In this document: piece by piece, positions 1 to 64,000 of the stretch
How the letters are laid out: every line of letters begins with the position of its first letter
Position numbering within the stretch: the first letter of the stretch is position 1
Assembly (NCBI GenBank): GCA_009838625.1
Contig: VXRG01000039.1
Location: forward strand, 401 to 64,400
Direction: 5' to 3'
DNA from: Caldilineaceae bacterium SB0664_bin_27
GTDB lineage: Bacteria > Chloroflexota > Anaerolineae > Caldilineales > Caldilineaceae
DNA length: 64,000 nucleotides
Made by a program: the position numbers and the translations under genes
Notes under the pieces: generated by a model
The model's input: only the letters and a program-made list of their open reading frames with translations
What the model was told of the DNA's origin: nothing
Database searches by the model: none

Positions 1-510
1 CTGACCGCCGCAGTCTGGGCGCCTTCAGCCCACAACCGCCAGCCCTGGCGCTTCTGCGTTGTCACCTCCGATCCGGTCAAGCAGGATTTGAGCGACCGCA
101 TGGGCGCACGCTGGCGAGCCGACCTCAGCGCCGACGGTGTCGACGAGGCGATCATCGAGCGCCGAGTCCGCATCAGTCATGCCCGCATCACCGGCGCGCC
201 CGCGCTCGTCGCAGCCTCCCTCTCCCTGGAAGGCATGGACGACTACCCGGACCGGCGCCGCCAGGAGGCCGAATGGCTCATGGCCGTGCAAAGCACCGCC
301 TTGGCCTGCCAGAACCTGCTCCTGGCCGCCCACAACTACGGCCTCGCCGCCTGTTGGATGTGCGCGCCCCTCTTCGTGCCCGACCTGGTGCGGGATGTCC
401 TCGACCTGCCGCAAAGCTGGCATCCCCAGGCGCTGATCACCCTCGGCTACGCTGCCGAAGAAAAGCACCGCGAGCGCCTGCCATTGGCGGAACGGGTAAC
501 CTGGCGCTGA
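1..510 (+). CDS. nitroreductase-family protein, 5'-truncated by the window edge (resembles the FbiB C-terminal domain; probably F420-related)
   Basis: Frame 1 is open from base 1 ([21 protein letters not shown]...) and continues into the 88..510 ORF. 'SAHNRQPW' is a typical nitroreductase-fold motif. The gene lies directly upstream of cofD and cofC. Confidence 0.7.
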
Positions 511-550
511 ACCGCGCATCGTTGATTTCATATCCTGAAAAACGTGTCCT

Positions 551-1549
551 ATGGCCCCCAAACTGGCGAACTCTTTCCCGGTCGTGGCCCTGGCCGGCGG
601 TGTCGGCGGGGCCAAATTCGCAACCGGTCTGCAGGAAACTCTCCCCCCCGGCGCACTGTCCGTCATCGTCAACACCGGCGACGACTTCGAGCACTGGGGC
701 CTCACCATCTGCCCCGACATCGATACCGTCCTTTACGGGCTGGCCGGCGTCAACAACCCTCAGACCGGCTGGGGCCGCGCCCGCGAAACCTGGGACGTGC
801 TCGCAGAGATCGAGCGCCTCGGCGGGGAGGCCTGGTTCCGTCTGGGTGACAAGGACCTCGCCCTCCATCTGCTCCGTAACCAGTGGCTCAGAGCCGGCGC
901 CAACCTGACTCAAGTCACCGACCGCCTGCGCCAGAAGCTCGACGTGCCCTCCCGCGTCCTGCCCATGTGCAACGAGCCGGTGCGCTCCCTCGTGCACACC
1001 GACGAGGGCGATCTCCCCTTCCAGGACTACTTCGTGCGCCGTCGTTGCGAACCGGCCTTCCAGGGCCTCACCTTCGTCGGCGCCGGCGAGGCAACCCTCA
1101 CCCCCGAGGTCGCCGGACTGCTCCGGACCGCGTCCCAGATCATCATCTGCCCCAGCAATCCATACCTCAGCGTCGACCCGATCCTCTCGGTGCCCGGTCT
1201 GCGCCAGCTGCTGCTGGAAAGCAAGGCCCCCGTCGTCGCGGTCAGCCCCATCGTCGGCGGACGCGCCGTCAAGGGCCCCGTAGCCAAAATGATGCGCGAA
1301 ATGGGCCATCTCGAACACCTGCCGCTCACCGTCGTCGAGCACTACGGCGACCTGCTCGACGGATTCGTTCTCGACCAGCAGGACCGCGCCGAAGAAAGCC
1401 GCCTCCCCCTGCCCGCCCTGACGACCGATACGCTCATGACCGGCCTGTCCTCCAAACAACGCCTCGCGGCAGAGGTCCTGCAGTTCGGCCAAACCCTGCG
1501 AGACGGCAACCGCACCGCAAGTCGGCCCCGCCACGAAAATGACGCCTAA
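551..1549 (+). CDS. cofD: 2-phospho-L-lactate (or EPPG) transferase CofD/FbiA, F420 biosynthesis
   Basis: N-terminus VVALAGGVGGAKF, then NTGDDFEHWGL.ICPDIDTV.Y and ICPSNPYLS.DPIL, all characteristic of the CofD family. ATG at 551. Confidence 0.9.
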   Translation: MAPKLANSFPVVALAGGVGGAKFATGLQETLPPGALSVIVNTGDDFEHWGLTICPDIDTVLYGLAGVNNPQTGWGRARETWDVLAEIERLGGEAWFRLGDKDLALHLLRNQWLRAGANLTQVTDRLRQKLDVPSRVLPMCNEPVRSLVHTDEGDLPFQDYFVRRRCEPAFQGLTFVGAGEATLTPEVAGLLRTASQIIICPSNPYLSVDPILSVPGLRQLLLESKAPVVAVSPIVGGRAVKGPVAKMMREMGHLEHLPLTVVEHYGDLLDGFVLDQQDRAEESRLPLPALTTDTLMTGLSSKQRLAAEVLQFGQTLRDGNRTASRPRHENDA

Positions 1550-2210
1550 CGAGCAGAACAGATCGGGCCTCTGGGTGGTCGTCCCCGTCAAGCCCTTCAA
1601 CGAAGGCAAAAGCCGCCTCGCCGCGCAAATCACCCCCCAGCAGCGGTGTGCCCTCAACCGCGAGCTCCTCAGCCGCACCCTGACCGCCATCAACCAGGCC
1701 CAGCTAGACGCCGAAATCCTCGTCGTCAGCCGCGACAGCCGCGCCCTGGCCGCGGCCGAACGCGCCGGCAGCCACGCCCTGGCCGAGGAAAGTCAGCCCT
1801 GCACAGCCCTGCCCTCCTCCTGCACCCCCAATGACGCCGAGTCCGAACCACAGCTCAACGCCGCCCTCACCCAAGCCGCCCGCCACGCCGCCGCGCATGG
1901 CGCAACCAAACTCCTCGTTCTCCCCACCGACATGCCAAACCTCACAGCCGAGGACGTCCGCGCAATGGCCGCCTCCCGCGGCCTCGAACCGCAGATCAAC
2001 ATCGCCCCCAGCCGCGACGGCGGCACCAACGCGCTCATGCTCCAACCGGCCCAGGTAATCCCTTTCGCCTTCGGCCGCGACAGCTTCCTCCGCCACCAGC
2101 GCCTCGCCGCCCAGGCCGGCATCCCCGTCCACGTATTCCAGTCCGACTCCCTCTTCTTTGACATCGACCAGCCCGAAGACTACCGCCGTGTTTTCAGCCA
2201 CGGCAGTTAG
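1539..2210 (+). CDS. cofC: 2-phospho-L-lactate / phosphoenolpyruvate guanylyltransferase CofC/FbiD
   Basis: LWVVVPVKPFNEGKSRL N-terminus, GGTNAL and FDIDQPEDY near the C-terminus. Overlaps the cofD stop by 11 nt, suggesting an operon. Confidence 0.85.
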   Translation: MTPNEQNRSGLWVVVPVKPFNEGKSRLAAQITPQQRCALNRELLSRTLTAINQAQLDAEILVVSRDSRALAAAERAGSHALAEESQPCTALPSSCTPNDAESEPQLNAALTQAARHAAAHGATKLLVLPTDMPNLTAEDVRAMAASRGLEPQINIAPSRDGGTNALMLQPAQVIPFAFGRDSFLRHQRLAAQAGIPVHVFQSDSLFFDIDQPEDYRRVFSHGS

Positions 2211-2334
2211 GGGATAGCGGCGAGAAACTGCCAGGGACCGTTGACGAGCCAACTGCGTAGAGGCACACCTTATGGGTGCTCTGATCATCCCCTGGGCGGG
2301 TTCACTCATCACCTGGTTCAGCCTCTTTCGATGC

Positions 2335-3528
2335 TCAAACCATCTTCTTCGCGTCTTCGAGCCAGTCCCCCAGCCTCGCGAGCACCGGATAGAGCGCAAC
2401 CGTGAGCAGAAAGAGCGCCAGAGCCGCCATCACCGTGTCAGTGAAATCAAAGTAGGTCAACACCTCCATCACATGTCTTAAGTGAACGTTGATCGTCCCA
2501 CGCGCTATAGGGATAAATCCAACCGTAAACGCGCCTCCGGCGATCAGCGCGCGGCGCCATCCGCCGTGTATCCCCCTCCGATCCATCCGCTGGCAGACCA
2601 TATCCAAAAACAGTGCGCCGAGTAGGAAAATCAGTGTCAACTTGGGCCGCACCCCGGTGATCTGGAGAACCAGGGTCATTGCGCAGACTCGGATGCCTAG
2701 ATAGATCAGCGCCATTACCGTTGCCGTCCATGGGCCGGGAGCTACACGCCGCGCAAGGACCAGTGCAGCGAAGGAGATGGCGCCGGTGATTAGGGGAAAT
2801 ACCCAGACAGGACGGTTGGCGACGAGTTCAATATGATTGACCACCACCTCCCATTCAATGACGGCGATGATCAACAGTAAGTTAATGCCCAGGGCAAGGT
2901 AGATCAGTTTCAAAAAGTCGGTCCATTTTGCCAGGCGTCCTCGGATCTGGGCCCGCCCCATCAGACCAACGGCAGCGACCGGAAGACTCGCCGCGGCCGC
3001 GGCCAGGAAGATGTGGGGCGGACTCCAAGGAGTCAGGTCAAGCCCGTACAGTTCATGCCAGATGGCATCGGAAGGGATCGAAAGCAGACCATACCCCGCC
3101 AGAAGCACAGCGGCAGCTACATATGGATTATGCCGCGCCCACAGGCGGGGATCCCGGACGCCCGACTTCAGGTTGGGGATTGCCAGGGCGACCGTTCCGC
3201 TGAGTGCCACCAGAAATGCGAGTAGGAAGCTGGCGTATATCATAATGTGAGGCGGCCACAGAAAGTCCTCTCCTCCGGGGACGGTCCCGGTGATGACATG
3301 CTCGCTGAGGTCCCAGTAACTGCCGGCGCAGATCAGCAGGGAGCTGATGCCGATGAGGATCGCCAGTCTGAAGGAAAGTTGTGGCGAGGCAACGACGACA
3401 TGGTTGCGTGCCGCGTCGGTTGACAGACTGCGGTCCAGAGGTGACATGAACAGCCACCAGCCTATTATAGCCAATCCCCCGATAACCAGGGCCGAAAAGA
3501 CTACGCCCTGCAAAAACAGTGATTCCAT
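2335..3528 (-). CDS. polytopic membrane protein of unknown function (about 398 aa, at least 10 predicted TM helices)
   Basis: Hydrophobic helices run throughout. I prefer the start at MESLFLQ (ATG complement at 3526-3528), because the upstream 123 codons of the 520-aa ORF are Arg/Pro-rich junk overlapping the neighbouring gene. Confidence 0.6.
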   Translation of the reverse strand: MESLFLQGVVFSALVIGGLAIIGWWLFMSPLDRSLSTDAARNHVVVASPQLSFRLAILIGISSLLICAGSYWDLSEHVITGTVPGGEDFLWPPHIMIYASFLLAFLVALSGTVALAIPNLKSGVRDPRLWARHNPYVAAAVLLAGYGLLSIPSDAIWHELYGLDLTPWSPPHIFLAAAAASLPVAAVGLMGRAQIRGRLAKWTDFLKLIYLALGINLLLIIAVIEWEVVVNHIELVANRPVWVFPLITGAISFAALVLARRVAPGPWTATVMALIYLGIRVCAMTLVLQITGVRPKLTLIFLLGALFLDMVCQRMDRRGIHGGWRRALIAGGAFTVGFIPIARGTINVHLRHVMEVLTYFDFTDTVMAALALFLLTVALYPVLARLGDWLEDAKKMV

Positions 3529-3572
3529 GCGGTGTTGCCCCTTCCCCGGCGCGACGCGGAGGCAGTAGTCGT

Positions 3573-4339
3573 TTACCCCTGGCCGACCGGCTGGGCCGCC
3601 GGCAGCTGCTGGCGGCGCGTGCGCGGCCCGTTCAGCGTCCTCCCGATGATGGTGTAGCGCACGGCGAACTGGTAGGTGGCCAGCACAATCAGCGTCACGC
3701 CGGCACATACGATCAGGAATTTGAAGTGGTAATGGACTGGCATTCCAACGACCACGAGCTGGCCGGCAATAACCAGAGGCAGGTGAACCAGGTACGTCCA
3801 ATATGATGCGTCGGAAAAGTAGAGGACAGTGAAGCTTTCGCGGGAGGCAACCCAGCGGAACAGCCCCATTAATCCAAAACACATCAGCCAGGCGCAAGCG
3901 GCTTCAACCAGCGTACTGACCAGCGTCAAGGGGTTTTCAAACATGAAAGCGTTGGGGACGGCTCCTGCATGAACTGCCGCGGCTTCCTCGAGAGGAACGG
4001 CGCCTTCCAAGGCGGTGATGTATTGTTCCAGGAGGTAGAATCCAGCGTAGAAAGCAACCGCTGCAGCACCAGTCCACGCAGCCCCCGCCGCTGCCAGAGC
4101 AGAGCGCTGAAATAGCCGCTGAGCAGGAAGAACACCGGCATCCGGAAACCATGAATGGTCTCAATCACCAGCTTATAAGTCGGGTCGCCACTGACCGAGG
4201 CTTCGTGTATCGGCCAGAAAGGAGGCGGGTCGGGTAACAGGAAAACGCTGGAGTGGAGCACGATGCCAAGAAACATCGCCACGGCTCGCAGCGCGTCCAG
4301 ATCGTAGTAGCGTGGAGCGGGTTGAGGGACAGGCGCCAT
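3573..4339 (-). pseudogene. acyltransferase family 3 (OpgC/OafA-like) gene split by a frameshift
   Basis: The N-terminal half (RYYDLDALRAVAMFLGIVLH ... GFRMPVFFLLSGYF) is in the frame of ORF 3926..4594, starting at the ATG complement 4337-4339. The C-terminal TM half (AFYAGFYLLEQY...SYWTYLVHLPLVI...) is in the frame of ORF 3573..4010. The frames switch around 4010-4100. Confidence 0.65.
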
Positions 4340-4798
4340 AGTTCTGTCCTCGCTTCTGCCGGCATCGCGGAAACCTGATTTTGAACCTGCGATTCCGGAG
4401 GTAAGAGTATGAAATCCAATACGGATAGCACCAACGCGACCGGTTTCAGATGAGGAAGGCGACCGTGAACTGCCTTCAAAGACAGATGCGACCCCAGGAG
4501 AGGTACAGTGATGGTTTTGCGCTAGAAAACAATACAAAACTCCGGAAACAACCGCAGAAGCAACCCCATCATCGCGATGATGAAGCCCACGCAAACGAGC
4601 ATCAGCGCCCCTTTCACTTTGTCAGGCTTGAGGTCATCTCTCCGCATATCTGATGATGTCCGCTCTGAATTTGAGGTTTTGGCAATAGCCGGACTGAGGC
4701 TTGCCAGGTGAACTGTCAGCGGCGCCCACCGACTGATAGGCGCCCGGGCACTTCTCAGATACCTGGCTGCGAAACGACACAGGGGACTGGCCAATCGA

Positions 4799-4990
4799 TC
4801 AGTTTTCCTCGTAGCCTTGCACTATTTGCCGCACCAGTCTGTCAAATTCCGCTCGGGAATAATTGCGGTCAAACTGTGTCATGATCAGGTGCGCGATCTC
4901 CTCCGCCAGCGTACGCTCGTGGAACTCAGCCGAGGACAACAGGCGGCGGTACACATCATCCGGCAGCTCAAGCGTAACAATTTTTCTCAT
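4799..4990 (-). CDS. small ribbon-helix-helix-like protein (possible antitoxin or regulator)
   Basis: The 63-aa product starts MRKIVTLELPDDVYRRL (beta-strand then helix, as in CopG/Arc RHH proteins). It sits in a more AT-rich patch. No database check was possible. Confidence 0.45.
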   Translation of the reverse strand: MRKIVTLELPDDVYRRLLSSAEFHERTLAEEIAHLIMTQFDRNYSRAEFDRLVRQIVQGYEEN

Positions 4991-5467
4991 GTTCTTTCCT
5001 TTTCACGTTCAATCGGCAGGCAACCGGTGGTCAGAATATCAGGTGCAAACACGGCCGCTTCCCCGGTTGGAAGGGAAGCAGATCTGGCCGAGATTTCTCG
5101 GAAGATGGCCGACCCGTATCGACGTCGGGCTGGGGCGTCGTTCGTGCCGCACCGTGCTGTTGGGCATATCCGACTGCCGGTGTCGGGGCGTTTATTCAGT
5201 CGCAAAAGGGGTAGGTGTGGTAAGGACTCTGAAGGGCTGGAGCTCGAAAAATGGGTCTGACTTCAGGCAGTGTGTTAAAGTATACCCAGATAATGTGACG
5301 ATAGTGTGATAATAGGACTCAGAACAGTGTGGCTTTCGTGAGGAATCTCCCAGACAGCCGGGCTGGACAGGCCACTACGAGACCTTCCCCCCTCAACCCT
5401 TCTGTCCGCCCGACTTGAGACCTTTGGAAGTCTCCAATAGCGAACAGTCCAGTTTCAGGAGGCACGC

Positions 5468-7852
5468 ATGGAAGATTCCCCCTATCCTCAAAAGGAATTG
5501 GAAGCGCTCCGCGTCCGTCTGACCATGCTGACCGACGCGACTCTTCGCATCAACGAGAGCCTGGATTTCGATACGGTCCTGCAAGAGGTCCTGGACAATT
5601 CCTGTGCGTTGACGGACGCCCGCGTGGGTGTTATTACGATTCTGGACGAGTCGGGAGGCATACCGTTCTTCCTGGCTCACGGACTAACCTCTGCCGAGGC
5701 GGAGCAGCTCTGGACAGTGCAGTCAGGGAGAGAGGTCTACGAAGAGCTGAGCAAAGATTCGACGCCGCTGCGGCTCAGGGATTTTCAGGGATTCTCCAGG
5801 GGGCTGGGCCTGGAAGAAATGGAGCTGCCCCAATCCGTAAGCCCGATGATGTCCCTATTGGCCGCCCCATTACGGCATTTGGGCGAGCGCGTGGGCAATA
5901 TCTTCGTCGGCGAGAAAGAAGGGGGCAAGGAGTTTACGCCTGAAGATGAAGAAACCCTGGGGATGTTTGCTTCCCAGGCCGCGCTCGTCATCGCAAACGC
6001 GCGCCGCTACCGCGAGGAGCGCAAGGCCAGAGCCGACCTGGAGGCGCTGGTCAACACCTCGCCGGTCGGGGTCCTCGTACTGAACGCCAGAACGGGCGAG
6101 CCGGAGTCGGTCAATCAGGAAGCGAGAAGGATCGTAAGCGGCCTCTATATGCCGGACGGCTCCGCGGAGGAATTCCTGAAGGTATTGACCTACCGGCGCG
6201 CCGATGGGCGTGAAATTTCGCTGACCGAGTTGCCGCTCGCGCATCTCCTGAGCGCCAGCACGGCGGTGCGCGCCGAAGAGATCGTGATCCTGGCCCCGGA
6301 CGGACGCAGCGTGACCACCCTGATCAACGCAACACCTATCCGTTCGGAAGAAGGCGAGGTCGAGTCGGTCGTCGTCACCCTTCAGGATCTGACACCGTTG
6401 GAAGAAATTGAGAGGATGCGGGCCGGTTTCCTGGGGATGGTCAGCCACGAACTGAGAAGACCCCTGACCTCCATCAAAGGCTCCGCGGCCACCTTGCTGG
6501 AGGCTTCATCCGATCTTGCCCCCGCTGAATCGAAACAGTTCCACCGTATCATCAACGAGCAGGCGGATTACATGCGCTCCCTCATCAGCGATCTCCTCGA
6601 CGTTGCCCATATTGAAATGGGCACGCTCGCAGTCGATCCCCAACCCACAGTCGTGGCCGATATCGTTGATGACGCCCGCAACTCCTTTCTGAGCGAGGGC
6701 GCCCGTTCCAACATCCGCATCGACCTCGCCCCCGACCTGCCCCTGGTGCTGGCGGAAAAGCGGCGCATCGTTCAGGTCTTGATCAATCTGCTCGCCAACG
6801 CGGCCACCTACTCAAAAGAGTCTTCTGCAATCTCCGTGTCCGCAACGCGCACAGAGTCCCATGTCACCTTTTCGGTGATCGATGAGGGAATAGGTCTGCC
6901 TGCAGAACGCCTCCCCAACCTGTTCAGGAAATTTTCCCACTTCAATGAGAATGATCGTGAGTCAGATGGAGACGCGAGCGGAACGGGAATGGGCCTGGCC
7001 ATTTGCAAGGGAATCGTGGAGGCGCACGGAGGGCGTATTTGGGCCGAAAGCGACGGCCCGGACCTCGGCAGCCGCTTCACTTTTACCCTGCCGAAGGTGG
7101 AAGAGACAGTGGAGCGGGCTGTAGTCGGTCGATCTGTCGACCTGCCCCGCGTGCCGGATAATCAGACCCGCATCCTGGTGGTGGACGACGATCCGCGCAC
7201 TCTGCGATATGTACGGGACGCACTGACCAAAGCAGGTTACGCGCCACTCGTAACCGGAGATTCGGAAGAGGCGCTCTCTCTATTTGAGACCGACAGGCCC
7301 GACCTCGTTCTGCTGGACTTGAAGCTTCCCGGCGATGACGGCATCGAACTGATGAAGCGCTTTCTGGTCATAGCCGAGGTGCCGGTGATCTTTCTGTCCG
7401 GATACGACAGGGATGAAACGATTGCCCGGGCATTTGACCTGGGCGCCTCCGACTACGTTGTAAAACCCTTTTCGACAACGGAGCTGTTGGCACGGATCAG
7501 GGCAGCTCTGCGCAGGCAGGAAAGACCGAAGCAGATCGAGCCATTCGCGGCGGGAGAGTTAGTGGTCCACTATGGGGAGAGGCGGGTCACTGTGGCAGGG
7601 GACGAAGTACAGCTGACTACGACTGAGTATCGGTTGCTCTGTGAGCTTGCCGGCAGCGCCGGACATGTGCTGTCACACGACCTCCTGCTTCAACGCATCT
7701 GGGGCGCGGAGAGCGTCGGCGACACGCGGCCGTTGCGAACCGTAGTCAAAACTCTCCGTCGCAAACTGCGTGACGACGCCAACAACGCCCGTTATATTCT
7801 GACAGTACCGCGCGTCGGCTACCGTATGGCGAAGCCCGCAACGACGGACTAG
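5468..7852 (+). CDS. cytoplasmic GAF-PAS sensor histidine kinase fused to a complete OmpR-type response regulator (REC plus winged-helix)
   Basis: AGGAGG RBS 5 nt upstream of the ATG. H-box MVSHELRRPLTSI; N/G boxes LINLLANAATYS and GTGMGLAICKGIVEAHGG; REC RILVVDDDP...LVLLDLKLPGDDG...DYVVKPF; Trans_reg_C LTTTEYRLL...RTVVKTLRRKL...VPRVGYRM. No TM segment. Confidence 0.9.
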   Translation: MEDSPYPQKELEALRVRLTMLTDATLRINESLDFDTVLQEVLDNSCALTDARVGVITILDESGGIPFFLAHGLTSAEAEQLWTVQSGREVYEELSKDSTPLRLRDFQGFSRGLGLEEMELPQSVSPMMSLLAAPLRHLGERVGNIFVGEKEGGKEFTPEDEETLGMFASQAALVIANARRYREERKARADLEALVNTSPVGVLVLNARTGEPESVNQEARRIVSGLYMPDGSAEEFLKVLTYRRADGREISLTELPLAHLLSASTAVRAEEIVILAPDGRSVTTLINATPIRSEEGEVESVVVTLQDLTPLEEIERMRAGFLGMVSHELRRPLTSIKGSAATLLEASSDLAPAESKQFHRIINEQADYMRSLISDLLDVAHIEMGTLAVDPQPTVVADIVDDARNSFLSEGARSNIRIDLAPDLPLVLAEKRRIVQVLINLLANAATYSKESSAISVSATRTESHVTFSVIDEGIGLPAERLPNLFRKFSHFNENDRESDGDASGTGMGLAICKGIVEAHGGRIWAESDGPDLGSRFTFTLPKVEETVERAVVGRSVDLPRVPDNQTRILVVDDDPRTLRYVRDALTKAGYAPLVTGDSEEALSLFETDRPDLVLLDLKLPGDDGIELMKRFLVIAEVPVIFLSGYDRDETIARAFDLGASDYVVKPFSTTELLARIRAALRRQERPKQIEPFAAGELVVHYGERRVTVAGDEVQLTTTEYRLLCELAGSAGHVLSHDLLLQRIWGAESVGDTRPLRTVVKTLRRKLRDDANNARYILTVPRVGYRMAKPATTD

Positions 7853-8031
7853 GGCTCGTTGACGTCCGTTTATCACGGCACGCAATAGAGGAACTTCCCG
7901 ATCAGGCTTGCAGGCGTACCGTTATCATTGCGTTTTGAGCCGCCTTCCAAAACCCCAACGGCCTCTGGTCACTACCTTCTCCAGTCCGCCTCTCCCCCTC
8001 CAATCGGGGCGTCGGGACTGCTGAAACGTCC

Positions 8032-8060
8032 TTGACAGATAATATCATTAACCGTATTCT
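8032..8060 (+). promoter_or_regulatory. candidate sigma-70 promoter for the sugar ABC operon
   Basis: TTGACA (8032-8037), a 17-nt spacer, then TATTCT (8055-8060), about 100 nt upstream of the permease ATG. It overlaps the left arm of a 9-bp inverted repeat (8056-8064 / 8090-8098). Confidence 0.4.
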
Positions 8061-8156
8061 CTGCTCACAGAGGATGACCTTCATCTTTCGCAGAGAATTG
8101 CGTTCAGTTCCGGTCATCGGGCTAGCCTGGAATACCGTTTACGCAGCGGAACGACC

Positions 8157-9194
8157 ATGAGCTTCTCCTCCTCTACATTAGCTTCCATACCAGGCAGACT
8201 GCGCGGCAATAGCCAGCTGAACGCTCTCGGCAGCTTCCTGTTGCGGGAGCCGCAGGTCGTCCTCACTGTCGCCCTGGTCGTCCTGATGGGGATCCTGAAC
8301 CCCCGCTTCCTGACCGCCCGCAATCTCATCAACGTACTCCGCCAGTCCTCCATCAACGGCATCGTTACCGTGGGCGTCTGCTGGATGATGATCAGCGGCA
8401 GCTTCGACCTCTCCGTCGGGGCGATCGTCTCCCTCATCAGCGTGACCATGGTCGCCATGCTCGAGGGAGGCGCCGGCATCGCCACCACCTGCATCTTCGG
8501 CCTCGCAATCGGACTTGCAACCGGCGTTTTCAACGGTTTTCTCGTCGGCAGGCTGAAGGCGAATCCCATGCTGACCACCCTGGGAACGATGACCATATTC
8601 CAGGGCATCGCCCTCCTGAGCGCCGGCGGCTACTACTACAGAGTCCCGCGCAACAGTCCATTCCTTCTGATTGCCGACGGCTTCATCGGCCCCTTCGCCG
8701 TCCCTACAATTATCTTCCTGGCCCTTGCCCTGGTCATGCACCTGGTCCTGTCCGAAACATCCCTGGGCGCCAGGGTGTACGCGATCGGCGGCGATGAAGA
8801 GGCGGCCAAGCTGGCCGGCGTACGCGTTCCCCTCTACCGGACACTTATGTATATCGCGACCGGAGTCTGCTCCGCGGTTGCCGCCATGGTCGTCAGCGCC
8901 CGCGCAGGCTCCGGCCACTACTTCATCGGCCTCAACTACGAGTTTCACGCCATTACCGCATCCGTCCTCGGCGGCAACTACATCTTTGGCGGCAGGGGCA
9001 GCGTCGCCAGGGGCGTTTGGGGCGCGATCCTCGTCGCCCTGTTGAACAACTCGCTTACGATTCTCGGATTCGAACCGGAGACACAGCTGGTGGTCCAGGG
9101 GGTGGTAACCGCCAGCCTGGTTGCCATCCAGGTAGCGGGCAGGGAAAAGAAAACCGAGCCGGAGCTTCAGTCTCAAGAGCCGAATGGTGCGTAG
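8157..9194 (+). CDS. sugar ABC transporter permease (CUT2/RbsC family)
   Basis: 10-TM profile with typical RbsC-like motifs (GSFDLSVGAIVSL, GGRGSV.G...GA). Confidence 0.85.
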   Translation: MSFSSSTLASIPGRLRGNSQLNALGSFLLREPQVVLTVALVVLMGILNPRFLTARNLINVLRQSSINGIVTVGVCWMMISGSFDLSVGAIVSLISVTMVAMLEGGAGIATTCIFGLAIGLATGVFNGFLVGRLKANPMLTTLGTMTIFQGIALLSAGGYYYRVPRNSPFLLIADGFIGPFAVPTIIFLALALVMHLVLSETSLGARVYAIGGDEEAAKLAGVRVPLYRTLMYIATGVCSAVAAMVVSARAGSGHYFIGLNYEFHAITASVLGGNYIFGGRGSVARGVWGAILVALLNNSLTILGFEPETQLVVQGVVTASLVAIQVAGREKKTEPELQSQEPNGA

Positions 9195-9266
9195 CGGGTA
9201 ACCGGTCACCGCCGGCCGGCGAACTGGCTCCCTTTCCGAATCTGTTGCGAACTCACGAGGTCTTTC

Positions 9267-10301
9267 ATGGCCGATAACCCAACGCCGCAAGAGCAGTCCA
9301 CAACTGAGCCCGCGCAGACCCAAGCCGCTTCCCGGCAGCCCGCAGATTCGCCGCCCGCAAGATGGGGTGAGCTCCTCCAATGGCTCATCGAGTACCGCGC
9401 CTTCATCCTGCTAGGGCTCGCGCTCACCTATGCCGTCCTGTTCGTCCCCTTCTTCGCCACCGAACGCAACATCACCCAGATGACAACGCAGTTCTCGATC
9501 GACGGCATAATCTCCATCGGTCTGACCATCCTCATGATCGCCTGGGGAATCGATCTCGGTGTCGGCGCCACCCTTGCCCTGGCCGGCATCGTCTTTGCCC
9601 TCTCCCAGGACCTGGGCGTCCCTGCAGCCGCCCTGCTGGGCATCCTGGCCGGCGCCGGCGTCGGCATCGTCAACGGCTTTGTCGTGACCAGGATGAAGGT
9701 CAACTTCTTCATCGCCACGCTTTCCACCATGGTCGCGGTCAAGGGACTGACATTCATCATCTCCGATGAAACCACTATCTACGGCCATGCGGAAGGGTTC
9801 GGCTGGATGGGGTCGGCCAAGCTGGGTCTTTTCGAATTTCCCGCCCTGGCCTTCTTTGGCATCGGCATCATCGCCCATCTGATCATGACGCAGACCAGCC
9901 TCGGCACCTACTGGTACGCCATCGGCGGCAACGCCGACGCGTCGCACCGCGCCGGCCTCAACGTGAAGCGTCTCTTTGCCCTTTCCTTCGTCGTGGCCGG
10001 CCTCTGCAGCGGCATCGCAGGCGTCCTGCTGGCATCCCGCGCCGTCAGCGCCAATCCCGGCGTCGGCAGAGACACCGCCCTCTTCGCCATTTCCGCCACC
10101 GTTATCGGCGGCACATCCCTCTTCGGAGGCGTCGGCAACGTCCTCGGCGCCGTTGCCGGCGTCATGTTCTTGGGCGTCGTCCGCAACTCGCTCAACCTTC
10201 TCGGCGTCAGCGCCTACTGGCAATGGGTAATCCAGGGCGTCATCCTGGTCTCCGTTGTCGTCTCCGACGTCTACATGAATCGCAGACGCCGTACGGCTTG
10301 A
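9267..10301 (+). CDS. sugar ABC transporter permease (CUT2/RbsC family), second copy
   Basis: Paralog of the preceding gene (GIDLGVGATLAL, GGTSLFGGVGNVLGA). Confidence 0.85.
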   Translation: MADNPTPQEQSTTEPAQTQAASRQPADSPPARWGELLQWLIEYRAFILLGLALTYAVLFVPFFATERNITQMTTQFSIDGIISIGLTILMIAWGIDLGVGATLALAGIVFALSQDLGVPAAALLGILAGAGVGIVNGFVVTRMKVNFFIATLSTMVAVKGLTFIISDETTIYGHAEGFGWMGSAKLGLFEFPALAFFGIGIIAHLIMTQTSLGTYWYAIGGNADASHRAGLNVKRLFALSFVVAGLCSGIAGVLLASRAVSANPGVGRDTALFAISATVIGGTSLFGGVGNVLGAVAGVMFLGVVRNSLNLLGVSAYWQWVIQGVILVSVVVSDVYMNRRRRTA

Positions 10302-10486
10302 CCGTGGAGGCCCTGGCTCTTGCAAATGCCCCGCAATAGGGGCCGCGCAAGCCTTCGGCAGCCTCCTGGTGAAAGGAGAGTCTATCGGGAACATGGTGTG
10401 CAATCCTGGAGTGAGAAGTCTCTCCCGCGCATCTGTCGAGAAGTCGACCCGCGGGGGCAGTTTCATCAAGACAAAGGAGAGAAGAA

Positions 10487-11491
10487 ATGAGTAGGCATTT
10501 CGGAGTTGTAGCCGTTGTTTTGACCCTCGCATTCCTGCTCACCGCCTGCGTGATGCCGGACGGACAGATGGTGACGGCAGACGGAGCCGCGCCGGTGCAG
10601 ACCGAAGCCAAAGATTGGCCTCTGGCGCAAGATCTGCGCATCTGCCACATCATTGAGCTCGGCCACCCCTACTCGACCGCCAAGGTCACCCTGGCGGAGA
10701 AGGAAGCCAATGTTTTCGGCTTCACTTATGATGTCTACGACACCCAGGGCGACATACCCAACGAGATCCGCCTGATCGAGGACTGCATCACCAAGCAGTA
10801 CGACGTGATCGCCCTCGTACCCTATGACACCTCTGCGCTCAACGATGCCCTCCGCGAAGCGCAGGAAGCCGGCATCCCCGTAATCGCGGAAGGCGCCGAT
10901 CTTGACGAAGAGGGCCTCGGCTACGTGAACACGATGATCGGCTCTTCAGGCTGGGCAGAGGGCAAGACCGCCGGTATGGCCGTTTGCCAGGCTCTCGAAG
11001 ACGGCCAGGGTTGGGTCATCATCGAAGGCGCCACCGGTCATGGCCTTGTGCCGCAGCGCTCCTCCGCCCGTGAATACGTCGCCGAGAACTGCCCGGGCAG
11101 AGAGCTCGTCGCCGTGGACACCGGCATGTGGAACCGTGAAGAAGCCCGCACCGTGATGGAGAACTATCTGACCGCCTACCCGGACCAGATCCACATGGTC
11201 TACTGCCATAACGACGACATGTGCCTCGGCGCAGTCCGGGCGATCGCAGAGGCCGGCCTGGAGGACACCATCAAAGTGCTCGGCGTCGATGGCGGCGCCA
11301 AGGAGGTCTACGACGCCATTCGCGACGGCACGATGTGGGGCACCGTCCTCAACGACGCCTCATTTATCGCCGTCAAGATCATTCAGTCCGCCAGGGACCT
11401 GGCCGAGAACCGCCCGGTCATCTTCTGGCAGACTTCGCCCGCCGTCCTGATCACCAAGGAAAACGTGGATCTCTTCCCCGATCTCTGGTAA
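10487..11491 (+). CDS. sugar ABC transporter substrate-binding lipoprotein (periplasmic-binding-protein type I, RbsB-like)
   Basis: AAAGGAGA RBS. Signal peptide with lipobox LLTAC. The body resembles ribose/galactose-binding proteins (YDVIALVPYD, IPVIAEGADL). Confidence 0.8.
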   Translation: MSRHFGVVAVVLTLAFLLTACVMPDGQMVTADGAAPVQTEAKDWPLAQDLRICHIIELGHPYSTAKVTLAEKEANVFGFTYDVYDTQGDIPNEIRLIEDCITKQYDVIALVPYDTSALNDALREAQEAGIPVIAEGADLDEEGLGYVNTMIGSSGWAEGKTAGMAVCQALEDGQGWVIIEGATGHGLVPQRSSAREYVAENCPGRELVAVDTGMWNREEARTVMENYLTAYPDQIHMVYCHNDDMCLGAVRAIAEAGLEDTIKVLGVDGGAKEVYDAIRDGTMWGTVLNDASFIAVKIIQSARDLAENRPVIFWQTSPAVLITKENVDLFPDLW

Positions 11492-11568
11492 TCAGCTGTA
11501 AAAGGAGTGAGAGATGTTATCTCATCTCTCACTCCTCTTCGCTCACTCCTGTCTGAAGGGGGATCACC

Positions 11569-12360
11569 TTGGAGAGCAACACTATTGTCGAAATGAAGGG
11601 CATATCCAAGCGATTTGGCAGCGTCCAGGCGCTGAACCAGGTCGACCTGGAGCTGCGTGAGGGAGAGATTCTGGGGCTGGTCGGAGACAACGCCGCCGGC
11701 AAGTCCACCCTCATGAAGATCCTCAGCGGCGCGCACGTCGCCGACAGCGGCCAGATCCTCATAAACGGCGAGGAAGTGTCAATCCGCGACCCCCGCGACG
11801 CCCGCAGCTGCGGCATTGAGATGATCTACCAGGACCTGGCCCTCTGCAACAACCTCGACGTCGCCCGCAACATCTTCCTCGGCCGCGAATATACAAGAGG
11901 CCTGCCCTTTCTCAGCATCCTCGACAAAAAGAAGATGTATGCCGAATCCGCCGCGTTGCTGAAAAGGTTGAACATCAATATCAGCTCCCCCAGGCTCAAA
12001 GTCGAGAGGATGTCCGGCGGCCAGCGTCAGATGGTGGCCGCTGCCAAAGCCATCGCCTTCGACGCCAAAATCCTCCTCATGGACGAGCCCACCGCCGCCC
12101 TCGGCGTCCGTGAAGCCAACACCCTCCTGCGCCTGATCAAGGACCTGCGCGACGGCGGCCATTCCGTCGTCCTCATCACGCAGCGCGTGCCCGACATTCT
12201 GGCAATCGGCGACCGTGTCATGGTCCTCAAAGGAGGCCGCAGGCAGGGAATCCTCAACGTCTCTGAAGTTGGGTTGGACGACGTGGTTGAACTGATCGTC
12301 AGAGGACGAGCCGGCGCCGAATCCGAGGAAGATGCACTGGAATACCTTTCCTTCGGATAG
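11569..12360 (+). CDS. ABC transporter ATP-binding protein (single nucleotide-binding domain)
   Basis: Walker A GDNAAGKST, signature MSGGQRQ, Walker B ILLMDEPTAAL. TTG start at 11569 (an alternative ATG lies 7 codons downstream). Confidence 0.85.
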   Translation: MESNTIVEMKGISKRFGSVQALNQVDLELREGEILGLVGDNAAGKSTLMKILSGAHVADSGQILINGEEVSIRDPRDARSCGIEMIYQDLALCNNLDVARNIFLGREYTRGLPFLSILDKKKMYAESAALLKRLNINISSPRLKVERMSGGQRQMVAAAKAIAFDAKILLMDEPTAALGVREANTLLRLIKDLRDGGHSVVLITQRVPDILAIGDRVMVLKGGRRQGILNVSEVGLDDVVELIVRGRAGAESEEDALEYLSFG

Positions 12361-12399
12361 AAAAGCGATCTGTTTCCGCAGACCAAAAACGAAGAACGA

Positions 12400-12948
12400 C
12401 TACGATAGCGCCTCCGACCCGCACGCGGAGCGATAACCGCACGCCGCACAGCGCCCCGGTTCAGCGTGGCTGCGGCGCACCTCCGCCGCCCGGCGGGACG
12501 TCCGAATCGCCGTCGCCGTCTCCAGCACGCGGTCGCGCAGTTCATCTGTAAATGGGATTTGCAGCGTGGCATCAGCGTAGCGCAGCAGACCGTAGGGCGG
12601 CGCTGCGTCGAAGTTGTCCTCAACCAGTAGACAGTACGCCGCCAGCTGCAGAATATGGCTGTCGTAAGGCCGGGCCGGCCTCGCCCGGCTCTTGACCTCT
12701 ACAGGCACGACGAAGCGCCTGCCCCCGTCGCGCATCTGCACCAGGTAATCGGGGCGTCCCACCAGTCCGTAGCGGCGGCTGCGCAGCGGGCGCTCCGTCT
12801 CCTGCCAGTCCCCGGTGTCCCGATATAGCACAGTACCCGCCGGCAAACCGCTGCTCTCCCGCTGACGGCGTCCCAGCCATAGCAGCACACCGCCCAGCAG
12901 CGCCAGCAGCAGCGCGAACGCCAGAGCCAGTGGCAGGGAGGGAATCAT
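12400..12948 (-). CDS. Cas4/DUF83-like PD-(D/E)XK nuclease with N-terminal membrane anchor
   Basis: N-terminal TM (LPLALAFALLLALLGGVLLWL). Nuclease motifs GRPDYLV, VPVEVKS and QLAAYCLLV. C-terminal Cys cluster CAACGYRSAC. Start taken at MIPSL (ATG complement 12946-12948). Confidence 0.7.
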   Translation of the reverse strand: MIPSLPLALAFALLLALLGGVLLWLGRRQRESSGLPAGTVLYRDTGDWQETERPLRSRRYGLVGRPDYLVQMRDGGRRFVVPVEVKSRARPARPYDSHILQLAAYCLLVEDNFDAAPPYGLLRYADATLQIPFTDELRDRVLETATAIRTSRRAAEVRRSHAEPGRCAACGYRSACGSEALS

Positions 12949-12967
12949 GTTGCGGCAGTGAGCGTCC

Positions 12968-13456
12968 TCACGCCTCCGCTTCCGCCTCGTCGGGCCGGTT
13001 CTTACACAAAATCTCCCAGTTGCCGCGCTGGCAGACCTCATCCTTCTGGTTCAGCACCTCCATCCTGAAGGTCACTACCCCGCCGCCCATCCGCCGCATC
13101 GGCTTCTTCTCCCGCACCGTCGCCCGCAGCCGCACCGTGTCCCCGATCAGCACCGGCCGGCGGAACTGCCACTCCAGTTGCATGAAAGCCTGAACAGTGC
13201 CCTCCATGAACCCCATCCGCACCGCCAGCCCGCTCGCGATACTCAGCACCAGCAGCCCGTGAGCTATCCGCTCCCCGAACATCTGCTCCTGGCTGTAATG
13301 CAAGTCGGTGTGGATCCGGTTCCAGTCCCCCGACAGCGCCGCAAAATTGACAATGTCCGTCTCGGTGACCGTGCGGCCGACGCTCTCGCACCCGTCACCT
13401 TCCGCAAACTCCTCAAAGTAAAGCCCCATCGGGGGCTGCATCGCTCGCGTACCCAT
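12968..13456 (-). CDS. MaoC-like (R)-specific enoyl-CoA hydratase / dehydratase
   Basis: Hot-dog fold signature FAALSGDWNRIHTD...FGERIAHG. Confidence 0.8.
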   Translation of the reverse strand: MGTRAMQPPMGLYFEEFAEGDGCESVGRTVTETDIVNFAALSGDWNRIHTDLHYSQEQMFGERIAHGLLVLSIASGLAVRMGFMEGTVQAFMQLEWQFRRPVLIGDTVRLRATVREKKPMRRMGGGVVTFRMEVLNQKDEVCQRGNWEILCKNRPDEAEAEA

Positions 13457-13538
13457 TTCGTTCCCCTAACTACTGAAAAACAAGAAGCCCGGACAGAGAA
13501 TCACTCACTCCCCACTCCTCTTCACTCTCTCCTCGCCG

Positions 13539-14549
13539 TTAAACCTTGACCAGCATCTTGCCCAGATTCTCGCCATGGAACAGGCCGATGAACGCATCGG
13601 GCGTACTCTCGATCCCTTCGTGGATCGTCTCCTCCCACTTGAGCTTGCCATCCTGCATCCAGCCGGAAACATCACGCAGAAAACTGTCGCGGCGTTCAGG
13701 ATGGTCCGAGACGATAAAGCCCTGCATCTTCAGCCGGCGCCCGATCATCAGGGCCAGGTTCGCCGGTCCCGGCGCCGCCGAGGTGGCGTTGTACATGCTG
13801 ATCATCCCGCATACAACGATGCGGCCGTTGTTGTTCATATACTGCAGCGCCGCCTCCAGATGCTCGCCGCCGACGTTCTCGAAGTAGACGTCGATACCGT
13901 CCGGGCAGGCCTTCTTCAGCGCCCGCCGCAGATTGCTCGTCTCCTTGTAATTGATCGCAACATCCACGCCGGCCACCTCCTCCAGCCAGCGCGTCTTGGC
14001 CTCCGAACCGGCCGAACCCACCACCCGGCAGCCTTTGATCTTCGCGATCTGGCAGACCTCCGAACCGACCGCGCCGGCCGCGCCCGAGACGAAAACCGTC
14101 TCCCCCGGTTGCGGTTCGCCGATGTCCAGCAGGCCGACATAGGCCGTCATGCCCGGCATACCCAGCACGCCCAGGTAGCTCTGCAGGGGACCCAGAGACG
14201 GATCGACCTTCGTCAGGTGGCGCGCCTCGGCCAGCGCGTATTCCCGCCAGCCCAACATGTGCAAAACGAAATCGCCCTCCGCAAACGTCTCGCTGGTCGA
14301 GCTGACGACCTCCCCCACCGCGCCGCCGGTGAGCGGTTCGTCCAGCCCGAAAGGAGGCGTATAGCTGCGCGTGTCCCGCATCCGGCCCCGCATATAAGGG
14401 TCCACCGAAATAAAGCGGTTGCGCACCAGTACCTGGTCCGGCTGGCTCGGCGCCGGAACTTCGACGTTGGCGAGTGCAAAGTTGTCCGCGGTCGGTAACC
14501 CGTGCGGACGGCTGCGCAGATGGATTTCACGGCTCTTGACAGATGTCAT
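13539..14549 (-). CDS. NADP-dependent oxidoreductase, medium-chain dehydrogenase/reductase family (YncB/CurA/PTGR-like)
   Basis: TVFVSGAAGAVGSEVCQIAK nucleotide-binding motif. Length and N-terminus are typical of alkenal/one reductases. Confidence 0.8.
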   Translation of the reverse strand: MTSVKSREIHLRSRPHGLPTADNFALANVEVPAPSQPDQVLVRNRFISVDPYMRGRMRDTRSYTPPFGLDEPLTGGAVGEVVSSTSETFAEGDFVLHMLGWREYALAEARHLTKVDPSLGPLQSYLGVLGMPGMTAYVGLLDIGEPQPGETVFVSGAAGAVGSEVCQIAKIKGCRVVGSAGSEAKTRWLEEVAGVDVAINYKETSNLRRALKKACPDGIDVYFENVGGEHLEAALQYMNNNGRIVVCGMISMYNATSAAPGPANLALMIGRRLKMQGFIVSDHPERRDSFLRDVSGWMQDGKLKWEETIHEGIESTPDAFIGLFHGENLGKMLVKV

Positions 14550-14797
14550 TGGTCGCCTCGGATACTTGGTGGGGCCGGCGGCTCGTCAGTACCGCCGGAA
14601 CCGGTGACGTGAGAAAGATGCGTCTAATTTTCCTGCATTGGCCGGATTGCGCAAAATATGGGACTGAACCACAGCCGCGCGTTCATCCCGGACTTTCTGC
14701 GCTGATCACACAAGAAGTGGTGGGTTTCAGCCCAGGCAACAGTTCGGCCCCGCTTGACAGAAAATAGATATGAAATATCGTACATCCCCCTAAAAAC

Positions 14798-14827
14798 GTG
14801 CCAAATTGTGCCATATTGTGCCAAACG
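14798..14827. repeat. three tandem 10-bp repeats GTGCCA(A/T)A(T/C)(T/G)
   Basis: gtgccaaatt / gtgccatatt / gtgccaaacg read directly from the sequence, in a 660-bp AT-richer divergent intergenic region. They lie about 40 nt downstream of TTGACA (14754-14759). Confidence 0.6.
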
Positions 14828-15213
14828 CCTTCAGCGCCTTCACTCTTGAGCCGTTGAGCGGAACAGGGGATCCCCTCAAAAAGGTGACAAATCGTGATAG
14901 AACCTGCCCATATATTCAGCTTCTGTGGCATGGTGGGGAGAGGCTTGGGGATCTATGTGAGGACCGGACATGGGTCGGTCGCTACGTCAGGTAAACGAAA
15001 GTTCGCCCCGAATCTGGACTGCACCCTGGTCAATGTTGGCGGAGCACAAGGCGGCGAAGCGTAGTATAATGACATGATAACTGAAACGCCCCCGCAGGTT
15101 GGGTCGTATACATGACAGTTTTCACGAACTTTATGGTTACCACCATTCGCCCGAACTGATCGCACTCGTGGGCGGTTGGCGAGGGTGCAAAATCCTCGAC
15201 CAGGAGCGCACCG

Positions 15214-16437
15214 ATGCCAAACAGTACACCTATTTCCAGCGCCGAACTGTATGCGCGCGCTAAATCCATCCAGTCCCGAATCAGCACGTGGCGCCGTACA
15301 ATTCACCGGTACCCGGAGCTGACTTTCACCGAACATCGCACCGCCGGATTCGTCAACAAGACAATGCTGGACCTAGGGATAGAGACGCAGACTGAAGTCG
15401 CCAAAACAGGAGTCGTCGGCCATGTTCGCGGCAGCGACGGGCCCTTGGTGGGGTTACGCGCCGATATGGACGCCTTGCCGATCCAGGAAGAGAACGGCAG
15501 CGGCTTTGACAGCGAGCGGCCGGGCCTTATGCACGCCTGCGGCCACGACGCCCACACGGCGATGCTGATGGGCGCCGCGGCTCTGCTCAAGGAAATGGCG
15601 GACGAGGGCCGCCTGCCCGGCGCGGTGCGACTGCTCTTCCAGCCCAGCGAAGAAGCCTCCGACGACGAGGGCAAGTCCGGCGGCATCCGCATGGTGGAAG
15701 AAGGCGCGCTCGAAGGTCTCGACGCCGTCTTCGGCATCCACGTGGACCCCACAAAGGATCTGGGCGTCGTCGCCAGCCGCTCCGGCCCGCTGATGGCATC
15801 GGCCGATGAGTTCGAGATCACGCTGCGAGGCGCAGGCGGCCACGCCGCCCGCCCCCAGGCCGCCAACGATCCCATCGTGCTCGCCGCCCACGCCGTTCAC
15901 GCCATCCACCACATCGTCAGCCGGCGCCTCGACCCCCTTGAACCGGGCGTGATCACCATCGGCCAGATTCACGGCGGGACCGTCAATAACGTCATTCCCG
16001 ACAGCGTCTATCTGAACGGGACGATTCGCAGCTTCACACCGGAGTCGCGCAAGTTGCTGCAGGAGGAGCTGCGCCGCGCCTGCGGCGTCGTCGAAGCCAT
16101 GGGCGGCAGCTTCGAACTGACGGTCAAGGAGGGCTATCCGCCCACAGTTCTGGACCCGGAAGCCACACAGATCGCGCTGGCTGCGTCGGCCGAGTTCCTG
16201 GGCGAAGAGAACACGCCTCAGGCGCCAATGGTGATGGCCGCCGAGGACTTCGCCTACATGGCGCAGGCCGCGCCGGGCAGCTTTCTCCGTCTGGGAACGC
16301 ATAACCCGGACTGGCCCCAGCGCTACTACGTCCACACCTCCACCTTCCGTATCGACGAAGACGCCCTGCCCATCGGCGCCGCCGCCCTCGCCGCGGCCGC
16401 GGTCAAGTGGATGCAGGAGAAAAACAGCAGCGAATGA
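15214..16437 (+). CDS. M20-family amidohydrolase (N-acyl-L-amino-acid amidohydrolase / hippurate hydrolase-like)
   Basis: [36 protein letters not shown]; AGGAG RBS. Confidence 0.85.
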
Positions 16438-16462
16438 GAAGCGAAACTGCGAGGAGTGAGAT

Positions 16463-17260
16463 GTGAGAAATGGGTGTCGCCTGCCTTGCGCCAAACGCTC
16501 ATACAGCCAAGCGGTAACTGGTTCAACAACCCTTCTTTCAATCGCGAGGGTGTTCTCTCTTTCCTCTCTCCTCTTAATTCTCTCCTTTCTCACCTCCTGC
16601 GGTTCCGCCCAACCCCAGCCGCTCATCTTCGGCGACCCGGTCTGGACCGACGGCGAGACCAGTGTCTACCGCGTAACCAACCGGGAAGACCGCATCGTCG
16701 GCACCGCCGCCTTCCAGGTAAACCTTCGGGAGCAGGAGGACGGCTGGACACTGATCCGCGAGATCCTTGACGCTGGTGTGAGAGAGCAGGCAACGATCGA
16801 GATGCAGCCTGCCGGTTATCGCCCTGTCTACAGCCATCTTGTCCGGACCTTCGGCGGCGGGAAGCAGGTGGTGGAGACGCAGTTCGAGGGCTCCCAGGTC
16901 GACATCGCACTCACCAATCGCCAGGGCGCAACCGTCTATCAGCGCGTGCAGGTGCCCTCCGACATTCGCGACGAACGCACACTGCTGCTGATCATGCGGG
17001 CGCTGCCGCTGGCGCAGGGCTACGCGACCCGAATCAACAGTTTTCTGCCGATCGCCGGCCATATGGAGCGGGTGGCCCTGCAGGTGCGGCGCAAGGAAAG
17101 CGTCACCGTGCCGGCCGGCTCCTTTGACACCTGGGTCGTCGAGCTGAAGGCCAGCGACCGCACGACCAGGGCCTGGGTGGCGCAGACAGCACCCTTCACA
17201 GTTGTGAAGTTCATCGACGGACGGTCCCAGGCCACCTTTGAGTTGACCAGTTTCGAATAG
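16463..17260 (+). CDS. secreted lipoprotein of unknown function (DUF3108-like from memory)
   Basis: Hydrophobic leader ending in lipobox LTSC, followed by a beta-rich body. GTG start at 16463 is uncertain. Confidence 0.5.
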   Translation: MRNGCRLPCAKRSYSQAVTGSTTLLSIARVFSLSSLLLILSFLTSCGSAQPQPLIFGDPVWTDGETSVYRVTNREDRIVGTAAFQVNLREQEDGWTLIREILDAGVREQATIEMQPAGYRPVYSHLVRTFGGGKQVVETQFEGSQVDIALTNRQGATVYQRVQVPSDIRDERTLLLIMRALPLAQGYATRINSFLPIAGHMERVALQVRRKESVTVPAGSFDTWVVELKASDRTTRAWVAQTAPFTVVKFIDGRSQATFELTSFE

Positions 17261-17287
17261 TCGGAGAAGTGACAAGGAAGCGGACCC

Positions 17288-17758
17288 ATGGGCATGAAAA
17301 TCGATCGCTTTACGCTGGGCATCATCATCGGCGTGCTGCTGCTGGTCATCGGCGCTGTCATCACGGTAACGGTCACCGGCGGCCGCGGCTGGCAGAGCGC
17401 CGAATACCTCAACGAGGACAGGCCGGAAGCGGTGGTCCACGACGCCTTCCTCGCTTTTGTGCGCAATGAACCGGACGTTGCGATGAAACACTACTCCCGG
17501 GATGTATTGGACGATGAAGACAAGGATGAATTCCGCGCGCGGTTCAACTACTACGACTCCAGCCGCTCCGCGCGGCGGCTGCGCATCCTGGACGTGGACA
17601 TGAACGAGGAGGATGACAAGGCATACGTCAACGTGGCAATCGACAACTTCCACCAGGGCGGCCTCTTCGACAGCGGCACATCCACTTACCGCCGCACAAT
17701 CCCCCTGGTACGCGAGGACGACGCCTGGAAGATCGACACCGACGACCTCTTCTATTAG
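17288..17758 (+). CDS. membrane-anchored hypothetical protein
   Basis: N-terminal TM (LGIIIGVLLLVIGAVITVTV) followed by an acidic soluble domain. No recognisable motif. Confidence 0.5.
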   Translation: MGMKIDRFTLGIIIGVLLLVIGAVITVTVTGGRGWQSAEYLNEDRPEAVVHDAFLAFVRNEPDVAMKHYSRDVLDDEDKDEFRARFNYYDSSRSARRLRILDVDMNEEDDKAYVNVAIDNFHQGGLFDSGTSTYRRTIPLVREDDAWKIDTDDLFY

Positions 17759-17836
17759 AGCCGGGAACCGTGGCTTGAGCGCAATGAAGAGCCCACTGAG
17801 AGCACGCCTCTCTCCTCGCCCTTCAGGATGTAAACA

Positions 17837-19582
17837 ATGACTGAGCAGACAGTGACTGAGCCGACCGCAGCCGAGCAGACCACAGCCGAAACCGGCCGCC
17901 TGGCGATGATCCGCCGCCTCTACCTCTATCTCATCGCCTTCATCAGCCTGATCGCCGGGCTCTCGGCCGCCTACGGCCTGATCGAAGCGCTGATCAGACT
18001 GTGGATCCCGGACGGGGCCGTTCCAGGGCTTTCCGCCACCGGCTCGGTGCAGAGAGCCATCGCCCAGCCTGGCGGCTTTCTGATCGTCAGCGCACCCATC
18101 TTTCTCGTCCACTGGCGCTATATCCGCCGCCTGGTGCTGCAACCCGGTGAATCGCGCGCGGCCCTGCGCAAGCTGTTCATCTACGCCGCGCTTGCTACCA
18201 CAGCCTATGTCAGCGCCCGCGCCCTCTATCACATCATTGAAGGCAGCTTCCAACTCCTGCTCGGCGCCGCGCCGTCCGAGGAAGAACTGCGACCGGGCGG
18301 GTGGGTGGCACAGTTTTTCCACGCCGGCATCCATCTGATTCTATCGCTTTATTTCGCTCGTTTGCTCCAGGAGGACGGCGATCTGGGTGTCGAACTGGGC
18401 TGGGCCGGCAGCTGGCGGCGGCTCTTTCAGCTGCTGGTCGGCCTGGTTGCGCTTGGCTTGCTGCTCACCGGGGCCGCCGACATCCTCAACTTCGTCTGGC
18501 GCGCCCTCCTGGAGCCGCTCGGCGCCTCCAGCCTGGCGACGGTGGGAACAGGCTGGTGGCAGCGCGGCATTTCCGGTTCACTGGCCGCCGTTCTGGTCGG
18601 CGGGCTGGCCTGGCGGCTGAACAATCTCTACTGGAATGCGCTGATGACCGCGCAGCCGCCCGAAGGCCGCATGGCTCTGCGGCGCCTCTATCTCTACGTC
18701 GCCACCGTACTCGCGGCGGCCATCACCCTCGTTCCGGTGGCGATGCTGTTGAGACTGGGCGTCCTCTTTCTCTTCGGCGGCGTCGATACCGGCGACATCG
18801 ACATCGATGATCTCACCACGCCCCTCGGCCTGCTTCCGGTAGGCGCGCTGGCCTGGCGCTGGCACTGGCTGCAGGTCTCCGCCGAGGCGCAGCGTTACGG
18901 CGACTCACGCGAGAGCGAGTTCGTGCGGCGGCTCTACTACTATGCAGTCGCCGCCACCGGCCTGCTTATGCTCTGGATAGGGCTGGTCGATCTGGTGCGG
19001 GCCTTGCTGGATCTCGCCATCATCGGCTCGACTTCCGTCGAAGAGGGCTTTCGCGCCCACCAGTTCGCCAGCGGCGTGAGCCTTATCGCGGTCGGCGCAC
19101 CTGTCTGGTCGCTGCACTGGCGCACCGCGCAGCGCGCGGCCGAGCAGGACAATGAGGCCGGCCGCGCTGAGCGCGCATCCTGGCCACGCCGCATCTACCT
19201 CTACGGCATCGCCTTCGTAGGCGCGCTCCTGATCCTCTTCGAGCTGGCGCAGGTCGTCTACCGGCTGCTCCTGTGGGCGCTCGGCGACCCCAATGCCGAC
19301 TTCTTCGGCGCCGAGACGTTGGATGGGCTGGTGCGCGCCGTCGTAGCGGCCGCCTTCTGGGCCGTCCACATACTCGCCATTCGCGACGACACACGCATGG
19401 TGGACAAGGAGGCAGAGGCCGCGGCGCGCGAAAGCGAACAGAAGGAACGCCGCCGCGAGGACTTGGCTGCCCGCATCGAAGAGCTGGAGACCGAACTATC
19501 CGCCCTGCGCGCCGAGCTAGCCGAGTTGGAGGAAGAAGAGCAAGGAGCTGATGAAGAGCAGGAAAAGAACGAGGAGGAGTGA
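17837..19582 (+). CDS. 12-TM membrane protein built from six 2-TM repeats, with a C-terminal coiled-coil and acidic tail
   Basis: The motif R-R-(L/I)-(Y/F)-(L/Y/I)-Y recurs six times (IRRLYLY, LRKLFIY, WRRLFQL, LRRLYLY, VRRLYYY, PRRIYLY). Each copy is followed by two hydrophobic helices. The tail is ELETELSALRAELAELEEEEQ. Confidence 0.7.
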   Translation: MTEQTVTEPTAAEQTTAETGRLAMIRRLYLYLIAFISLIAGLSAAYGLIEALIRLWIPDGAVPGLSATGSVQRAIAQPGGFLIVSAPIFLVHWRYIRRLVLQPGESRAALRKLFIYAALATTAYVSARALYHIIEGSFQLLLGAAPSEEELRPGGWVAQFFHAGIHLILSLYFARLLQEDGDLGVELGWAGSWRRLFQLLVGLVALGLLLTGAADILNFVWRALLEPLGASSLATVGTGWWQRGISGSLAAVLVGGLAWRLNNLYWNALMTAQPPEGRMALRRLYLYVATVLAAAITLVPVAMLLRLGVLFLFGGVDTGDIDIDDLTTPLGLLPVGALAWRWHWLQVSAEAQRYGDSRESEFVRRLYYYAVAATGLLMLWIGLVDLVRALLDLAIIGSTSVEEGFRAHQFASGVSLIAVGAPVWSLHWRTAQRAAEQDNEAGRAERASWPRRIYLYGIAFVGALLILFELAQVVYRLLLWALGDPNADFFGAETLDGLVRAVVAAAFWAVHILAIRDDTRMVDKEAEAAARESEQKERRREDLAARIEELETELSALRAELAELEEEEQGADEEQEKNEEE

Positions 19583-19585
19583 GGT

Positions 19586-19611
19586 GGGAGTACAGCTTCT
19601 CGTGTACTCCC
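19586..19611. terminator. perfect 9-bp stem-loop between convergent genes (possible terminator)
   Basis: gggagtaca (19586-19594) / loop gcttctcg / tgtactccc (19603-19611), 3 nt after the + strand stop and 9 nt from the - strand stop. There is no clear U-tract. Confidence 0.4.
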
Positions 19612-19619
19612 AAAATCCG

Positions 19620-20195
19620 TTAGTTTCCCGCATCCGCGGCAAGCTCCAGAAGCTTCCGCACCGTCCTCCAGTTTCGTGACGTACTGGTCGTCGAGAGCTT
19701 GGAGTCGAAGTAGCTGTTCGTGAGCTTGGAGCGCGCAACACCGTTCGGGCAGTGCAGATAGATTTCACGCCCCTGCACCGCGAACTCGTCGCCCGGCGAG
19801 CGCGCCGGGTCCAGCGCTTCAACGCTGTCGCTGTCGGGCAGCTCCGCCAAAAACATGACGTGCAGTTTGTCCGCTTCCGCGCCGGCGGCCAGGAAAGGAT
19901 TGGCCTTCACGATCTCCTGTAGTTCCTGACCCGTGCGGGTAACCACGGGAACCTGGTAACCATACCGGTTCCGGATCGACGCACTGATGATCGCTGAGAT
20001 CTCTTCTACGTCCGCGGACCCCGTCCGAAACAGGACGTTCCCACTCTGAATGTAGGTCCGAACTTCATCGCATCCGGCGTCCGCGAACAGCGCCGCGAGC
20101 TCCTTCATCGGCAGCTTGTTCTTGCCGCCCACGTTTATTCCACGCAGCAGCGCAATATTGATATCTGGATTGCAATTCATGGTGTTCTCTGACAT
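19620..20195 (-). CDS. DUF1697 domain-containing protein
   Basis: IALLRGINVGGKNKLPMKELAALF...YIQSGNVLF is the hallmark DUF1697 N-terminus. Start at 20195 or 20180. Confidence 0.75.
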   Translation of the reverse strand: MSENTMNCNPDINIALLRGINVGGKNKLPMKELAALFADAGCDEVRTYIQSGNVLFRTGSADVEEISAIISASIRNRYGYQVPVVTRTGQELQEIVKANPFLAAGAEADKLHVMFLAELPDSDSVEALDPARSPGDEFAVQGREIYLHCPNGVARSKLTNSYFDSKLSTTSTSRNWRTVRKLLELAADAGN

Positions 20196-20433
20196 GCCCG
20201 CTCTCTTTCCTGTCGAGTCCAACGGCCTGCACTCCAACTTCAGAAGTCGTCCAACTCCAACGGTATCACTGTCTTCTTTAGGGCGTCAAACAGCGCCATG
20301 ATGCCAACCGCATGAATGCGGTGGCCCTCTTTCTTCACCCATGACTATGTGCGGCCGCTGCGCATCTTGACGTATACTCAGCAGGAAAGCAGTTCGACGG
20401 TGCGCTTTCCACCCCGCAACGGAGACATCACAC

Positions 20434-23400
20434 ATGCAGCAATCCCCCACCCATGTCGTACACCTCGAACAAGCCCAGGAGCGTCTGAAACGCCTCCTGC
20501 GCGATCATCAGGCCGAGGACCGTTTCGCCCCTGCCACCGTCGTCGTACCAACACCCTATGCCGGACTCTACCTGCGCCGCGCTTTCGGCAGGAGCGGCCT
20601 TGTAAACGTTCGTTTCATACCGCTCGCCCGTCTCGCGGAGCTGCTCGGGGCGCCCAGCCTGGCTGACGCCGGCCGCAGTCCGCTCAAGCCCGCTATCGAA
20701 TCCGCCGCCGTCCGCCGCGTTGCCGGCGAGGCCGAGGGCGAGCTTGAACCCTTTCGCACTCATCCCTCCTTCCACAGCAGCCTGCGCAAGACATTCAGGG
20801 ACCTGCGACCTGCCGCTCCTGACGCCCTTTCCGGGTTGGAACGACTCGGGGGAGTCTCCGGCGAAACTGTCCGGCTGTACACACGCTATCGCGACCGCAC
20901 CAGGGCATACTACGACCGGGAAGCGCTCGCAGAAGCCGCCGCCGAGGCCGTGCGTACCGGCCGCGCCGGCGCCGCCCTCGACTCGCTCGGCCGCGTTATC
21001 GCTTACCTGCCGCGCACCCTGACGCCCGCCGAGCAGCGCCTGTTCGACGCGCTCCGCGACGCACAAAACTGCGAGACGATCCTGGCCGCCACCGGCGATC
21101 CGGAGGCCGACACTGTCCTACCCAAGACGGCCGCGCAGCCGCCCGCGTCCTCACGGCCAACCCCACCTCAGACGCAACTGCTCGTCGCATCCGACACCGG
21201 CGAAGAGGTGCGCAACATCGTCCGGTCGGTGGCAGCCGCCGTCCACGCTGGCGCCCCCTTCCACCGCATCGCGATTCTGTACTGGCAGCGGGAGCCGTAT
21301 GCCGCGCTCATCGCAGAGCAGCTGACCGCCGCCGGCATCCCCATCGCCGGCCCGTCAACCGAAACCCTGGCCGCGACACCGGTCGGGCGAATGCTCACAG
21401 GCATCGTCGATCTTGCCGGCGGTGACCTGCCCAGGGAAGAAGTGATGCGCTGGCTCACCTCCTGCCCGGTCAAAGCCGCATCTGATCGATACAGCCCCTC
21501 CCGCTGGGACGCGGTCTCACGAGACGCGGGCGTCGTCGCCGGCATTGAGCAGTGGCGCGACCGCCTTGCAAATTTTGCGAAGAGCCGGCAGCGCACGGCC
21601 GCGAGCCAGGACGAAGAGCGATCCGAAGGCGAAGAAAATGAGTTGGCGCAGTCGGCGGCAGAAGCGTGGGCGCTGCGCAGTTTTGTGTTGAGGTTGCACG
21701 AGACCCTCAACCGCGCCGGGGAAAGCCTGACCTGGGCGGCCCTCGTCAATTGGTCCAATGAACTCATCAATCACTACCTCGACGAAGACTCTCTCCCACC
21801 TGTAGAGCAGGATAATCTCGACACCCTGAAGACGGCTCTGCAGGAGCTGGCGATTCTCGACACGGTGGAGGAATCCGCCGATCTGGACGCGTTTCGGACC
21901 GCACTCGACGAAGCCCTCAATCGAGCCGCTGCGAGAGCGGGCGCTTTGGGGGAAGGCCTGTTCGTCGGCTCCGTCAGGCTCGCCGCCGGAATGCGCTTCG
22001 ACAAGGTGTACCTCGTGGGCATGGTCGAGGGCCTGGTCCCCCCGCAACTGTCCGACGATCCCCTCGTACCGCATTCGGAACGGGAGCGGGTGGGACTTCC
22101 TCTCCGCTCAACCGCCGTTGAACGGTACGACTACCTCGCCGCCGCCGCGTCCGGGCGCACCCGCGTGCTCACCTACGCCCGCGGCAATAACATCGCCCAG
22201 CGCGAGCAGCACCCGTCCCGCTGGTTCCTCGAAGAGGCCACCCGCCTCTATGGCTCCTCCGTCTACCCTACGATGCTCTCCAATGCCCGTGACCTCGCTC
22301 GGCTCCGAGAACAACCCTGGTTCGAAGAAGTGGTATCGGCCCAGCACGGCATCAACACCGTCGCCGCGTCGCAGCCCGCCGACATCCACGACTACGATCT
22401 CCACCGCCTGTCGCAATGGCGGCAGCTCGGCAACCCCATAGGCGCCCATCATCTCGCCAGCTCAGAACCCGTACTGTCCCGCGCCCTTGAGATGCAGCAG
22501 GCCAGGATCGCAGCGCCGTTGACACTCTGGGACGGAGACCTGTCGTCGGCCTCCTCTGCCGGCGGTCGCACCGGGCCCTCCAACCCTGAACCTTTTTCGC
22601 CAACGCGCCTGCAAACCTGGGCGACCTGCCCCTTCCGCTACTTCCTCGCCAACGAGCTCGGCATCGCCGCGCCCGAGCAGCCGGAGGAGCTGGCCACCAT
22701 CTCGGCCTTGGAAAAAGGATCGCTGCTGCACACCATCCTCGAACGCTTCATTCGGGACACGCAGCAGCAAAGCGCCATCCCCGCGCCCGACGAGTCCTGG
22801 AGCGAGGACCAGCGCCGCCGGCTCTTCCAGATCGCAGCAGAAGAGTTCCGGAACGCCGAGCAGGGCGGCGTCACCGGCAAACCCCTCCTCTGGGAGCTGG
22901 CCAGGAACGAAATGCTCAGCGACCTGGACAGATTCCTGAAGGAAGACGCCAAACTGCGCAAAAAGCATGGGGTATCGCCCCACGCCGTCGAGAGCGCTTT
23001 CGGACTTTCCGACAACGAAGATCACGCGGCCCTGGATGCAGTCGATTGGTCGAGCGACAAGACGGGCGCGCTTCGCTTTCGCGGCAAGATCGACCGCATC
23101 GACCTCTCCCCGTCCGGCGATACCGCCCTTGTTCTCGACTACAAGACGGGAGGAACGAGCGGTTACGCAAACATGAACAGAGACCCCCTCCAGCGCGGCA
23201 AACTCCTGCAGCTGCCAGTATACGGTCTCGCCGCCCAGCAACTGCTGGACGATGGGGTCGACGTGCGAGTCGCCTACTGGTTCGTGACCGAAAAGGGGAA
23301 ATTTGCCACCCGCCCCTCCAATCCGAAAACACTCGAAGAGATGCTTGACGCCTTCAGCGATGTCGTTGGCGCCATCACCGGCGGCATCGGCGCCCGCCTC

Positions 23401-23556
23401 TTCCCAGCCAATCCGGGCAGGGATGGCAGCAACTGCCGCTATTGCGACTTTAAGAATCTCTGCCCCACCCGCCGTGAGTGGCACTGGCGGCGCAAACGCA
23501 ACGATCCACGCCTGTCCGCCTACGTAGCGATGGCCGACGAGGAGGCAAGCCGATGA
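20434..23556 (+). CDS. addB: AddB-like helicase-nuclease subunit (PD-(D/E)XK nuclease with iron-staple Cys cluster; no Walker A seen)
   Basis: C-terminal GKIDRIDL...LVLDYKTG nuclease motif. Cys ligands WATCPFRYF plus CRYCDFKNLC. Stop overlaps the addA start (ATGA at 23553-23556). Confidence 0.75.
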   Translation: MQQSPTHVVHLEQAQERLKRLLRDHQAEDRFAPATVVVPTPYAGLYLRRAFGRSGLVNVRFIPLARLAELLGAPSLADAGRSPLKPAIESAAVRRVAGEAEGELEPFRTHPSFHSSLRKTFRDLRPAAPDALSGLERLGGVSGETVRLYTRYRDRTRAYYDREALAEAAAEAVRTGRAGAALDSLGRVIAYLPRTLTPAEQRLFDALRDAQNCETILAATGDPEADTVLPKTAAQPPASSRPTPPQTQLLVASDTGEEVRNIVRSVAAAVHAGAPFHRIAILYWQREPYAALIAEQLTAAGIPIAGPSTETLAATPVGRMLTGIVDLAGGDLPREEVMRWLTSCPVKAASDRYSPSRWDAVSRDAGVVAGIEQWRDRLANFAKSRQRTAASQDEERSEGEENELAQSAAEAWALRSFVLRLHETLNRAGESLTWAALVNWSNELINHYLDEDSLPPVEQDNLDTLKTALQELAILDTVEESADLDAFRTALDEALNRAAARAGALGEGLFVGSVRLAAGMRFDKVYLVGMVEGLVPPQLSDDPLVPHSERERVGLPLRSTAVERYDYLAAAASGRTRVLTYARGNNIAQREQHPSRWFLEEATRLYGSSVYPTMLSNARDLARLREQPWFEEVVSAQHGINTVAASQPADIHDYDLHRLSQWRQLGNPIGAHHLASSEPVLSRALEMQQARIAAPLTLWDGDLSSASSAGGRTGPSNPEPFSPTRLQTWATCPFRYFLANELGIAAPEQPEELATISALEKGSLLHTILERFIRDTQQQSAIPAPDESWSEDQRRRLFQIAAEEFRNAEQGGVTGKPLLWELARNEMLSDLDRFLKEDAKLRKKHGVSPHAVESAFGLSDNEDHAALDAVDWSSDKTGALRFRGKIDRIDLSPSGDTALVLDYKTGGTSGYANMNRDPLQRGKLLQLPVYGLAAQQLLDDGVDVRVAYWFVTEKGKFATRPSNPKTLEEMLDAFSDVVGAITGGIGARLFPANPGRDGSNCRYCDFKNLCPTRREWHWRRKRNDPRLSAYVAMADEEASR

Positions 23557-26500
23557 GAGCTCTCTCCGACCAGCCGGCACGCGACGCAATTCTGGAACAC
23601 CTCGACGATAATATGGTCGTCGAAGCCGGCGCGGGCACCGGTAAAACACGCAGCCTCGTCGATCGCGTCGTCGCCCTCATCAAGTCCGGACGGGCAAACC
23701 TGGGCGGGATCGCCGCCATCACCTTCACCGAGTTGGCCGCGGCTGAGCTGCGCGCCCGCATCACAGAGAACCTTGAACTGGCCGCCGACAACCCAGGCCT
23801 GCCCCAGGACCAGCGGGAGCGCTGCCAGCGCGCCGTGGCAGAACTCGACCAGGCCTCCATTCAGACGCTGCACAGCTTCGCCGGCAGTCTCCTGGGCGAG
23901 CGTCCGCTGGCAGCAGGCCTGCCGCCGGGCTTCACCATCCGCGACGAGATCGAGGCCGAGATCGCATTCGAAAACCGCTGGGCAGCATGGCTGGACGCAG
24001 CCCTCGACGACCCCGAGGCGCAGCAGGCCCTCCGCCCCGCCCTGGCCGCAGATATGACCCTTGACCACATGCGCAAGATCGCGGACAGTTTTCACAATAA
24101 CTACGACCTGCTCGCCGCTGCCTCATTCGCAGCGCCTTCATCCCGGCAGTCTGAAGACGAGCAGCCGCCGGAACTGCTCCCGGTGCTCGAACTGCTGCGC
24201 AGCTTTACGCTCGATTACGCCCGCGAACGGAGGGACGCCGGCCAGGTCGAGTTCCTCGACATGCTCGTCCTCGCACGCGATCTTCTCCGGGACAGTCTCG
24301 CTGCACGCGACCACTTTCGCGCTCGTTTCACCCACATCCTTATCGATGAAATGCAGGATACCGACCCGCTGCAGGCGGAAATCGCCCTGTTCCTGGCCGA
24401 AGAGGCCTCCGATCGCACAAACCCCGACGACCGTCCCAGGGACTGGCGCAAGGTGCAGCCCGCTGCCGGTAAACTCTTCATCGTCGGCGACCCCAAACAG
24501 TCGATCTACCGTTTCCGCCGCGCCGACATTCAACAGGTCGAACTGATGCGACAGGCGGTCGGCGGAGAAAACGTCCTGCTCCAACAGAACTTCCGCTCGC
24601 TTTCCCCTGTCATCGACTGGGTCAACCACATCTTCAGCCAGTGGATGCAAGGCCAGGCGCAAGCCGTCTATGCGCCCCTCGTCACCGGCGCGCAGGACGG
24701 CCGCCCGCCCCCCGTCCGCATCATGGGCGGCGAAGTCGAAGGGCTCATAGGCGTCGTACGCCGCCAGGAAGCCGAAGCCATCGCCAATGGCGTCCGGACG
24801 GCCATGGAGGAGGGCTGGCAGGTCCGTTCGGAGGAAGAAGAAGGCGTCCTGCGCCCTGCCGTCTACCAGGACATCTGCGTTTTGATGCCGCGCCGCGCCG
24901 GCTTTGACGCCCTGGAGATCGCATTCGAAGAAGCGGGCATCCCCTTCCGGCTCGAAAGCGCCTCCCTCATCTACAACACGCAGGAGGCGCGCGACCTGCT
25001 CAACTGCCTCGCCGCCATTGACGATCCGACCAACCCCGTAGCGGTCGCAGCCGCGCTGCGCTCCCCCGCCCTCGCCTGCTCCGATGCCGACCTGCTGACG
25101 TTTGTCGAAAAGGGCGGCCGGTTCGACTACCTCGCCCAGGACTGTCCCCCGTCCGGTTGCGTCGCCGACGCACTGGCCGTCCTGAGAAAGTTCCACGAAT
25201 GCCGCAAATGGACCGCCCCGGCGACGCTCATCGAGCAGTTTGTGCGTACGTGCCGGCTCCGCGAACTGGCCCTCAACGAACGCTATTCGCGCGGTCGATG
25301 GACGCGTTACGGCTTTCTGATAGACCGCGCTCGCGCCTTCGCCGCCACAGGAGAAGCCTCCCTGCGCGCATTCCTCGCCTGGACCGAACGCCAGCGCGAA
25401 GAACGCGTACGTGCGCGTGAGACCGTCGTCCGTGAGTCCGATGCCGGCGCAGTCAGCGTAATGACAATCCACGGCGCCAAGGGGTTGGAATTCCCCATCG
25501 TCTTCCTTGCCGGGTTGAACGCGACAAGAGGCCCCAATCCCGATCCCGTGCTTTTCGATCGGAAGAGCGGTCGGATCGAAGCAAAAGCCTCTCTCCAAAC
25601 GGCCGGATATCAAGAGCTGGCCGACTTCGAAAAGGAGCGCGCGGAAGAGGAGCACGTGCGGCTGGTCTACGTCGCCGCGACCCGCGCCCGAGATCACCTC
25701 GTCGTCAGCCTCTACCACAAAGCAGGGAGCAAGAAATCTGCGGCCGCCCACATCGATTCGTTCATGCAGGGCGCAGATCATCTCTGGCAGCGATTCGATC
25801 CCCCGGCAGTCCCCGCACCGTCCGTTCCGGTTTCCCCCGGTGAAGCAGCGGCCGACGATGATACCCCCACCGCGCGCGAACGCTGGCAGCAGCAGAGGCG
25901 CGAGCTCTATGCAGCCCGCAGCCTGCCCATCTCCGCGGCCGCCACCCGTCTCGCCCGGTATGAGCAGGACGAGAAGGAGGAACAGGACGTCCCCGACGAA
26001 CCCTGGCGCCGCGGTCGCGCCGGGACCAATTTCGGTCGCGCCGTTCACGCCGTGTTGCAGGTTGTCGATCTGCACAAGGGTAGCGACCTCGAGAAAAACG
26101 TGCAGGCGCAAGCCGCGGCCGAGGGTGTGCCTGAGCGAGCGGATGAGATCGGACGCCTCGTACAACGCGCGCTCGACAGCTCCCTCGTGCAGCGCGCGCT
26201 GGCATCGAAGCGCTGGTGGCGGGAGGCGCCTGTGGCCGGCCCTGTCGGCGACGGCATCGTCGAAGGGTTCATTGACCTCCTCTTTGAGGAGGAGGACGGC
26301 TTCGTGATCGTGGACTTCAAGACCGACGCCGTCGGCTCCGAAGAAGAGGTCGAACAGGTGATGGCGCGCTACCGTCTGCAGGGCGGGGCCTACGCGCTCG
26401 CTCTGAGCAAAGCCGCCGGAGTCAAAGTGAAGGAGGTCTCGTTTCTTTTCCTCGAACCGAATCTTCAGAAATCCGTTGACAACCTCCCGCAGGCGCAGGA

Positions 26501-26558
26501 GGAAGCCGAGAGGGCGGCGCTGGCCTTCCTTACAAGTCCGCCATCAGCAACGCACTAG
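23553..26558 (+). CDS. addA: AddA/UvrD-type ATP-dependent helicase-nuclease subunit
   Basis: Walker A EAGAGTGKT, DEMQDT, FIVGDPKQSIYRFRRAD, TIHGAKGLEFP, YVAATRARDHL. C-terminal RecB-type nuclease GFIDLLFEE..IVDFKTD. Confidence 0.85.
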   Translation: MRALSDQPARDAILEHLDDNMVVEAGAGTGKTRSLVDRVVALIKSGRANLGGIAAITFTELAAAELRARITENLELAADNPGLPQDQRERCQRAVAELDQASIQTLHSFAGSLLGERPLAAGLPPGFTIRDEIEAEIAFENRWAAWLDAALDDPEAQQALRPALAADMTLDHMRKIADSFHNNYDLLAAASFAAPSSRQSEDEQPPELLPVLELLRSFTLDYARERRDAGQVEFLDMLVLARDLLRDSLAARDHFRARFTHILIDEMQDTDPLQAEIALFLAEEASDRTNPDDRPRDWRKVQPAAGKLFIVGDPKQSIYRFRRADIQQVELMRQAVGGENVLLQQNFRSLSPVIDWVNHIFSQWMQGQAQAVYAPLVTGAQDGRPPPVRIMGGEVEGLIGVVRRQEAEAIANGVRTAMEEGWQVRSEEEEGVLRPAVYQDICVLMPRRAGFDALEIAFEEAGIPFRLESASLIYNTQEARDLLNCLAAIDDPTNPVAVAAALRSPALACSDADLLTFVEKGGRFDYLAQDCPPSGCVADALAVLRKFHECRKWTAPATLIEQFVRTCRLRELALNERYSRGRWTRYGFLIDRARAFAATGEASLRAFLAWTERQREERVRARETVVRESDAGAVSVMTIHGAKGLEFPIVFLAGLNATRGPNPDPVLFDRKSGRIEAKASLQTAGYQELADFEKERAEEEHVRLVYVAATRARDHLVVSLYHKAGSKKSAAAHIDSFMQGADHLWQRFDPPAVPAPSVPVSPGEAAADDDTPTARERWQQQRRELYAARSLPISAAATRLARYEQDEKEEQDVPDEPWRRGRAGTNFGRAVHAVLQVVDLHKGSDLEKNVQAQAAAEGVPERADEIGRLVQRALDSSLVQRALASKRWWREAPVAGPVGDGIVEGFIDLLFEEEDGFVIVDFKTDAVGSEEEVEQVMARYRLQGGAYALALSKAAGVKVKEVSFLFLEPNLQKSVDNLPQAQEEAERAALAFLTSPPSATH

Positions 26559-26662
26559 GCAACTGACGATGCCGCCGCTCAACTCCAATTTCGTAGCATT
26601 CCTCCAACCACAGCTTACTCAGACAGCTATCGCGCCGATACTGAACGCCGTCCTTCGCGGTC

Positions 26663-27289
26663 CTAATTTGCGTCCAGGATCTCCGCGACGGGCAGAGCAA
26701 GTTCCGGCAAAAGGGGAGATTTAACAATATCGCCGCGACCGAAGAGATCGCCTTCGGAGTAGACGTAGCCGGATAGGGACAGCACCGTGACTGTTTCCTG
26801 TTCAGGATCCACAATCCAGTACTCCTGGATGCCCACCCGTTCATATTCGAACCGTTTTGTCACCAGGTCCCGCTCGCGGTCTTCAAGGCCCCGGCTGACG
26901 ATTTCGATTGCCAAGTCGGCCCCATCCCAGAAGTTCTCTTGACGCAGGACGTTGTTGCGATCGAGCAAAAAGACGACATCCGGTTGCCGGTACTTCTGCT
27001 CCCACAAGCGTAACAGTAAACCACCCGGCCGGACCGCACCTCCAATTTGCCGAGCAATACTACTGAGAGCGAAGCACAGGAACATCATGATTCCCTGGTG
27101 CCTGTCGGTTGGCGCATCATGCACCTCTACAAAGCCATTGTCGAATTCGACGCGGCGGTTTGTCTCCAGCGCCAGATATTCCTGTTCACTCCATTCACCT
27201 TGATTTGGAAAGATGGTTGCGATTCGCCAAACCGGCGCTTCAGTTTCTGGACGACGCATTTGTGTATGGTTCCGCTGTCTGCGGTCCAT
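26663..27289 (-). CDS. Uma2-family (DUF820) restriction-endonuclease-like protein
   Basis: EYLALE...VEFDNGFVE, PDVVFL, ADLAIEIVS, K...YERVGIQEYWIVDP. The exact start is uncertain. Confidence 0.75.
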   Translation of the reverse strand: MDRRQRNHTQMRRPETEAPVWRIATIFPNQGEWSEQEYLALETNRRVEFDNGFVEVHDAPTDRHQGIMMFLCFALSSIARQIGGAVRPGGLLLRLWEQKYRQPDVVFLLDRNNVLRQENFWDGADLAIEIVSRGLEDRERDLVTKRFEYERVGIQEYWIVDPEQETVTVLSLSGYVYSEGDLFGRGDIVKSPLLPELALPVAEILDAN

Positions 27290-27353
27290 GCACGCGCAGC
27301 GACTGAGCTCACGTGCAGGCTTTGATTCAACTCAGAAAGAAAGCGAAAGGGAT

Positions 27354-28379
27354 CTACCCTGAGAGTTTCTTAATCACATCTGCCGCAGCGCTGTAGGGAT
27401 CAGTCTTCCGGCGCTGCATCAAGTCCACCAGATCCGAACGGAGACCCGGAGACAACGTCCGTTCCATCCGCGCCAACATTTCGGCTTGGACGAGCGTCTG
27501 CAGCATATGGTCAAGACGCATGCGTTCCCGCGTCGCCCTGGCGCCGCTCTCACCCAGCCATTCCCGGTGCCGATCGAGCGCATCCCGCAGCTGAGCCACG
27601 CCGCCCCCGCTGACCGCGATCGTCTTCAATACCGGAATCGACCATCCGTCCTCGGCTTCAGTGTCGGACTCTGCCGCGCCCGTCTCCATGCGTTGCCCGT
27701 GATGGATGACAGTCTGGGCCGCTGCCCCGCCCGTCTCCAACATCATCTCCAGCGCGGCGACCGTGCGCGCTGCGCCTCTACGGTCCGCCTTGTTGACGGC
27801 GAAAATATCGGCAATCTCCAGCAGGCCCGCTTTGATCGCCTGCACCTCGTCGCCGAGACCCGGCGCCTCTACCACTACGACTGAATCGGCAATGCGGGCG
27901 ATTTCGATTTCCGCCTGGCCGGCGCCCACCGTTTCCACAAGAACGCGGTCAAAACCGGCCGCGTCCAGCAGCAGTAGCGCATCCGCGCTCGCTTTGGCGA
28001 GGCCGCCCGTCCCCCAACGGGTCGCCATCGACCGGATGAAGACGCCGGCGTCACCGCTGTGGCTTGTCATGCGCACGCGGTCCCCCAGCAGCGCGCCGCC
28101 GCTGAAGGGACTGGTCGGGTCCACCGCCAGCACGCCAACGGTATCGCCGTTCGCACGGTAACTCTCGACCAGCGCCGAGACCAGCGTCGACTTGCCCGTG
28201 CCCGGAGCGCCGGTGATGCCGATCAAGTGCGCCTGGCCCGTGTGCGCGAAGACGGCCTTCACGATCCGGGCTGCCGCCCCCGCGTCGTCTTCCACGCGGC
28301 TGATGGCGCGCGCAAGCGCCAGCCGGTCGCCCCGGAGAAGATAGTCTATCAGTTGTTCCGTGGGTACTGGTTTGGGCAT
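27354..28379 (-). CDS. meaB: methylmalonyl-CoA mutase-associated G3E GTPase MeaB/ArgK
   Basis: Walker A GITGAPGTGKST, VETVGAGQ, NKADR. Start taken at MPKPVPT (ATG complement 28377-28379). Confidence 0.85.
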   Translation of the reverse strand: MPKPVPTEQLIDYLLRGDRLALARAISRVEDDAGAAARIVKAVFAHTGQAHLIGITGAPGTGKSTLVSALVESYRANGDTVGVLAVDPTSPFSGGALLGDRVRMTSHSGDAGVFIRSMATRWGTGGLAKASADALLLLDAAGFDRVLVETVGAGQAEIEIARIADSVVVVEAPGLGDEVQAIKAGLLEIADIFAVNKADRRGAARTVAALEMMLETGGAAAQTVIHHGQRMETGAAESDTEAEDGWSIPVLKTIAVSGGGVAQLRDALDRHREWLGESGARATRERMRLDHMLQTLVQAEMLARMERTLSPGLRSDLVDLMQRRKTDPYSAAADVIKKLSG

Positions 28380-28494
28380 CGGCAACACCGGTTGCCAGCT
28401 TCCAGCGGTTCGCACCCAGTGGGTAGTTCAGGAGCGAACCACTTTTCATAGGCGTAAACGGCCCCGTTTGGACCCCGCTGCGAAGGCCGGGCCG

Positions 28495-28896
28495 CTATCC
28501 ACCGGCCATGGCGGATCGGATGAAAGCGATGATTTCGGTTGAGGTAGTGCCAGGGCCGAAGACCGCGTGGACGCCGGCAGCCTTGAGCTGGGCAGCATCC
28601 TCATCAGGAATGATCCCGCCCAACAGCACCAGCACATCCTCCTGGCCTTGGGCATGGAGCAGCTCGACCACCTTGGGGCAGAGCGTCATATGCGCGCCGC
28701 TGAGGATCGACAGGCCGACGACATCCACATCCTCCTGCAATGCGGCTTCGGCGATCATCTGGGGCGTCTGGCGAATTCCCGTGTAAATCACCTCGAATCC
28801 GGCGTCTCGCAACGCCCTGGCGATCACCTTGGCGCCGCGGTCGTGGCCGTCCAGACCCGGCTTGGCGATCAGTACGCGTATCTGACTTTGCTTCAT
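28495..28896 (-). CDS. cobalamin-binding small subunit/domain of methylmalonyl-CoA (or related acyl-CoA) mutase
   Basis: [19 protein letters not shown] contains the DxHxxG B12-binding motif, followed by GLSILSGAH and VLLGGIIP. Confidence 0.85.
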
Positions 28897-29059
28897 CGAA
28901 ATCCCATGCCAAAAGCTTGAGCGATAGTGGCTTTTCCCGTCGGAACTATGTTAAAATACCGGCCGCGCATCGTCAAAACCGGTGTCAGAAATGCCTGTCG
29001 AAAGTGAACTGTGATCAGTAGTCAGAAGGTGCACGAACTGCCGCAGTTTTGGAGGCTGT

Positions 29060-30289
29060 ATGCTCTACCCGACAACCGAACGCCAGCAGCGCTTTATCGA
29101 TGTGGCAAGCAGCTTGCTCCCTGCATTCCGCGAGCGGGCCGCCCAGCACGACCGCGACGGATCCTTCCCACACGAAAACTTCGTCGACATTCGCCGTGTC
29201 GGTCTGCCCGCCCTGGTCGTCCCGCAGGAGTTCGGCGGCTGGGGCGCCAACCTGCTCGAGTCGACACTGACAATGGAGACGCTGGCACAGGGAGACGGCA
29301 GCACGGGGCTCAGCTTTGTAATGCACGTTCAGGTCATAGGGGGCGTTGCCGCATCTCTTGAAGGAACCGCCGTCGAGCCGGACCGCGGCGGCTGGTCCCA
29401 GGCGCTCTTCGCCCAGATTTGCCGCGACGCTGTTGAGCGCGGCGCGCTCATCAACTCCGTCGCCACTGAGCCGAATCTGGGTAGCCCCAGTCGCGGCGGC
29501 CTGCCCGAAACCACCGCCGAACCGGTCCGGGAGAATGGCAAGGACGCCTGGCTCATCAACGGGCTCAAGACCTTCGCCAGCCTCAGCCCCGAAATGGACT
29601 ATTTTATCATTCCTGCGGCCCTGCAGGACGGCAGCGGTCATGTCGCCCGTTTCGTCATCCCGGCTGGCCCCCACTTCGAAATCATCGAAACCTGGGACTC
29701 TTTCGGGATGCGCGCCACCGGCAGCCACGACCTGAAAATCGTGAACGCCCGCGTGACCGACGAGCAGATGATCGGGCGCGGCGCGCCCAGCCCCCGCACT
29801 ACCGGCAAGGCCCCGGCCAATGCCTGGTTCATCTGCACCGTCAGCGCCGTTTACCTCGGCGTGGCCCAGGCCGCACTCGACTTCGCCGCCGATTACGCCG
29901 CGAAACGCGTGCCCACCGCCCTTGGCAAACCGATCGCCGAACTGGAAAGCATTCAGCGCCGTCTCGGTCAGGCCGAACTGCTGCTGCTCCAGGCCAGGGC
30001 GCTCCTCTACAACACGGCCCGGGACTGGGATCAGCTCAACGCTCGACGGAATGAACTCGCTCCCGCAGTGCTCGCCGCAAAGTATACCGTCACCAATAAT
30101 GCCATCGAGGCCGTCGATCACGCGGTGCGCGTGGTGGGCGGGGCGGCCATGTCCCGCAGCCTGCCACTTGAGCGCTATCTGCGCGATGTCCGTCCCGGCC
30201 TCTTCCATCCCTTGAACGACGACCAGGCGCTGACCATCTTCGGACAGAACGCGCTCAAGCGCATCTCGGCTATGGCCGCCAGCCGGTAA
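29060..30289 (+). CDS. acyl-CoA dehydrogenase family protein
   Basis: GGAGG RBS. WLINGLKTFAS, FGMRATGSHDL, YLGVAQAALD, RYLRD are typical ACAD blocks. Confidence 0.8.
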   Translation: MLYPTTERQQRFIDVASSLLPAFRERAAQHDRDGSFPHENFVDIRRVGLPALVVPQEFGGWGANLLESTLTMETLAQGDGSTGLSFVMHVQVIGGVAASLEGTAVEPDRGGWSQALFAQICRDAVERGALINSVATEPNLGSPSRGGLPETTAEPVRENGKDAWLINGLKTFASLSPEMDYFIIPAALQDGSGHVARFVIPAGPHFEIIETWDSFGMRATGSHDLKIVNARVTDEQMIGRGAPSPRTTGKAPANAWFICTVSAVYLGVAQAALDFAADYAAKRVPTALGKPIAELESIQRRLGQAELLLLQARALLYNTARDWDQLNARRNELAPAVLAAKYTVTNNAIEAVDHAVRVVGGAAMSRSLPLERYLRDVRPGLFHPLNDDQALTIFGQNALKRISAMAASR

Positions 30290-30376
30290 TCGGATGTCAG
30301 ACCTGTAACAATAACTTCCTCCGCTGCAGTGGAGGACACTTGCGCCTGTAGAGACCTCTACCAGGGAGACCCAAAT

Positions 30377-31114
30377 ATGAGCCCTGAGTTGGATCCCCGA
30401 CCAACTCGAAGTCCGGTTACCGAAAACGCACCACGCGCCGCTATAGACTCAAATGCAGCAACGGCTTTGCGATATATGGGCCTCGGATTTCTACTCGGTT
30501 TCCTGCTGAGCGCAACTATCTCGGGCGCCCTGATGTGGCTGCTGCGCCGGCCAAGCCCGCCCGCGATTGTACTCCACCCACCACCGACCCCTGCGCCGAC
30601 ACCTACTCTTCCACCTACGGCCACACCTGGTCCATTATTGGTTTTTGTAAGCGGCGGCGTGCGCAATCCCGGCCTGGTCGAACTGCCGGCAGGCGCTCGC
30701 GTCGGCGAGGCCTTGGCCAAAGCGGGGGGACTGCTGCCCGATGCGGATCCGGCGCTGGTGAATCAGGCGGAGACCGTCTTCGACGGCGCGCAGATTCATG
30801 TTCCTCTGCCGCAGACCGTCACAGGCTCGTCATCGGCGGTGTCGCCTGCCAATCAGCCTCAGGCTGGCGTCTCGGGAGACGGTCCGCCAGCTGCCGCCTC
30901 TCCCTCAGGGCAAGGCCACTCGACGGCCGGCGGACTGGTCAACATCAACACCGCCTCAGCCGAGGAGCTCACGAGTCTGCCAGGCATCGGCACCGTCAAA
31001 GCTGACGCCATCATCGCCAGCCGTCCCTACGATTCTGTCGATGATCTGGAGCGGGTCACCGGCATCGGCCCCGGCACTGTCGAGAAGCTTACGCCCCTGG
31101 TCACTACGAAGTAG
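30377..31114 (+). CDS. comEA: ComEA-like DNA-binding protein (TM anchor, SLBB domain, tandem helix-hairpin-helix)
   Basis: VNINTASAEELTSLPGIGTVKADAIIASRP...LERVTGIGPGTVEKL, with SLBB-like VFVSGGVRNPGLVELPAGARV. Start at MSPELD is preferred. Confidence 0.75.
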   Translation: MSPELDPRPTRSPVTENAPRAAIDSNAATALRYMGLGFLLGFLLSATISGALMWLLRRPSPPAIVLHPPPTPAPTPTLPPTATPGPLLVFVSGGVRNPGLVELPAGARVGEALAKAGGLLPDADPALVNQAETVFDGAQIHVPLPQTVTGSSSAVSPANQPQAGVSGDGPPAAASPSGQGHSTAGGLVNINTASAEELTSLPGIGTVKADAIIASRPYDSVDDLERVTGIGPGTVEKLTPLVTTK

Positions 31115-32600
31115 CTTCCCGTTCCTGTCTGTCAGTGGTCTTCGCGACGGGCCGCAAAGAGCCGTTCTTCACCATCTCCCACAAGATAGGCAGAGCGACG
31201 CGGGGACGGAAGAGGGAGGCCGGCGGACTGATCAGATGGGCGACTTTGAAGAAGGTGAGGCAGACATCCGGTCGGTGGATGCGGTCCAGCACATGCTCGA
31301 TATAGCGGTGCATGAAGCGCTCGATGAGGGTAGCGTCCCCGGCTTTCCGTCCTGCCCAGCGAAAGTCATCACTGGTGGCCAGCTGCCATGGGGTCTGAAG
31401 CATCTTCGCCAGTTTTTTCTGAAAGGCCAATCCGGAGTTCCCGAAAGCGGCGCCCTCAAAGCTTCCACGCTTCCGATCCCCTCTCCCCTTCAGGAAGTCG
31501 TCAAGGATTTCCGCCGAGAGCGCGCTCACCGTCATGCCTTGGGCATAGACCGGGTTGAACGCGCAGACCGAATCTCCCAGGGCGATCAGGCCCTGCGGCC
31601 ACCGCTTCAGTCTCTCATAGTGACGCCAGTGGTTCTCGGTGCGCCGGTAGCCCCCGACTTCTGTTAGTGGTTCAGCCGCACTGATCGCCTCCCAAACCTG
31701 CGGTCCGATCAGTCTGCGGGCGAACTCCTCAAAGCCGGCCTCGTCGACCGGCGGGTGGTCTCCGGCATAGCCGACAAGCGTCACGACCCAACGATTGCCT
31801 TCGACCGGCTGAACGACCGCGCCCCCCTTGATGTCGGGGAAGCGGGTGGCGAGCAGCACCATTTTCCAGTCCGCCCGCCAGTTCTCCGGAACCCTGTACC
31901 AGCGCGTGGCGTATCCTACATCGGCATTTACGGTCGACTCCTGCGGAGCCGCATAGCCGAGCTCTTCCAGCCAGCGGGGCAAACGCGAAGAGCGGCCGCT
32001 GGCATCGACGACAAGATCGGCATGCAGGGACACTGTTTCATTTTCCACAGTGCAGACCGCGCCGGTCACGCGTGCTCCGTTCGCACCGACTTTGCTTTCC
32101 CGGCGGCCGCATTCCGGGGTCTGTGCGTAGTCGGTGGTTAGCCCCATCACACGGTGGCCGGTGCGAAACCGGATGTTGCCGCGGCGGCGCAGGCGTTCGC
32201 GTACCTGGTTTTCCAGCAGGGTCCGGCTGACACTAAAACCGAGGAGATTCGAATCGAAGCGAGGTAACCAACTGCCGCCTGCCAGAGCGGCCGTATCCTT
32301 AAGCCAGTTTAGCGGCGGGGCGCCCAGGGCCAGCAACTCCTCCTCCAGGCCGGGAAAACGCTTTCGCAGGACCTGCACGCCCCGCAACAGAAGGACATGC
32401 ACGTGGCGGGTCTGGGGCACGCCGGCCCGGCCAGCTGCTAGCGGCAAGCTTTCCTTGTCTGCAGTGTGACCGGTGGACCGTGACCGGGGACTCCACTCTT
32501 CGTCCCGCTCCAGGACGGTGACCTGCTCGCAATGGTCGGCGAGTACGTTGGCGGCGAATAGTCCCGCCATGCCGCCGCCAACTACAATTGCAGTACTCAA
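31104..32600 (-). CDS. FAD-dependent oxidoreductase / monooxygenase
   Basis: N-terminal Rossmann fold IVVGGGMAGLFAANVLA...VTVLERD. TTG start. Its 3' end overlaps the comEA 3' end by 11 nt. Confidence 0.65.
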   Translation of the reverse strand: MSTAIVVGGGMAGLFAANVLADHCEQVTVLERDEEWSPRSRSTGHTADKESLPLAAGRAGVPQTRHVHVLLLRGVQVLRKRFPGLEEELLALGAPPLNWLKDTAALAGGSWLPRFDSNLLGFSVSRTLLENQVRERLRRRGNIRFRTGHRVMGLTTDYAQTPECGRRESKVGANGARVTGAVCTVENETVSLHADLVVDASGRSSRLPRWLEELGYAAPQESTVNADVGYATRWYRVPENWRADWKMVLLATRFPDIKGGAVVQPVEGNRWVVTLVGYAGDHPPVDEAGFEEFARRLIGPQVWEAISAAEPLTEVGGYRRTENHWRHYERLKRWPQGLIALGDSVCAFNPVYAQGMTVSALSAEILDDFLKGRGDRKRGSFEGAAFGNSGLAFQKKLAKMLQTPWQLATSDDFRWAGRKAGDATLIERFMHRYIEHVLDRIHRPDVCLTFFKVAHLISPPASLFRPRVALPILWEMVKNGSLRPVAKTTDRQEREATS

Positions 32601-32640
32601 CTATCCCACCGATCGCCCGCCGAACAGAACATGCCAGCGG

Positions 32641-34587
32641 TCAACTATTTCCGCCGTGTACGATCCCGGCCCGTGCCAATGCTTCCAGGATCCGCTGCGC
32701 CAGTTCGTCCGCGCTGTGCCGGTCCGTCTCCAGCACCATCTCCGGCTGCACCGGCTCCTCATAGGGGGCCGAGACGCCGGTGAAGTTCGGGATCTCCCCG
32801 CGCTCGGCTCGTTCGTAAAGCCCTTTGGGATCCCTTTCTTTGCAGATTTCTACGTCGCACTTGACGAAGAGTTCCCAAAAACTGCCTTCCGGAGCCAGCG
32901 CCCGCGCCGCCTCCCGGTCCTCCGCGTAGGGCGAAATGAACGTGCACAGCACGATATTGCCATGCTCAAGGGCCAGTCTGGCCACCTCTGCCACCCGGCG
33001 AATATTCTCTGTGCGCGCCTCCGGGCCAAAGCCCAGATCGCTGTTCAGACCATGGCGCACATTGTCCCCGTCCAACGAGAAAGTACGTACACCCAACGCA
33101 AACAACCTCTGTTCCAGGGCCTTTGCCACTGTCGACTTGCCCGAACCGGAGAGCCCAGTGAACCAGAGCACCGCCGCCCCATGCCCGTTCAACTCCTCCC
33201 GCATCGGCCGCGTGACAGCGACCGGCTCCCACACCACGTTGGAGGAACGAGACGCACGGAGAGAGGGCGCCTCTCTCTCTTCCTGCTTCTGCACCAACTC
33301 ACTCACCCGCCGCGCCCTGTCCCGGATCATGCCTGCCGCAACCGTGTTGTTGGTATGGGGGTCGATGAGAATGAAGCTGCCTGTGGCGCGGTTAATCTGA
33401 TACGAATCGAAGAAAAGAGGCTCTGTGGTCACAATCTGCCCGCGGCCGATCTCATTCAGACGCAGTGTTGGCGCTTCTTCACGGTGCATCGTGTCCACAT
33501 TAATGCGGTAGTTCAACTCCTGGACCGAGGCGCGCACACGCCGCGTCGACTGCTGCAACCAGTACCACTGTCCGCTGAAATTATTGGAGACCGACCACTC
33601 TATTTTCATTGGCTCTTCGCTCATCCAGCACAACGTCGCGTCGATCTGATTGGATGAGTGGGGCAGGTTGCGCACCCGCACCAGCATGTCCCCCCGGCTG
33701 ATGTCGATCTCATCCTCGAGCGTTATCACCACGCCGTCGCCGGCAGCTGCCCGATCGCAGCTCTCGTCGCCGCGATGAATTCCCGCCACACGGCTGCGGA
33801 TACCTGCAGGCAGCGCTACCACCTCTTCACCCACCCCAATGCGGCCCGATACGATCTGCCCGGCGAAACCGCGGAAGTCAAGGTCAACGGCACTGTTTGC
33901 CCTGATTACATACTGTATCGGCAGGCGAAAGTCCACGTTGTTGCGACCTGCCCCAATGTTGACCGTCTCCAGGTGGTGTAGAAGCGTTGCGCCGTGGTAC
34001 CAGGGCATGTTTTGGCTCTGGCTCACAATATTGTCCCCGTGCAGCGCGGAGATAGGAATATACACCACGTTTCGCATGTTGAGCTTGGCAGCGAAAGCGC
34101 GGTAGTCACCAACGATCTCCTGGTAGCGCGTCTCGCTGTATTCGACCAGGTCCATCTTGTTGACGGCGACAACGACATGGGGGATCTGCAATAGAGAGGC
34201 GATAAAACTGTGCCGCTTCGACTGCGTGAGGACGCCTTTGCGGGCGTCAACCAATATGATCGCCAGATCCGCCGTGGAGGCGCCGGTCACCATGTTGCGG
34301 GTGTACTGTATGTGCCCGGGCGTGTCGGCGATGATGAACTTGCGTTTGGGCGTCGCAGTGTAACGGTAGGCAACGTCGATCGTAATGCCTTGCTCCCGCT
34401 CCGCTCTCAGCCCGTCGGTCAGCAGCGCCAGGTCGACCGAAGGGTCGCCGCGGGCTGCGCTCGCCTGCTCGACCGCTTCCATCTGGTCTTCGAATATCGC
34501 TTTGGAGTCGTATAACAACCGCCCAATCAAGGTCGACTTGCCGTCATCGACACTGCCGGCGGTGGAGAAGCGTAGTAGGTCCATCAC
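32641..34587 (-). CDS. cysNC: bifunctional sulfate adenylyltransferase subunit 1 / adenylylsulfate kinase (CysN-CysC fusion)
   Basis: GTPase G1 GSVDDGKST, DTPGH and NKMD, plus a C-terminal APS-kinase P-loop FTGLSGSGKST. Confidence 0.9.
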   Translation of the reverse strand: MMDLLRFSTAGSVDDGKSTLIGRLLYDSKAIFEDQMEAVEQASAARGDPSVDLALLTDGLRAEREQGITIDVAYRYTATPKRKFIIADTPGHIQYTRNMVTGASTADLAIILVDARKGVLTQSKRHSFIASLLQIPHVVVAVNKMDLVEYSETRYQEIVGDYRAFAAKLNMRNVVYIPISALHGDNIVSQSQNMPWYHGATLLHHLETVNIGAGRNNVDFRLPIQYVIRANSAVDLDFRGFAGQIVSGRIGVGEEVVALPAGIRSRVAGIHRGDESCDRAAAGDGVVITLEDEIDISRGDMLVRVRNLPHSSNQIDATLCWMSEEPMKIEWSVSNNFSGQWYWLQQSTRRVRASVQELNYRINVDTMHREEAPTLRLNEIGRGQIVTTEPLFFDSYQINRATGSFILIDPHTNNTVAAGMIRDRARRVSELVQKQEEREAPSLRASRSSNVVWEPVAVTRPMREELNGHGAAVLWFTGLSGSGKSTVAKALEQRLFALGVRTFSLDGDNVRHGLNSDLGFGPEARTENIRRVAEVARLALEHGNIVLCTFISPYAEDREAARALAPEGSFWELFVKCDVEICKERDPKGLYERAERGEIPNFTGVSAPYEEPVQPEMVLETDRHSADELAQRILEALARAGIVHGGNS

Positions 34588-34658
34588 TTATCCCAGTGTA
34601 TCGTTTTCAGCAACCAGTGGAAGTAACTTTGACACCGATTGTTCATAAACCCCTGCAG

Positions 34659-35702
34659 CTAAAAATATCCCAGCCGCTTCCTGTCTTCCATCGCGGCCTC
34701 GCTGCGGCGGTCGTCGGCCCGGTCGCCCCTTTCTGTGATGCGTGCGGTCGCGACCTCCTCAATGATGTCCGTCAAAGCACTCGCTGAGGAGCGAAACGCG
34801 CCTGTACAGGTCATGTCGCCGATTGTGCGGAATCGCACAGTTTCACATCTGACTGTTTCCCCCGGCCGCGGTATGACGTAGGCCCCAACCGCCAGCAGAA
34901 TCCCATCCCTGTTTACTATCTCGCGTTCGTGGGCGAAGTAAAGGCTGGGCAGGTCGATCCCCTGCTCGGCGATGTACTGCCAGATATCGAGCTCGGTCCA
35001 GTTGCTGATGGGGAAGACGCGGAAGTGCTCGTTGCTGAGTTTCCGGCCGTTGAAGAGGTTCCACAGTTCCGGCCGCTGGTTCTTGGGATCCCACTGGCCA
35101 AAGCCATCGCGGTGGGAGAAGAAGCGCTCCTTCGCACGCGCCTTCTCTTCATCGCGGCGCGCGCCGCCCAGGGCTGCGTCGATGCGCAGTTCTGCCACCG
35201 CATCCAGCAGTGTAACCGTCTGCAACCGGTTACGGCTGGGATCGCCGTCCGGCTCCTCCTGAACGCGCCCGGCGTCGATCGAATCCTGCACCGAACGCAC
35301 CACCAGGCGTACGCCCAGCTCCTCTACCAGTTCGTCGCGAAAGGCAAGCGTTTCAGGAAAGTTGTGACCGGTGTCGATGTGCAGCAGCGGAAAGGGAATT
35401 CGCCCCGGCGTAAATGCCTTGTGCGCCAGATGCGCGCAGACGATCGAATCTTTGCCGCCGGAAAAGAGGAGACACGGCCGCTCAAACTGCGCCGCAACCT
35501 CCCGCAGCACATAAATCGCTTCCGCCTCAAGTTGACGCAAATGCCCGGTCAGAGGAGTGGACGGCCGCACCTGGGTACGGACGGGCTCACTGGTCGAAGA
35601 TCTGTCTGCCTCCATCTTCTCATCCCCAGCGTTGCTGCGGAGTCCAGCGGCCTCATGTGCTTCTACCGGTTCAGCACCTGCTGGCAGGGTCGTGTCGTCC
35701 AT
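34659..35702 (-). CDS. cysD: sulfate adenylyltransferase subunit 2 CysD (about 50-aa N-terminal extension or later start)
   Basis: LRQLEAEAIYVLREVAAQF, PP-loop FSGGKDS, HIDTGHNFPE. Confidence 0.85.
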   Translation of the reverse strand: MDDTTLPAGAEPVEAHEAAGLRSNAGDEKMEADRSSTSEPVRTQVRPSTPLTGHLRQLEAEAIYVLREVAAQFERPCLLFSGGKDSIVCAHLAHKAFTPGRIPFPLLHIDTGHNFPETLAFRDELVEELGVRLVVRSVQDSIDAGRVQEEPDGDPSRNRLQTVTLLDAVAELRIDAALGGARRDEEKARAKERFFSHRDGFGQWDPKNQRPELWNLFNGRKLSNEHFRVFPISNWTELDIWQYIAEQGIDLPSLYFAHEREIVNRDGILLAVGAYVIPRPGETVRCETVRFRTIGDMTCTGAFRSSASALTDIIEEVATARITERGDRADDRRSEAAMEDRKRLGYF

Positions 35703-36092
35703 GCCGTTCTCTCACCTATAGCGCTTTGTGGTCAATGGCGGGCGCGAAATCTTCTATGCGCTGCCGACCACCGGGGTTGGCCAGTTCCCTTCCAAAGTCC
35801 TCATACTACGATGTAACTAGGCTTTCAGGCAAACTTGACTACCTGGGGCGAATACTGAGCCAACCCGCCGAAACGACTCGTCAGATTAGTACTCTCTTGT
35901 TCCCGCCGTTACAATAGGGCAATCGCTCACTTTCGAGACGAACTGCTTGGCTGCCTTCAATAGCTGCACAGCTGTCGCGGTAGTCGTATAGGCTCTTCAC
36001 ATAGCGACACAGCAGCGCATCGAGCTAGTAGCGCCGGGGGCGCCTCAGGCCCCCAGTTTGTATCACAGTCGGAAGTCCCTCAAGGAGGACCC

Positions 36093-37556
36093 ATGAATTT
36101 GCAAGCCGGACTTTTGCGCCGTACCAGGCAAGTGAATGACGCAGGTAGAGAAAAGAGTGGGTTGCGCCTGAGTCCCCTCACCTTCCTGATCGTCCTCCTT
36201 CTAGTTGTCGCAGGATGTACGACCGATGCCGACGGCAATATCGTCGCCCCCGTCGTTGCCCCTGCGCCCGCCGGCGACTCGCAGCCCAACATGCATCGAG
36301 GTGTCCCTGTCGGCTTTACCGAAGAGGGATACCCCTTCCGCGGCGATCCGAACGCGCCTATCACCATCTATGAATACAGCGACTACGAATGCCCTTTCTG
36401 CGCCCGTCACGTGATCCAGACCGAACCGGCCCTCCTGGCCGCATTTGGCGAGAGCGGCGCCGTGAAATTCGTCTTCCGCGATATGCCCCTCTCCTCGATT
36501 CATTCCAACGCTCTTGCCGCGGCCATCGCCGCCAACTGTATGGCGGAACAGGATATCGTCCTCTTCTGGCAGATGCACGACAGGATCTTCCGGACTCAGA
36601 AAGAATGGGCGCCCCGCGAAGAGGCCCTGTCCTTCTTTGCCGAACTGGCCCAGGAGTTGGGCGCCAACACCACCCAATACGGGTCCTGCATGGCAAATAA
36701 CGAGACCCAGCTGGCAAAGGTGAACGAAAGCCTGGCTGAAGCCCAGTCCTTCGGCTTTACCGGCACGCCCAGTTTCCGCTTCGTGCGTGAAGAGACCGGC
36801 GACGCTTTTTCCCTTTCCGGGGCTCAGCCATACGATACCTTCGACAACTGGATCGGGACGATCGCGGCCGGCCGTACGCCCCAGGGCGCGGCTCAGGCGC
36901 AGCAGCAACAACAACAGCAACAGCAGGGAGACGGCGGATTGCCCTTCTGGGCTACGGCGGAGGGCTTGAAGCCCGACCCGGACCGACCCGGCTTCACTTT
37001 GGCCGGTGACATCTACAAGGGCAGTAGCGACGCCCCGATTGTTGTCGTTGAATTCAGCGACTTCCAATGCCCTTACTGCAGCCGCCACGCCCTGACAACG
37101 CAGCCGGTTCTGGATGAAGAGTTTGTCGCCCGCGGTGAGGTTATGTGGGTATTCAAGCACTTCCCCATCGAGAATATCCATCCCCATGCCTTTTCCGCTT
37201 CGGTCGCGTCCGAGTGCGCGGCCGAACAGGAAGCCTTCTGGCAGTTCCATCATCGCCTCTTCGTCGATATGGATCAGTGGTCTCGCTCCGACAACACCAT
37301 CTACTTCATGGAGTTGGCGGCTGAATACGAGTTGGACACCGACGCCTTTTCAACCTGCCTGGCAGAGGACGCGCCCGCGCAGGCAGTGCAGAGCGATATG
37401 CGAGACGGGGCACCCTTTGTCCGCGGTACCCCCACCTTCGTCGTTCTTGTCGGCGGCGAGGGGCGGCTGATCCCCGGCGCGCTGCCTACAGATCAGTTCA
37501 TGGCCGCACTCTCACAGATGCTCGCCGAGCTTGCCACCACGAACAACGACGGTTAG
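36093..37556 (+). CDS. lipoprotein with two tandem DsbA/thioredoxin-like domains joined by a poly-Gln linker
   Basis: AAGGAGG RBS and lipobox VVAGC. There are two CxxC sites, each in the same context (YSDYECPFCARH and FSDFQCPYCSRH). A Q9 run separates the domains. Confidence 0.8.
   Translation: MNLQAGLLRRTRQVNDAGREKSGLRLSPLTFLIVLLLVVAGCTTDADGNIVAPVVAPAPAGDSQPNMHRGVPVGFTEEGYPFRGDPNAPITIYEYSDYECPFCARHVIQTEPALLAAFGESGAVKFVFRDMPLSSIHSNALAAAIAANCMAEQDIVLFWQMHDRIFRTQKEWAPREEALSFFAELAQELGANTTQYGSCMANNETQLAKVNESLAEAQSFGFTGTPSFRFVREETGDAFSLSGAQPYDTFDNWIGTIAAGRTPQGAAQAQQQQQQQQQGDGGLPFWATAEGLKPDPDRPGFTLAGDIYKGSSDAPIVVVEFSDFQCPYCSRHALTTQPVLDEEFVARGEVMWVFKHFPIENIHPHAFSASVASECAAEQEAFWQFHHRLFVDMDQWSRSDNTIYFMELAAEYELDTDAFSTCLAEDAPAQAVQSDMRDGAPFVRGTPTFVVLVGGEGRLIPGALPTDQFMAALSQMLAELATTNNDG
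36900..36926 (+). repeat. (CAG/CAA)9 trinucleotide tract encoding Gln9
   Basis: cagcagcaacaacaacagcaacagcag read in frame within the DsbA-like gene. Confidence 0.9.
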
Positions 37557-38142
37557 CCGTTTTCTCATCCCTGTCCCCCATTCATCGCCTCCGTTATCGA
37601 CGAATCCCCAGCCCCTGGTGTTCCGTGCCAAGGGCTTTGCAAATGCCTGATTCGTGACGGCGCCTCCAACGCGCAGCTTCAGCGAAGATCACAACTTCAA
37701 ACGAGATCCACAGGCGTAACGTCCGTTGCGGGCGGGTGGGTGTTCACTCCCAATACTGACTGACCGGGTCTGTATTTCATTGGCGGATCGTAGGCAAATC
37801 GCCCAAAAGCAGTGCGCTGGATTCTCGTCGTTAATTATCGCATTTCAGCACTTGCCTGCTGCCCGAAACTCTGAGAAATCTCTGAAGTCAAGAACCCAAA
37901 AGACGCCCGCGGGCCCGGCCTCTCCGCTCACAATTCCAGTGTAACCACCAGTCAACTCTCTCCGAAACGCGCAGCCTGTCCAGGGACGTCTGGCCCTCTG
38001 CCAGGCACCCGGAGTCCAGGCCCCGAAACGGGCCCAGGACTTGGGCCTGCCTCTTTTAATGCCAATCTGCGCTGTGATACAATTTTTAACAGAAAGAAAA
38101 GGAGTCGATGCGCGCGCATTTCGCTCACTGCAAGTCTATGCC

Positions 38143-38172
38143 GCCGAACGCCGCGGGAACAGGGCGTTCGGC
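38143..38172 (+). promoter_or_regulatory. perfect 10-bp stem-loop in the leader of the vWA gene
   Basis: gccgaacgcc (38143-38152) / 10-nt loop / ggcgttcggc (38163-38172). It is flanked by two copies of cgatgcgcgcg (38106-38116 and 38228-38238) and lies downstream of an extended -10-like TGATACAAT (38075-38083). Confidence 0.4.
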
Positions 38173-38183
38173 GCGTTTGACCT

Positions 38184-41100
38184 GTGGGGGACTGTATCTC
38201 TGCCAGCAAAGCAGGGGAACGCGGAGCCGATGCGCGCGTTTGCTTCTCTCTTGGAACTGGTAGAGCCAGCAGTCCGTTGATCAGTTGTTTGCCGCCGTGC
38301 AATAGCCACAGGTGTCAGGAGCGTCATCTGCCCGGTAACGTTTACCAGAAGTCTCTGCTCATCCGCCGCCTCCCACAGGGCTGGGACCGGAGGCCTTGGG
38401 CCGTGTTTGTCTGTCTGCTAAGTGGGTTTCTCTTCCTGTTGATCACGGGCCATGGCGCCGCGCCTGCACACGCCGGGACCCGACCTGCGCTGCCGCGGCA
38501 GTCCACGTCCGGGGCCGCCCCCATCGACGTAATCGTCATCCTCGATGACTCCGGCAGCATGGCCACCTGCTGGCCTTGGCCGCAGGGCCAACCTCCCTCC
38601 GGGCCCCCATGCGATGACGCTACTCTTAACGCCCCCAGCGACCCCAACGAACTGCGCTACAGCGCGGCCCGCCTGCTGGTCCATCTCGCCGACAGCGCCG
38701 ACCGCATCGCCGTGCTGCGTTTCGACAGTACCGCCGAGGGCGTCGGCTCGATGAGCCTGTTGCAGGAGGTCGGCAGCGCTGAAAACCGCAGCCGGCTGGC
38801 TGCGTCGCTCCAGTCTCCCGAGGACTATGCCCTGCGCGGCTACACGCGCATGGATTTGGGACTGAAGGAGGCGCTGCAGCTGCTCGAACTTCACGGCGAC
38901 CCTAATCGCAGCCAGTATGTGCTGCTGCTGACCGACGGGGAGCCAACAGCGCCGTTACAGGTCACCGGTCAGCGACAGACCATCACCAATCTACTGGCTC
39001 AGATCGGGGACGCCGGCGCACTGCTCTACCCCGTGATCCTCTGCAATCCCGATGCGGGCTGCGCCGGCGATTTTCTCAAAACCAGCTCTTCGCTCGCGCG
39101 CGAGGCCAAGAGCTCGCAGGACCTCCTGCTCATCTTTAGCGAACTATTCGCCGAAATGAAGTCGGACCGCTCGGTCGTCACCCACCGCAATGTGCACGGG
39201 AACCTGACCGTCTCAATCCGCAAAGCGCATGGCGCCGGCAGCATTGCCTTCGTCAGCCCGCAATCCGCGATCACCGCCGTAGAGCGGGACGGCGCGCCGA
39301 TGCTGACTCAGAGCCTGCTCGCCGACGGCAACATCGACCTAAACGTGGCTGTCGCGCCGCTGGCTGCCGGCGAATGGGTGGCAAAGACGACCGACCTGAG
39401 CAGCTTTGCCGTCGTCCAGGCCGACAGCTATCCTGAGCTCCTTTTCCCGCCTCCCAGCGTACTGGGCAACGCCGCCTCAGCGCGCTACTACCCTGCCGGC
39501 AAGTCGCCTATCATCGTCGTTGCCGGCGCCGGCCCCGCCGTGGACGAGCCGCTGATGCTCAACGGCAATCTGCCCATCGCACTCCTGGGTCAGGACCCGA
39601 TTAGCGGTCGAACGGTCGCCGTCCAGCAGCTTTCCGGCGGCGTGGAAGAGGTTACAGTTCAGTTGGGAGAGGACCGAGAGCCGTTACAGCTGCGGCGCAC
39701 CTTCCGGCTCCAGACCTCGGAGGAGCTGCCCCAAGCACAGGTCTTCTCCCCCTCAGCCAGCAATCCTGGAATCCTGCAAGACGGCAGCCTGCAACTACAG
39801 ATCGGTTTTGGCCCCGGCAGTCAGTTGGATGATCTCCAGGCCGCTGTCTACGTTACCGACCTCGACGGCGGCGAAATCGTCTACCGGAGGCGGATCAGCT
39901 GTGGTGAACATGTCTGCTCCGACGACGGCTTTATGCCGCAGGACGGGCGTGACTACGAAGCGCTCTTCCTGGTGACGGCGGCCATCGATGGAGTCCGTTT
40001 CGGAGACTATGCGCGCACGCTCTTGGAAGTAGAACCGGCGATCTACGTGAAGGGACTGCCGGCCGATATCGATCTGGCCAAGATGCCGCCCGAAGGATGG
40101 CCGCTCACGATCCAGGCCAGTACGGTTGAAGAGATTGGAACGCTGGAGGCGTCGCTGGTCCTGCGCCGGTCCGATACAAGCGAAATCATGCGCGAGGCCT
40201 CTGTAAGTCTTTCCGTAGAGGTGCCCGAAAACGGTATCCAGACGGCGCTTCTGCACGTGGACGGCCTCGACCTGCTGCGCCCGGGCCAGTACGAGGGCCA
40301 ATTGAATCTGTCGGCTCTCAGCCCGGCCGGACTGCCTATGGAGGTACAGGTTCGTCCTGCCCCATCGCTGGCTGTGCTCTTGGACATCCCCCGCTCCCAG
40401 GCACGCATCCAGGTGCAGGAGGCCGACTTCGGCGCGCTGCTCTACGATACATCACCGAATTACCGGCTGGATGAGCAGATCCTGCTGCCCGTCGCCTACA
40501 GCGGGGATACCCCCTTTCGGCTGACGGTTGAACTGGCCGAGAGTAGCTGCAGCGGCCTCACCGCCACTGCTGGTGACCTGCAACCCTTCGAAGCGACGGG
40601 CGACAGCGCGGCTAACTCCGCGGGCTCAGATGGTTTGCAGCCGGCGAACTGGGCGCTGCCGGTTCGCCTGCAAAGCGAAGGGACCATGTCCGCCGGCAAC
40701 TGCCACGGGCTCCTCAGTTTGGCCGGTCCCAGCCAGGACTTCGATGTCCTGTCCGCACACTCCTCCTCAGGCGCGGGTCCCTCCTCAGAGGCGACAGTGC
40801 CCTTCCGTCTCCAGATCCGCGATGTGGAGTGGGGTGTCGCCGGCGCGCTCGATTTTGGCGATCTGGGGCGGGCGGGCGAAAGAGCGACGGAAACGCTCTT
40901 TCTGCGCTTTAACGGAAAAACGCCTTTTGTGCTTGAAATCGTTGGGCTGACCGCATCGGGAGAGGCTGGCAGCGGCGTGATGAATTTGGATGAACTTTTC
41001 CTGGAAGCCCCGCCGGTCGAAGTCAACGGTTTGCCTGATGAAGAAGGCTTCTTCGAAGTCCCCGTCATCCTCATCGCCCGCAAAGACCTGCCCAAAGATG

Positions 41101-41858
41101 CTCTGCGCGGCTCCTTTTATAGTGGAGTGCTGCAGCTGAGCATTGTCGGCCTGGCCGGCGAGATGAGGTCTGTCGATATCAGTTTCCGCAGTCCAACCCT
41201 CTATCAGCGCTACGTTGAGTGGTGGTTGCGTCCGTTCTACACCTTCCCGCTGGTTTTCTGTAGCGGACCTGTGCTGCTCCTGGGGTTGCTCATCGTGGTG
41301 GCGCGTGCCCGCACTCGCGGGTACAATACGGATGACGACGAAGATCCGGGAGTGATTCTGCCTGGGCAGGATTCCCCTCTTGCGCCTGGGTACGCTGCCG
41401 CCCCCGGCAGTCCGGACGGCTGGCATCACGCTAGCGGGTCGGAAACCGCATTCGTCACGTCGAATGTGGCCGGGGGTTCGGCGTACGCGTCTTACCCACC
41501 GCCCGTCCCTGGACCGGAACCGGCGGCAGGTTCGCCAGGCAATTCCGCTGCTTTTGAGAATATCGCTGATACCTCTCCTGAGCGTTTTGCCGGTTCCGGC
41601 AGTTCGGACAGTTGGCAAGGCGCCGGTGAGGGAACGCAAAAGTCCGCTTGGGACACAGCCTGGGACCAGAGAGGCTGGGGGCCGGACCCTTACTCTTCCT
41701 CAGCGTCCGGGGACTACGGACGGACAGAACAGCCCGGCGACAACTCGAACTGGTCGTCTCCCTCTTCGGGCGATGGGGCGTTTAGCGACGAGCACAACAG
41801 TTCATCCGCCGGCGCGGGTTCGGCTGACCCATGGGGCAGCCCGCGCGACAGCTTCTAG
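38184..41858 (+). CDS. large type-I-like membrane protein: signal/anchor, vWA domain with MIDAS, about 700-aa beta-rich ectodomain, TM, disordered cytoplasmic tail
   Basis: MIDAS IVILDDSGSM plus LLLTDGEPT. Hydrophobic leader WAVFVCLLSGFLFLLITG...AHA. C-terminal TM LVFCSGPVLLLGLLIVVA followed by RARTRGY and a Ser/Gly/Pro/Asp/Trp-rich tail. The true start is uncertain (GTG at 38184; no in-frame ATG before the signal peptide). Confidence 0.75.
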   Translation: MGDCISASKAGERGADARVCFSLGTGRASSPLISCLPPCNSHRCQERHLPGNVYQKSLLIRRLPQGWDRRPWAVFVCLLSGFLFLLITGHGAAPAHAGTRPALPRQSTSGAAPIDVIVILDDSGSMATCWPWPQGQPPSGPPCDDATLNAPSDPNELRYSAARLLVHLADSADRIAVLRFDSTAEGVGSMSLLQEVGSAENRSRLAASLQSPEDYALRGYTRMDLGLKEALQLLELHGDPNRSQYVLLLTDGEPTAPLQVTGQRQTITNLLAQIGDAGALLYPVILCNPDAGCAGDFLKTSSSLAREAKSSQDLLLIFSELFAEMKSDRSVVTHRNVHGNLTVSIRKAHGAGSIAFVSPQSAITAVERDGAPMLTQSLLADGNIDLNVAVAPLAAGEWVAKTTDLSSFAVVQADSYPELLFPPPSVLGNAASARYYPAGKSPIIVVAGAGPAVDEPLMLNGNLPIALLGQDPISGRTVAVQQLSGGVEEVTVQLGEDREPLQLRRTFRLQTSEELPQAQVFSPSASNPGILQDGSLQLQIGFGPGSQLDDLQAAVYVTDLDGGEIVYRRRISCGEHVCSDDGFMPQDGRDYEALFLVTAAIDGVRFGDYARTLLEVEPAIYVKGLPADIDLAKMPPEGWPLTIQASTVEEIGTLEASLVLRRSDTSEIMREASVSLSVEVPENGIQTALLHVDGLDLLRPGQYEGQLNLSALSPAGLPMEVQVRPAPSLAVLLDIPRSQARIQVQEADFGALLYDTSPNYRLDEQILLPVAYSGDTPFRLTVELAESSCSGLTATAGDLQPFEATGDSAANSAGSDGLQPANWALPVRLQSEGTMSAGNCHGLLSLAGPSQDFDVLSAHSSSGAGPSSEATVPFRLQIRDVEWGVAGALDFGDLGRAGERATETLFLRFNGKTPFVLEIVGLTASGEAGSGVMNLDELFLEAPPVEVNGLPDEEGFFEVPVILIARKDLPKDALRGSFYSGVLQLSIVGLAGEMRSVDISFRSPTLYQRYVEWWLRPFYTFPLVFCSGPVLLLGLLIVVARARTRGYNTDDDEDPGVILPGQDSPLAPGYAAAPGSPDGWHHASGSETAFVTSNVAGGSAYASYPPPVPGPEPAAGSPGNSAAFENIADTSPERFAGSGSSDSWQGAGEGTQKSAWDTAWDQRGWGPDPYSSSASGDYGRTEQPGDNSNWSSPSSGDGAFSDEHNSSSAGAGSADPWGSPRDSF

Positions 41859-42011
41859 TCTCTGGTTTTTTTGCGCCGCTGCCGGAGCCTTTGGCCGACC
41901 TCAACTCTTCCGGCAGCTGGCGGCAACCAGATAGCTAGGCAAGCTGCGCAAACATGCACAGTAATGGAATAATAAATACGGGCTATAGAGAGTTCAAGAG
42001 AGAAGCCATAT

Positions 42012-44489
42012 ATGGAGCAGAACGGGGCGCCTTTTATTAGTGAAAAGCCAACAATCTATCCGACCCTCGTGGTCGGCGTAGGCGGTATGGGCACCAACGC
42101 TGTACGGGCCGTCAAACGGCGCCTGCGCAAAGCCTGGGGCGGCGAAACGCTGCCGGCGATGATTCAACTGCTGGCTCTGGATACGGAACCGCTGATCAAC
42201 CGGCTCGATCAGGAGCCCCTCTATGCCGATGAATCGGCCTACATGGGCAAATTTGACGCAACCCGCCTCGTCGATAACCTCGAAAACCATCCCGAAATCG
42301 CCCGCTGGTGGGACTACCCATCGATCCCTCTTGGCTATATCCATAACGGCGCCAAACAGCTGCGGCCCATCGGGCGGCTCTCCTTCTTCCGCAACTACGT
42401 CACCTTCAAGAGGCTGTTGGAGACGAAATACGCCGCCCTGGACAAGATCCGCGATCTGGAGATGGCGCAGAATCGCCGCTTTCCCGTGATGAGCAACTAT
42501 CAGCTCGTCTATGTCGTCAGCAGCCTCTGCGGCGGTACCGGCGCCGGCATGTTTATGGACGTGGCGCACCGAGTGCGCGCCCTCGTGCGCAGCAACGCTC
42601 GCGTCGTCGGCATCTTCTTCCTGCCCGACGTGCTAGAAGAAGAGATCAACAGCGACCTGCAGCGCCGCCGCATCAAAGCCAACGCCTACGCCGCGCTCAA
42701 AGAACTGAACTACTTCCAGGAAACGCAGCAGTTCCAGGAACTCTATCCCAGCGAACAGCGGGCACTGCCCGACACACCCTACGCACCGTTCGACTTTATC
42801 TTTCTGGTCGGGCGCACCAACCGCGACGGCCGCAGCCTGTCTCGTAAATCCGATGCTGAAAACCTGGCCGCTCATCTGATTCAACTCACAGCCATCAGCC
42901 ACCTGAGCAGCGAGATTCTCGGGCTGGAAGTAAACGTCGTGCGGGAACGCATGTCCGGTAGCGTCGCCGCCGCCGAGGTAGTTAACGACCGCCGCACCGG
43001 TCGGCCTCCGGCGAAGGGAAACTACCTGGTCTACAGCAGCTTTGCCGCTTCCGCGATCGTCGCGCCGGACGAGTCACTGGTCAACTTCTGGCAACAGGCA
43101 TTCCTGGCAGACTGCATGCGGCGCCTGGCCGCCGGGCCGGAGCTCAACGACCCGCGCCAGCCTATTTCACCGCAAACACGCCAGAAGGTTATCACCGCCT
43201 GGCAGGGACTCCTGGCCAGGATGCGCTCCCGCTATCTCTCGTTGGACAACGACCGGCTGGAGGAGATGGCCGAGGAGGTCGAGGAACAACGCGGCGCATG
43301 GCTCGGTTTCAAGACCGCGGTCGACGAAACTTTTCGCCAGGTGATCCTCGATACAGGACTGCGCGGCGCACTGGAGCTGGCCGACCTGCTGGCGCCGTTG
43401 AATCCTTCCACCGCGCCCAACGAATCGCTGATAAAGCAAAGACTTTTCCTGCTGAACAACCACCCGGTCATGGAAGAGGACCGCGCCCGTTGGCGCTCGT
43501 TGCTGGCCCAGCAAGGAGGCGCGGCGGAACAGATCGGCCAGATTGCCGGCGGACTGGGCGACCTCATGCTCGCGGCCTTCAACCCCCGCCAGGCCCGCGA
43601 TCGCGCCCGAGACATGCGCCAGCGCAAAGCCCGCTCCCGTCTTCACCAGCGCCGCGACATCCTGGAACGAATCCTCGTCGAGCGCCTCTTCGCATACGGA
43701 ACGCAGATGCGGGAGCTTTTCCGCTCACAGATAGACTATACCGGCAGCGCGCTGGGCCGGGCTAATCACGCGGCAAGGCGGGCCGCCGAACGCATCGACC
43801 CCCGCATCTCCGACGGCACCGCCAGCACCAACACGTACTATGAACTGGAGACCGGCGCCGTCGGGCGCGACTATCTGCAACACTTCTATCGCAACGCAGC
43901 CCAGGTCGTCTACCCCAGCGACTGGGAGGTCCTGCTCGGGCCCGTAATCGATCGCACCCTGAACTTCGGACGGGCGGTCAGCGGTGAGGAGCTCTTTGCG
44001 AACCTCACCAACGCAATCGCCACCGAAAGGGGGCTGCTGGGCAGGGTTCTGCAGTGCGTCGACATCCGTCACATTATCGGTGTCCAACATGGCGAAGAGA
44101 CCCAGCAGGCCCGGCCTCTGCCCAACAACCGCGTCCAGCAGTGGCTGGACCGTCTGAACCCCTACATCCGCTGGGATTCGGACCGCTTCAGCTTCCACGA
44201 CGGCAATCTGGAGCACATCCGCCTGGCGGCCACACCGTCAACGCGCGAAGATGATGCCCAGTTGGCGATGGCGATGGTCGGACAGGAGGACATGAAATGG
44301 ATACCCACCGGCGACACAGGACGCATGGACGCCGTCTGGATCGTCCACGGCCTGCCTGTGACGCTCATCGACCGCCTTGACGAGTTTCGGGCACAATATG
44401 AAAACAAACTCGATTTCCCCGCCCGCGAGGAGTTTCATCTCCATCCCGCCTGGGTCGACCTGCCCGAAATCACTGAAAACGATCTCTAG
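42012..44489 (+). CDS. tubulin/FtsZ-like GTPase (Pfam 'Tubulin-like' type) with a long alpha-helical C-terminal extension
   Basis: T1-loop-like TLVVGVGGMGTNAVRAV (compare FtsZ GVGGGGxNAV) and T4 signature-like VVSSLCGGTGAGMFMDVA (compare GGGTG(S/T)G). 825 aa. Confidence 0.75.
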   Translation: MEQNGAPFISEKPTIYPTLVVGVGGMGTNAVRAVKRRLRKAWGGETLPAMIQLLALDTEPLINRLDQEPLYADESAYMGKFDATRLVDNLENHPEIARWWDYPSIPLGYIHNGAKQLRPIGRLSFFRNYVTFKRLLETKYAALDKIRDLEMAQNRRFPVMSNYQLVYVVSSLCGGTGAGMFMDVAHRVRALVRSNARVVGIFFLPDVLEEEINSDLQRRRIKANAYAALKELNYFQETQQFQELYPSEQRALPDTPYAPFDFIFLVGRTNRDGRSLSRKSDAENLAAHLIQLTAISHLSSEILGLEVNVVRERMSGSVAAAEVVNDRRTGRPPAKGNYLVYSSFAASAIVAPDESLVNFWQQAFLADCMRRLAAGPELNDPRQPISPQTRQKVITAWQGLLARMRSRYLSLDNDRLEEMAEEVEEQRGAWLGFKTAVDETFRQVILDTGLRGALELADLLAPLNPSTAPNESLIKQRLFLLNNHPVMEEDRARWRSLLAQQGGAAEQIGQIAGGLGDLMLAAFNPRQARDRARDMRQRKARSRLHQRRDILERILVERLFAYGTQMRELFRSQIDYTGSALGRANHAARRAAERIDPRISDGTASTNTYYELETGAVGRDYLQHFYRNAAQVVYPSDWEVLLGPVIDRTLNFGRAVSGEELFANLTNAIATERGLLGRVLQCVDIRHIIGVQHGEETQQARPLPNNRVQQWLDRLNPYIRWDSDRFSFHDGNLEHIRLAATPSTREDDAQLAMAMVGQEDMKWIPTGDTGRMDAVWIVHGLPVTLIDRLDEFRAQYENKLDFPAREEFHLHPAWVDLPEITENDL

Positions 44490-44563
44490 CACTGTATTGA
44501 CAACCATTCCTGCCGTAGATCGGTGGACCTGTACCGACCCCGGCAATCTGTTATAAAATAAGT

Positions 44564-44597
44564 CACTTGGCGCCGAACGCAACCCGGCAGCCAAGTG
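44564..44597 (+). promoter_or_regulatory. 8-bp perfect stem-loop between the two tubulin-like genes
   Basis: cacttggc (44564-44571) / 18-nt loop / gccaagtg (44590-44597), 27 nt upstream of the ATG at 44624. Confidence 0.35.
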
Positions 44598-44623
44598 CTG
44601 GAAACCGAAATCTAGAAACTACC

Positions 44624-47600
44624 ATGATTCCCGGCGCAACCCGCAGCCGAGCTGCAATACTATGTCTTGGTGGATGGGGTCTGCAGACGATGCTCCATTT
44701 GGCGCCGCGTCTGCACTCCGCCCAGGAACAGCGAAACGCTACCGGCGCCGACGGACCCGATCTGACGCGCATCACCCGCTTTGCCGCCCTCCTGCCGTCC
44801 GATCAACTCAATCATCAGGACGAAATTTCTCTCAATCTGTTCACCCTGCGTGATAACCGTCTCCCGCCCTTCTATCTCGAACGGCTGCTCACCGAACTTA
44901 TGCGGTCGCCGCCCCCTGCCGTCCCTGAACTGCCGCAAACCACCAACCACTGGCGGCGGGCAACGAGCCAGCGGCGGGCAAGCCTGTTGCTCGCGTCGGC
45001 CGCAGACACGCTGCACCCGCTCCAATGGCAAGACGCAACATCTTCCCCGTATCCACCTGGGTCGGTGGGAGACTCGCCCACAGCCGCAAAGCCTTCTCGC
45101 AGAGGTCTGCCCTGGCCATTCCGCAGATCGAACAAGGATGCTGACACCGGCGGTGTTCCCGGCAGCGCAGAGAGCCCTCCCGCATCGCCCACAGCCCCGC
45201 CCGATACGCCAACGCGGCGGCATGCATTTCGTGCCGCGATTAACGAAGGCGGCAGCATCGCCCATCTTGTCGCCTCCAATATCATCGATCCCATCCGCGC
45301 CGACACCCTTGTTCCCGGCGATCCCTTCGTACAGACGACTCTGTATGTGATTGCACCCCTCTATGAACCGCTGACGTCGGCACTGATCTGGCCAACGATC
45401 GCGCACCAGCTCAACTATCTGGGCCAGCGTCACATCGCCCAGGTCGTCGGCATCTTCGCCGCCGGCAGCTACGCCACCGACACCAATCGCACTATCGAGG
45501 ACGCCTCCTGTTACGCGGCGCTGGCTGAATTGGAAGCGTTCACCGGCCTGCGTCGCGCCAACCTCAAACAGGTCATCTCTTCCATCCGGAAAGGCTCCAA
45601 GGCACGGGGCACACTGCCAGATGAGTGGCTGGGACGACCGCTCTTCGACCGCATCTATCTGGTAGATCGGGAAAAGAGCAATCAAGGCCTGGCCCGCAAC
45701 AGCTACGAACTCTCCGTCCTCGTTGGCAACACCCTTCAGGCGCTCATCGCCGCCGATGGAGCCGCCTACATCGATGAACAGGTCGGTATTGATCTGCGCA
45801 ACGCCAGCGAACGGCCCTACAGCCTGCTCGGTGCAGCCGCCGATCATGTGCCGCTGGACTATATCTTCCGGGCCGCGCAGCAGCACGAGGGCAAGCGGCT
45901 CGTACGCGAGCAGGTCCTGCTCCAGCCTGGAAGCGCAGACGGTTCAACCGCCGCCGGTTCACCCTCGACCGGGACTGCCACCCACTTGGAGCCACTGGCC
46001 TCGCTGCAGCAATTGGGCGCAACCTCGCATCAAGCACTGAACCGGCTCATCGGGCAGATGCCCGACCTGTTCAATGAGCTGAATCCCGAAACGATCCAGG
46101 ATCTTGCAGTCCATTCGGGATATGTGCTGCCGTCGGCGACTGCGCGCAAGCTGCGCGGTCTCAATCCGGTCCGCTGGCAGGCCGCCTTCGACAATCAGTT
46201 CCAGAGTGTGATGGCCCAGTCTGACGAGGACTTCGGCGCCGGCGCTCTGGATACGGCTTGGGGACTGGCCGCCCTGGACGAAGACGGTATACCTGTTGAC
46301 CCCACCGACAAACGCTTCCTGCCGGCCGTTGAGCAGCAGATGCGCGCCCACCTGCTCTCACTGATTGGCTCCGAGCCGTCAGGACTCCTGCACGCGCGAC
46401 GCCAACTCCACCAGTGGCTGTTTGAATTGGAGCAGGAACGACTCTGGCCGTCGTTGGCAACAGGGGACGCCGCCGCCTTTACTCCTGCTGATGCAAACCG
46501 GGTTGAACGACAATTGGAGCTGCGCGACTGGCGCAACCGCTATCGACGCACGCTCGCCGATAAACCTTCTCTGTTCGGATCATTGACGCGGGTGCTCGGT
46601 CTGCTGAGTGGTATCGTTCTGCTGACACTTCTCTATCTGTTCAGCTCCGGGTTGGTCGGCAGTGCGGACGATATCGTCACCGTGCAAAACGATCCCTCCG
46701 TACTTACCCAGCTGATGACCGGCGCGTCTCTGGACGCAGTCGTCGATTTCATCGGCAACGAAGCCAACGCCGCCACATTCATCGGGCTGATGATCGGCGC
46801 CTTTCTCGGCGCGATCACCTCCTATCGGAGGAGGGCGCAGCGCGTGCAGAAGCTGCGGCGCGAGCGGGTCAATCTGGCCTGTTCTGAACTGACCGCCCGT
46901 CTGCAGGACAGCGTTTGGCGGGGAATGGGCCGCGTCCACGATCGTCTGGAACAAATGCTGAACCAGATGGACAATGTTCTCGAACAGACCTGCCGATCTT
47001 TGCAGGACTGGTCTGTCAGCGAAAAGATGCCGCCCCTCCCGCCGGAGGATGCGATCACCTCCCATCTGTACCGGCCCCATCTCAGCCAGAATATGTGGGA
47101 ACGCTGCCTGGCCTTCATGCGCGGCCGCCAGGATGTTGATGCCGGCATCCAGGCGGCTGGACCTCCCCATTCCGCCGCGAGTGGCAACAGGGGAGGGGAA
47201 GGGCGCCTGCGCGTCATCTGGACAGCGCCCCAACGTCTCGAACGGCTAGCTGCGCAGTTCACCGGCCAGGAAGTGTCGTCCCGCCCTCTTACGGATATTC
47301 TGGCTTCTTATGTTCGCGAGTGCGCTCAGGCTGCCGTCGGCGAAAGCCAGACATCCCTCCCCGAGCAGGAGCCGGGCGGTGGCAGGGCCGCGCTCGACAG
47401 CGAAACCGAAATGGCGCACAAGGCCTTCGTACGCTCGCTCGCACAGGAGTACAATCTGGAGCACCTGCTCTGGCGCGACACGACCTCGGCAGAAGGTTTT
47501 GCCTCTCTCTATCCGGATGGGGAGTTCACGCCGATCTCTACCGCCACCCTGCGCTATCTGGAGACTATGTGGAATGCCGCAAAGCCCTCCGCCAACTACG

Positions 47601-47920
47601 ACGTATCGGACCGGCTTGCAGCACATGGGCTGCCAGTGGAGTTCGCAGCGGTCTCCGGCGCCCCCGACAGCGACCTGACCGAAGACGTCTTGCAAAGCCT
47701 GCGCATCCCCCGTCTGTTGACCGGCAATCCTTTTCAGATCGCCTTCGTACGCACGCTGCACGGTCTGGAGCTAAGAGATCTGGGAAGCATGACTCGCTAT
47801 CTGACCGAATTGGGCCGGATGGACAGCGCCTCACGCCAGCAGATCCTGCTCACGGACGCCATCCACGCCGAGATGTATAACCAGCAAGACCCGCGCAGCT
47901 CCCGCTCCGCCTGGTCATAG
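44624..47920 (+). CDS. degenerate tubulin-like paralog with low-complexity insert and two TM helices
   Basis: Collinear with the preceding protein. Matched blocks (this protein vs the preceding one): AAILCLGGWGLQT vs LVVGVGGMGTNA; VVGIFAAGS...CYAALAELEAF vs VVGIFFLPD...AYAALKELNYF; LFDRIYLVDRE vs PFDFIFLVGRT. The T4 motif is replaced by APLYEPLTSAL. TM helices are LGLLSGIVLLTLLYLF and FIGLMIGAFLGAI. Start preferred at ATG 44624. Confidence 0.7.
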   Translation: MIPGATRSRAAILCLGGWGLQTMLHLAPRLHSAQEQRNATGADGPDLTRITRFAALLPSDQLNHQDEISLNLFTLRDNRLPPFYLERLLTELMRSPPPAVPELPQTTNHWRRATSQRRASLLLASAADTLHPLQWQDATSSPYPPGSVGDSPTAAKPSRRGLPWPFRRSNKDADTGGVPGSAESPPASPTAPPDTPTRRHAFRAAINEGGSIAHLVASNIIDPIRADTLVPGDPFVQTTLYVIAPLYEPLTSALIWPTIAHQLNYLGQRHIAQVVGIFAAGSYATDTNRTIEDASCYAALAELEAFTGLRRANLKQVISSIRKGSKARGTLPDEWLGRPLFDRIYLVDREKSNQGLARNSYELSVLVGNTLQALIAADGAAYIDEQVGIDLRNASERPYSLLGAAADHVPLDYIFRAAQQHEGKRLVREQVLLQPGSADGSTAAGSPSTGTATHLEPLASLQQLGATSHQALNRLIGQMPDLFNELNPETIQDLAVHSGYVLPSATARKLRGLNPVRWQAAFDNQFQSVMAQSDEDFGAGALDTAWGLAALDEDGIPVDPTDKRFLPAVEQQMRAHLLSLIGSEPSGLLHARRQLHQWLFELEQERLWPSLATGDAAAFTPADANRVERQLELRDWRNRYRRTLADKPSLFGSLTRVLGLLSGIVLLTLLYLFSSGLVGSADDIVTVQNDPSVLTQLMTGASLDAVVDFIGNEANAATFIGLMIGAFLGAITSYRRRAQRVQKLRRERVNLACSELTARLQDSVWRGMGRVHDRLEQMLNQMDNVLEQTCRSLQDWSVSEKMPPLPPEDAITSHLYRPHLSQNMWERCLAFMRGRQDVDAGIQAAGPPHSAASGNRGGEGRLRVIWTAPQRLERLAAQFTGQEVSSRPLTDILASYVRECAQAAVGESQTSLPEQEPGGGRAALDSETEMAHKAFVRSLAQEYNLEHLLWRDTTSAEGFASLYPDGEFTPISTATLRYLETMWNAAKPSANYDVSDRLAAHGLPVEFAAVSGAPDSDLTEDVLQSLRIPRLLTGNPFQIAFVRTLHGLELRDLGSMTRYLTELGRMDSASRQQILLTDAIHAEMYNQQDPRSSRSAWS

Positions 47921-48009
47921 GCGTTAAAACGCCGCGCGTAGCTTACTAAGAGCTCTTCTGAGTTGAGTACAGAGTTCGAAAACGAAATAACCGGGGTGAC
48001 TGCAGTTGG

Positions 48010-48999
48010 CTAATCCGCTACTGCTTCGCCGTACGCTCGCGCCGTGTCTGCCCTTTCCTCGTCGGACTCCCCTGGACGCGCCGGCGGGATGCCCTCAATG
48101 CCATCGGCAGCCAGCACCGGGATCAGGGCGGCAATCGCACATTCGACCATCGAATCATCCGGCGCGCGGGTAGTTATGCGCTGGAGCAGCAGTCCCGGCG
48201 CAATCAGCAGCCGCATCAGCGGGTTTTCGGCGTGATTGGCACTGAAACGGATAATCTCATAGGAGATCGCGGCAACCAGTGGGACCAGCAGAAGACGGGT
48301 GACAAAACGCAAAAGCAGCGCCAGCCAGGGGTACTCAATCCAGGCAAATGTGAGAGGGGCGAATAGAAGTATGCTGATAACAAGCACGTACAGTAGGAAG
48401 CTGGTCCCGCAACGTACATGCTGCACACTGTACTTCTGTACATTTTCTATCGTAAGTCTCGCGCCGGCCTCGTAGGCGTTGATCGCCTTGTGCTCTGCGC
48501 CGTGATATGCAAACACGCGTCGGATATCAGGCAAAAGGCTGATTGCCCACAGATAGACGACAAACAGAATCAGGCGGATACCGCCTTCGGCCACGGCGTC
48601 GAGATAGGGGTTGTGTTCAAAGAAGCCGGCAAACCAGCGGCTGGCCAGGGTGGGTACAAGGAAGAAAATCGCCACCGCAAAGGCAAGACTCGTCGCGATC
48701 GTCGTCCACGCCACCGGGCCGGAAAACTCGACCTGCTCCTCGGCATCATCCTCCTGCATCGCTACGTCCGCGCTCCACATCAGCGCCCGCATCCCCAGCC
48801 CAAGCGCATCCCACAGCAGGGCCAGCCCTCGTACGAACGGCCACTGCCCCCACTTGCGCGTATAGATCCTGGCCGTGAGGGGTTCCTCGTGGATGACGAT
48901 CGTACCCTGTGCGTTTCGCACGGCAATCGACATTGCCTTGCGGCCCCGCATCATCACGCCTTCAATTACAGCCTGACCGCCGTAGTATTGCTTGCTCAC
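48010..48999 (-). CDS. DUF1385 domain-containing membrane protein (YqhQ-like)
   Basis: N-terminus [14 protein letters not shown] is the DUF1385 hallmark, and HGAEHK is also present. GTG start. Confidence 0.8.
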
Positions 49000-49492
49000 A
49001 AGTCGTACCCATTTGGCGAAGCGGCAGCGCCTTAGCCACCGCTCCCCAACGTTGGTTCGAAAGTGGTGGTTGCCCTCTTCCGCATAAGAAATAGCCGAAA
49101 CTACGGCCTCGGCCGGAAGGTCGAGGCCACTTAGAGAGAAGGTGATTGTAGCACTGCTTTTTTGGATGCAGCAAACACCGGATGATCCGTGCGGATGCCT
49201 GGCATCTGCATGGCGCCCACAACGCCTGGATCAGTAGGCTGTCTGAACAGCGATCCCAAACAACGTAGCGAGAGTCCCCAAACTGCCCTATCTGAGCGAG
49301 ACAACCACTGTCAGGAACTGCTAAACTGGCTAAAGGGATTCATATGCGGCCCTTAATGCAGGTGGCGCCTTCAGTTGGTCCGTTTCGTTTCTGACCACGC
49401 ATCGAAAGAGCAACATCATGGGGGCCTGCAGGCTTTCTGCCAATATGTGGAAAGCGTCTGGAATAGTGAAACTGCTGGCAAAGGCCAATTTT

Positions 49493-49522
49493 TTGACAGT
49501 AGGAAAACCATTACAGTATCAT
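49493..49522 (+). promoter_or_regulatory. candidate sigma-70 promoter of the amino-acid ABC operon
   Basis: TTGACA (49493-49498), an 18-nt spacer, then TATCAT (49517-49522), 60 nt upstream of the ATG at 49583. Confidence 0.4.
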
Positions 49523-49582
49523 CACTTTACACAGATGATGCATTCGTGTTTACCCGTACTACGGGTCGATTGAGGAGGAAAA

Positions 49583-50839
49583 ATGCGTAACATCCTGTCA
49601 CAACTCTCGTTACTGTTGATAGCGTCTCTTCTGCTGACGGCCTGCGCCTTAGCGCCGCCCGCGCCGGTGGACGAGCCGGCCGCGGCCGCTCCTTCCGCAG
49701 ATGAAGAGAAGATCATCTACCTTGGCGCCGCCGTCAGCGAGACCGGCAAATTCTCCCGCGAGGGTAGAGACACCCGTCAAGGTTATGGCCTTTGGCTGGA
49801 CTGGGTGAACAACGAATACGGTGGCATCAAAGTCGGCGATGATCGCTATAAGGTCGAGTTGATCATGTACGACGATGAGGGGGACCCCGATACGGCCGCC
49901 CGCCTCGTCGAAAAGTTGATCAACGAGGACCGCGTCGACTTCCTCCTGGGACCCTATAGCTCTTTCCTGACCCAAAGCGCCAGCGCGATTGCCGAAAAAT
50001 ATAACAAAATCATGATCGAGGGCAACGGCGCCGCCGAACCGCTCTTCGAACGGGGTTTCCAGAACCTGTTTGCAGTCCTGACGCCGGCGGGAAATTATAC
50101 CCGGTCTGCTTTGCAGCTGCTGGCCGAGAAAGGAGCCCAGTCAGTCGTCATTGCCTACGAGGACACCGCATTCCCCACCAGTGTGGCCAATGGAGCTCAG
50201 CATTGGGCCGCAGAGTATGGGCTTGAGGTGTTGGGTGTCGAGACCTACCCCGTCAATGTGGCCGACGTCAGCGGCATTATGTCAAAGTTCAAGGAGTTGG
50301 ACCCCGATGTCTTCGTGGGCGGCGGTCACTTTAACGACGCCGTTCTCTTCATTCGAGCAGCCAAAGAACTGGACTTCAACCCCAAGGCCATGGTGATCAC
50401 CGTCGGACCCAGCAATCCGAAACTGATCGAAGAAGTCGGCGTCGATACCGAATATGTCATTGGCCCGACGCAATGGGAGGCGTCGATGAGCTACGCCGAC
50501 GACTACTTCGGCACCGCCGCCGAGTACGCGGCAAGCTATGAAGATCTGTGGGGCGAACCCCCCACCTATCAGGCCGCGGAATCGACTGCCACCGCGCTGG
50601 CCCTGCACCTCGCCATCGAGCAGGCCGCCTCACTGGACACCGATTCCGTCCGCGCAGCCCTGCGCAGCCTCGACGTGGTCACCTTCTATGGCCCCATCAA
50701 CTTCGATGAAAAGGGCCGCAACGCCGGAAAACCGATGGGGGCAATCCAGATTCAGGACGGTGAGATTTTGGTCGTGGCGCCCTCCAACGCTGCCGTTACC
50801 GAATTGAACTACCCGGCGCCGCCCTGGAAAGATCGCTGA
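49583..50839 (+). CDS. branched-chain amino-acid-type ABC transporter substrate-binding lipoprotein (LivJ/K family)
   Basis: GAGGAGG RBS and lipobox LLTAC. PBP type-I body typical of Leu/Ile/Val-binding proteins. Followed by livHMGF-like genes. Confidence 0.8.
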   Translation: MRNILSQLSLLLIASLLLTACALAPPAPVDEPAAAAPSADEEKIIYLGAAVSETGKFSREGRDTRQGYGLWLDWVNNEYGGIKVGDDRYKVELIMYDDEGDPDTAARLVEKLINEDRVDFLLGPYSSFLTQSASAIAEKYNKIMIEGNGAAEPLFERGFQNLFAVLTPAGNYTRSALQLLAEKGAQSVVIAYEDTAFPTSVANGAQHWAAEYGLEVLGVETYPVNVADVSGIMSKFKELDPDVFVGGGHFNDAVLFIRAAKELDFNPKAMVITVGPSNPKLIEEVGVDTEYVIGPTQWEASMSYADDYFGTAAEYAASYEDLWGEPPTYQAAESTATALALHLAIEQAASLDTDSVRAALRSLDVVTFYGPINFDEKGRNAGKPMGAIQIQDGEILVVAPSNAAVTELNYPAPPWKDR

Positions 50840-50866
50840 TAGGGAGGAGTGAGCGCGAAGGAGCAA

Positions 50867-50916
50867 GTTTGGCCGTTGTTGAATCCCGTAGCCTGGGTAC
50901 TCGGCAACGGCCAAAC
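50867..50916 (+). promoter_or_regulatory. 12-bp perfect inverted repeat (intercistronic stem-loop) between the binding-protein and permease genes
   Basis: gtttggccgttg (50867-50878) / 26-nt loop / caacggccaaac (50905-50916). Confidence 0.6.
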
Positions 50917-50961
50917 TAAGAGTGGGAAACGCCCGCTCCTCACCCCAAGCAAGTTACTCCT

Positions 50962-51852
50962 ATGGACCAACTTCTGCAGGCTCTAGTCAGCGGGTTGCTG
51001 CTCGGCGGTTTCTACGCGGTCATGGTGCTGGGATTCTCCGTGATTTGGGGCGTCATGGGCGTGATCAACCTGGCACACGGTGAATTCCTCATGATTGGCG
51101 CATACATGGCGTGGGGTCTCTTTCGCTTTTTCGGCATGGACCCATTCGCCTCGCTGGTGCTGATACTGCCCTTTATGTTCCTGGTCGGCTATCTGCTGCA
51201 GATCGTTCTGATCAACCGCATCGTCGAACGCCCCCATCTGATGACCCTGCTCGTCACCTTCGGCGTCTCGATCGCAATTGCAAATCTCTTCAAAATTCAG
51301 TTCACGTCGGACCCGCGAAATGTGGCCGTAGCCTACAACGGCTCCGTGCAGCTGGCGGGAGTCACCTTCCCAATCGTCAAGACCATCATCTTCGGTGTGG
51401 CCCTGTTTATCATGGTCTGCCTGCACCTTTTTCTGCAGCGCACCCGCCTCGGCAAGTCGATCCGCGCCGCAGCCCAAAATAAGACGGCCGCCCGTATCGT
51501 CGGCGTTGACATCAACCGCGTCTACGCCATTACGGCCGGAATCTGCATTGCCCTGACCGCAGCAGCCGGCGCTATGCTCAGCCCCACGCAGGCGATCTTC
51601 CCGTTCATGGGCCCGCCATTTACCTTGAAGGCGGTAACGATCACGGCCCTCGGCGGTCTGGGACGCATTCCCGGCGCGCTGATGGGCGGCATGGTCCTCG
51701 GCGTCACCGAGATCTTCGTCTCTACCTATGTGCCAGGCATCGGCACAAATTTGGGTGTCGCCACCAGCTTTATCCTCCTGGTCCTGATCCTGGTGGTGCG
51801 GCCTCAGGGGCTCATGGGCGGTCTGCGCCCTATCGATGCGGAGGCAGAGTGA
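50962..51852 (+). CDS. livH: branched-chain amino-acid ABC transporter permease (LivH-like)
   Basis: N-terminus LLQALVSGLLLGGFYAL-type and an 8-TM profile. Confidence 0.8.
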   Translation: MDQLLQALVSGLLLGGFYAVMVLGFSVIWGVMGVINLAHGEFLMIGAYMAWGLFRFFGMDPFASLVLILPFMFLVGYLLQIVLINRIVERPHLMTLLVTFGVSIAIANLFKIQFTSDPRNVAVAYNGSVQLAGVTFPIVKTIIFGVALFIMVCLHLFLQRTRLGKSIRAAAQNKTAARIVGVDINRVYAITAGICIALTAAAGAMLSPTQAIFPFMGPPFTLKAVTITALGGLGRIPGALMGGMVLGVTEIFVSTYVPGIGTNLGVATSFILLVLILVVRPQGLMGGLRPIDAEAE

Positions 51853-52910
51853 TGGGAGCCGAGCCGCCCGCCAACAAGAGCACCGAAAGATCAAAGAAAA
51901 AGCCTCCCTTCCCTCTTCTCGCCCCTGTGCGCTCGCTCCTCTCAGGCTGGACCGGGCTGGCGTTCTGGCTGCTTCTGCTTCTCCTTCTGGCTCTGTACCC
52001 GTACACCGGCGTCTCCAGCGTCGCTCTGTTCGTCGGCAGCCAGATCTTTGTGCTGGTGACTCTGGCCTCCAACTGGAATCTGATCGGCGGCATGACCGGC
52101 TACGTCGACTTCGGCCACGCAGTCTTCTTCGGCATCGGCGCCTACATGATGGGCATCCTCGTAACCGGAACCCCTCTCCTGATCTCCCCCGAGTGGGGCT
52201 TCTGGCAGGCCCTGCCGGTTAGCGGGGTTGCCGCGGCCCTCTTCGCCCTCCTGGTAGGTTTGCCGACCCTGCGCCTCAAAGGACCCTATTTTTCAATCGC
52301 TATGCTCGGCACCTTGGTGGCGATGCGCGAGATCGCACGCGTGCTGCGTCCAATTACCGGCGGTGGCGTCGGCCTCAACCTGCCGCCGCTCCTCAACCGA
52401 TTGGGCGACTACTACCTGATGCTGGCGGTCATGGGCCTGGTTGTGTCGCTGATCTGGTGGATCCAGCGCAGCGAGTTCGGGCAGAGCCTGATCGCCATTC
52501 GCGAGGACGAGATCGGCGCCGAGATGCGCGGCATCAACACGACGCTCCACAAGATCGCCGCCTTTATGATCGCCGCCTTTTTCACCGGTATCGTCGGCGG
52601 GTTCTGGGCTTGGCAGAACACTTATATCGATCCCGATGTCGTCTTTGTCGAAGCGCGCACCGTCGAGATGGTGATGATGTCGATGCTGGGGGGCCTCGGC
52701 ACGGTCTGGGGTCCGCCACTCGGCGCAGTCGTCATCTACTACATGGAGGACTTACTCTGGGCCAACCTGTTCGACAGTCATCTTCTGGCTCTTGGCGTGC
52801 TCCTGGTCGCGATTGTACTGTTCATGCCGGAGGGTATCCTCGGCACCTTGGGAGACCGAAGCAGCACATCGCTCGGACGGCTACTCAGCCGCGTCGGCAG
52901 GAGCAAGTAG
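51849..52910 (+). CDS. livM: branched-chain amino-acid ABC transporter permease (LivM-like)
   Basis: GYVDFGHAVFFGIGAY and LRLKGPYFSIAMLG motifs. 4-nt overlap with livH. Confidence 0.8.
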   Translation: MMGAEPPANKSTERSKKKPPFPLLAPVRSLLSGWTGLAFWLLLLLLLALYPYTGVSSVALFVGSQIFVLVTLASNWNLIGGMTGYVDFGHAVFFGIGAYMMGILVTGTPLLISPEWGFWQALPVSGVAAALFALLVGLPTLRLKGPYFSIAMLGTLVAMREIARVLRPITGGGVGLNLPPLLNRLGDYYLMLAVMGLVVSLIWWIQRSEFGQSLIAIREDEIGAEMRGINTTLHKIAAFMIAAFFTGIVGGFWAWQNTYIDPDVVFVEARTVEMVMMSMLGGLGTVWGPPLGAVVIYYMEDLLWANLFDSHLLALGVLLVAIVLFMPEGILGTLGDRSSTSLGRLLSRVGRSK

Positions 52911-52925
52911 GGGCTACTGCAAAGG

Positions 52926-53702
52926 ATGCGCAACCAGCAGCAAACCGCGACCATGACCTCTGACCGACAGCCCCTGCTGCAGGGGCATACCGTTTCCAAA
53001 TACTTTGGCGGCCTGGCTGCCGTCAACAATGTGGATTTCGCAGTCTACCCCGGCGAAATCGTCGGCCTGATCGGGCCCAATGGCAGCGGCAAAACAACCC
53101 TCTTTGACTGCTTGAGTCGTTTACAGAAGATCGACAGCGGCCAGGTGTTTTTCAAGGGCCGCGACGTGACAGGCGCGCGCCCCTATCAGGTCGCCAGAAT
53201 GGGGCTGACGCGCACCTTCCAATCTGTGCGCGTCTATCGAAAAATGACCGTTCTTGGCAATATGCTGATCAGTCACCAGTGGCGGGATACATCTCTCTTG
53301 AGGATGCTGCGGCCCAGTCCTGCCAATACCGCCCGCCGCGCCAATCAACTGCTCGGATTCCTCCAGATCGAGCATCTGGCTGACGAGGAGGCAGGCCACC
53401 TGTCCGGCGGCCAGCGCCGCCTGCTGGAGATCGGCATGGCCCTGATGCCCGACCCGGATATCCTGCTCCTGGACGAAGCCACGTCCGGCGTCAATCCAAC
53501 CCTGATCGAAACGATCAAAGATCGCATCCGCACACTCAACGACCAGGGGAAGACCTTCCTCCTGATCGAACACAACATCAACTTCATCGCCGATCTCTGC
53601 AGCCGGGTCTACGTACTCAATCACGGCGAAAAGCTGGCCGAAGGCACCCCCCAGGAAATCCTGCAAAACGAAGCCGTTATCGACGCCTACTTCGGAGCCT
53701 GA
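52926..53702 (+). CDS. livG: branched-chain amino-acid ABC transporter ATP-binding protein (LivG-like)
   Basis: Walker A GPNGSGKTT, signature LSGGQRRLLEI, Walker B ILLLDEATSG. Confidence 0.85.
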   Translation: MRNQQQTATMTSDRQPLLQGHTVSKYFGGLAAVNNVDFAVYPGEIVGLIGPNGSGKTTLFDCLSRLQKIDSGQVFFKGRDVTGARPYQVARMGLTRTFQSVRVYRKMTVLGNMLISHQWRDTSLLRMLRPSPANTARRANQLLGFLQIEHLADEEAGHLSGGQRRLLEIGMALMPDPDILLLDEATSGVNPTLIETIKDRIRTLNDQGKTFLLIEHNINFIADLCSRVYVLNHGEKLAEGTPQEILQNEAVIDAYFGA

Positions 53703-53763
53703 TACCGGTATCCTTCGTCCATTCACTCGTCTCCGAAGTTACTGAACACTGACCACTGAACCA

Positions 53764-54486
53764 ATGTCTGCCCCTCTCCTCGCCGTCGAAGACGTCTATG
53801 CCGGTTATCAGGATTTCGATATCCTGAAGGGCGTCTCTCTCGTTGTGCATCCCGGCGAGATCGTCTGTGTCATCGGCCCCAACGGCGCTGGCAAATCGAC
53901 TGTCTTCAAGGCGATCTACGGATTTGTCAGTGTGCGCCTGGGCACCGTCCACTTTGACGGGCAGGAGATAACCAATGCCCGCCCCCAGGACGTCCTCAGC
54001 GCCGGCATTTCCATCGTCCCCCAGCTGCGCAGCGTCTTCCCGCAGATGACGGTCATGGAAAATCTGGAGATGGGCATGTATCTCGAAGACGACCAGGCGC
54101 GAATCCACAAGCGCATCCAGTATATCTTCGAACTGTTCCCGCGCCTGGCGGAGCGGCGCAGCCAGATGGCCGGCACCATGTCCGGCGGCGAGCAGCGTAT
54201 GCTCGAGATCGGCCGCGCCCTCATGCTCGAACCCAAAATCGTGATGATGGACGAGCCCAGTGCCGGCCTCTCCCCACTGATCACCCGCATGATCTTCGAG
54301 AACATCCGCCGCCTCAACAGTGAGATCGGCCTCACCGTCCTCATGATCGAGCAGAACGCCCGTCAGGGTCTCGAAGCCAGCCACCGCGGCTACGTCCTCG
54401 AACTGGGCCGCAACGCCTACGAAGGCGAAGCCCAGGCCCTCCTCGACAACCGCGATGTGCGCCGGGCTTTTCTGGGCGGCTCCTGA
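53764..54486 (+). CDS. livF: branched-chain amino-acid ABC transporter ATP-binding protein (LivF-like)
   Basis: Walker A GPNGAGKST, signature MSGGEQRMLEI, Walker B IVMMDEPSAGL. Confidence 0.85.
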   Translation: MSAPLLAVEDVYAGYQDFDILKGVSLVVHPGEIVCVIGPNGAGKSTVFKAIYGFVSVRLGTVHFDGQEITNARPQDVLSAGISIVPQLRSVFPQMTVMENLEMGMYLEDDQARIHKRIQYIFELFPRLAERRSQMAGTMSGGEQRMLEIGRALMLEPKIVMMDEPSAGLSPLITRMIFENIRRLNSEIGLTVLMIEQNARQGLEASHRGYVLELGRNAYEGEAQALLDNRDVRRAFLGGS

Positions 54487-54692
54487 TTCGCTCATGTGGC
54501 ACCATGTTAATCGGCAACGAGCCAGTTCTAGACTCGCAGACTGTTGCTCCGTCTGACTGCAGATGCGTCCCTTCGTACGCAAGTTATTGGGCGGGTGAGC
54601 CGGAGGTGGGCCGCTTGGTGTATAATTCGCATGAATGGGCACTGCACGCGATTGAAGCTCAGATTGAATTATCTGGGCGGGAGGTTACCGAA

Positions 54693-55055
54693 ATGCATGG
54701 AAAGGCCAATATTGTCATAGGCACAGCTGAAGAGGCGATTGCCAATTGTGATGACGCTATACGCATCAACCCGGAGGATGCCGAAATCTACTTCAGGCGA
54801 GGACTGGCCAGAAAAATTCTTCGACAAATCTCACTGGCCAAGAGTGACCTGAAGTGCGCGCGTTCACTGGCGCAAAAGCAGGGACGTAAAGGACTCTTGC
54901 ATTCAATTGAACGGGAACTAGAAAACCTGAACACCGAGACATTTCGAGTAGAACCGCATAGCAGTGAGTACGCCCCCGGGGTGGATCCGGACAAACTGAA
55001 GGAAATACTCTATGATCTTGATGACGAGCATTTCGCTAGGAAAAACTTGAAATGA
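54693..55055 (+). CDS. TPR-motif small protein in the antitoxin position upstream of VapC
   Basis: GGGAGG RBS 7 nt before ATG 54693. TPR-like AEEAIANCDDAIRINPEDAEIYFRRGLA. Its stop overlaps the vapC start (ATGA). The track ORF start at 54504 is less likely. Confidence 0.5.
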   Translation: MHGKANIVIGTAEEAIANCDDAIRINPEDAEIYFRRGLARKILRQISLAKSDLKCARSLAQKQGRKGLLHSIERELENLNTETFRVEPHSSEYAPGVDPDKLKEILYDLDDEHFARKNLK

Positions 55056-55477
55056 TCGTTCCGGATGTCAATTTGCTCGTTTTCGCGCATCACAAGCAAA
55101 GCCCTTATCACGAAGCAGCGAGCCTCTGGTTGGAAGGTCTAATCAACGGCACGGAGAGTGTTGGTATACCATGGTCTGTGTCAATTGCATTCGTGCGACT
55201 TATGGCCAATCCTCGAGTTTTGGCAACTCCCATTTCTCCTTCAGCCGCCTTGGGCCGGGTGAAGAGTTGGTTCCAACATACCCACATTCAACCGCTTGAT
55301 CCTGGCGCGGAACATCTCACACACTTGCAGAACATTCTTGACGCCGTCGGCAGAAGTGCGAATTTGGTGCCGGACGCCCATATTGCTGCACTAGCAATTG
55401 AACACCGAGCGGTGCTGCATTCTCACGACTCGGACTTCGGACGAATCCCAGGTCTCCAGTGGTACAATCCCCTCTGA
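55052..55477 (+). CDS. vapC: PIN-domain ribonuclease toxin, VapC family
   Basis: MIVPDVNLLV (first acidic residue), PDAHIAALA, LHSHDSDF. 141 aa, in an AT-richer patch. Confidence 0.8.
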   Translation: MIVPDVNLLVFAHHKQSPYHEAASLWLEGLINGTESVGIPWSVSIAFVRLMANPRVLATPISPSAALGRVKSWFQHTHIQPLDPGAEHLTHLQNILDAVGRSANLVPDAHIAALAIEHRAVLHSHDSDFGRIPGLQWYNPL

Positions 55478-55712
55478 GTTCTCGTTGAATCCGTGTGCTG
55501 GATAGTCCGGCAACCGATGAAGAACAGTTCAGAAGTTCAGTCTCGCGCTAGTCAATTCCGCTACCCAAAGCGTACGAAGACATACCGCCTAAATTGAGTG
55601 TATGATTCGTTTGAGATTTGGCGCCCTGCCCCGGAATTGGAAGGTTTGACGCGCTAACATGTCGTACTAAAATTTCCCTGAAAGAAGACTCGCTTTAGAA
55701 TCCTCAAACACC

Positions 55713-56804
55713 ATGAACATAGAACTCGTAGCCTACTCCCAAGCCAATCCCGCCCTCGATCCCGCCGACCTGCTCGAAATGAGCGATCTGGCAACCATCT
55801 GGAACGGGGCCAGCACCTATCCCGAAAACGTGATCGAGTATGCCGGCCGAGTCTGCTATCGCAGTACGCACCGCATGGGCACTGCGCCGCGGTTTATCAT
55901 CAATCGGGTCAAAGAAGGACATGAGGATATCATCGAGCACATAGTGGCCACTGTGCGCGTGCGCAACAGCGAAGAGCCGCTCCGTTGGCGCATGCTTAAC
56001 CGCCACTGCGAGGTGACGCAGGAGGCCGACGGCAGCTGGCTCGTCAGCGCCAACACGCGCGTCTGGCTGGATTTCTTCCGCCGAGGGATCGGACTGCAAG
56101 CGATGCCGTTTCTGCAAGCGATCGCGCCCAAAGTCTACGCCGAATTTGCCGCCGACATCCCAAGCGGCAACGGCGCGCAGGCTCCAGAATCTTCTGCCGT
56201 TTCGCCGCTGCCATCCATGCCCAATCGCAATCTAGATCTGTCATGCTTGCACCCGCGTGAAGAAGGCTCTCTGCGGGTGACGCTCCTCGCCTTCACCCAG
56301 CCCGGCATCGACGACGCCGACGCCCAACTCCACCATGGCTCGGCCACATTTTTCTTCGAAGGGATCAGCCGCGCCTGTACCCACCAGTTGGTGCGCCACC
56401 GCTTGGCCAGCTTCAGTCAGGAGAGCCAGAGGTACGTGGGATTAGATAAAGGCGAGTGGAGCGCGGTTGTTCCCCCGGCCATTCAAGGAAGTGAAGAAGC
56501 CCAGGCTAAACTAAGTGAAGCTTGGGACTACCTCCAGCAAACCTATCAGGAGTTACGGGAGATGGGAATTCGCAAAGAGGACGCCCGTTTTCTCCTGCCC
56601 AACGCCGCCGAGACCCGCATCGTCACCAGCATGAACTTCGCCGCCTGGAGCCACTTCCTCTGGCTGCGCGCCGTCGACAAAGCCGCCCAGTGGGAGATTC
56701 GCCGCCTCGGCCAGCTCGTGCTGGAGATGCTCTACACCGTCGCTCCCGCCGTCTTCCAGGAACACTGGAACGTATACCGGGAGAAGTTCCCCGCGTCCAG
56801 GTAA
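55713..56804 (+). CDS. thyX: FAD-dependent thymidylate synthase ThyX with about 200-aa N-terminal ThyX-like extension
   Basis: ThyX motif [14 protein letters not shown] preceded by [14 protein letters not shown]. The N-terminal part contains a second GHEDIIEH block but no RHR motif. Confidence 0.8.
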
Positions 56805-56823
56805 CCGCGCCGGACAGCTGCCA

Positions 56824-58143
56824 GTGACCCCTGCCGATGATCCCCTGCCCGCAAGGAGCGCGTTGACAGTGTTCGATCGTTTTCACAACCGTAACGCGCG
56901 CGTTGCCGTCGTCGGGCTCGGCTACGTGGGCCTGCCTTTGGCCGTCGCCCTGGCCGCATCCGGATACGAAGTCGTCGGCATCGACCTGGACCCGGCCAAA
57001 ATCGAAGCCCTCCGTGAGGGACGCTCCTACATCGCCGACGTTGCCGACGCCGACTTGACAGCCCAGGCGTCCCGTCTGCGCGCGACAGAAGACTACGCCA
57101 CTCTCAGCCAGTGCGATGCGGTTTCTATCTGCCTGCCCACACCGCTCGACAGTAAGGGACAGCCGGACGTTTCCTCTATTCTCGCCTGCGGCCGGGAGAT
57201 CGCACGCTATCTTCATCCGGGCCTGGTCGTTATCCTCGAGTCCACCTCCTATCCCGGCACCACAACCGAACTGCTGCTGCCCCTCCTCGAAGCCGCCGCC
57301 CAACCGCACGGATGGCGCGTGGGAGAGCAGTTTTTTGTGGCCTTTTCGCCCGAGCGCGTAGACCCCGGACGCACCGACTGGACCATCAAGACTACGCCCA
57401 AAATCGTAGCCGGCGTGACCGAGAACTGCCTTGCAGCAGTGCACGCTTACTACGGACAGGTCTTCGATGCGCTTGTGCCCGTCTCTTCGCCGTCCGCCGC
57501 GGAGATGGCCAAACTGTTCGAAAACACCTATCGCTTCATCAACATTTCTTTAGTCAATGAACTGCTGCTAATGTGCGACAGATTGGGGTTGGACTGCTGG
57601 GAGGTACTGGAGGCGGCCGAAACCAAACCTTTCGGTTTTACCAGGTTCACGCCGGGGCCAGGGGTTGGAGGCCCTTGTATTCCCGTCGACCCCCATTTTC
57701 TTGCCTGGAAAATGAGGTCGATCAATGCTACTGCCCGCTTCATCGAGCTGGCCGGCCAGATCAACGCCGAAATGCCGCGCTATTGGGTGCAGAAGGTTCA
57801 GGATGCGCTCAACGATGCCGGCAAGGCTGTGAGAGGCAGCCGCGTCCTGGTACTGGGCGCCGCCTATAAGCCCGACGTCGCCGATGCGCGCGAGTCGCCG
57901 GCACTCGATATCCTGCAACGCCTCCTCCAAAAGGGCGCGCAGGTAAGGTACCACGACCCATACATTCTGTCTCTGGCGAAAATGGGAGTTCCTCTTACCG
58001 CGGTCACCGAACTTGAAGAAGAGGTTCAGAAAGCCGACTGTGTGGTGATCGCCACGGCCCACAGTGTTTACGACTGGTCATCGATCGCGCACGGCGCGGC
58101 TATTCTGGTCGATACACGCTTCATGGTGAAGCGCGGCTCGTGA
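56824..58143 (+). CDS. nucleotide-sugar dehydrogenase (UDP-glucose / UDP-ManNAc dehydrogenase family)
   Basis: VAVVGLGYVGLPLAVALA Rossmann fold, FSPERVDPG, GGPCIPVDP (catalytic Cys), YKPDVADARESPA. GTG start at 56824, or GTG at 56869. Confidence 0.85.
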   Translation: MTPADDPLPARSALTVFDRFHNRNARVAVVGLGYVGLPLAVALAASGYEVVGIDLDPAKIEALREGRSYIADVADADLTAQASRLRATEDYATLSQCDAVSICLPTPLDSKGQPDVSSILACGREIARYLHPGLVVILESTSYPGTTTELLLPLLEAAAQPHGWRVGEQFFVAFSPERVDPGRTDWTIKTTPKIVAGVTENCLAAVHAYYGQVFDALVPVSSPSAAEMAKLFENTYRFINISLVNELLLMCDRLGLDCWEVLEAAETKPFGFTRFTPGPGVGGPCIPVDPHFLAWKMRSINATARFIELAGQINAEMPRYWVQKVQDALNDAGKAVRGSRVLVLGAAYKPDVADARESPALDILQRLLQKGAQVRYHDPYILSLAKMGVPLTAVTELEEEVQKADCVVIATAHSVYDWSSIAHGAAILVDTRFMVKRGS

Positions 58144-58241
58144 GACACCACCATCCACTCTGCTTCACGAACCGCTGATCTCGGCACCGAGAACCACAGA
58201 TCAGAGTTTCCTGAATTGCGCCGGGTTTCCTCGCGCGTACT

Positions 58242-58712
58242 TTAGCGTTCACCCTTGTGCTGGCTACCCATCAGACGAGGTTGAATTCCATGTGCTCGCA
58301 AAATCTGACGGATAGTTTCCGCGGAGATTTGGTCTACGACTTCTTCGTCGATCAGGTGTTTGCGCAACCGCTGCAGCGACCACTGACTGAACGGCAATTT
58401 CAGTGAGGTCGGATCGGCAGAGGCGATTTCTACGATCGTCTGCCGTTGCGCCGCCGTAAACACAGGAGGGCGGCCGGGCGATTTTCCGCTGCGCAAACCA
58501 TCGAGGCCATGGCTATTGTAGCGATGGATCCACTTCCGCACATTGATCGGATGCAGATCGACTTCGCGGCTGATTTCCTGGACCTTATGGCCCTGAGCAG
58601 ACAGGAGGATGATCATCAGGCGTTGAATCGAAACGTCATTCTCCATACTCTGGATGATGCGTTCCAACTCTTCCCATTCTTCCTCCTCCAATTTTCGAAC
58701 GTAAAGTGCCAT
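58242..58712 (-). mobile_element. IS630-family transposase N-terminal HTH fragment (no DDE domain present)
   Basis: [44 protein letters not shown]...GRPP is the typical IS630/Tc1 ORF1 paired HTH. The region is AT-richer. No catalytic ORF and no inverted repeats were found. Confidence 0.6.
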
Positions 58713-58779
58713 GAATTGTCTCCATTTTTGTCCGCCGGCAACTGCCCGCCCGGATGAGGGTGGCGAACAAATCCCTTCC

Positions 58780-59082
58780 CTATAGTTGAAAAGTGCGGCT
58801 ATTGTCCTCTACAACCCTCTGATTGTAGTTTGTAACGTGCCTCAATAGTCTTCTGTGTAAATTCTCCCAGGTCTCGCTCTGCAGTACAGCCCGGAGCCTT
58901 TCCAGATCAGAGACTTCGCCAATCGTTAGCATTTGCGGGCCGTTTCCATAGATGGTATACCAAACTTCGGCGGGGTTGATTCCCAACCGCATGAGGCCCG
59001 GTGCATATTCGCGCATGACAAACTCAAAATAGGGTTGTTCATGGCCCATTTTGATGTCCCACTGCATCAACAGACGTACCAT
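58780..59082 (-). CDS. small hypothetical protein (about 100 aa)
   Basis: ORF in the AT-richer patch, divergent from the next gene. Start ambiguous (59082 or 59049). No recognisable motif. Confidence 0.35.
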
Positions 59083-59161
59083 ATGCACTCTGACTGCGCC
59101 CAACAGAAGTGCGAGATCTCGACATGCAATCACCCTGCTCGACCAAGGGGTGAATCCATTT

Positions 59162-61291
59162 ATGCGCATGACATCATATCAAGAGTGCCCTAAGATCGCA
59201 ACTTTTCTTTGCCGGTTTTTAATTTGTATCTTTTGGTGTGCAATTTCCCTGTCCCACGCCCGCGACCCACTGTTGGCCGCGCCTCCGCCTGAGAATCGCC
59301 TCCCTGAACACCGACTCCAATCGGAATCTGCTGTTGCGTCACATCTTCTCCTGCAACCTGCCCTTGAGACATCGCTGGTTCTCCTTACCCACACGCTGGA
59401 CGTTCGCGTCGCAACCGCTGACGGCCGCTCGCTGACACTGCAAATCGAAGCCTCTTACCGCCTGCACAATGAAGAAGACGAGGCCATTTCAGCGACTCTG
59501 CTCGTCGTGCAGCCCGCAAGCGCAGTCGCCGTCGGGCGCCCCCTCCCCCGTAACATCGCCGTGACCCTCGATGGACAGCCGCTCGCCCTCCAATCCGCCG
59601 GTCAATCGGTGGGGCAGAGCGTTCAGGCAGCGTTTGACGCAGACGCCCGTCGGCGCCTCACGCTGCGCTACGATCTGCCACTTACCGCAACGCACACCTT
59701 CGACTTCCACTACCCAATTTCTGAGCTGGACTCCTGGCCCAGTGACATCAGTGGTTGGCGTGTAACGATCGATTTTGCCGGTATGGACCAGTGGCTGGCC
59801 CCCTCGAACAGTTGGCTGCAGATTTCCCCGCGCGGTTGGAAAATGCGCGCCAGCCAGTTGGAATGGCTGCGCGAGGAGCGGCCGCCCACGACAGACGTCC
59901 ACTTCCAGGCGCTGCATCCGCAATGGATTCGTGAGATTCAAGACGCCCAAAACGCTGTGCGCGCCCAAAACGATCTGGAATCCATGCAGAAGCTGGGCGA
60001 TCTGTACGCGCAACTGCATCAAGCCCCCGCTCTCCGCAACGCGTCTCGCGACCGCTTCTATGAACAGGCCCTGGCCGCCTACACGCAAGCGCTGCAGTTG
60101 GGCGAAGACCGAGTCCGGCCCGACACTGTTCTTGCCGCAGTGCGTTACCGGCTGGCAGCGCTCTATCGCAAGCGCGCAATTGCCTCTGATGGCTCCGTCG
60201 ATAGCGTCTACGTCGCGCTTATGGTGGCGGAAGCAGAAAAGGCTCTCCCGGCTACGCCGCAAGGGCCAGCCCGTACGGAGCTGCAAAGCTGGGTGGCCCA
60301 GGGTCTGCAGCAGCAGCTGCGGACGGCCCGCTTACAGGAAAACTGGCCTCAAGCCCTGCTGTTAACCGAAAGGTTGGCCCGTCTGCCCGCCGATATCGTC
60401 GATCCGGCCACCCTGGAAGACGAGCGCCGGGCCATCCTGCTGCACGAAGTTCTGCAGCAGTTGCAGGATGGCAATGAAGAGGCCGCAGTGAAGCTGGTAG
60501 GTAAAGAGTTTCTGACTGAGGAGACTCTGCCCCGACCGGAGTACCGCACACTTTTTGCCAATTGGCAGATTACAGTTACAGTGAACCGGAATGACATGGT
60601 CATCAGTGCCCTGGCACGCCCTATCTTCCAGAGGCGGGTTGACGCCGAGGCCGCACTGAACACTCTGCTGAATTCCTGGTCGACTTCCGGGGCGGCCAAA
60701 GCAGCACTGACTTTGGAAGCAAACGGGTTTCTCATCCAACTGGACCAACTCGACGCTGCCAAACGTCAGCTTCTGGCCAAGAATACGCCCCAACTGCCTG
60801 ACTGGGCGCTGTTGCGTAGCGTTTTGCTGACGACGGAACAGGAATCGCAGCAGGAGACCCAACTCCTGTGGCAGCGGACCACACAGGCGATCGATGTGGA
60901 CTTTCGTCCAGTCGGAGACCAGTGGCACAGTATGGCAGCTTCCCTGGACAGAGAGGCTGCCGCAGTGGAGGACGAAATCGCGTCTGCAACCGCGTTGAAT
61001 CGCGCTGAAACCGCCGCGTTGGAGATCCGTCAGTCTCTGCGAGCGGCCCAGCACCGGCTGGAAGCAGGCCGCTGGCGGCGGCTTGTCTCCGACAGCACTG
61101 TGCAGGTCGTGATGGGCGAACTACATGGCAACGCGTCCCCGCAGCGTGTGTGGCTGCTTGGGCTGACAGATCCGCCTCAGCGGCTGACGAACCACACAGA
61201 GAGCATAAGCGCAGTGCGGTTGTGGCTTGCCATCGCCCTGGCCGTCGTCCTCAGTTCTCTGTTCGCCGGTCTGCTGTGGCTATTGCTCTGA
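59162..61291 (+). CDS. secreted, C-terminally membrane-anchored protein of unknown function (beta-rich N-domain, helical/TPR-like middle)
   Basis: Signal-like FLCRFLICIFWCAISLSHA and C-terminal TM LWLAIALAVVLSSLFAGLLWLLL. Start preferred at ATG 59162. Confidence 0.55.
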   Translation: MRMTSYQECPKIATFLCRFLICIFWCAISLSHARDPLLAAPPPENRLPEHRLQSESAVASHLLLQPALETSLVLLTHTLDVRVATADGRSLTLQIEASYRLHNEEDEAISATLLVVQPASAVAVGRPLPRNIAVTLDGQPLALQSAGQSVGQSVQAAFDADARRRLTLRYDLPLTATHTFDFHYPISELDSWPSDISGWRVTIDFAGMDQWLAPSNSWLQISPRGWKMRASQLEWLREERPPTTDVHFQALHPQWIREIQDAQNAVRAQNDLESMQKLGDLYAQLHQAPALRNASRDRFYEQALAAYTQALQLGEDRVRPDTVLAAVRYRLAALYRKRAIASDGSVDSVYVALMVAEAEKALPATPQGPARTELQSWVAQGLQQQLRTARLQENWPQALLLTERLARLPADIVDPATLEDERRAILLHEVLQQLQDGNEEAAVKLVGKEFLTEETLPRPEYRTLFANWQITVTVNRNDMVISALARPIFQRRVDAEAALNTLLNSWSTSGAAKAALTLEANGFLIQLDQLDAAKRQLLAKNTPQLPDWALLRSVLLTTEQESQQETQLLWQRTTQAIDVDFRPVGDQWHSMAASLDREAAAVEDEIASATALNRAETAALEIRQSLRAAQHRLEAGRWRRLVSDSTVQVVMGELHGNASPQRVWLLGLTDPPQRLTNHTESISAVRLWLAIALAVVLSSLFAGLLWLLL

Positions 61292-61401
61292 TGCATAAAT
61301 CGTGATTGATCTTTTTGCCTGATTGTCAGGCCGAGTTAGGCTGCCGTTTCGTTACATGAACACGGCTGTCGGTCGCCGCCTGGCAACCGGAAAACTTGAA
61401 T

Positions 61402-63978
61402 ATGCGAGACCAAAGTAGGAACCCACTTCGCTCAACTGTACCAGGAATCGTGGAACCTGTTGCCGATACCGGCATTTCGGAGTACGACCTCGACGCGGCT
61501 GAGGAATCTGCCTCTACTCTGGTGGCCGCGCGCGATGAATCGGACGACCAGACCCAAGAACGCGTTGCCTATTTCCGCGAAGGGCGGGCAATCACACTGC
61601 TGTTGCTCGGCTTCATCTATCTCATCCTCGCACTCTCGCTCAGTAGTGCCGGCTGGACCGGCGCCATGAGCATGACCATGTTGATCGCTGTCGTTCTGGG
61701 CGCGCTCGCCATGGGTGCACTGATCTCTTTCAGCCGCTTTGACAGCTTCTTTATGCTTTCCCACAGCTTTGCGACCGGATTGGCCTGGGTGTTCTTCCTG
61801 ATGACCTTTCTCGTGGGGGACGAGCAGCGCGTGCAGGCATTCATGGAGAGGGGCATTCCCGTCCTGCAGGCCCGGGCCTATTTCCTTTTGGAGCGCTGGC
61901 TGGAGTGGATCGAAGCCGCCATAAACCGGCAGGCCAGCAACGACAACGTTGTCTTCATCTTTGAGATCGGTTTTCTCGTCTGGTGGCTCACCTATCTGGG
62001 CGTCTGGTCGGTCTTTCGGCACGGCCATGTTTGGCGCGGGGTGCTCATGGCCGGCATCGCCCTCCTCGTAAATACCCATTACGCACCCGTGTCGGTGATG
62101 GGGTTCCTCGTGGCATACTGCATGGTCGCCCTCCTGCTCCTCGCCTGGACCACTCTCGTCGACCATCGTCAGCGCTGGCGCTCACAGAGCATCTATTTCA
62201 GCGAAGATATCAATTTCGACTTCATGCGCTCCGGCTTCATGTACACAGCGGCCGTAATCGCCCTCGCATTCATCGCGCCCAATATGGGCCGCAGTCTCCC
62301 CTTCCACGACCTGCTCCAGCCCGTCAATCAGCGCTGGGAGGAGGCCATGCAGGAGTGGAATCGTCTCTATCAGGGCTTGAACCGGCAGACAAGGCCCGTC
62401 CAGACAGGTTTCGGCCGTACCTTGACCCTGGGCGGGGAACGCACTGTCAGCGAGCGACTGATTATGGAGGTGGAGGCTCCGACCGGCCGTTACTGGCGGG
62501 CCGTTGCTTTCGACCGCTTCACCGGCCGCCAGTGGATCAACACCGCCGAGGGTGAGACCACATACCGTTCCAACGATCCGATCCCAGCGGCGTTATGGTC
62601 CGCCCGCACGCCGGTCACACAGACCATCACCATCCGTATACCGACCGGGAATATTCTCCTTGCCATGCCGGATGTGGTGCAGGCCAGTATTCCCCTGGCA
62701 GCGCTTCAGCAGCCGCTTGCCTACGCCGACCTGGCCGATTCCGCTTCGACAGAACAGGCGGAATCCGAGTTGACATGGGCGCGCTCCAGAATCACGCTCG
62801 AGGCCGGCGAAAGCTATCAAGTGATCAGCAGCCAAACGACTGTCACTGTTCGGGAGCTGCGTGAAGCGGGTATCATCGACTATCCGGTACAGGCTCTTAA
62901 CCGCTACCTTCAACTTCCCGTCACTTTTTCACCCCGCGTCGCAGAGCTGGCCGAGCAGGTGATGGCCGACGAGACCACGACCTACGACAAAGTCAAGGCG
63001 TTGGAGCGACACTTGCGCACCTACGACTACGACGAAGGGATCGAGGCGCCTGCCTCAGATGAAGACCCGCTGGAGTACTTTCTCTTCGATATCCAGCGCG
63101 GCTACTGCGACTACTACGCTTCGGCCATGGCGGCCATGCTGCGAAGCCAGGGGATCCCCGCACGCGCCGCCAGCGGCTACGCCGAAGGAACTTACGACCC
63201 GGAAATCGGCACCTATCTGGTCACGGAACGGGACGCACATACCTGGGTCGAGGTCTACTTCCCGCCATTCGGCTGGATCGAGTTCGAGCCGACCTCAGGT
63301 GAAAGTATTCTCGATCGCCCTTCAGGAGCAGAGCTCCAGGATAGCGGCCTCATTCCCGGTATGGATGAAATCGCGGCCGAAGACGAGGATTTTCTCTTTG
63401 ATGACGCATTGGACTTCGAAGAAGAGTTTCCCCAGGACATCGCTGGACCCGTCACCGGCATCGGCGGACTCCCAACTCGCACTCCTGTCATTACAACCAG
63501 CTTCATCCTGGTCGTATTGACACTGATCGCTGGTGTTTGGCTTCTGCGGCGGCGCATGTACCAGGGTCCCAGAGCCTTTATGCAGGAACCCCAGATCTAC
63601 TACGAACGCCTGTTGAGCTGGACTGCACGGCTGAAGTCACCTCTGCGCTCGCGACGGACCCAAGATCTACCGAGCCCGCAGGAAGTCATGGCCCCGAGTC
63701 CGATCGCTAGCCAAATATCGCGGCGAACGCCCGCCGAACAGGCGTTGACTCCCTATGAACGAGAGGCGCTGCTGGCGGAAGATCTCCCCCAGGGCATCCC
63801 GTTTATCCGGCGCATCATCGAAATCTACGTCCAGTTCCGCTATGCCCCGCGACCGGAGCATCTTGAAGACGAGGTCCGGCACGAACTGAACCACAACTGG
63901 CGACGGCTTCGTCCTGTTCTGTTGAAGGCTTGGGTACGGCAAAGGCTCAACTGGCGCGCCTCTGCCGGAGGCAGCTAG
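61402..63978 (+). CDS. transglutaminase-like membrane protein (TgpA-like: multi-TM N-domain, TGase core, TM, DUF4129-like tail)
   Basis: Catalytic core GYCDYYASAMAAMLRSQGIPAR ... DAHTWVEVYFPPFGWIEFEPT. About six N-terminal TM helices. Confidence 0.8.
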   Translation: MRDQSRNPLRSTVPGIVEPVADTGISEYDLDAAEESASTLVAARDESDDQTQERVAYFREGRAITLLLLGFIYLILALSLSSAGWTGAMSMTMLIAVVLGALAMGALISFSRFDSFFMLSHSFATGLAWVFFLMTFLVGDEQRVQAFMERGIPVLQARAYFLLERWLEWIEAAINRQASNDNVVFIFEIGFLVWWLTYLGVWSVFRHGHVWRGVLMAGIALLVNTHYAPVSVMGFLVAYCMVALLLLAWTTLVDHRQRWRSQSIYFSEDINFDFMRSGFMYTAAVIALAFIAPNMGRSLPFHDLLQPVNQRWEEAMQEWNRLYQGLNRQTRPVQTGFGRTLTLGGERTVSERLIMEVEAPTGRYWRAVAFDRFTGRQWINTAEGETTYRSNDPIPAALWSARTPVTQTITIRIPTGNILLAMPDVVQASIPLAALQQPLAYADLADSASTEQAESELTWARSRITLEAGESYQVISSQTTVTVRELREAGIIDYPVQALNRYLQLPVTFSPRVAELAEQVMADETTTYDKVKALERHLRTYDYDEGIEAPASDEDPLEYFLFDIQRGYCDYYASAMAAMLRSQGIPARAASGYAEGTYDPEIGTYLVTERDAHTWVEVYFPPFGWIEFEPTSGESILDRPSGAELQDSGLIPGMDEIAAEDEDFLFDDALDFEEEFPQDIAGPVTGIGGLPTRTPVITTSFILVVLTLIAGVWLLRRRMYQGPRAFMQEPQIYYERLLSWTARLKSPLRSRRTQDLPSPQEVMAPSPIASQISRRTPAEQALTPYEREALLAEDLPQGIPFIRRIIEIYVQFRYAPRPEHLEDEVRHELNHNWRRLRPVLLKAWVRQRLNWRASAGGS

Positions 63979-64000
63979 AGGAATTGTCAATAGTGTCTTG

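Follow-up and report, generated by a model that had tools for sequence, protein, structure and literature searches.

In the window (the whole stretch of 64,000 nucleotides that was analysed), three adjacent large genes, here called g1, g2 and g3, lie in the same direction (+) and are separated in the ORF list by gaps of 153 nt (g1-g2) and 134 nt (g2-g3), as described in the preceding sequence-only reading. The triad is flanked by a DsbA-like gene and an opposite-strand DUF1385 gene and is surrounded by housekeeping genes; no terminator-like site was found in either of its intergenic gaps. The longest ORF of g1 spans 38184..41858 (+; 1224 aa from GTG), but alignments with orthologs at 76-83% identity begin at residue 32, and therefore the start at TTG 38277 (1193 aa) is more likely. 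The ORF of g2 spans 42012..44489 (+; 825 aa), and g3 ends at 47920, its ortholog-backed start being ATG 44624 (1098 aa) with GGAG 9 nt upstream. The features, with their basis in brackets, are as follows.

36093..37556, +, upstream gene for a DsbA-like tandem-thioredoxin lipoprotein of the Rcas_1661 family (NCBIfam NF041057, 263 bits)
38277..41858, +, g1, type I membrane vWA/MIDAS protein (ORF, family profile, ortholog alignments)
38394..38450, +, g1 signal peptide or N-terminal hydrophobic segment RRPWAVFVCLLSGFLFLLITGHGAAPAHA, aa 71-89 (hydropathy)
38526..39083, +, g1 vWA domain with MIDAS DDSGS, YTR and LLTDGEP and conserved Cys pairs (68 orthologs)
41244..41300, +, g1 single TM helix, aa 1021-1039, then RARTRGY, positive-inside (hydropathy 2.49; segment conserved)
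41325..41855, +, g1 cytoplasmic low-complexity tail, 177 aa (hydropathy, orthologs)
42012..44489, +, g2, cytoplasmic FtsZl1/Tubulin_2 protein, predicted GTP binder (Pfam PF13809)
42066..43112, +, g2 Tubulin_2 domain with T1 (GVGGMGTN), T4 (SSLCGGTGAGMF) and a conserved SHLSSEILGLEVNVVRER segment (67 orthologs)
44031..44408, +, g2 C-terminal domain common to g3 (hhalign)
44624..47920, +, g3, membrane-anchored degenerate FtsZl1 paralog, predicted pseudo-GTPase (profiles, hydropathy)
44645..45925, +, g3 tubulin-like N-domain (hhalign, Pfam on relatives, AF2/Foldseek)
46592..46825, +, g3 TM hairpin, two helices at aa 657-675 and 714-734, then a basic stretch (hydropathy, family)
47423..47821, +, g3 C-terminal domain, homologous to that of g2 (hhalign, E 3e-10)

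The N-terminus of g1, as read off the sequence, has an RR n-region and an AHA cleavage-like site. The MIDAS motif (DDSGS...TDGEPT) is visible in the translation; its residues and the Cys pairs are at least 90% conserved in 68 orthologs, and its D/S/S/T/D residues are invariant in A3. Pfam VWA_2 gave a sub-threshold score of 24.6 bits, and the g1 family profile matched solved extracellular vWA domains, namely those of CLCA1 (6pyo, 2e-5), pilus adhesins (pilus tip adhesins with adhesin-type vWA), collagen VI and TRAP. The tail is disordered and rich in S/G/A/P/D, with a length of 74-185 aa and a median of 5 Trp residues in 64 orthologs. Its sequence is variable, and the Trp motifs, W..W....WG and a C-terminal (D/N)PW, are nonetheless kept, DPW/NPW being terminal in 10 of 11 sampled tails. 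By hydropathy, conservation in the 68 orthologs and vWA profile matches, g1 is thus firmly predicted to expose a MIDAS vWA domain and a Cys-paired stalk of roughly 700 aa outside the cell, to cross the membrane once and to leave a disordered tail with Trp motifs in the cytoplasm; the outer vWA domain, the single crossing and the inner disordered tail had been proposed before.

The Tubulin_2 family (PF13809) matched g2 at aa 19-367 with E 2.1e-60 (205 bits), and the translation contains GVGGMGTNAV (T1) and GGTGAG (T4). T1, T4 and the SHLSSEILGLEVNVVRER segment, which may be T7-like, are each at least 90% conserved in 67 orthologs, and hydropathy predicted no TM helix in g2 or in any of the orthologs (67/67). 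The FtsZ-like nature first read from the T1 and T4 loops is thereby borne out, and g2 is with good assurance predicted to be a soluble, bona fide Tubulin_2/FtsZl1 protein with intact GTP-binding loops. AF2 modelled both g2 and g3 with low to medium confidence (pLDDT 55.7 and 64.8 for the two models), and none of their Foldseek matches had E < 1e-3; CetZ, FtsZ, tubulin and TubZ stood on top for the low-confidence g2 model with a probability of about 1.0. Whether even g2 forms filaments is uncertain, because T6-H7 elements were not identifiable in FtsZl1 (Makarova & Koonin, PMC2875224).

Direct comparison did not relate g3 to g2: BLASTP was not significant (best E 1.4), Tubulin_2 scored 18.8 bits on g3 against a threshold of 27, and a first, shallow hhalign comparison gave a probability of only 7%. 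These results would suit three independent large genes, with g3 unrelated to g2 and adjacent to it by accident. Deeper profiles, however, aligned two collinear domains, the N-domains (g2 120-376 with g3 196-434) at E 7.7e-12 and the C-terminal domains of about 125 aa (g2 674-799 with g3 934-1066) at a probability of 96.8% and E 3e-10; an N-terminal part (g2 16-92 with g3 8-94) aligned at E 2.3e-4, and all 20 controls (cross-domain, shuffled, reversed) remained at E > 0.1. Tubulin_2, and no other Pfam family, was matched by 9 of 24 g3 family members, with one relative exceeding the gathering threshold. Together with the conserved gene order described below, the deep-profile alignments and their controls effectively refute an accidental adjacency, which we regard as scarcely credible. 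The collinearity of genes 2 and 3 noticed earlier is thus confirmed, and the profiles show g3 to be a genuine divergent collinear paralog of g2 that has retained a tubulin-like N-domain and the common C-terminal domain. A tubulin/FtsZ fold is accordingly found by profile for both proteins (PF13809 for g2, hhalign for g3), and Foldseek agrees on models of low to medium confidence, the low-rmsd matches of g3 being tubulin, FtsZ and TubZ only (probability at most 0.96, E about 0.2-2).

The g3 family is small, with 188 representatives among the 1.84 billion proteins searched. In g3, T1 is reduced to a remnant, GGWGLQ, the position of the T4 loop is occupied by a conserved EPLTSALIWP (EPLTSA), and no GG.G.G motif was found in g3 of the window or in the three distant g3-like proteins checked. 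The predicted GTP site is degenerate through loss of the T4 phosphate-binding loop. The N-domain carries a disordered insert (aa 136-192), and the model consists of a globular N-domain, helices, the TM hairpin, a long helix of 85 residues and the C-terminal domain. The hairpin is present in all 74 full-length family members, so that the earlier observation of two TM helices in gene 3 extends to its relatives. Within the 25 residues after TM2, the family has 7 K/R in the median. Having gained the hairpin, g3 is placed with both of its large parts in the cytoplasm. The outer loop between the helices is 36 aa in the window and about 8 aa in most relatives, and any contact between g1 and g3 must therefore be made in the membrane or in the cytoplasm.

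By neighbourhood comparison, the same-strand order g1-g2-g3 is retained in 66 of 69 Caldilineaceae loci, and the triad was found again in five distant operons with differing surrounding genes, in agreement with the proposed co-conservation. Where full-length proteins were aligned among the Caldilineaceae loci, g2 is 60-99% identical. Median identity in the distant loci is 68% for g2 as against 46% for g1 and 36% for g3, and this stronger constraint fits a self-associating or multi-partner role of g2 as a core protein. Three loci have a g3-like gene with neither g1 nor g2 within 10 kb. The g2-g3 spacing is 0.5-1.5 kb in several loci, and two opposite-strand ORFs lie between g2 and g3 in one (L043), so that co-transcription is not universal. 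The distant triads sit in tight, larger operons with genes for an AAA ATPase, a radical SAM enzyme, an HTH_17 protein and a HerA/DUF87-like ATPase, and one of them adjoins three TIR-domain genes, a C39 peptidase gene and a transposase gene. Of 57 Caldilineaceae loci, 49 keep the DsbA-like gene, which had been called unrelated, in the same orientation upstream of the triad. It is absent from the distant triads among the loci compared and is possibly an accessory rather than a core member. Its synteny and the larger distant operons make the earlier term "self-contained" too strong.

We propose, with a probability of about 0.5, that the triad encodes a three-part membrane-spanning assembly of a GTPase and a pseudo-GTPase coupled to an extracellular vWA receptor. 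In such an assembly, g3 would be the membrane-fixed partner with the degenerate GTP site and would bind g2 through tubulin-type contacts, contacts of the C-terminal domains or both; GTP-dependent oligomers of g2 would thereby be nucleated or anchored at the membrane. The tail of g1 might dock onto g2/g3 through its short Trp motifs, or the g1 TM helix might pack against the g3 hairpin. Binding of a ligand or metal at the outside vWA domain could thus be linked, in either direction, with the GTP-regulated state of assembly in the cytoplasm, and the output might be local remodelling of the membrane or envelope, or positioning of a surface adhesin.

A surface adhesion or gliding apparatus analogous to a bacterial focal adhesion, in which the vWA domain would bind the substratum or neighbouring cells and tubulin-like g2/g3 would position this adhesin or pass force to it from inside, would be a special case of the proposed assembly and does not contradict it. 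The Caldilineaceae are filamentous bacteria, and gliding occurs in Chloroflexus aggregans, which appears to carry the triad in the part of the gene list considered below. The matches of the g1 vWA profile to pilus tip adhesins, TRAP and collagen VI, the coupling of Myxococcus vWA adhesins to a cytoplasmic cytoskeleton (PMC9946355, 10.1101/2023.10.19.562135) and the impaired phototaxis of sll0445 mutants (PMC9880817) point the same way. No Agl/Glt homologs, motor or proton-channel genes, however, were found in or beside the window triad, and Sll0445 is encoded in another type of operon, together with FtsA-like and DivIC-like proteins; we consider this specific apparatus unlikely. Similarly unlikely in our estimate is a non-polymerising membrane-remodelling GTPase of the atlastin, mitofusin or bacterial dynamin kind. 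Under regulation by g1, dimers of g2/g3 formed across or along membranes would then bend, tether or fuse these. In the succession of its domains, g3 mirrors the mitofusin/atlastin layout. Membrane remodelling was also favoured for FtsZl1, perhaps without filaments, by Makarova & Koonin (PMC2875224), and the g2 model gave weak Foldseek matches to stalk regions of MxB, Drp1 and BDLP; these had, however, a probability < 0.2 and rmsd > 24 Å, the NTPase fold is tubulin-like rather than P-loop/dynamin, and the nucleotide-binding loop is missing from precisely the membrane-anchored partner.

A function in conflict or defence would have the vWA domain sense an invader or envelope damage and the GTPase pair act as a switch, upon which the helical/TM region of g3 would permeabilise the membrane (abortive infection). 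Combinations of vWA and NTPase genes are common in predicted conflict systems, and the ATPase, radical SAM and HTH_17 genes beside the distant triads, with TIR genes near one of them, would agree with this function. Weak Foldseek matches to the alpha-pore-forming toxins AhlB, SmhB and YaxB were also obtained with the helical C-terminal region of the modelled g3, but with rmsd above 20 Å and E at least 0.1. PADLOC returned no match for g1, g2 or g3, no nuclease, TIR or other effector gene is present at the window locus, and the Caldilineaceae triad, vertically inherited at a fixed housekeeping locus with its well-conserved g2, is unlike patchy, fast-evolving defence genes. Defence is therefore rated as quite improbable.

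Comparison of the proposed assembly with known systems begins with two analogies raised in the sequence-only reading, to an alpha/beta-tubulin pair and to integrins, which we retain as analogies. As in alpha/beta-tubulin and BtubA/BtubB of Prosthecobacter, two tubulin-superfamily paralogs are encoded together, plausibly as obligate partners, of which one may be non-catalytic or non-exchanging. Alpha-tubulin and BtubA/B, however, retain their nucleotide-binding loops, whereas g3 lacks T4 and is an integral membrane protein; g2 and g3 are also 2-3 times longer, and neither their helical nor their C-terminal domains are related to Tubulin_C or FtsZ_C. In Myxococcus, the vWA adhesins CglB/CglD are coupled to the cytoplasmic Agl-Glt/MreB machinery (PMC9946355), and the triad would share with such focal adhesions and with integrins an extracellular MIDAS vWA domain and a cytoplasmic nucleotide-dependent protein of a cytoskeleton family, the link in the triad being genomic only. 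It differs in having no sequence relationship to them beyond the vWA fold, in g1 being a single-pass inner-membrane protein rather than an outer-membrane lipoprotein or an alpha/beta heterodimer, in a cytoplasmic partner that is tubulin-like, not actin/MreB, and in having no motor. The only Tubulin_2 protein with an experimental phenotype found in the literature searched is Synechocystis Sll0445, of the same Pfam family as g2, whose mutants show impaired phototactic motility and altered PSII fluorescence; the Sll0445-Sll0447 set has FtsA-like and DivIC-like partners and neither a vWA gene nor a second tubulin-like gene (PMC9880817).

The closest known system is the vWA/FtsZl1 module catalogued by Makarova & Koonin (2010, Biol Direct 5:33, PMC2875224), in which a vWA gene accompanies FtsZl1 in most operons, its product being often membrane-associated and with an intact MIDAS, and for which membrane-associated complexes were proposed. 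In the part of Additional file 5 consulted, Chloroflexus aggregans has Cagg_1317 (vWA, 1017 aa), Cagg_1316 (FtsZl1, 763 aa) and Cagg_1315 (1083 aa), and Anabaena has Ava_4733/4732/4731, the third gene being labelled "COG0576 GrpE" or "coiled-coil". By order and sizes Cagg_1317-1315 looks like the same triad, and the suggestion that the three-gene architecture was perhaps undescribed is to that extent superseded. Protein P0374, a member of the g3 family (E 9e-15), looks like a relative of Cagg_1315 by length, C-terminal GrpE-type match and gene order. No operon with two FtsZl1 genes is given in part 1 of 4 of that file, the 2010 paper reads the third gene neither as a paralog of FtsZl1 nor as encoding a degenerate GTP site or a TM hairpin, and a membrane-inserted FtsZl1 paralog whose GTP site is degenerate was not found in the literature searched. 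Kinases, P-loop GTPases and OmpA-like genes, frequent in vWA/FtsZl1 operons elsewhere, are missing from the Caldilineaceae form. Common to both are a large FtsZl1 protein with a coiled coil and its own C-terminal region, encoded directly after the vWA gene, a membrane-associated vWA protein with an intact MIDAS, and further membrane proteins encoded alongside; the window triad is the Caldilineaceae form of this module.

The triad was resolved by ORF calling into three co-directional open reading frames on the plus strand, and their translations contained the motifs quoted in the sequence-only reading. The coordinates, together with those of the gene upstream, are as follows.

36093..37556, plus strand: DsbA-like tandem-thioredoxin lipoprotein gene (NCBIfam Rcas_1661 family)
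38184..41858, plus strand: g1, gene for the vWA/MIDAS membrane protein
42012..44489, plus strand: g2, gene for the FtsZl1 protein (Pfam Tubulin_2, PF13809)
44567..47920, plus strand: g3, gene for the divergent g2 paralog

The intergenic gaps were 153 nt (g1/g2) and 134 nt (g2/g3), and a simple scan detected no plus-strand terminator-like site in either. Because ortholog alignments (76-83% identity) begin at g1 residue 32, TTG 38277 is the likely start of g1; the ortholog start of g3 lies at MIPGATRSRAAIL, corresponding to ATG 44624 in the window. GC content was even over the triad region, the nearest genomes were Caldilineaceae MAGs (protein identity up to 98%), and the neighbours in the window were housekeeping genes (AddAB-like helicase-nucleases, CysNC, a PAPS-reductase-family gene, a Liv-type ABC transporter, ThyX and UDP-glucose dehydrogenase), with no Agl/Glt-like or MotA/TolQ gene beside the triad. 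The AddAB-like pair (20434-26558, plus strand; UvrD-helicase/PD-(D/E)XK nuclease genes, ~1030 aa each, overlapping by ~80 nt) is ordinary repair machinery and mere context. In the g1 leader (37557-38276, ~720 nt), a hairpin resembling a terminator lies at 38029-38049, a strong ribosome-binding site (AAAGGAG) stands 5′ of ATG 38108, which opens an ORF of ~51 codons in a frame different from that of g1, and a direct repeat, GATGCGCGCG, occurs at 38107 and 38229. Rfam gave no match over the whole window, leader included, and NCBIfam gave none for the three triad proteins.

The g2 protein was matched by PF13809 with 205.3 bits (threshold 27; E 2.1e-60), aa 19-367 covering profile positions 1-353 of 356, and is unambiguously assigned by sequence to Tubulin_2 (FtsZl1). 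The nucleotide-binding loops T1 (GVGGMGTN) and T4 (SSLCGGTGAGMF, GGTGAG) showed conservation of 90% or more across 67 orthologs, and the T4 region was also aligned by Pfam Tubulin (PF00091, E 2.9e-4); the Pfam score and the conserved loops thus bear out the earlier description of g2 as FtsZ-like with T1 and T4 motifs. The block SHLSSEILGLEVNVVRER, which follows T4, was likewise at least 90% conserved; it resembles the FtsZ T7 loop GLINVDFAD, which is a lead and no more, and the conserved segment GLEVNVVRER, beyond the putative H7, is a possible T7-like element. No TM segment was predicted in g2. A sequence search of the PDB with the g2 profile returned nothing significant and no close relative with a solved structure. 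The AF2 model, built from a low-diversity alignment, was poor (pLDDT 55.7), and its best Foldseek matches were CetZ, FtsZ, tubulin and TubZ with a probability of 0.97-1.0, but with E 0.015-0.2 and rmsd of 7-16 Å. At the C-terminus (window 44340-44486), a conserved acidic/aromatic peptide, DFP..EEFHL.PAWV.LPEIT, was noted, which may recall the partner-docking C-terminal peptide of FtsZ.

The relationship of g3 to g2 was not apparent from simple comparisons: BLASTP between the two was not significant, the window g3 protein scored a sub-threshold 18.8 bits against Tubulin_2, and hhalign with shallow 24-sequence alignments gave a probability of 7%. The g3 family is small: a search of 1.84 billion proteins yielded 188 representatives at E < 1e-3. 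In the decisive hhalign comparison, close homologs and distant g3 representatives were combined and the proteins were split into domains, with the results listed below.

hhalign comparison of g2 and g3 by domain
N-domain: g2 120-376 vs g3 196-434, probability 97.5%, E 7.7e-12
Extreme N-terminus including T1: g2 16-92 vs g3 8-94, probability 44%, E 2.3e-4
C-terminal domain: g2 674-799 vs g3 934-1066, probability 96.8%, E 3e-10

All 20 controls (cross-domain, against the g1 vWA or stalk, column-shuffled and reversed) gave E > 0.1 and scored at most 21, whereas the genuine pairs scored 91.5 and 85.6. When 24 g3 relatives were searched against Pfam, nine matched Tubulin_2 and none matched another family; the distant g3-like protein P0351 scored 30.2 bits, over the gathering threshold, and another distant relative was aligned to profile positions 2-344. 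The AF2 model of g3 had a pLDDT of 64.8 (N-domain mostly 70-90), and all of its low-rmsd Foldseek matches (4-6 Å over 180-200 columns) were to OdinTubulin, TubZ, FtsZ and tubulin (probability up to 0.96, E 0.2-2). Since both domains were matched by hhalign with clean controls and with Pfam and Foldseek support, g3 is well supported as a collinear paralog of g2, as the sequence-only reading had proposed, and this cryptic paralog has both terminal domains in common with g2. Foldseek matches to alpha-pore-forming toxins and dynamin-like proteins had rmsd above 20 Å and were discounted. When distant g3-like proteins were themselves used as the search profile, only eight proteins came back.

At the T4 position of g3, GGTG(A/S)G was replaced by L-x-EPLTSALIWP, which was at least 90% conserved, and T1 was shrunk to GGWG; the GG.G.G motif was absent from the window g3 and from the three distant g3-like proteins checked. 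From the replaced T4 and the reduced T1 we infer that canonical GTP binding has probably been lost. A TM hairpin was present in all 74 full-length g3 relatives and was followed by a basic stretch after TM2, and therefore both large parts of g3 are predicted to face the cytoplasm. The EPLTSALIWP replacement and the hairpin agree with the earlier observation of a missing T4 signature and two TM helices. The additional idea of an alpha/beta-like heterodimer did not hold in the strict sense, because both subunits of an alpha/beta-tubulin-type pair bind GTP and g3 has no nucleotide-binding T4 loop. The outer loop of the hairpin is usually ~8 aa long and is 36 aa in the sponge-MAG-related clade of the window (46649-46762, aa 676-713), where it forms a lineage-specific insertion on the extracytoplasmic side.

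The g1 protein has an N-terminal signal-like segment and a single TM helix (aa 1021-1039), after which come RARTRGY and a tail of 177 aa; 68% of the tail residues are S, G, A, P, D or E. As a single sequence it was sub-threshold in Pfam (VWA_2, 24.6 vs 27 bits; VWA, 19.3 vs 23.8 bits) and gave nothing significant in a sequence search of the PDB. The profile of the vWA region of the g1 family matched solved extracellular vWA domains with E 2e-5 to 2e-4, namely those of CLCA1, Gram-positive pilus tip adhesins, collagen VI and Plasmodium TRAP. Residues of the MIDAS site (DDSGS, T and D) were shared by 90% or more of the 68 orthologs and were invariant in the vWA alignment; by this profile match and the DxSxS...T...D metal-site residues, g1 is classified as a MIDAS-type vWA protein. 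The stalk of ~700 aa is beta-rich, and four close cysteine pairs were kept in at least 90% of the 68 orthologs. The tail showed low conservation and varied from 74 to 185 aa among orthologs; about five Trp residues were kept in the tails, together with W..W....WG and, at the C-terminus, (D/N)PW, a pattern that would be typical of short linear docking motifs.

Using the g3 profile, 78 Caldilineaceae loci were collected, 69 of which had sufficient upstream DNA, and g1 and g2 were found in the same order and strand in 66 of the 69. Co-conservation of the three genes was borne out by these loci and by five distant ones. In the 35 most distant Caldilineaceae loci, median identity was 68% for g2, 46% for g1 and 36% for g3. 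Three exceptional loci (L050, L075 and L078) had a g3-like gene alone, the 10 kb upstream containing neither g1 nor g2; g3 is therefore either separable from its partners or present there as extra copies. The lone genes lie at 9986-13144 in L050 (unrelated neighbours: DUF11 surface protein, M20 peptidase), at 9950-13213 in L075 (unrelated neighbours: RNase D-like, Uma2 and trypsin-like genes) and at about 10451-13204 in L078. The g2-g3 spacing reached 0.5-1.5 kb at some loci, and in L043 two opposite-strand ORFs were located in between.

Synteny of the downstream DUF1385 and ABC-transporter genes was lost among the Caldilineaceae loci, and despite this, at 49 of 57 loci the DsbA-like gene was still found 5′ of the triad in the same orientation. 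Given this retention, the designation of the gene as unrelated to the triad is not clearly sustained; the gene was absent from distant triads. Four close cysteine pairs are conserved in the g1 ectodomain, so the DsbA-like protein may help to fold it, or the arrangement may simply be inherited synteny.

Five far more distant g3-like proteins directly followed vWA (~1030-1110 aa) and Tubulin_2 (~830-1060 aa) genes, and the vWA partners in distant triads had Pfam VWA matches. The contexts of these five triads differed, down to having nothing else around, and because the triads recur amid differing neighbours, the three genes are regarded as a conserved core. In L079 (757-14579) the triad was part of a tightly packed larger operon with HTH_17 and a HerA/DUF87-like ATPase; the tightly packed larger operon of L080 (95-22488) contained an AAA ATPase, a radical SAM enzyme, PP2C, a Ser/Thr kinase and an FHA-FtsW/RodA-transpeptidase (PBP); and the P0351 locus, likewise tightly packed as part of a larger operon, contained an AAA ATPase and a radical SAM enzyme and adjoined three TIR-domain genes, a C39 peptidase and a transposase. 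L083 (823-9937) represented another vWA/Tubulin_2 operon type, composed of genes for a vWA-PKD protein (815 aa), Tubulin_2 (1054 aa), a 749-aa protein and a transglutaminase-like protein; the 749-aa product of its third gene was not detectable as a hidden FtsZl1 paralog and showed no detectable relation to g3.

FtsZl1 was defined by Makarova and Koonin in 2010; most FtsZl1 operons include a vWA gene, often membrane-associated with MIDAS intact and accompanied by lineage-specific membrane proteins, membrane remodelling was proposed for them, and filament formation was considered uncertain because T6-H7 could not be identified (PMC2875224). The window locus has the same features, namely an adjacent co-directional vWA gene, intact MIDAS and membrane-associated partners. 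In Additional file 5 of that paper, Cagg_1317 (vWA, 1017 aa), Cagg_1316 (FtsZl1, 763 aa) and Cagg_1315 (1083 aa, 'COG0576 GrpE') are listed for Chloroflexus aggregans (PMC2875224), so the three-gene layout had already been catalogued, and the suggestion that the architecture was perhaps undescribed finds no support. The distant g3-like protein P0374 (1084 aa, with a C-terminal GrpE-type match) follows vWA and Tubulin_2 genes, is a member of the g3 family (E 9e-15) and looks like a relative of Cagg_1315. Recognition of the third gene as an FtsZl1 paralog was found neither in PMC2875224 nor in the searchable later literature. In a 2023 phylogenetic study, Tubulin_2 proteins served solely as an outgroup (PMC9871819), and Synechocystis sll0445 mutants, which concern a different operon type, were impaired in phototaxis (PMC9880817). 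The searchable literature yielded no further Tubulin_2 phenotype, no functional study of the triad operon, and for FtsZl1/Tubulin_2 neither a solved structure nor biochemistry, and hardly any genetics. The triad is thus best described as a variant of a known operon type, to which the well-supported paralog identity of the third gene is the addition.

A role of the triad in defence is suggested by the contexts of some distant triads but agrees poorly with the window locus, which is stable, housekeeping in its surroundings and vertically inherited, and with PADLOC (PADLOC-DB v2), which gave no match at E <= 0.1 for g1, g2 or g3. For the mechanism, the established starting points are topology, paralogy, T4 loss, co-conservation and the conservation ranking. 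The reading we prefer would make g3 a partner fixed in the membrane, its GTP site degenerate, on which GTP-dependent assemblies of g2 are anchored or nucleated. The tail of g1 with its Trp motifs, or else the g1 TM helix, would link g1 to the g2/g3 assembly, and the state of the extracellular MIDAS domain would be coupled to that of the cytoplasmic GTPase. Possible outputs would be envelope or membrane remodelling, or adhesin placement or traction. A bolder reading, given a probability of roughly one in five, is that g2 and g3 form a bacterial heteromer of the tubulin family, with one GTP-binding subunit and one membrane-embedded subunit whose GTP site is degenerate, and that g1, by its tail or TM helix, wires this heteromer directly to the extracellular MIDAS vWA receptor.

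Within the tubulin-FtsZ superfamily, few branches diverge as far as FtsZl1/Tubulin_2, which was described sixteen years ago. With a cryptic second FtsZl1 paralog in one operon subtype, the vague association of vWA and FtsZ-like genes becomes a concrete three-component hypothesis of a receptor, a predicted active GTPase (g2) and a membrane anchor or nucleator (g3). A long-standing misannotation is also corrected, as relatives of the third gene carry a GrpE-like label, and the g3 family profile can be used for finding hidden paralogs in other FtsZl1 operons. If true, the receptor-wired heteromer would provide a first mechanistic handle on the FtsZl1 branch, and would be a prokaryotic, tubulin-based counterpart of the outside-in/inside-out coupling of integrins to the cytoskeleton. 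If the coupling is real, it would be a new bacterial link between an extracellular adhesion-type domain and a cytoplasmic nucleotide-dependent scaffold. A functional precedent for coupling between outside and inside, by analogy only, is given by the focal adhesions of Myxococcus with the vWA adhesins CglB/CglD, although their machinery is not homologous to the triad.

Follow-up and report, generated by a model that had tools for sequence, protein, structure and literature searches.

An FtsZl1/Tubulin_2-family GTPase encoded between a vWA membrane-protein gene and a T4-less paralogue in a sponge-associated Caldilineaceae bacterium

The window analysed here, a stretch of 64,000 nucleotides from a sponge-associated Caldilineaceae bacterium, contains a three-gene cassette on the forward strand. 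Its central gene encodes the GTPase P0001, which is flanked by a vWA membrane protein and by a paralogue of P0001:

38184-41858, + strand: upstream gene for a vWA membrane protein (start codon putative), recognised from VWA_2 and VWA Pfam matches below cut-off and from hydrophobic segments
42012-44489, + strand: gene for P0001, an FtsZl1/Tubulin_2-family GTPase of 825 aa with an ATG start, from the open reading frame list and PF13809
44624-47920, + strand: downstream gene for a paralogue of P0001, recognised by hhalign, motif alignment, transmembrane (TM) segments and AF2/VIA

To place P0001, we compared it with the Pfam profiles. It matches PF13809 (Tubulin_2) with 205.3 bits (cut-off 27, E 2.1e-60) over positions 1-353 of the 356 in the profile, the match spanning residues 19-367, and the same match was seen again in the search of the genome. 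PF00091 (Tubulin/FtsZ; cut-off 33) reached only 21.6 bits, in a sub-threshold match centred on T4, and FtsZ_C (PF12327) gave no match among the Pfam profiles. A first-pass annotation, made from the sequence alone, had described the same frame and had expected Tubulin_2 rather than FtsZ, and these results agree with it on both counts. Since the PF13809 match is so strong, that of PF00091 is sub-threshold and the family is FtsZl1, P0001 is a newly found member of an established family. It is a soluble GTP-binding protein whose membership of the FtsZl1/Tubulin_2 family we regard as practically certain, and its gene is a typical one for the family. P0001 is likely cytoplasmic, because no hydrophobic or TM segment was predicted in it. 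Its relatives (E<=1e-3) form 4567 clusters at 50% identity. Sequence searches of the PDB, either with the single protein or with a 65-sequence profile, returned non-significant matches only, with FtsZ at E about 1, and the link to the superfamily is visible at the profile (Pfam) and fold level only.

Within P0001, the alignment of 65 family sequences and the AlphaFold2 (AF2) model indicate the following features:

42057-43133, + strand: residues 16-374, predicted GTPase (N-terminal) domain, helices at the H7 and H8 positions, and S7 and H9 of the second core domain
42075-42095, + strand: T1 loop GVGGMGT (G22-V-G24-G25-M-G27-T28), from the 65-sequence alignment
42531-42548, + strand: T4 signature GGTGAG (G174-G175-T176-G177-A178-G179), from the 65-sequence alignment and the sub-threshold PF00091 match
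42933-42947, + strand: candidate T7-loop equivalent N308-V-V-R-E312, from the family alignment, hhalign and its position in the AF2 model
43134-44111, + strand: residues about 375-700, all-helical insert, from the AF2 secondary structure
44112-44486, + strand: residues about 701-825, predicted rest of the second core domain and H11-like C-terminal helices, from VIA ranges and HMM

The T1 motif VVGVGGMGTNAVRAV occupies residues 20-34 (nt 42069-42113) and the T4 motif SSLCGGTGAGMFMDVA residues 170-185 (nt 42519-42566). Both had been recognised in the first-pass annotation, with starts (42063 and 42513) that lie 6 nt too early. Residues G24, G174, G175 and G177 are invariant among the 65 family sequences, G22, G25, G27, T176 and G179 are at least 90% conserved, and T1 was aligned with the FtsZ GVGGGGSN motif by hhalign at low probability. 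Judged by these motifs, the T1 and T4 nucleotide loops are intact. The candidate T7 stretch follows an H7-like helix in the AF2 model, and its assignment combines this order of secondary structure with a low-probability profile alignment. When P0001 was aligned with 29 Chloroflexota FtsZ sequences by hhalign, the match was co-linear (15-459 against FtsZ 14-327) and paired N308 with the Asn of FtsZ INLDFAD; its probability is only 6%, which makes it a weak pointer for T7. N308 is kept in 61 of the 65 family sequences and E312 in 32 of them. In FtsZ and alpha-tubulin, acidic T7 residues stimulate the adjacent subunit to hydrolyse GTP. In P0001 the candidate acidic residue lies at +4 (E312), compared with +2/+5 in FtsZ; acidic residues at the FtsZ and alpha-tubulin positions are not conserved in the family, N308 alone being near-invariant.

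The AF2 model of P0001 has a pLDDT of 90.9, and a structure search with it returned tubulin/FtsZ-superfamily chains only. The best match was CetZ2 (VIA Z 24.8), 303 of whose 334 residues aligned with model residues 16-801, followed by tubulins (Z about 21-22, over 15-823), FtsZ (Z 21.5) and TubZ (Z 21.4). The alignments began at residue 15-16, ended at 801-824 and included 270-345 residues. Because residues 16-801 of the model can be superposed on CetZ, tubulin, FtsZ and TubZ (Z 21-25), P0001 is predicted to have the complete two-domain core of tubulin and FtsZ, which comprises a Rossmann-like GTPase domain, the core helix H7 and a four-stranded C-terminal domain, here divided by a helical insert about 330 aa long. 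In the model, this insert lies between H9 and S8 of the second core domain, so that the C-terminal half of the core is made of residues about 340-374 and about 734-801. The C-terminal segment is predicted to contain strands at 734-741, 762-765 and 771-782 and a helix at 749-754. In the N-terminal part, a family-specific loop (317-334) is disordered. The split renders the second core domain invisible to sequence inspection. The first-pass annotation had seen more than 450 aa of helical sequence with no obvious FtsZ C-terminal domain; the profiles bear it out as regards FtsZ_C, but the model contains the second core domain, in two parts. With an HMM built from the C-terminal segment, this module was also recognised in distantly related homologues from Chloroflexota (E 1e-10 to 1e-16). 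The insert includes a predicted 69-residue helix (525-593) and a helical bundle. Its matches to PDB sequences were of coiled-coil type or apolipoprotein-like, all non-significant, and in the ESM Atlas it recovered other Tubulin_2 clusters only, with scores of 0.80-0.82 that are below the informative range.

Among known structures, the archaeal cell-shape proteins CetZ (PDB 4b45, 4b46 and 3zid) match P0001 best, with Z 24.6-24.8, an rmsd of about 4.0 Å and 298-303 of 330-342 residues aligned, covering both core domains and the C-terminal helix. However, their identity to P0001 is only 14-16%, and they have neither the insert of about 330 aa nor vWA or T4-less partners. As the lead of CetZ over tubulins, FtsZ and TubZ is only 2-3 Z units, these scores do not argue for a specific kinship, and the position of P0001 within the superfamily leans on published trees (PMC2875224, PMC9871819) together with these near-tied structural Z-scores.

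The closest known system is the FtsZl1 family itself, as defined by Makarova & Koonin (2010), with Cagg_1316 of Chloroflexus aggregans and its vWA neighbour Cagg_1317 as example (PMC2875224). P0001 resembles it in the strong PF13809 match, the tubulin-like N-terminal domain with T1 and T4, the long helical or coiled-coil region that follows, the conserved C-terminal region, the vWA gene directly upstream and the coexistence with a canonical FtsZ. The third gene of C. aggregans, Cagg_1315 (1083 aa), has the same position as the T4-less paralogue here, but it was not recognised as a paralogue in the 2010 paper (PMC2875224). That analysis found no alignment beyond helix H5 and no C-terminal similarity (PMC2875224), whereas our model predicts a full, split core. 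Other FtsZl1 operons include genes for a protein kinase, a P-loop GTPase and OmpA, which the P0001 cassette does not have.

The upstream protein is predicted to cross the membrane once, by a TM segment at about 1021-1039, and to have an extracytoplasmic vWA domain, a large beta-rich ectodomain and a cytoplasmic tail that is disordered. Its MIDAS motif is intact, and the DxSxS, T and D residues of the motif are invariant in 11 orthologues, in which the tail motifs W..WG and a terminal DPWxSxW are also conserved. The downstream protein keeps T1 as GGWGLQ and has a conserved EPLTSAL at the position of T4. It aligns with the whole N-terminal domain of P0001 (hhalign probability 98.7%, E 1.9e-16), and its AF2 model (pLDDT 75) gave a VIA Z of 19.9 to tubulin over model residues 6-1087. 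At the C-terminus, BLASTP and hhalign were co-linear with P0001 and non-significant (E 2.2 and 0.43). The models support a C-terminal domain and a split core common to the two proteins. Two TM helices are predicted inside the helical insert of the paralogue, which by its motifs has lost the T4 phosphate-binding loop and is predicted to be anchored in the membrane by a helical hairpin.

The vWA gene adjoins the FtsZl1 gene in all 12 genomes fetched, and 11 of 12 genomes from other genera share the order vWA, FtsZl1, T4-less paralogue; in one genome (G017) the orthologue of P0001 and the T4-less paralogue are both present and non-adjacent. A true orthologue of P0001 was found in 72 of 121 genomes of the order, 71 of which also have the T4-less paralogue. 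The cassette is flanked by housekeeping genes, which encode a DsbA-like lipoprotein, a CysH-like PAPS reductase, CysN/C, DUF1385 and a LIV ABC transporter. In a same-genus genome (L032), an apparent vWA-FtsZl1 fusion in a frame of 1958 aa was rejected, as there is a stop codon between the genes and tblastn had aligned through it.

We infer that the most likely function of the cassette is a GTP-regulated, envelope-spanning assembly at the membrane, an explanation of the three proteins as a whole that we hold with evenly balanced confidence. The vWA protein, P0001 and the T4-less paralogue would form one envelope-spanning module, in which the paralogue would tie the active GTPase to the membrane. 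P0001 and the paralogue would pair via tubulin-type interfaces, like alpha/beta-tubulin or BtubA/B, and the vWA tail would dock on the pair; both heterodimer formation and tail docking are proposed from co-inheritance and topology. GTP binding and hydrolysis by P0001 would govern assembly or oligomerisation at the membrane, by which an extracellular binding event may be turned into local membrane or envelope organisation. Operons with vWA and FtsZl1 genes were already predicted in 2010 to remodel membranes (PMC2875224), and we found no experimental work on any FtsZl1/Tubulin_2 protein in the literature searched.

Like alpha/beta-tubulin and BtubA/BtubB, the two genes here encode adjacent, co-inherited paralogues of predicted tubulin fold with unequal nucleotide chemistry, and P0001 matches tubulin structures with Z about 21-22, the paralogue with 18-20. 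In tubulin heterodimers, by contrast, both subunits bind GTP, while here one partner is without T4 and is predicted to be an integral membrane protein, and the heterodimer is a proposed one. A narrower version of the envelope-spanning assembly, in which the intact FtsZl1 protein and the T4-less paralogue are obligate heterodimers that assemble in a GTP-dependent manner on the inner face of the membrane, controlled by the cytoplasmic Trp-motif tail of an extracellular vWA/MIDAS receptor, is speculative and unlikely. If true, it would represent a bacterial transmembrane coupling of the integrin-to-cytoskeleton type that uses a split tubulin fold. It would also give FtsZl1, a large branch of the superfamily known from sequence since 2010, its first defined function and mechanism. 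The confident model of P0001 indicates that FtsZl1 proteins keep the whole tubulin/FtsZ core, including a second domain that was missed by earlier sequence analysis. The minimal co-inherited cassette of vWA receptor, active GTPase and T4-less paralogue offers a defined set of three proteins for study.

The main rival is that the cassette is a biological-conflict (immune) module; we consider this unlikely. Here an invader would be detected by the extracellular vWA domain or by the tubulin-like pair, and the tubulin-like proteins, by multimerising in a GTP-dependent way, would serve as an effector with a threshold, along the lines suggested for the GAP1-N2 GTPase-centred systems that contain tubulin and vWA proteins. 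Caldilineaceae are filamentous. Kaur, Burroughs, Iyer & Aravind (2020; PMC7159879) interpreted tubulin and vWA neighbourhoods of a related kind as conflict systems, which they describe as enriched in multicellular prokaryotes, and these loci carry one or two genes for tubulin-domain proteins with helical or coiled-coil C-terminal extensions, together with membrane proteins with an extracellular vWA domain, all of which recall the cassette. Also in favour of this reading, Tubulin_2 is patchy in the phylum (15 of 201 Chloroflexota genomes), and across genomes the GTPase (64-87% identity) changes more slowly than the vWA ectodomain (42-58%) and the T4-less paralogue (34-59%). However, no GAP1-N2-type TRAFAC P-loop GTPase, FNIII-repeat protein, HSP70 or effector gene was found by Pfam within about 15 kb on either side, where the sole GTPase domains are those of CysN and MeaB. 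The vWA ectodomain had no Pfam match to FNIII, and a diverged repeat is possible there. The three cassette proteins matched none of the PADLOC-DB 2.0 families (E<=0.01), and the locus shows no GC anomaly and no mobile-element gene nearby. The GAP1-N2 systems were described in Firmicutes and Actinobacteria. Of the 25 genera in the family, 23 have the P0001 gene, in most cases in one copy, and in stable housekeeping synteny. Its dN/dS relative to same-genus orthologues is 0.03-0.16, with the insert highest of three regions (0.07-0.16) and the C-terminal segment at 0.03-0.08. P0001 is therefore under strong purifying selection throughout, and its gene is inherited vertically and under constraint.

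Another alternative is that P0001 works as a GTP switch, as a monomer or in a fixed heterodimer with the T4-less paralogue, and regulates the vWA receptor by inside-out or outside-in signalling without forming a filament or cytoskeletal polymer. The possibility that FtsZl1 forms no filaments was raised by Makarova & Koonin (PMC2875224). It is consistent with the catalytic acidic T7 residues not being conserved at the FtsZ and tubulin positions, with a large helical insert in the second core domain that could take up a polymer interface, and with a partner that has no nucleotide signature of its own, as expected of a pseudo-enzyme regulatory subunit. Even so, we find a switch of this kind doubtful. 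Both predicted core domains are retained and strongly constrained and N308 at the candidate T7 is near-invariant, as noted above. To our knowledge, both core domains supply longitudinal contacts in all known tubulin/FtsZ family members, and we know of no characterised protein of the superfamily that does not polymerise.

A role as an accessory or alternative division protein, acting with FtsZ or replacing it at the septum of filamentous cells, is highly improbable: P0001 and canonical FtsZ have in common the superfamily fold (Z 21.5) and glycine-rich T1 and T4 loops, and several Chloroflexota genomes carry two or three FtsZ_C-type copies, division-protein paralogy being common in the phylum, but in P0001 neither FtsZ_C nor PF00091 is above threshold, the core is predicted to be split by the insert, and the gene has no dcw neighbours. 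The canonical FtsZ of this genome, with its FtsZ_C domain, is encoded on another contig (C147), and the flanks of P0001 are housekeeping genes. In addition, the gene occurs in 0 of 18 and 1 of 15 genomes of two well-sampled genera of the same family, and it was not found in 186 of the 201 genomes of the phylum. Missing from so many relatives, it is therefore not a core division factor. P0001 is not the division FtsZ, and its structure matches are all to members of the tubulin/FtsZ superfamily, in line with the first-pass annotation, which had reported no dcw genes nearby and had called the protein a non-division member.

As regards expression, metatranscriptome contigs from relatives with 90-95% identity take in the vWA gene at its 3' end and continue through the paralogue, and one covers 41069-48088. 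RNA contigs in three runs from two studies start at about 38102, with nothing upstream. These data are a weak hint that the cassette is expressed and co-transcribed, as the RNA contigs are assembled and DNA carry-over is possible. When the cassette was scanned for promoters and terminators, shuffled controls yielded more sites than the cassette itself, which makes the scan uninformative.

In three other lineages of Chloroflexota, an intact gene and a T4-less one are likewise found in tandem. In a midpoint-rooted FastTree phylogeny of the Tubulin_2 N-terminal domain, most of the T4-less paralogues fall together on long branches, a grouping in which long-branch attraction is likely.

Analysis of the window recovered the 825-aa ORF reported in the first-pass annotation and identified its product, P0001, as a further member of the known, uncharacterised FtsZ-like 1 (FtsZl1) family. 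The gene forms a cassette with a vWA gene and a downstream relative that has no T4 loop (the dead paralogue).

Genes of the cassette and upstream of it
23478-26558, + strand: UvrD/PD-(D/E)XK (AddA-like) helicase-nuclease gene, about 15 kb upstream, not linked to the cassette
26663-27289, - strand: Uma2-family putative endonuclease gene, about 15 kb upstream, not linked to the cassette
36093-37556, + strand: tandem-thioredoxin DsbA-like lipoprotein gene (NCBIfam Rcas_1661 family, 263 bits)
38184 (putative start)-41858, + strand: vWA membrane-protein gene
42012-44489, + strand: P0001 gene, 825-codon ORF, ATG start
44624 (likely start)-47920, + strand: dead paralogue gene

Residues 19-367 of P0001 match Pfam Tubulin_2 (PF13809; E 2.1e-60, 205 bits, cut-off 27), the model of the FtsZl1 family of Makarova & Koonin 2010 (PMC2875224), and PF00091, the profile for classical Tubulin/FtsZ GTPases, scores only 21.6 bits, under its cut-off of 33. 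The T1 motif VVGVGGMGTNAVRAV (residues 20-34, nt 42069-42113) and the T4 motif SSLCGGTGAGMFMDVA (residues 170-185, nt 42519-42566) are both present as first quoted, their true starts lying 6 nt beyond the coordinates then assigned. All four defining FtsZl1 features are found here: a tubulin-like N-terminal domain bearing T1 and T4 loops, a long coiled-coil/helical region followed by a helical C-terminus, a vWA-domain gene as neighbour, and a normal FtsZ in the same genome (PMC2875224). A single canonical FtsZ with FtsZ_C lies on another contig (C147) of this genome, which has exactly two Tubulin_2-like genes, the P0001 gene and its downstream neighbour. The early reading of P0001 as a non-division member of the superfamily, with Tubulin_2 as the expected match, is thus supported by the PF13809 score, the sub-threshold PF00091 score and the FtsZl1 features. 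In a 2023 superfamily survey (PMC9871819) the Tubulin_2 proteins still figure as an outgroup that is divergent and uncharacterised; our literature search found no experimental study of any FtsZl1/Tubulin_2 member, and NCBIfam and PADLOC hold no model for the family.

The P0001 gene is real and constrained, as indicated by the PF13809 match, by the clusters at 50% identity that match it in an all-against-library HMMER search (4567 at E<=1e-3, 1678 at E<=1e-10) and by low dN/dS against same-genus orthologues (0.03-0.04 for residues 1-375, 0.07-0.16 for 376-705 and 0.03-0.08 for 706-825). Its GC content (0.62) is the same as that of the flanks. Four genomes (G064, G092, G054, G103) have an orthologue that is broken into two overlapping frames or interrupted by stops, which could be assembly frameshifts or true pseudogenes.

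The AlphaFold2 model of P0001, built from 65 family sequences, has a mean pLDDT of 90.9 and a pTM of 0.85, with only residues 1-6 and 317-334 below pLDDT 50. Significant Foldseek matches in the PDB were tubulin/FtsZ-superfamily chains only; these were re-aligned with VIA-align, for which ranges rather than residue pairs are given.

VIA-align superposition of known structures on the P0001 model
CetZ2 (4b45): Z 24.8, 303/334 residues aligned, P0001 16-801
Tubulins and BtubA/B: Z 21-22, about 320-345 residues aligned, P0001 15-824
FtsZ: Z 21.5, 272-288 residues aligned
TubZ: Z 21.4, 283 residues aligned, P0001 14-801

Order of secondary structure in the P0001 model
Residues 16-316: S1-S6 and H1-H8
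Residues 340-350: S7
Residues 353-374: H9
After H9: all-helical insert of about 330 aa, with a 69-residue helix at 525-593
Residues 734-796: S8-H10-S9-S10 and an H11-like helix

The alignment takes in more than 90% of CetZ, yet the first 374 residues of P0001 have only seven strands; therefore the other three strands of the second core domain must be those at 734-741, 762-765 and 771-782. The model thus predicts a complete tubulin/FtsZ core that is split by the helical insert. This agrees with the last 120 residues being nearly as constrained (dN/dS) as the GTPase domain, and with an HMM of this segment picking up this module in distant homologues from Chloroflexota. The earlier statement that P0001 has no FtsZ-type C-terminal domain holds for the sequence, in which the Pfam search found no FtsZ_C match, but not for the predicted fold, where a second core domain is present. 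Likewise, the 2010 finding that alignment is impossible past H5 in FtsZl1 (PMC2875224) applies to the P0001 sequence but not to its predicted fold.

FtsZ relies on a pair of acidic T7 residues (+2 and +5). In P0001, N308 follows an H7-like helix, is conserved in 61 of the 65 family sequences and, in a profile comparison with 29 Chloroflexota FtsZ sequences, falls opposite the Asn of the T7 motif INLDFAD, at an alignment probability of only 6%. N308 is likely the T7 Asn equivalent, the catalytic residues being uncertain: E312 (+4) occurs in 32 of the 65 and D/E is often found at -2. Acidic residues at +2 and +5 are not conserved among the 65 members, which, with the large helical insert, is a point in favour of the rival reading of P0001 as a non-polymerising switch or a fixed heterodimer.

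The downstream protein is, by profile comparison, a true paralogue of P0001 (hhalign probability 98.7%, E 1.9e-16, whole N-domain). Its T1 survives as GGWGLQ, and EPLTSAL, conserved in all orthologues, replaces the T4 GGTGAG. Two TM helices are predicted inside its helical insert. Residues 6-1087 of its AF2 model, which has a pLDDT of 75, match tubulins structurally at Z 18-20, and it is therefore predicted to share the split core. Four same-genus genomes (G071, G039, G048, G046) each show a single in-frame TAG in the match to its orthologue, and G091 a TGA, either within the coding region or at its edge.

The vWA protein is predicted to consist of an N-terminal hydrophobic segment, the vWA domain, a long ectodomain and one TM helix (1021-1039), after which come basic residues. 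The MIDAS residues DxSxS, T and D are invariant in 11 orthologues, and the disordered tail has two conserved Trp motifs, with a terminal DPWxSxW in most orthologues. In the vWA ORF (region 38075-38400, +) no in-frame ATG precedes the signal-anchor segment. The DsbA-like lipoprotein gene lies directly upstream, and its synteny with the cassette extends to 8 of the 12 other-genus genomes; its product could aid oxidative folding of the Cys-containing ectodomain (conserved ATCWPWP), the link being positional only.

The three cassette proteins are strictly co-inherited, and purifying selection is strong. A true P0001 orthologue occurs in 72 of the 121 genomes of the order, 71 of them also with the dead paralogue; in the one exception the assembly is 79% complete and the gene abuts the end of a contig. 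Four further genomes have distant Tubulin_2 matches only, and the dead paralogue is absent. The P0001 gene is vertically inherited within the host family, Caldilineaceae (Chloroflexota), being present in 23 of 25 genera, whereas in the phylum as a whole Tubulin_2 occurs in 15 of 201 genomes. Three other Chloroflexota lineages also have tandems in which a T4-less gene follows an intact one, and Chloroflexus aggregans has the same three-gene layout, its third gene labelled only with a GrpE COG (supplementary table, PMC2875224). Of 12 other-genus genomes, 11 preserve the gene order, G017 being the only fetched genome with the cassette broken up. There, about 3.4 kb separate the vWA and FtsZl1 genes (G017:C1:3696000-3715900), and the dead paralogue, which has a TGA close to its end, lies 1.9 Mb off (C1:5636946-5640158).

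We propose that P0001 assembles at the membrane. P0001 itself is a likely cytoplasmic protein of predicted tubulin fold whose nucleotide loops are intact, the paralogue is a predicted membrane-anchored protein with a dead T4, and the vWA protein combines its MIDAS with a predicted membrane anchor and a conserved tail on the cytoplasmic side. The dead paralogue may pair with the active GTPase and tether it at the membrane, the vWA tail may dock on both, and GTP turnover would control assembly, coupling an extracellular binding event to membrane/envelope organisation. This is the membrane-remodelling idea of Makarova & Koonin (PMC2875224) in more specific form. By analogy with the proposal for tubulin and vWA GAP1-N2 systems (PMC7159879), the cassette might instead be a conflict/immune module, but the GAP1 GTPase, FNIII, HSP70 and effector genes are missing at the locus, PADLOC gave no matches for the cassette, and its synteny is stable, of a housekeeping kind. 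An accessory division role for P0001 is unlikely; the flanks encode the tandem DsbA-like lipoprotein, PAPS reductase, CysN/C, DUF1385 and a LIV ABC transporter, and Pfam and PADLOC found no dcw, mobile-element or defence genes among them, as first noted for dcw. None of this is surprising for FtsZl1, but the minimal cassette offers a good entry point to this uncharacterised family; added here are the predicted complete but split core and the quantified co-inheritance with two partners.

Ten studies contributed metagenomes with matches to the window DNA, from sponges, coral reefs and other marine sources. Assembled contigs of four metatranscriptome runs (two studies), from relatives 90-95% identical, cover the cassette, one spanning 41069-48088 and another 40953-44964. 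In three runs (two studies) contigs begin at 38102-38105, which may be a transcript 5' end, and 37600-37950 has no cover. These data weakly hint at an operon transcript starting ahead of the vWA gene, though assembled contigs cannot exclude DNA carry-over. In related strains (two RNA runs) the spacer 41865-42002 between the vWA and P0001 genes is replaced by 137 unrelated letters, and the genes on both sides stay 90-95% identical.

Follow-up and report, generated by a model that had tools for sequence, protein, structure and literature searches.

FtsZl1 proteins form a branch of the FtsZ/tubulin superfamily that is more divergent and less well understood than any other. Directly downstream of a gene for such a protein, the window (the whole stretch of 64,000 nucleotides analysed here) contains a long open reading frame. 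A sequence-only reading had proposed that the product of this frame is a membrane-integral paralog of the upstream protein and has lost the GTPase signature. Is this relationship real, and what could be the role of such a protein next to an intact GTPase? According to our analysis, the protein encoded at 44624-47920 is a paralog of FtsZl1/Tubulin_2, the product of the adjacent gene (42012-44489); it is full-length but highly diverged. Most likely it is dead as a GTPase and serves to tether FtsZl1 at the membrane or to regulate it.

The gene and its family

The reading frame is a real one on the plus strand. It ends at 47920 and could start at 44567 (TTG) or 44624 (ATG). Since the homologs begin at the ATG, with the sequence MIPGATRSR, the gene product comprises 1098 aa. 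Its tubulin/FtsZ-like N-terminal domain is followed by a middle part made of helices, by one long helix and by a C-terminal domain of the FtsZl1 type (Table 1). The AlphaFold2 model has a pLDDT of 77.7 and a pTM of 0.70. The members of this family, here called T4-less, are currently annotated as 'hypothetical', 'GrpE-like' or 'DUF1932 domain-containing'. Among 75 family sequences with identity down to 35 %, 62 columns are invariant; the family is old and under selection, and the gene is not a decaying copy.

Table 1. Features of the locus, with positions given for the window.
Feature	Position	Strand	Evidence or properties
DsbA-like double thioredoxin-fold gene	36093..37556	+	Pfam Thioredoxin_4 E 5e-45, DSBA E 2e-20
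Gene for large vWA-domain membrane protein	38184..41858	+	Pfam VWA_2 E 4e-5, VWA E 1.4e-3, both under the gathering score
FtsZl1 / Tubulin_2 GTPase, intact paralog	42012..44489	+	Pfam PF13809 E 2e-60
T4-less FtsZl1 paralog with TM hairpin, 1098 aa	44624..47920	+	ORF, profile-profile homology, AlphaFold model
Tubulin/FtsZ-like (Tubulin_2-like) domain, aa 1-435	44624..45928	+	hhalign, Pfam Tubulin_2, model, Foldseek
S1 strand and T1-type glycine loop, aa 9-22 (RAAILCLGGWGLQT)	44648..44689	+	Conservation, FtsZl1 alignment
Pro/Ser/Ala/Thr-rich, mostly disordered insert between T1 and the T4 position, aa 96-196	44909..45211	+	Composition, pLDDT
S4 strand and degenerate T4 position instead of GGTGAG, aa 238-257 (TTLYVIAPLYEPLTSALIWP)	45335..45394	+	Conservation, alignment to YVVSSLCGGTGAGMF
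TM helix 1, aa 657-675 (VLGLLSGIVLLTLLYLFSS)	46592..46648	+	Kyte-Doolittle 19-mer mean 2.15; N-flank with 6 K/R
TM helix 2, aa 716-734 (AATFIGLMIGAFLGAITSY), followed by basic stretch RRRAQRVQKLRRER	46769..46825	+	Kyte-Doolittle mean 1.64-1.66
C-terminal domain common with FtsZl1, aa 934-1063 (NLEHLLWR ... KPSANYDVSDRLA ... TGNPFQIAFVRTLHGLELRDL)	47423..47812	+	hhalign

Homology to FtsZl1

The relationship to FtsZl1 is visible only with profiles; a formal alignment of just the two sequences, named earlier as a refuting test, would have failed. In pairwise comparison of the two proteins the best BLASTP E-value was 2.5, which is not significant, while profile alignment reached significance both in the GTPase-like core and in the domain at the C-terminus. 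When the GTPase-like domain profile was compared by hhalign to FtsZl1 aa 1-370, residues 188-400 were aligned to FtsZl1 112-316 with Prob 83 % and P 9e-6 (P 0.3 in the reversed-template control). For the C-terminal domain against FtsZl1 aa 674-796, Prob 53 % and P 1.3e-4 were obtained (reversed control, P 0.1). Taken singly, three other parts gave no significant match (aa 1-135, the middle region, the TM/basic stretch), although aa 1-135 and the TM helix 2/basic stretch were aligned to FtsZl1 in the expected register. At full length the hhalign probability was 8-13 %, and an alternative full-length alignment was collinear from aa 10 to 1079. All five homology blocks previously recognized by eye were recovered in register in the formal profile-profile alignments. 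In these, AAILCLGGWGLQT pairs with TLVVGVGGMGTNA of FtsZl1 at T1, VVGIFAAGS/CYAALAELE with VVGIFFLPD/AYAALKELN, FDRIYLVDRE with FDFIFLVGRT and, in the C-terminal block, LHGLEL with VHGLPV. At the T4 position, YVIAPLYEPLTSA is found opposite to YVVSSLCGGTGAG.

Pfam searches pointed to the same family. The 1098-aa protein matches Tubulin_2 (PF13809) at aa 274-427 with 18.8 bits and E 1.1e-3, covering profile positions 199-355 only and staying below the gathering threshold of 27 bits; neither FtsZ_C nor Tubulin_C was matched. Tubulin_2 was also the sole family matched among 24 family members analysed, in 11 of them (E ≤ 0.01, sub-threshold; best E 9.6e-5).

In the AlphaFold2 model, strands alternate with helices throughout the N-terminal domain from E9-15 to H411-431, in the order E9-15, H16-40 ... 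E238-245, H255-266, E271-280, H288-306, E343-348. This corresponds to a Rossmann-like S1-T1-H1 ... S4-T4-H4-S5-H5-S6 topology. A Foldseek search of the PDB with this model retrieved mainly tubulins, CetZ and FtsZ: about three quarters of the best 50 matches are tubulins, gamma-tubulin, CetZ or FtsZ, the tubulin-type matches spanning 206-252 columns. Their probability reaches 0.99, but the E-values are only 0.04-0.3. The FtsZl1 model (pLDDT 61) is too poor for a fair structural comparison of the two proteins.

The gene order provides a further line of evidence. In 74 of 78 genome loci the immediately preceding gene, in the same orientation, is FtsZl1; another locus is truncated, and three genomes (L050, L075 and L078) carry the T4-less gene with no FtsZl1 nearby. 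By tblastn, the vWA gene was placed upstream in 68 of these 78 loci and the DsbA-like gene, in the same orientation, in 54. The same order, vWA→Tubulin_2→member, is present in the loci of two distant members (L079 and L080; E about 1e-7 to the protein studied here). Across loci the identities of the vWA protein, FtsZl1 and the T4-less protein co-vary (Spearman 0.96), which together with the gene order speaks for a functional link; the T4-less protein is the fastest-evolving of the three (36 % vs 66 % for FtsZl1). Operons of vWA and FtsZl1 genes were described earlier, together with a membrane-remodelling hypothesis (PMC2875224). Chloroflexus aggregans has the matching layout Cagg_1317 (vWA), Cagg_1316 (FtsZl1) and Cagg_1315 (1083 aa); the last, an apparent counterpart of our protein, was listed in the 2010 survey by Makarova & Koonin as 'COG0576 GrpE' and not as FtsZ-like (PMC2875224).

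The BLASTP result, the low full-length hhalign probability and the sub-threshold Pfam scores would fit a likeness due to chance or convergence, in an unrelated membrane protein which merely resides in the operon. We consider this highly improbable, because the matches in two independent domains follow one order, with P-values far below those of their reversed controls, Pfam yields no family other than Tubulin_2, the independent structure prediction leads to tubulin, FtsZ and CetZ, and the correspondence to FtsZl1 holds motif by motif (T1, S4, S5/H5, S6 and the YS..GA.A..VP strand). Two collinear domain matches, exclusive Tubulin_2 matches, the model fold and the near-obligate FtsZl1 synteny agree, and therefore the paralogy proposed in the sequence-only reading is upheld.

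Loss of the T4 signature

FtsZl1 of this locus has GVGGMGTN as T1 and SSLCGGTGAGMF as T4, and it is devoid of a TM segment; GGTG(S/A)G is present in all 120 FtsZl1 homologs. In contrast, 75/75 sequences of the T4-less family carry APL(F/Y)EPL(T/A)SALIWP, with P245, E248, P249, W256 and P257 invariant, where the T4 signature GGTG(A/S)G would be expected (GGGTG(S/T)G in the superfamily at large). The loss suspected in this single protein is thus family-wide. An intact motif does not exist elsewhere in the sequence either, as no GGTGxG was found along any full-length member examined. The degenerate position is modelled with a pLDDT of about 95.

The T1-type loop was retained. G16-G-W-G-L-Q21 follows strand S1 in register with GVGGMGTN of FtsZl1 and agrees with the superfamily pattern (GGGGxN in FtsZ, GxxGxQ in tubulin). 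GGWGLQ is kept in 66/66 sequences having the N-terminus (G17-W18-G19 in 66/66, Q21 in 69/69), and distant family members retain G.G.(F/W)G. Helix H1 contains the invariant residues H25, R29, Q34 and R37. The invariance of loop and helix residues shows that strong selection persists on the former pocket, a possible sign that it still binds a ligand. A T7-type loop was looked for in both the T4-less protein and FtsZl1, and was identifiable in neither. In bona fide FtsZl1, T6-H7 was not found, and T7/H8, which bears catalytic acidic residues, and C-terminal elements of the FtsZ_C/Tubulin_C type are likewise not identifiable there (PMC2875224).

As judged from its sequence, the protein conforms to the pattern of a pseudo-GTPase: the essential T4 residues are lost, while fold and selection are kept. 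Alternatively, it could be a second, membrane-bound GTPase, in which the T1-type loop together with E248-P249 and W256-P257 forms a non-canonical site for an NTP or another ligand. The invariance of GGWGLQ and of the four H1 residues would be in line with an active enzyme, as would the strong conservation of the T5/T6-equivalent blocks (VVGIFATGSY, FDRIYLVDREKSNQG). However, the T4 position is bulky, acidic and proline-containing in every member examined, and a nucleotide would be repelled by the invariant Glu that lies where the phosphates bind. To our knowledge, a glycine-rich T4 loop provides the phosphate-holding backbone amides in all characterised members of the FtsZ/tubulin superfamily. 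We therefore regard a second GTPase as quite unlikely.

Insert and membrane hairpin

The low-complexity insert described before between T1 and T4 is indeed there, but it is shorter than the estimated 140 aa, comprising about 100 aa. It consists to 53 % of P/S/A/T, compared with 32 % in the whole protein, and is disordered in the model (pLDDT < 50 at 101-109 and 136-191). According to the alignment it is long only in the close clade of the window protein, and is thus clade-specific and not a family character.

Two TM helices had been expected at approximately 46570-46830, and hydropathy and the positive-inside rule place both helices within this range, in agreement with the rest of the family. 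The loop between them contains 0 K/R and 6 D/E, and the C-flank of TM helix 2 contains 8 K/R. Because the flanks of the helices are strongly basic, an N-in/C-in hairpin is predicted, with both large domains in the cytoplasm. In the model, TM helix 2 continues into an 85-residue helix (713-797). Hydrophobic segments near aa 550-720 exist throughout the T4-less family but are lacking in 119 of 120 FtsZl1 homologs. The upstream protein has, as anticipated, only a weakly hydrophobic segment, its 19-mer hydropathy peaking at 1.22. A membrane-integral member of the tubulin superfamily is unusual, as was remarked previously, but not unprecedented: one TM-fused FtsZl1 has been noted, Sulfolobus SSO1376 (PMC2875224).

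The architecture is reminiscent of mitofusin/atlastin and bacterial dynamin-like GTPases, in which a globular (pseudo-)GTPase domain is likewise followed by a long bundle of helices, then by two TMs or a hydrophobic hairpin, and by further helices; here, however, the G domain belongs to the tubulin/FtsZ and not to the dynamin type, and there is no sequence-family match. The helical hairpin might also be compared with the hydrophobic-headed ones of the tripartite alpha-pore-forming toxins AhlB and SmhB. One could thus imagine that the helical/TM region is an autonomous membrane remodeller or pore former, for which the tubulin-like domain serves only as scaffold. This idea would fit with the three genomes without adjacent FtsZl1 and with Foldseek, which gave weak matches to pores and pre-pores of AhlB and SmhB (E 0.02-0.15; such matches were seen with the FtsZl1 model as well). 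Still, these matches have an rmsd of 14-36 Å and TM-scores ≤ 0.31, values that any hairpin of long helices would be expected to give; Pfam and PADLOC searches revealed no toxin or dynamin family, both termini are predicted to be cytoplasmic, a signal peptide is lacking, and FtsZl1 accompanies the gene in nearly all loci. We consider this explanation very unlikely. An AhlB/SmhB-type toxin was ruled out, given the missing Pfam match and the rmsd above 14 Å.

A putative membrane partner of FtsZl1

Compared with the FtsZl1 family (Pfam Tubulin_2, PF13809; PMC2875224), the T4-less protein shares the profile homology of core and C-terminal domain, the T1-type glycine loop, the length class and the domain order; the same operon encodes a genuine FtsZl1 together with a vWA protein. 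Unlike FtsZl1, it lacks GGTGxG, falls under the Pfam gathering threshold, has a TM hairpin where FtsZl1 forms a helical hairpin of weak hydrophobicity, and evolves at about twice the rate.

On balance, we favour by a little a mechanism in which a paralog without canonical GTP binding and hydrolysis pairs with FtsZl1 and fixes its assembly to the membrane. The pairing with the soluble, GTP-competent FtsZl1 would occur via the common tubulin-like and C-terminal domains, and the GTP-dependent assembly of FtsZl1, or its start or end point, would be held at the cytoplasmic face of the membrane. Polymerisation by FtsZl1 itself is not established (PMC2875224). The FtsZ tethers FtsA, ZipA and SepF play the role suggested here, in that they anchor a soluble GTPase of the tubulin superfamily at the cytoplasmic membrane; in contrast to the degenerate GTPase paralog proposed here, their fold is unrelated to FtsZ, and they bind the FtsZ C-terminal peptide.

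The same homology and synteny could belong to a negative regulator or capper, a GTP-less mimic of the FtsZl1 subunit terminating or sequestering FtsZl1 assemblies at the membrane instead of starting or anchoring productive ones. In principle, such a nucleotide-less mimic can hold only one end of a head-to-tail polymer because of the geometry of the longitudinal FtsZ/tubulin contacts. The present data do not separate capping from tethering, and a T7-type loop is identifiable in neither protein; we regard capping as unlikely.

In the proposed tethering mechanism, the T4-less protein may be situated beside the vWA protein. The latter bears DDSGS, a motif of the MIDAS type; it has a hydrophobic segment at its N-terminus, a C-terminal TM helix (aa 1021-1039, numbered on the GTG-start ORF, the true start codon being uncertain) and a tail of low complexity, about 185 aa long. 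As a single-pass protein it would expose its ligand-binding domain outside the cell. As one module spanning the membrane, the three proteins would then couple an adhesion/MIDAS domain outside the cell with a tubulin-superfamily GTPase that is tethered to the membrane.

It is tempting to speculate further, although we find it rather doubtful, that the FtsZl1 system is an obligate two-paralog machine, in which soluble GTP-competent and signature-less membrane-integral subunits co-assemble. Together with the vWA/MIDAS protein they would build an integrin-like link from outside ligands to a cytoplasmic tubulin-superfamily polymer or membrane-remodelling assembly. This would be a prokaryotic counterpart of the division of labour between alpha- and beta-tubulin, with one partner built into the membrane. 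By analogy, alpha/beta-tubulin and BtubA/BtubB may likewise be viewed as adjacent or co-expressed paralogs in a presumed pair with unequal nucleotide sites, where only one partner has a fully functional site for exchange or hydrolysis. Alpha-tubulin, however, retains GTP binding and the signature motif, while the T4-less protein has lost the signature, is membrane-integral and is only a putative partner.

Implications

The proposed pairing of FtsZl1 with a membrane-anchored dead paralog has probably not been described before for this cytoskeleton-like bacterial system, and a literature search of limited reach found no experimental function of FtsZl1 reported since its description in 2010. If the proposal is right, a heteromeric pair plus a vWA protein would offer a testable model of how this system gains access to the membrane, the FtsZ/tubulin superfamily would gain a bacterial example in which one paralog is active and its partner inactive, and the annotations of the T4-less family members would need correction. 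Last, the family was also found in MAGs labelled Litorilinea aerophila (L035 and L061); since this is a cultured species, experiments may be feasible.

An FtsZl1 paralog in a conserved three-gene run

The T4-less paralog lies downstream of a vWA-domain gene and of the gene encoding FtsZl1, a Tubulin_2 (PF13809) GTPase. Because its homologs start at the ATG at position 44624 (MIPGATRSR), the product has a length of 1098 aa. Its nearest database relatives are from Caldilineaceae (Chloroflexota) MAGs, several of them labelled SB0661 or SB0665. The gene is real and conserved, and the most fitting description of its family is that of a new sister family of FtsZl1, degenerate and anchored by TM helices.

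The genes flanking the three-gene run are functionally unrelated, and a sulfate-assimilation pair in the window also appears to be unrelated to the T4-less paralog. Co-transcription of the T4-less paralog with FtsZl1 is likely. A consensus scan of the operon for promoters and terminators revealed none above the shuffled expectation, and none was called in the gap between the two genes. This gap harbours a TTGACA hexamer and, approximately 50 nt further on, the A/T-rich sequence TATAAAAT. A known defence system is unsupported, as none of the operon's three proteins had a match in PADLOC or NCBIfam.

Features of the locus and of related loci (window positions unless a locus is named)
Feature	Position	Strand	Remarks
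Sulfate-assimilation pair	32641-35702	-	CysN/CysC-type fusion and PAPS-reductase-family protein
Fused CysN/CysC-type protein	within 32641-35702	-	647 aa; EF-Tu-like GTPase and APS kinase
PAPS-reductase-family protein	within 32641-35702	-	346 aa
DsbA-like gene	36093-37556	+	487 aa, two thioredoxin/DsbA-like domains; just 5' of vWA gene
vWA-domain gene	38184-41858	+	Pfam VWA_2 E 4e-5, VWA E 1.4e-3 (weak)
vWA protein tail	41301-41855		~185 aa, after TM helix aa 1021-1039
FtsZl1/Tubulin_2 gene	42012-44489	+	PF13809 E 2e-60; T1 GVGGMGTN and T4 GGTGAG intact
Gap FtsZl1/T4-less paralog	44490-44623		134 nt
T4-less paralog	44567/44624-47920	+	third of three consecutive large ORFs
Low-complexity insert	44909-45211		aa 96-196
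Region matching AhlB/SmhB	~46317-47023		aa 565-800
Inter-TM loop	46649-46768		aa 676-715
DUF1385 gene	48010-48999	opposite to three-gene run
Liv-type ABC transporter			beyond DUF1385 gene
Family member without FtsZl1/vWA neighbours	L050 9001-12132
Family member without FtsZl1/vWA neighbours	L075 9001-12195
Family member without FtsZl1/vWA neighbours	L078 9001-12204
Chloroflexus-like operon	L079 9897-14579		member, 183-aa gene, 403-aa gene, 966-aa protein

Nucleotide-pocket motifs

Directly after strand S1, the T4-less paralog has G16-G-W-G-L-Q21, a T1-type GGxGx(N/Q) loop. G17-W18-G19 is invariant in all 66 family sequences with an N-terminus, and distant members have G.G.(F/W)G. At T4, the replacement of GGTGAG proposed in the sequence-only reading was confirmed. 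The family reads A-P-L-(F/Y)-E-P-L-(T/A)-S-A-L-I-W-P with P245, E248, P249, W256 and P257 invariant (75/75), whereas FtsZl1 homologs have S-L-C-G-G-T-G-(S/A)-G (120/120). Among 142 library-wide representatives (50 % clusters), GGTGxG was absent from every full-length member; distant members mostly carry L.(E/D)P or TWEP at this place. Since the signature is absent family-wide, the alignments indicate that loss of the phosphate-binding signature is old and fixed. Over the 75 sequences, with identity down to 35 %, 62 columns are invariant; the protein is under strong purifying selection, and the strong conservation across the whole family rules out a recently decaying, pseudogene-like copy.

Based on what is known of FtsZ/tubulin structure, it can reasonably be inferred that the T4-less paralog has lost GTP binding. 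Alternatively, it could be a non-canonical active NTPase, which would combine the T1-type loop with the replaced T4. Further blocks, equivalent to T5/H5/S6, are common to both proteins: VVGIFATGSY..EDA..YAAL.ELE and FDRIYLVDREKSNQG in the T4-less paralog, VVGIFFLPD..ANAYAALKELN and FDFIFLVGRTNRDG in FtsZl1.

Homology to FtsZl1

The similarity to the upstream gene, previously found by eye, was not significant in pairwise BLASTP (best E 2.5), but it was in domain-wise profile alignment. Tubulin_2 is the sole Pfam family matching the T4-less paralog (aa 274-427 on profile positions 199-355, E 1.1e-3), its 18.8 bits falling short of the Pfam threshold of 27 bits, and, with a best E of 9.6e-5, also the single family matched in 11 out of a diverse set of 24 relatives. 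Profiles for hhalign comprised 75 relatives of the T4-less paralog (A3) and 19 or 54 FtsZl1 relatives (A2, A4). At full length the result was marginal (E 0.002-0.004, probability 8-13 %), and significance was reached only after the profiles were split by domain. The GTPase-like domain (target aa 1-435, FtsZl1 1-370) then gave 83 % probability and P 9e-6 (reversed control P 0.3), and the C-terminal domain (target aa 800-1098, FtsZl1 600-825) 53 % and P 1.3e-4 (reversed control P 0.1), with aa 934-1063 on FtsZl1 aa 674-796. The isolated first 135 aa, middle region and TM/basic (coiled-coil) region were each non-significant. A chance likeness, an unlikely alternative, has the BLASTP result on its side and the domain-wise P values against it. 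The collinear match of two separate domains argues for homology by duplication of the whole gene.

All homology blocks of the sequence-only reading were in register in the full-length, itself marginal, hhalign alignment. Its basic stretch is no independent evidence, because the TM/basic region alone is non-significant. In the collinear alignment, TM2 and this stretch lie opposite the weakly hydrophobic GGLGDLMLAAF-NPRQARDRARD of FtsZl1, a correspondence which is suggestive. A PDB sequence search found no relatives for either the FtsZl1 or the T4-less paralog family, and a third homolog search, with an alignment of distant members as query, returned 8 proteins only.

Predicted structures

In the AlphaFold2 model of the T4-less paralog (pLDDT 77.7, pTM 0.70), strands and helices follow one another as expected. 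Of its best 50 Foldseek matches in the PDB, about three quarters were tubulins (alpha, beta or gamma), CetZ or FtsZ, with 206-252 aligned columns and probability up to 0.99 at E-values of just 0.04-0.3. Of the features defining the FtsZ/tubulin superfamily, the protein has the fold and T1, and lacks the T4 signature. A BFVD search for viral folds was uninformative (phage FtsZ and tubulin at ranks 12 and 29 only).

For the helical/TM-hairpin region, Foldseek gave matches to AhlB/SmhB from tripartite alpha-pore-forming toxins (E 0.02-0.15) at a poor rmsd; this is probably a generic long-hairpin similarity. The FtsZl1 model was poor (pLDDT 61) and inadequate for direct comparison of both folds; the Foldseek list obtained with it, suggestive at this quality, contained the same two classes, tubulin/CetZ/TubZ and long AhlB/SmhB helical hairpins. 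The models hint at a helical hairpin common to both paralogs, its tip hydrophobic in the T4-less paralog only. A less likely alternative to a partner of FtsZl1 would be an autonomous helical membrane-active protein, with the toxin-like matches in its favour.

Membrane hairpin and insertions

The two TM helices seen in the sequence-only reading were upheld: the 19-mer hydropathy means are 2.15 (aa 657-675) and 1.64-1.66 (aa 716-734), compared to a maximum of 1.22 in FtsZl1. Lys/Arg number 6 and 8 in their flanks and 0 in the 40-aa loop between them, which has 6 Asp/Glu. By the positive-inside rule, an N-in/C-in hairpin with both large domains in the cytoplasm is predicted, the loop facing the outside of the cell. 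All full-length family members scanned, the most distant included, contain one or more hydrophobic segments (in the listed members usually one or two, at ~aa 550-720), while such segments are absent from 119 of 120 FtsZl1 homologs. Membrane association has a precedent, since the 2010 survey already mentioned an FtsZl1 of Sulfolobus fused to a TM segment (SSO1376; PMC2875224).

In the window's clade the inter-TM loop is acidic and spans ~40 aa, compared to only ~10-15 aa in most relatives; by sequence comparison its extension represents a further insertion specific to this clade, in addition to the Pro/Ser/Ala-rich one. The latter had been estimated at about 140 aa and proved to be ~100 aa long (53 % P/S/A/T, disordered in the model at 136-191). 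Since only the close clade has a long version, the stretch being much shorter in other relatives, we regard it as a lineage embellishment.

Synteny and partner proteins

In a genome scan whose DNA patterns reached Caldilineaceae-like relatives only, FtsZl1 was located directly 5' and on the same strand in 74 of 78 loci. The idea that intact and degenerate copies are always paired held for these loci and failed at three (L050, L075, L078) with unrelated neighbours; the remaining locus is cut at a contig end. The three members (33-34 % identity), from Caldilineaceae genomes, have neither FtsZl1 nor the vWA gene within 9 kb; each may be a second copy or have been relocated. Neighbours at the inspected loci L050 and L075 are a Uma2 nuclease, an RNase D-like protein, an M20 peptidase and a DUF11 surface protein. 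Protein identities co-vary over the loci (Spearman 0.96): where the T4-less paralog is down at ~36 %, FtsZl1 still has ~66 % and vWA ~45 %. Two distant members found by exhaustive search alone, P0363 and P0383, show the same order vWA, Tubulin_2, member on independent contigs.

Of the 78 loci, 68 carry the vWA gene. Its protein combines a hydrophobic segment at the N-terminus with a large region, presumably external, that bears the MIDAS motif DDSGS, and with a TM helix near the C-terminus and a low-complexity tail; the true start probably lies downstream of the GTG at 38184. The Ser/Gly/Pro/Asp/Trp-rich tail is predicted to be cytoplasmic and is a candidate contact for both tubulin-like proteins. 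The DsbA-like gene (54/78 loci, 5' of the vWA gene, same strand) may belong to the module, its product for example introducing disulfide bonds into the vWA protein, which is large and extracellular.

Possible role

Beyond the observed homology, motif status, hydrophobic hairpin and synteny, the most likely reading is that the T4-less paralog is a GTPase-dead, membrane-integral partner which would bind soluble FtsZl1 via the shared domains. It could localise, nucleate or limit GTP-dependent FtsZl1 assembly at the cytoplasmic membrane, with the vWA protein placed beside the pair. By analogy, it would act like the membrane tethers of tubulin-superfamily GTPases and resemble the inactive half of active/inactive paralog pairs. 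Less probably, binding could make it a capper or inhibitor of FtsZl1. A membrane-integral partner would agree with Makarova and Koonin's idea of membrane remodelling (PMC2875224), to which it would add a physical membrane anchor; this is of relevance for prokaryotic cytoskeleton research. Our literature search found no publication on the T4-less paralog family or on an FtsZl1 active/dead pair.

Chloroflexus counterpart and annotations

The 2010 survey lists Cagg_1317 (vWA), Cagg_1316 (FtsZl1) and Cagg_1315 (1083 aa, 'COG0576 GrpE') of Chloroflexus aggregans in the same layout (PMC2875224). The third gene was thus already seen, its FtsZ-like nature unrecognised, and Cagg_1315 is a candidate counterpart. 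P0363 has 1084 aa and a weak GrpE Pfam match, and the FtsZl1 beside it resembles Cagg_1316 over the N-terminal stretch given in the PMC2875224 alignment. Cagg_1315 and Clostridium kluyveri CKL_1665 ('B8') are candidate members, judged only by their length, their position and the weak GrpE match they have in common.

In the distant Chloroflexus-like operon at L079, the genes after the member resemble Cagg_1314 and Cagg_1313 of the 2010 table, and the 966-aa protein has weak DUF87/HerA-type ATPase matches. This suggests additional lineage-specific components. Some members are annotated as 'DUF1932 domain-containing protein' or have weak GrpE (PF01025) matches (P0386 = MFN2203641.1; P0363, P0378, P0382); these labels look spurious, stemming from coiled-coil or helical regions.
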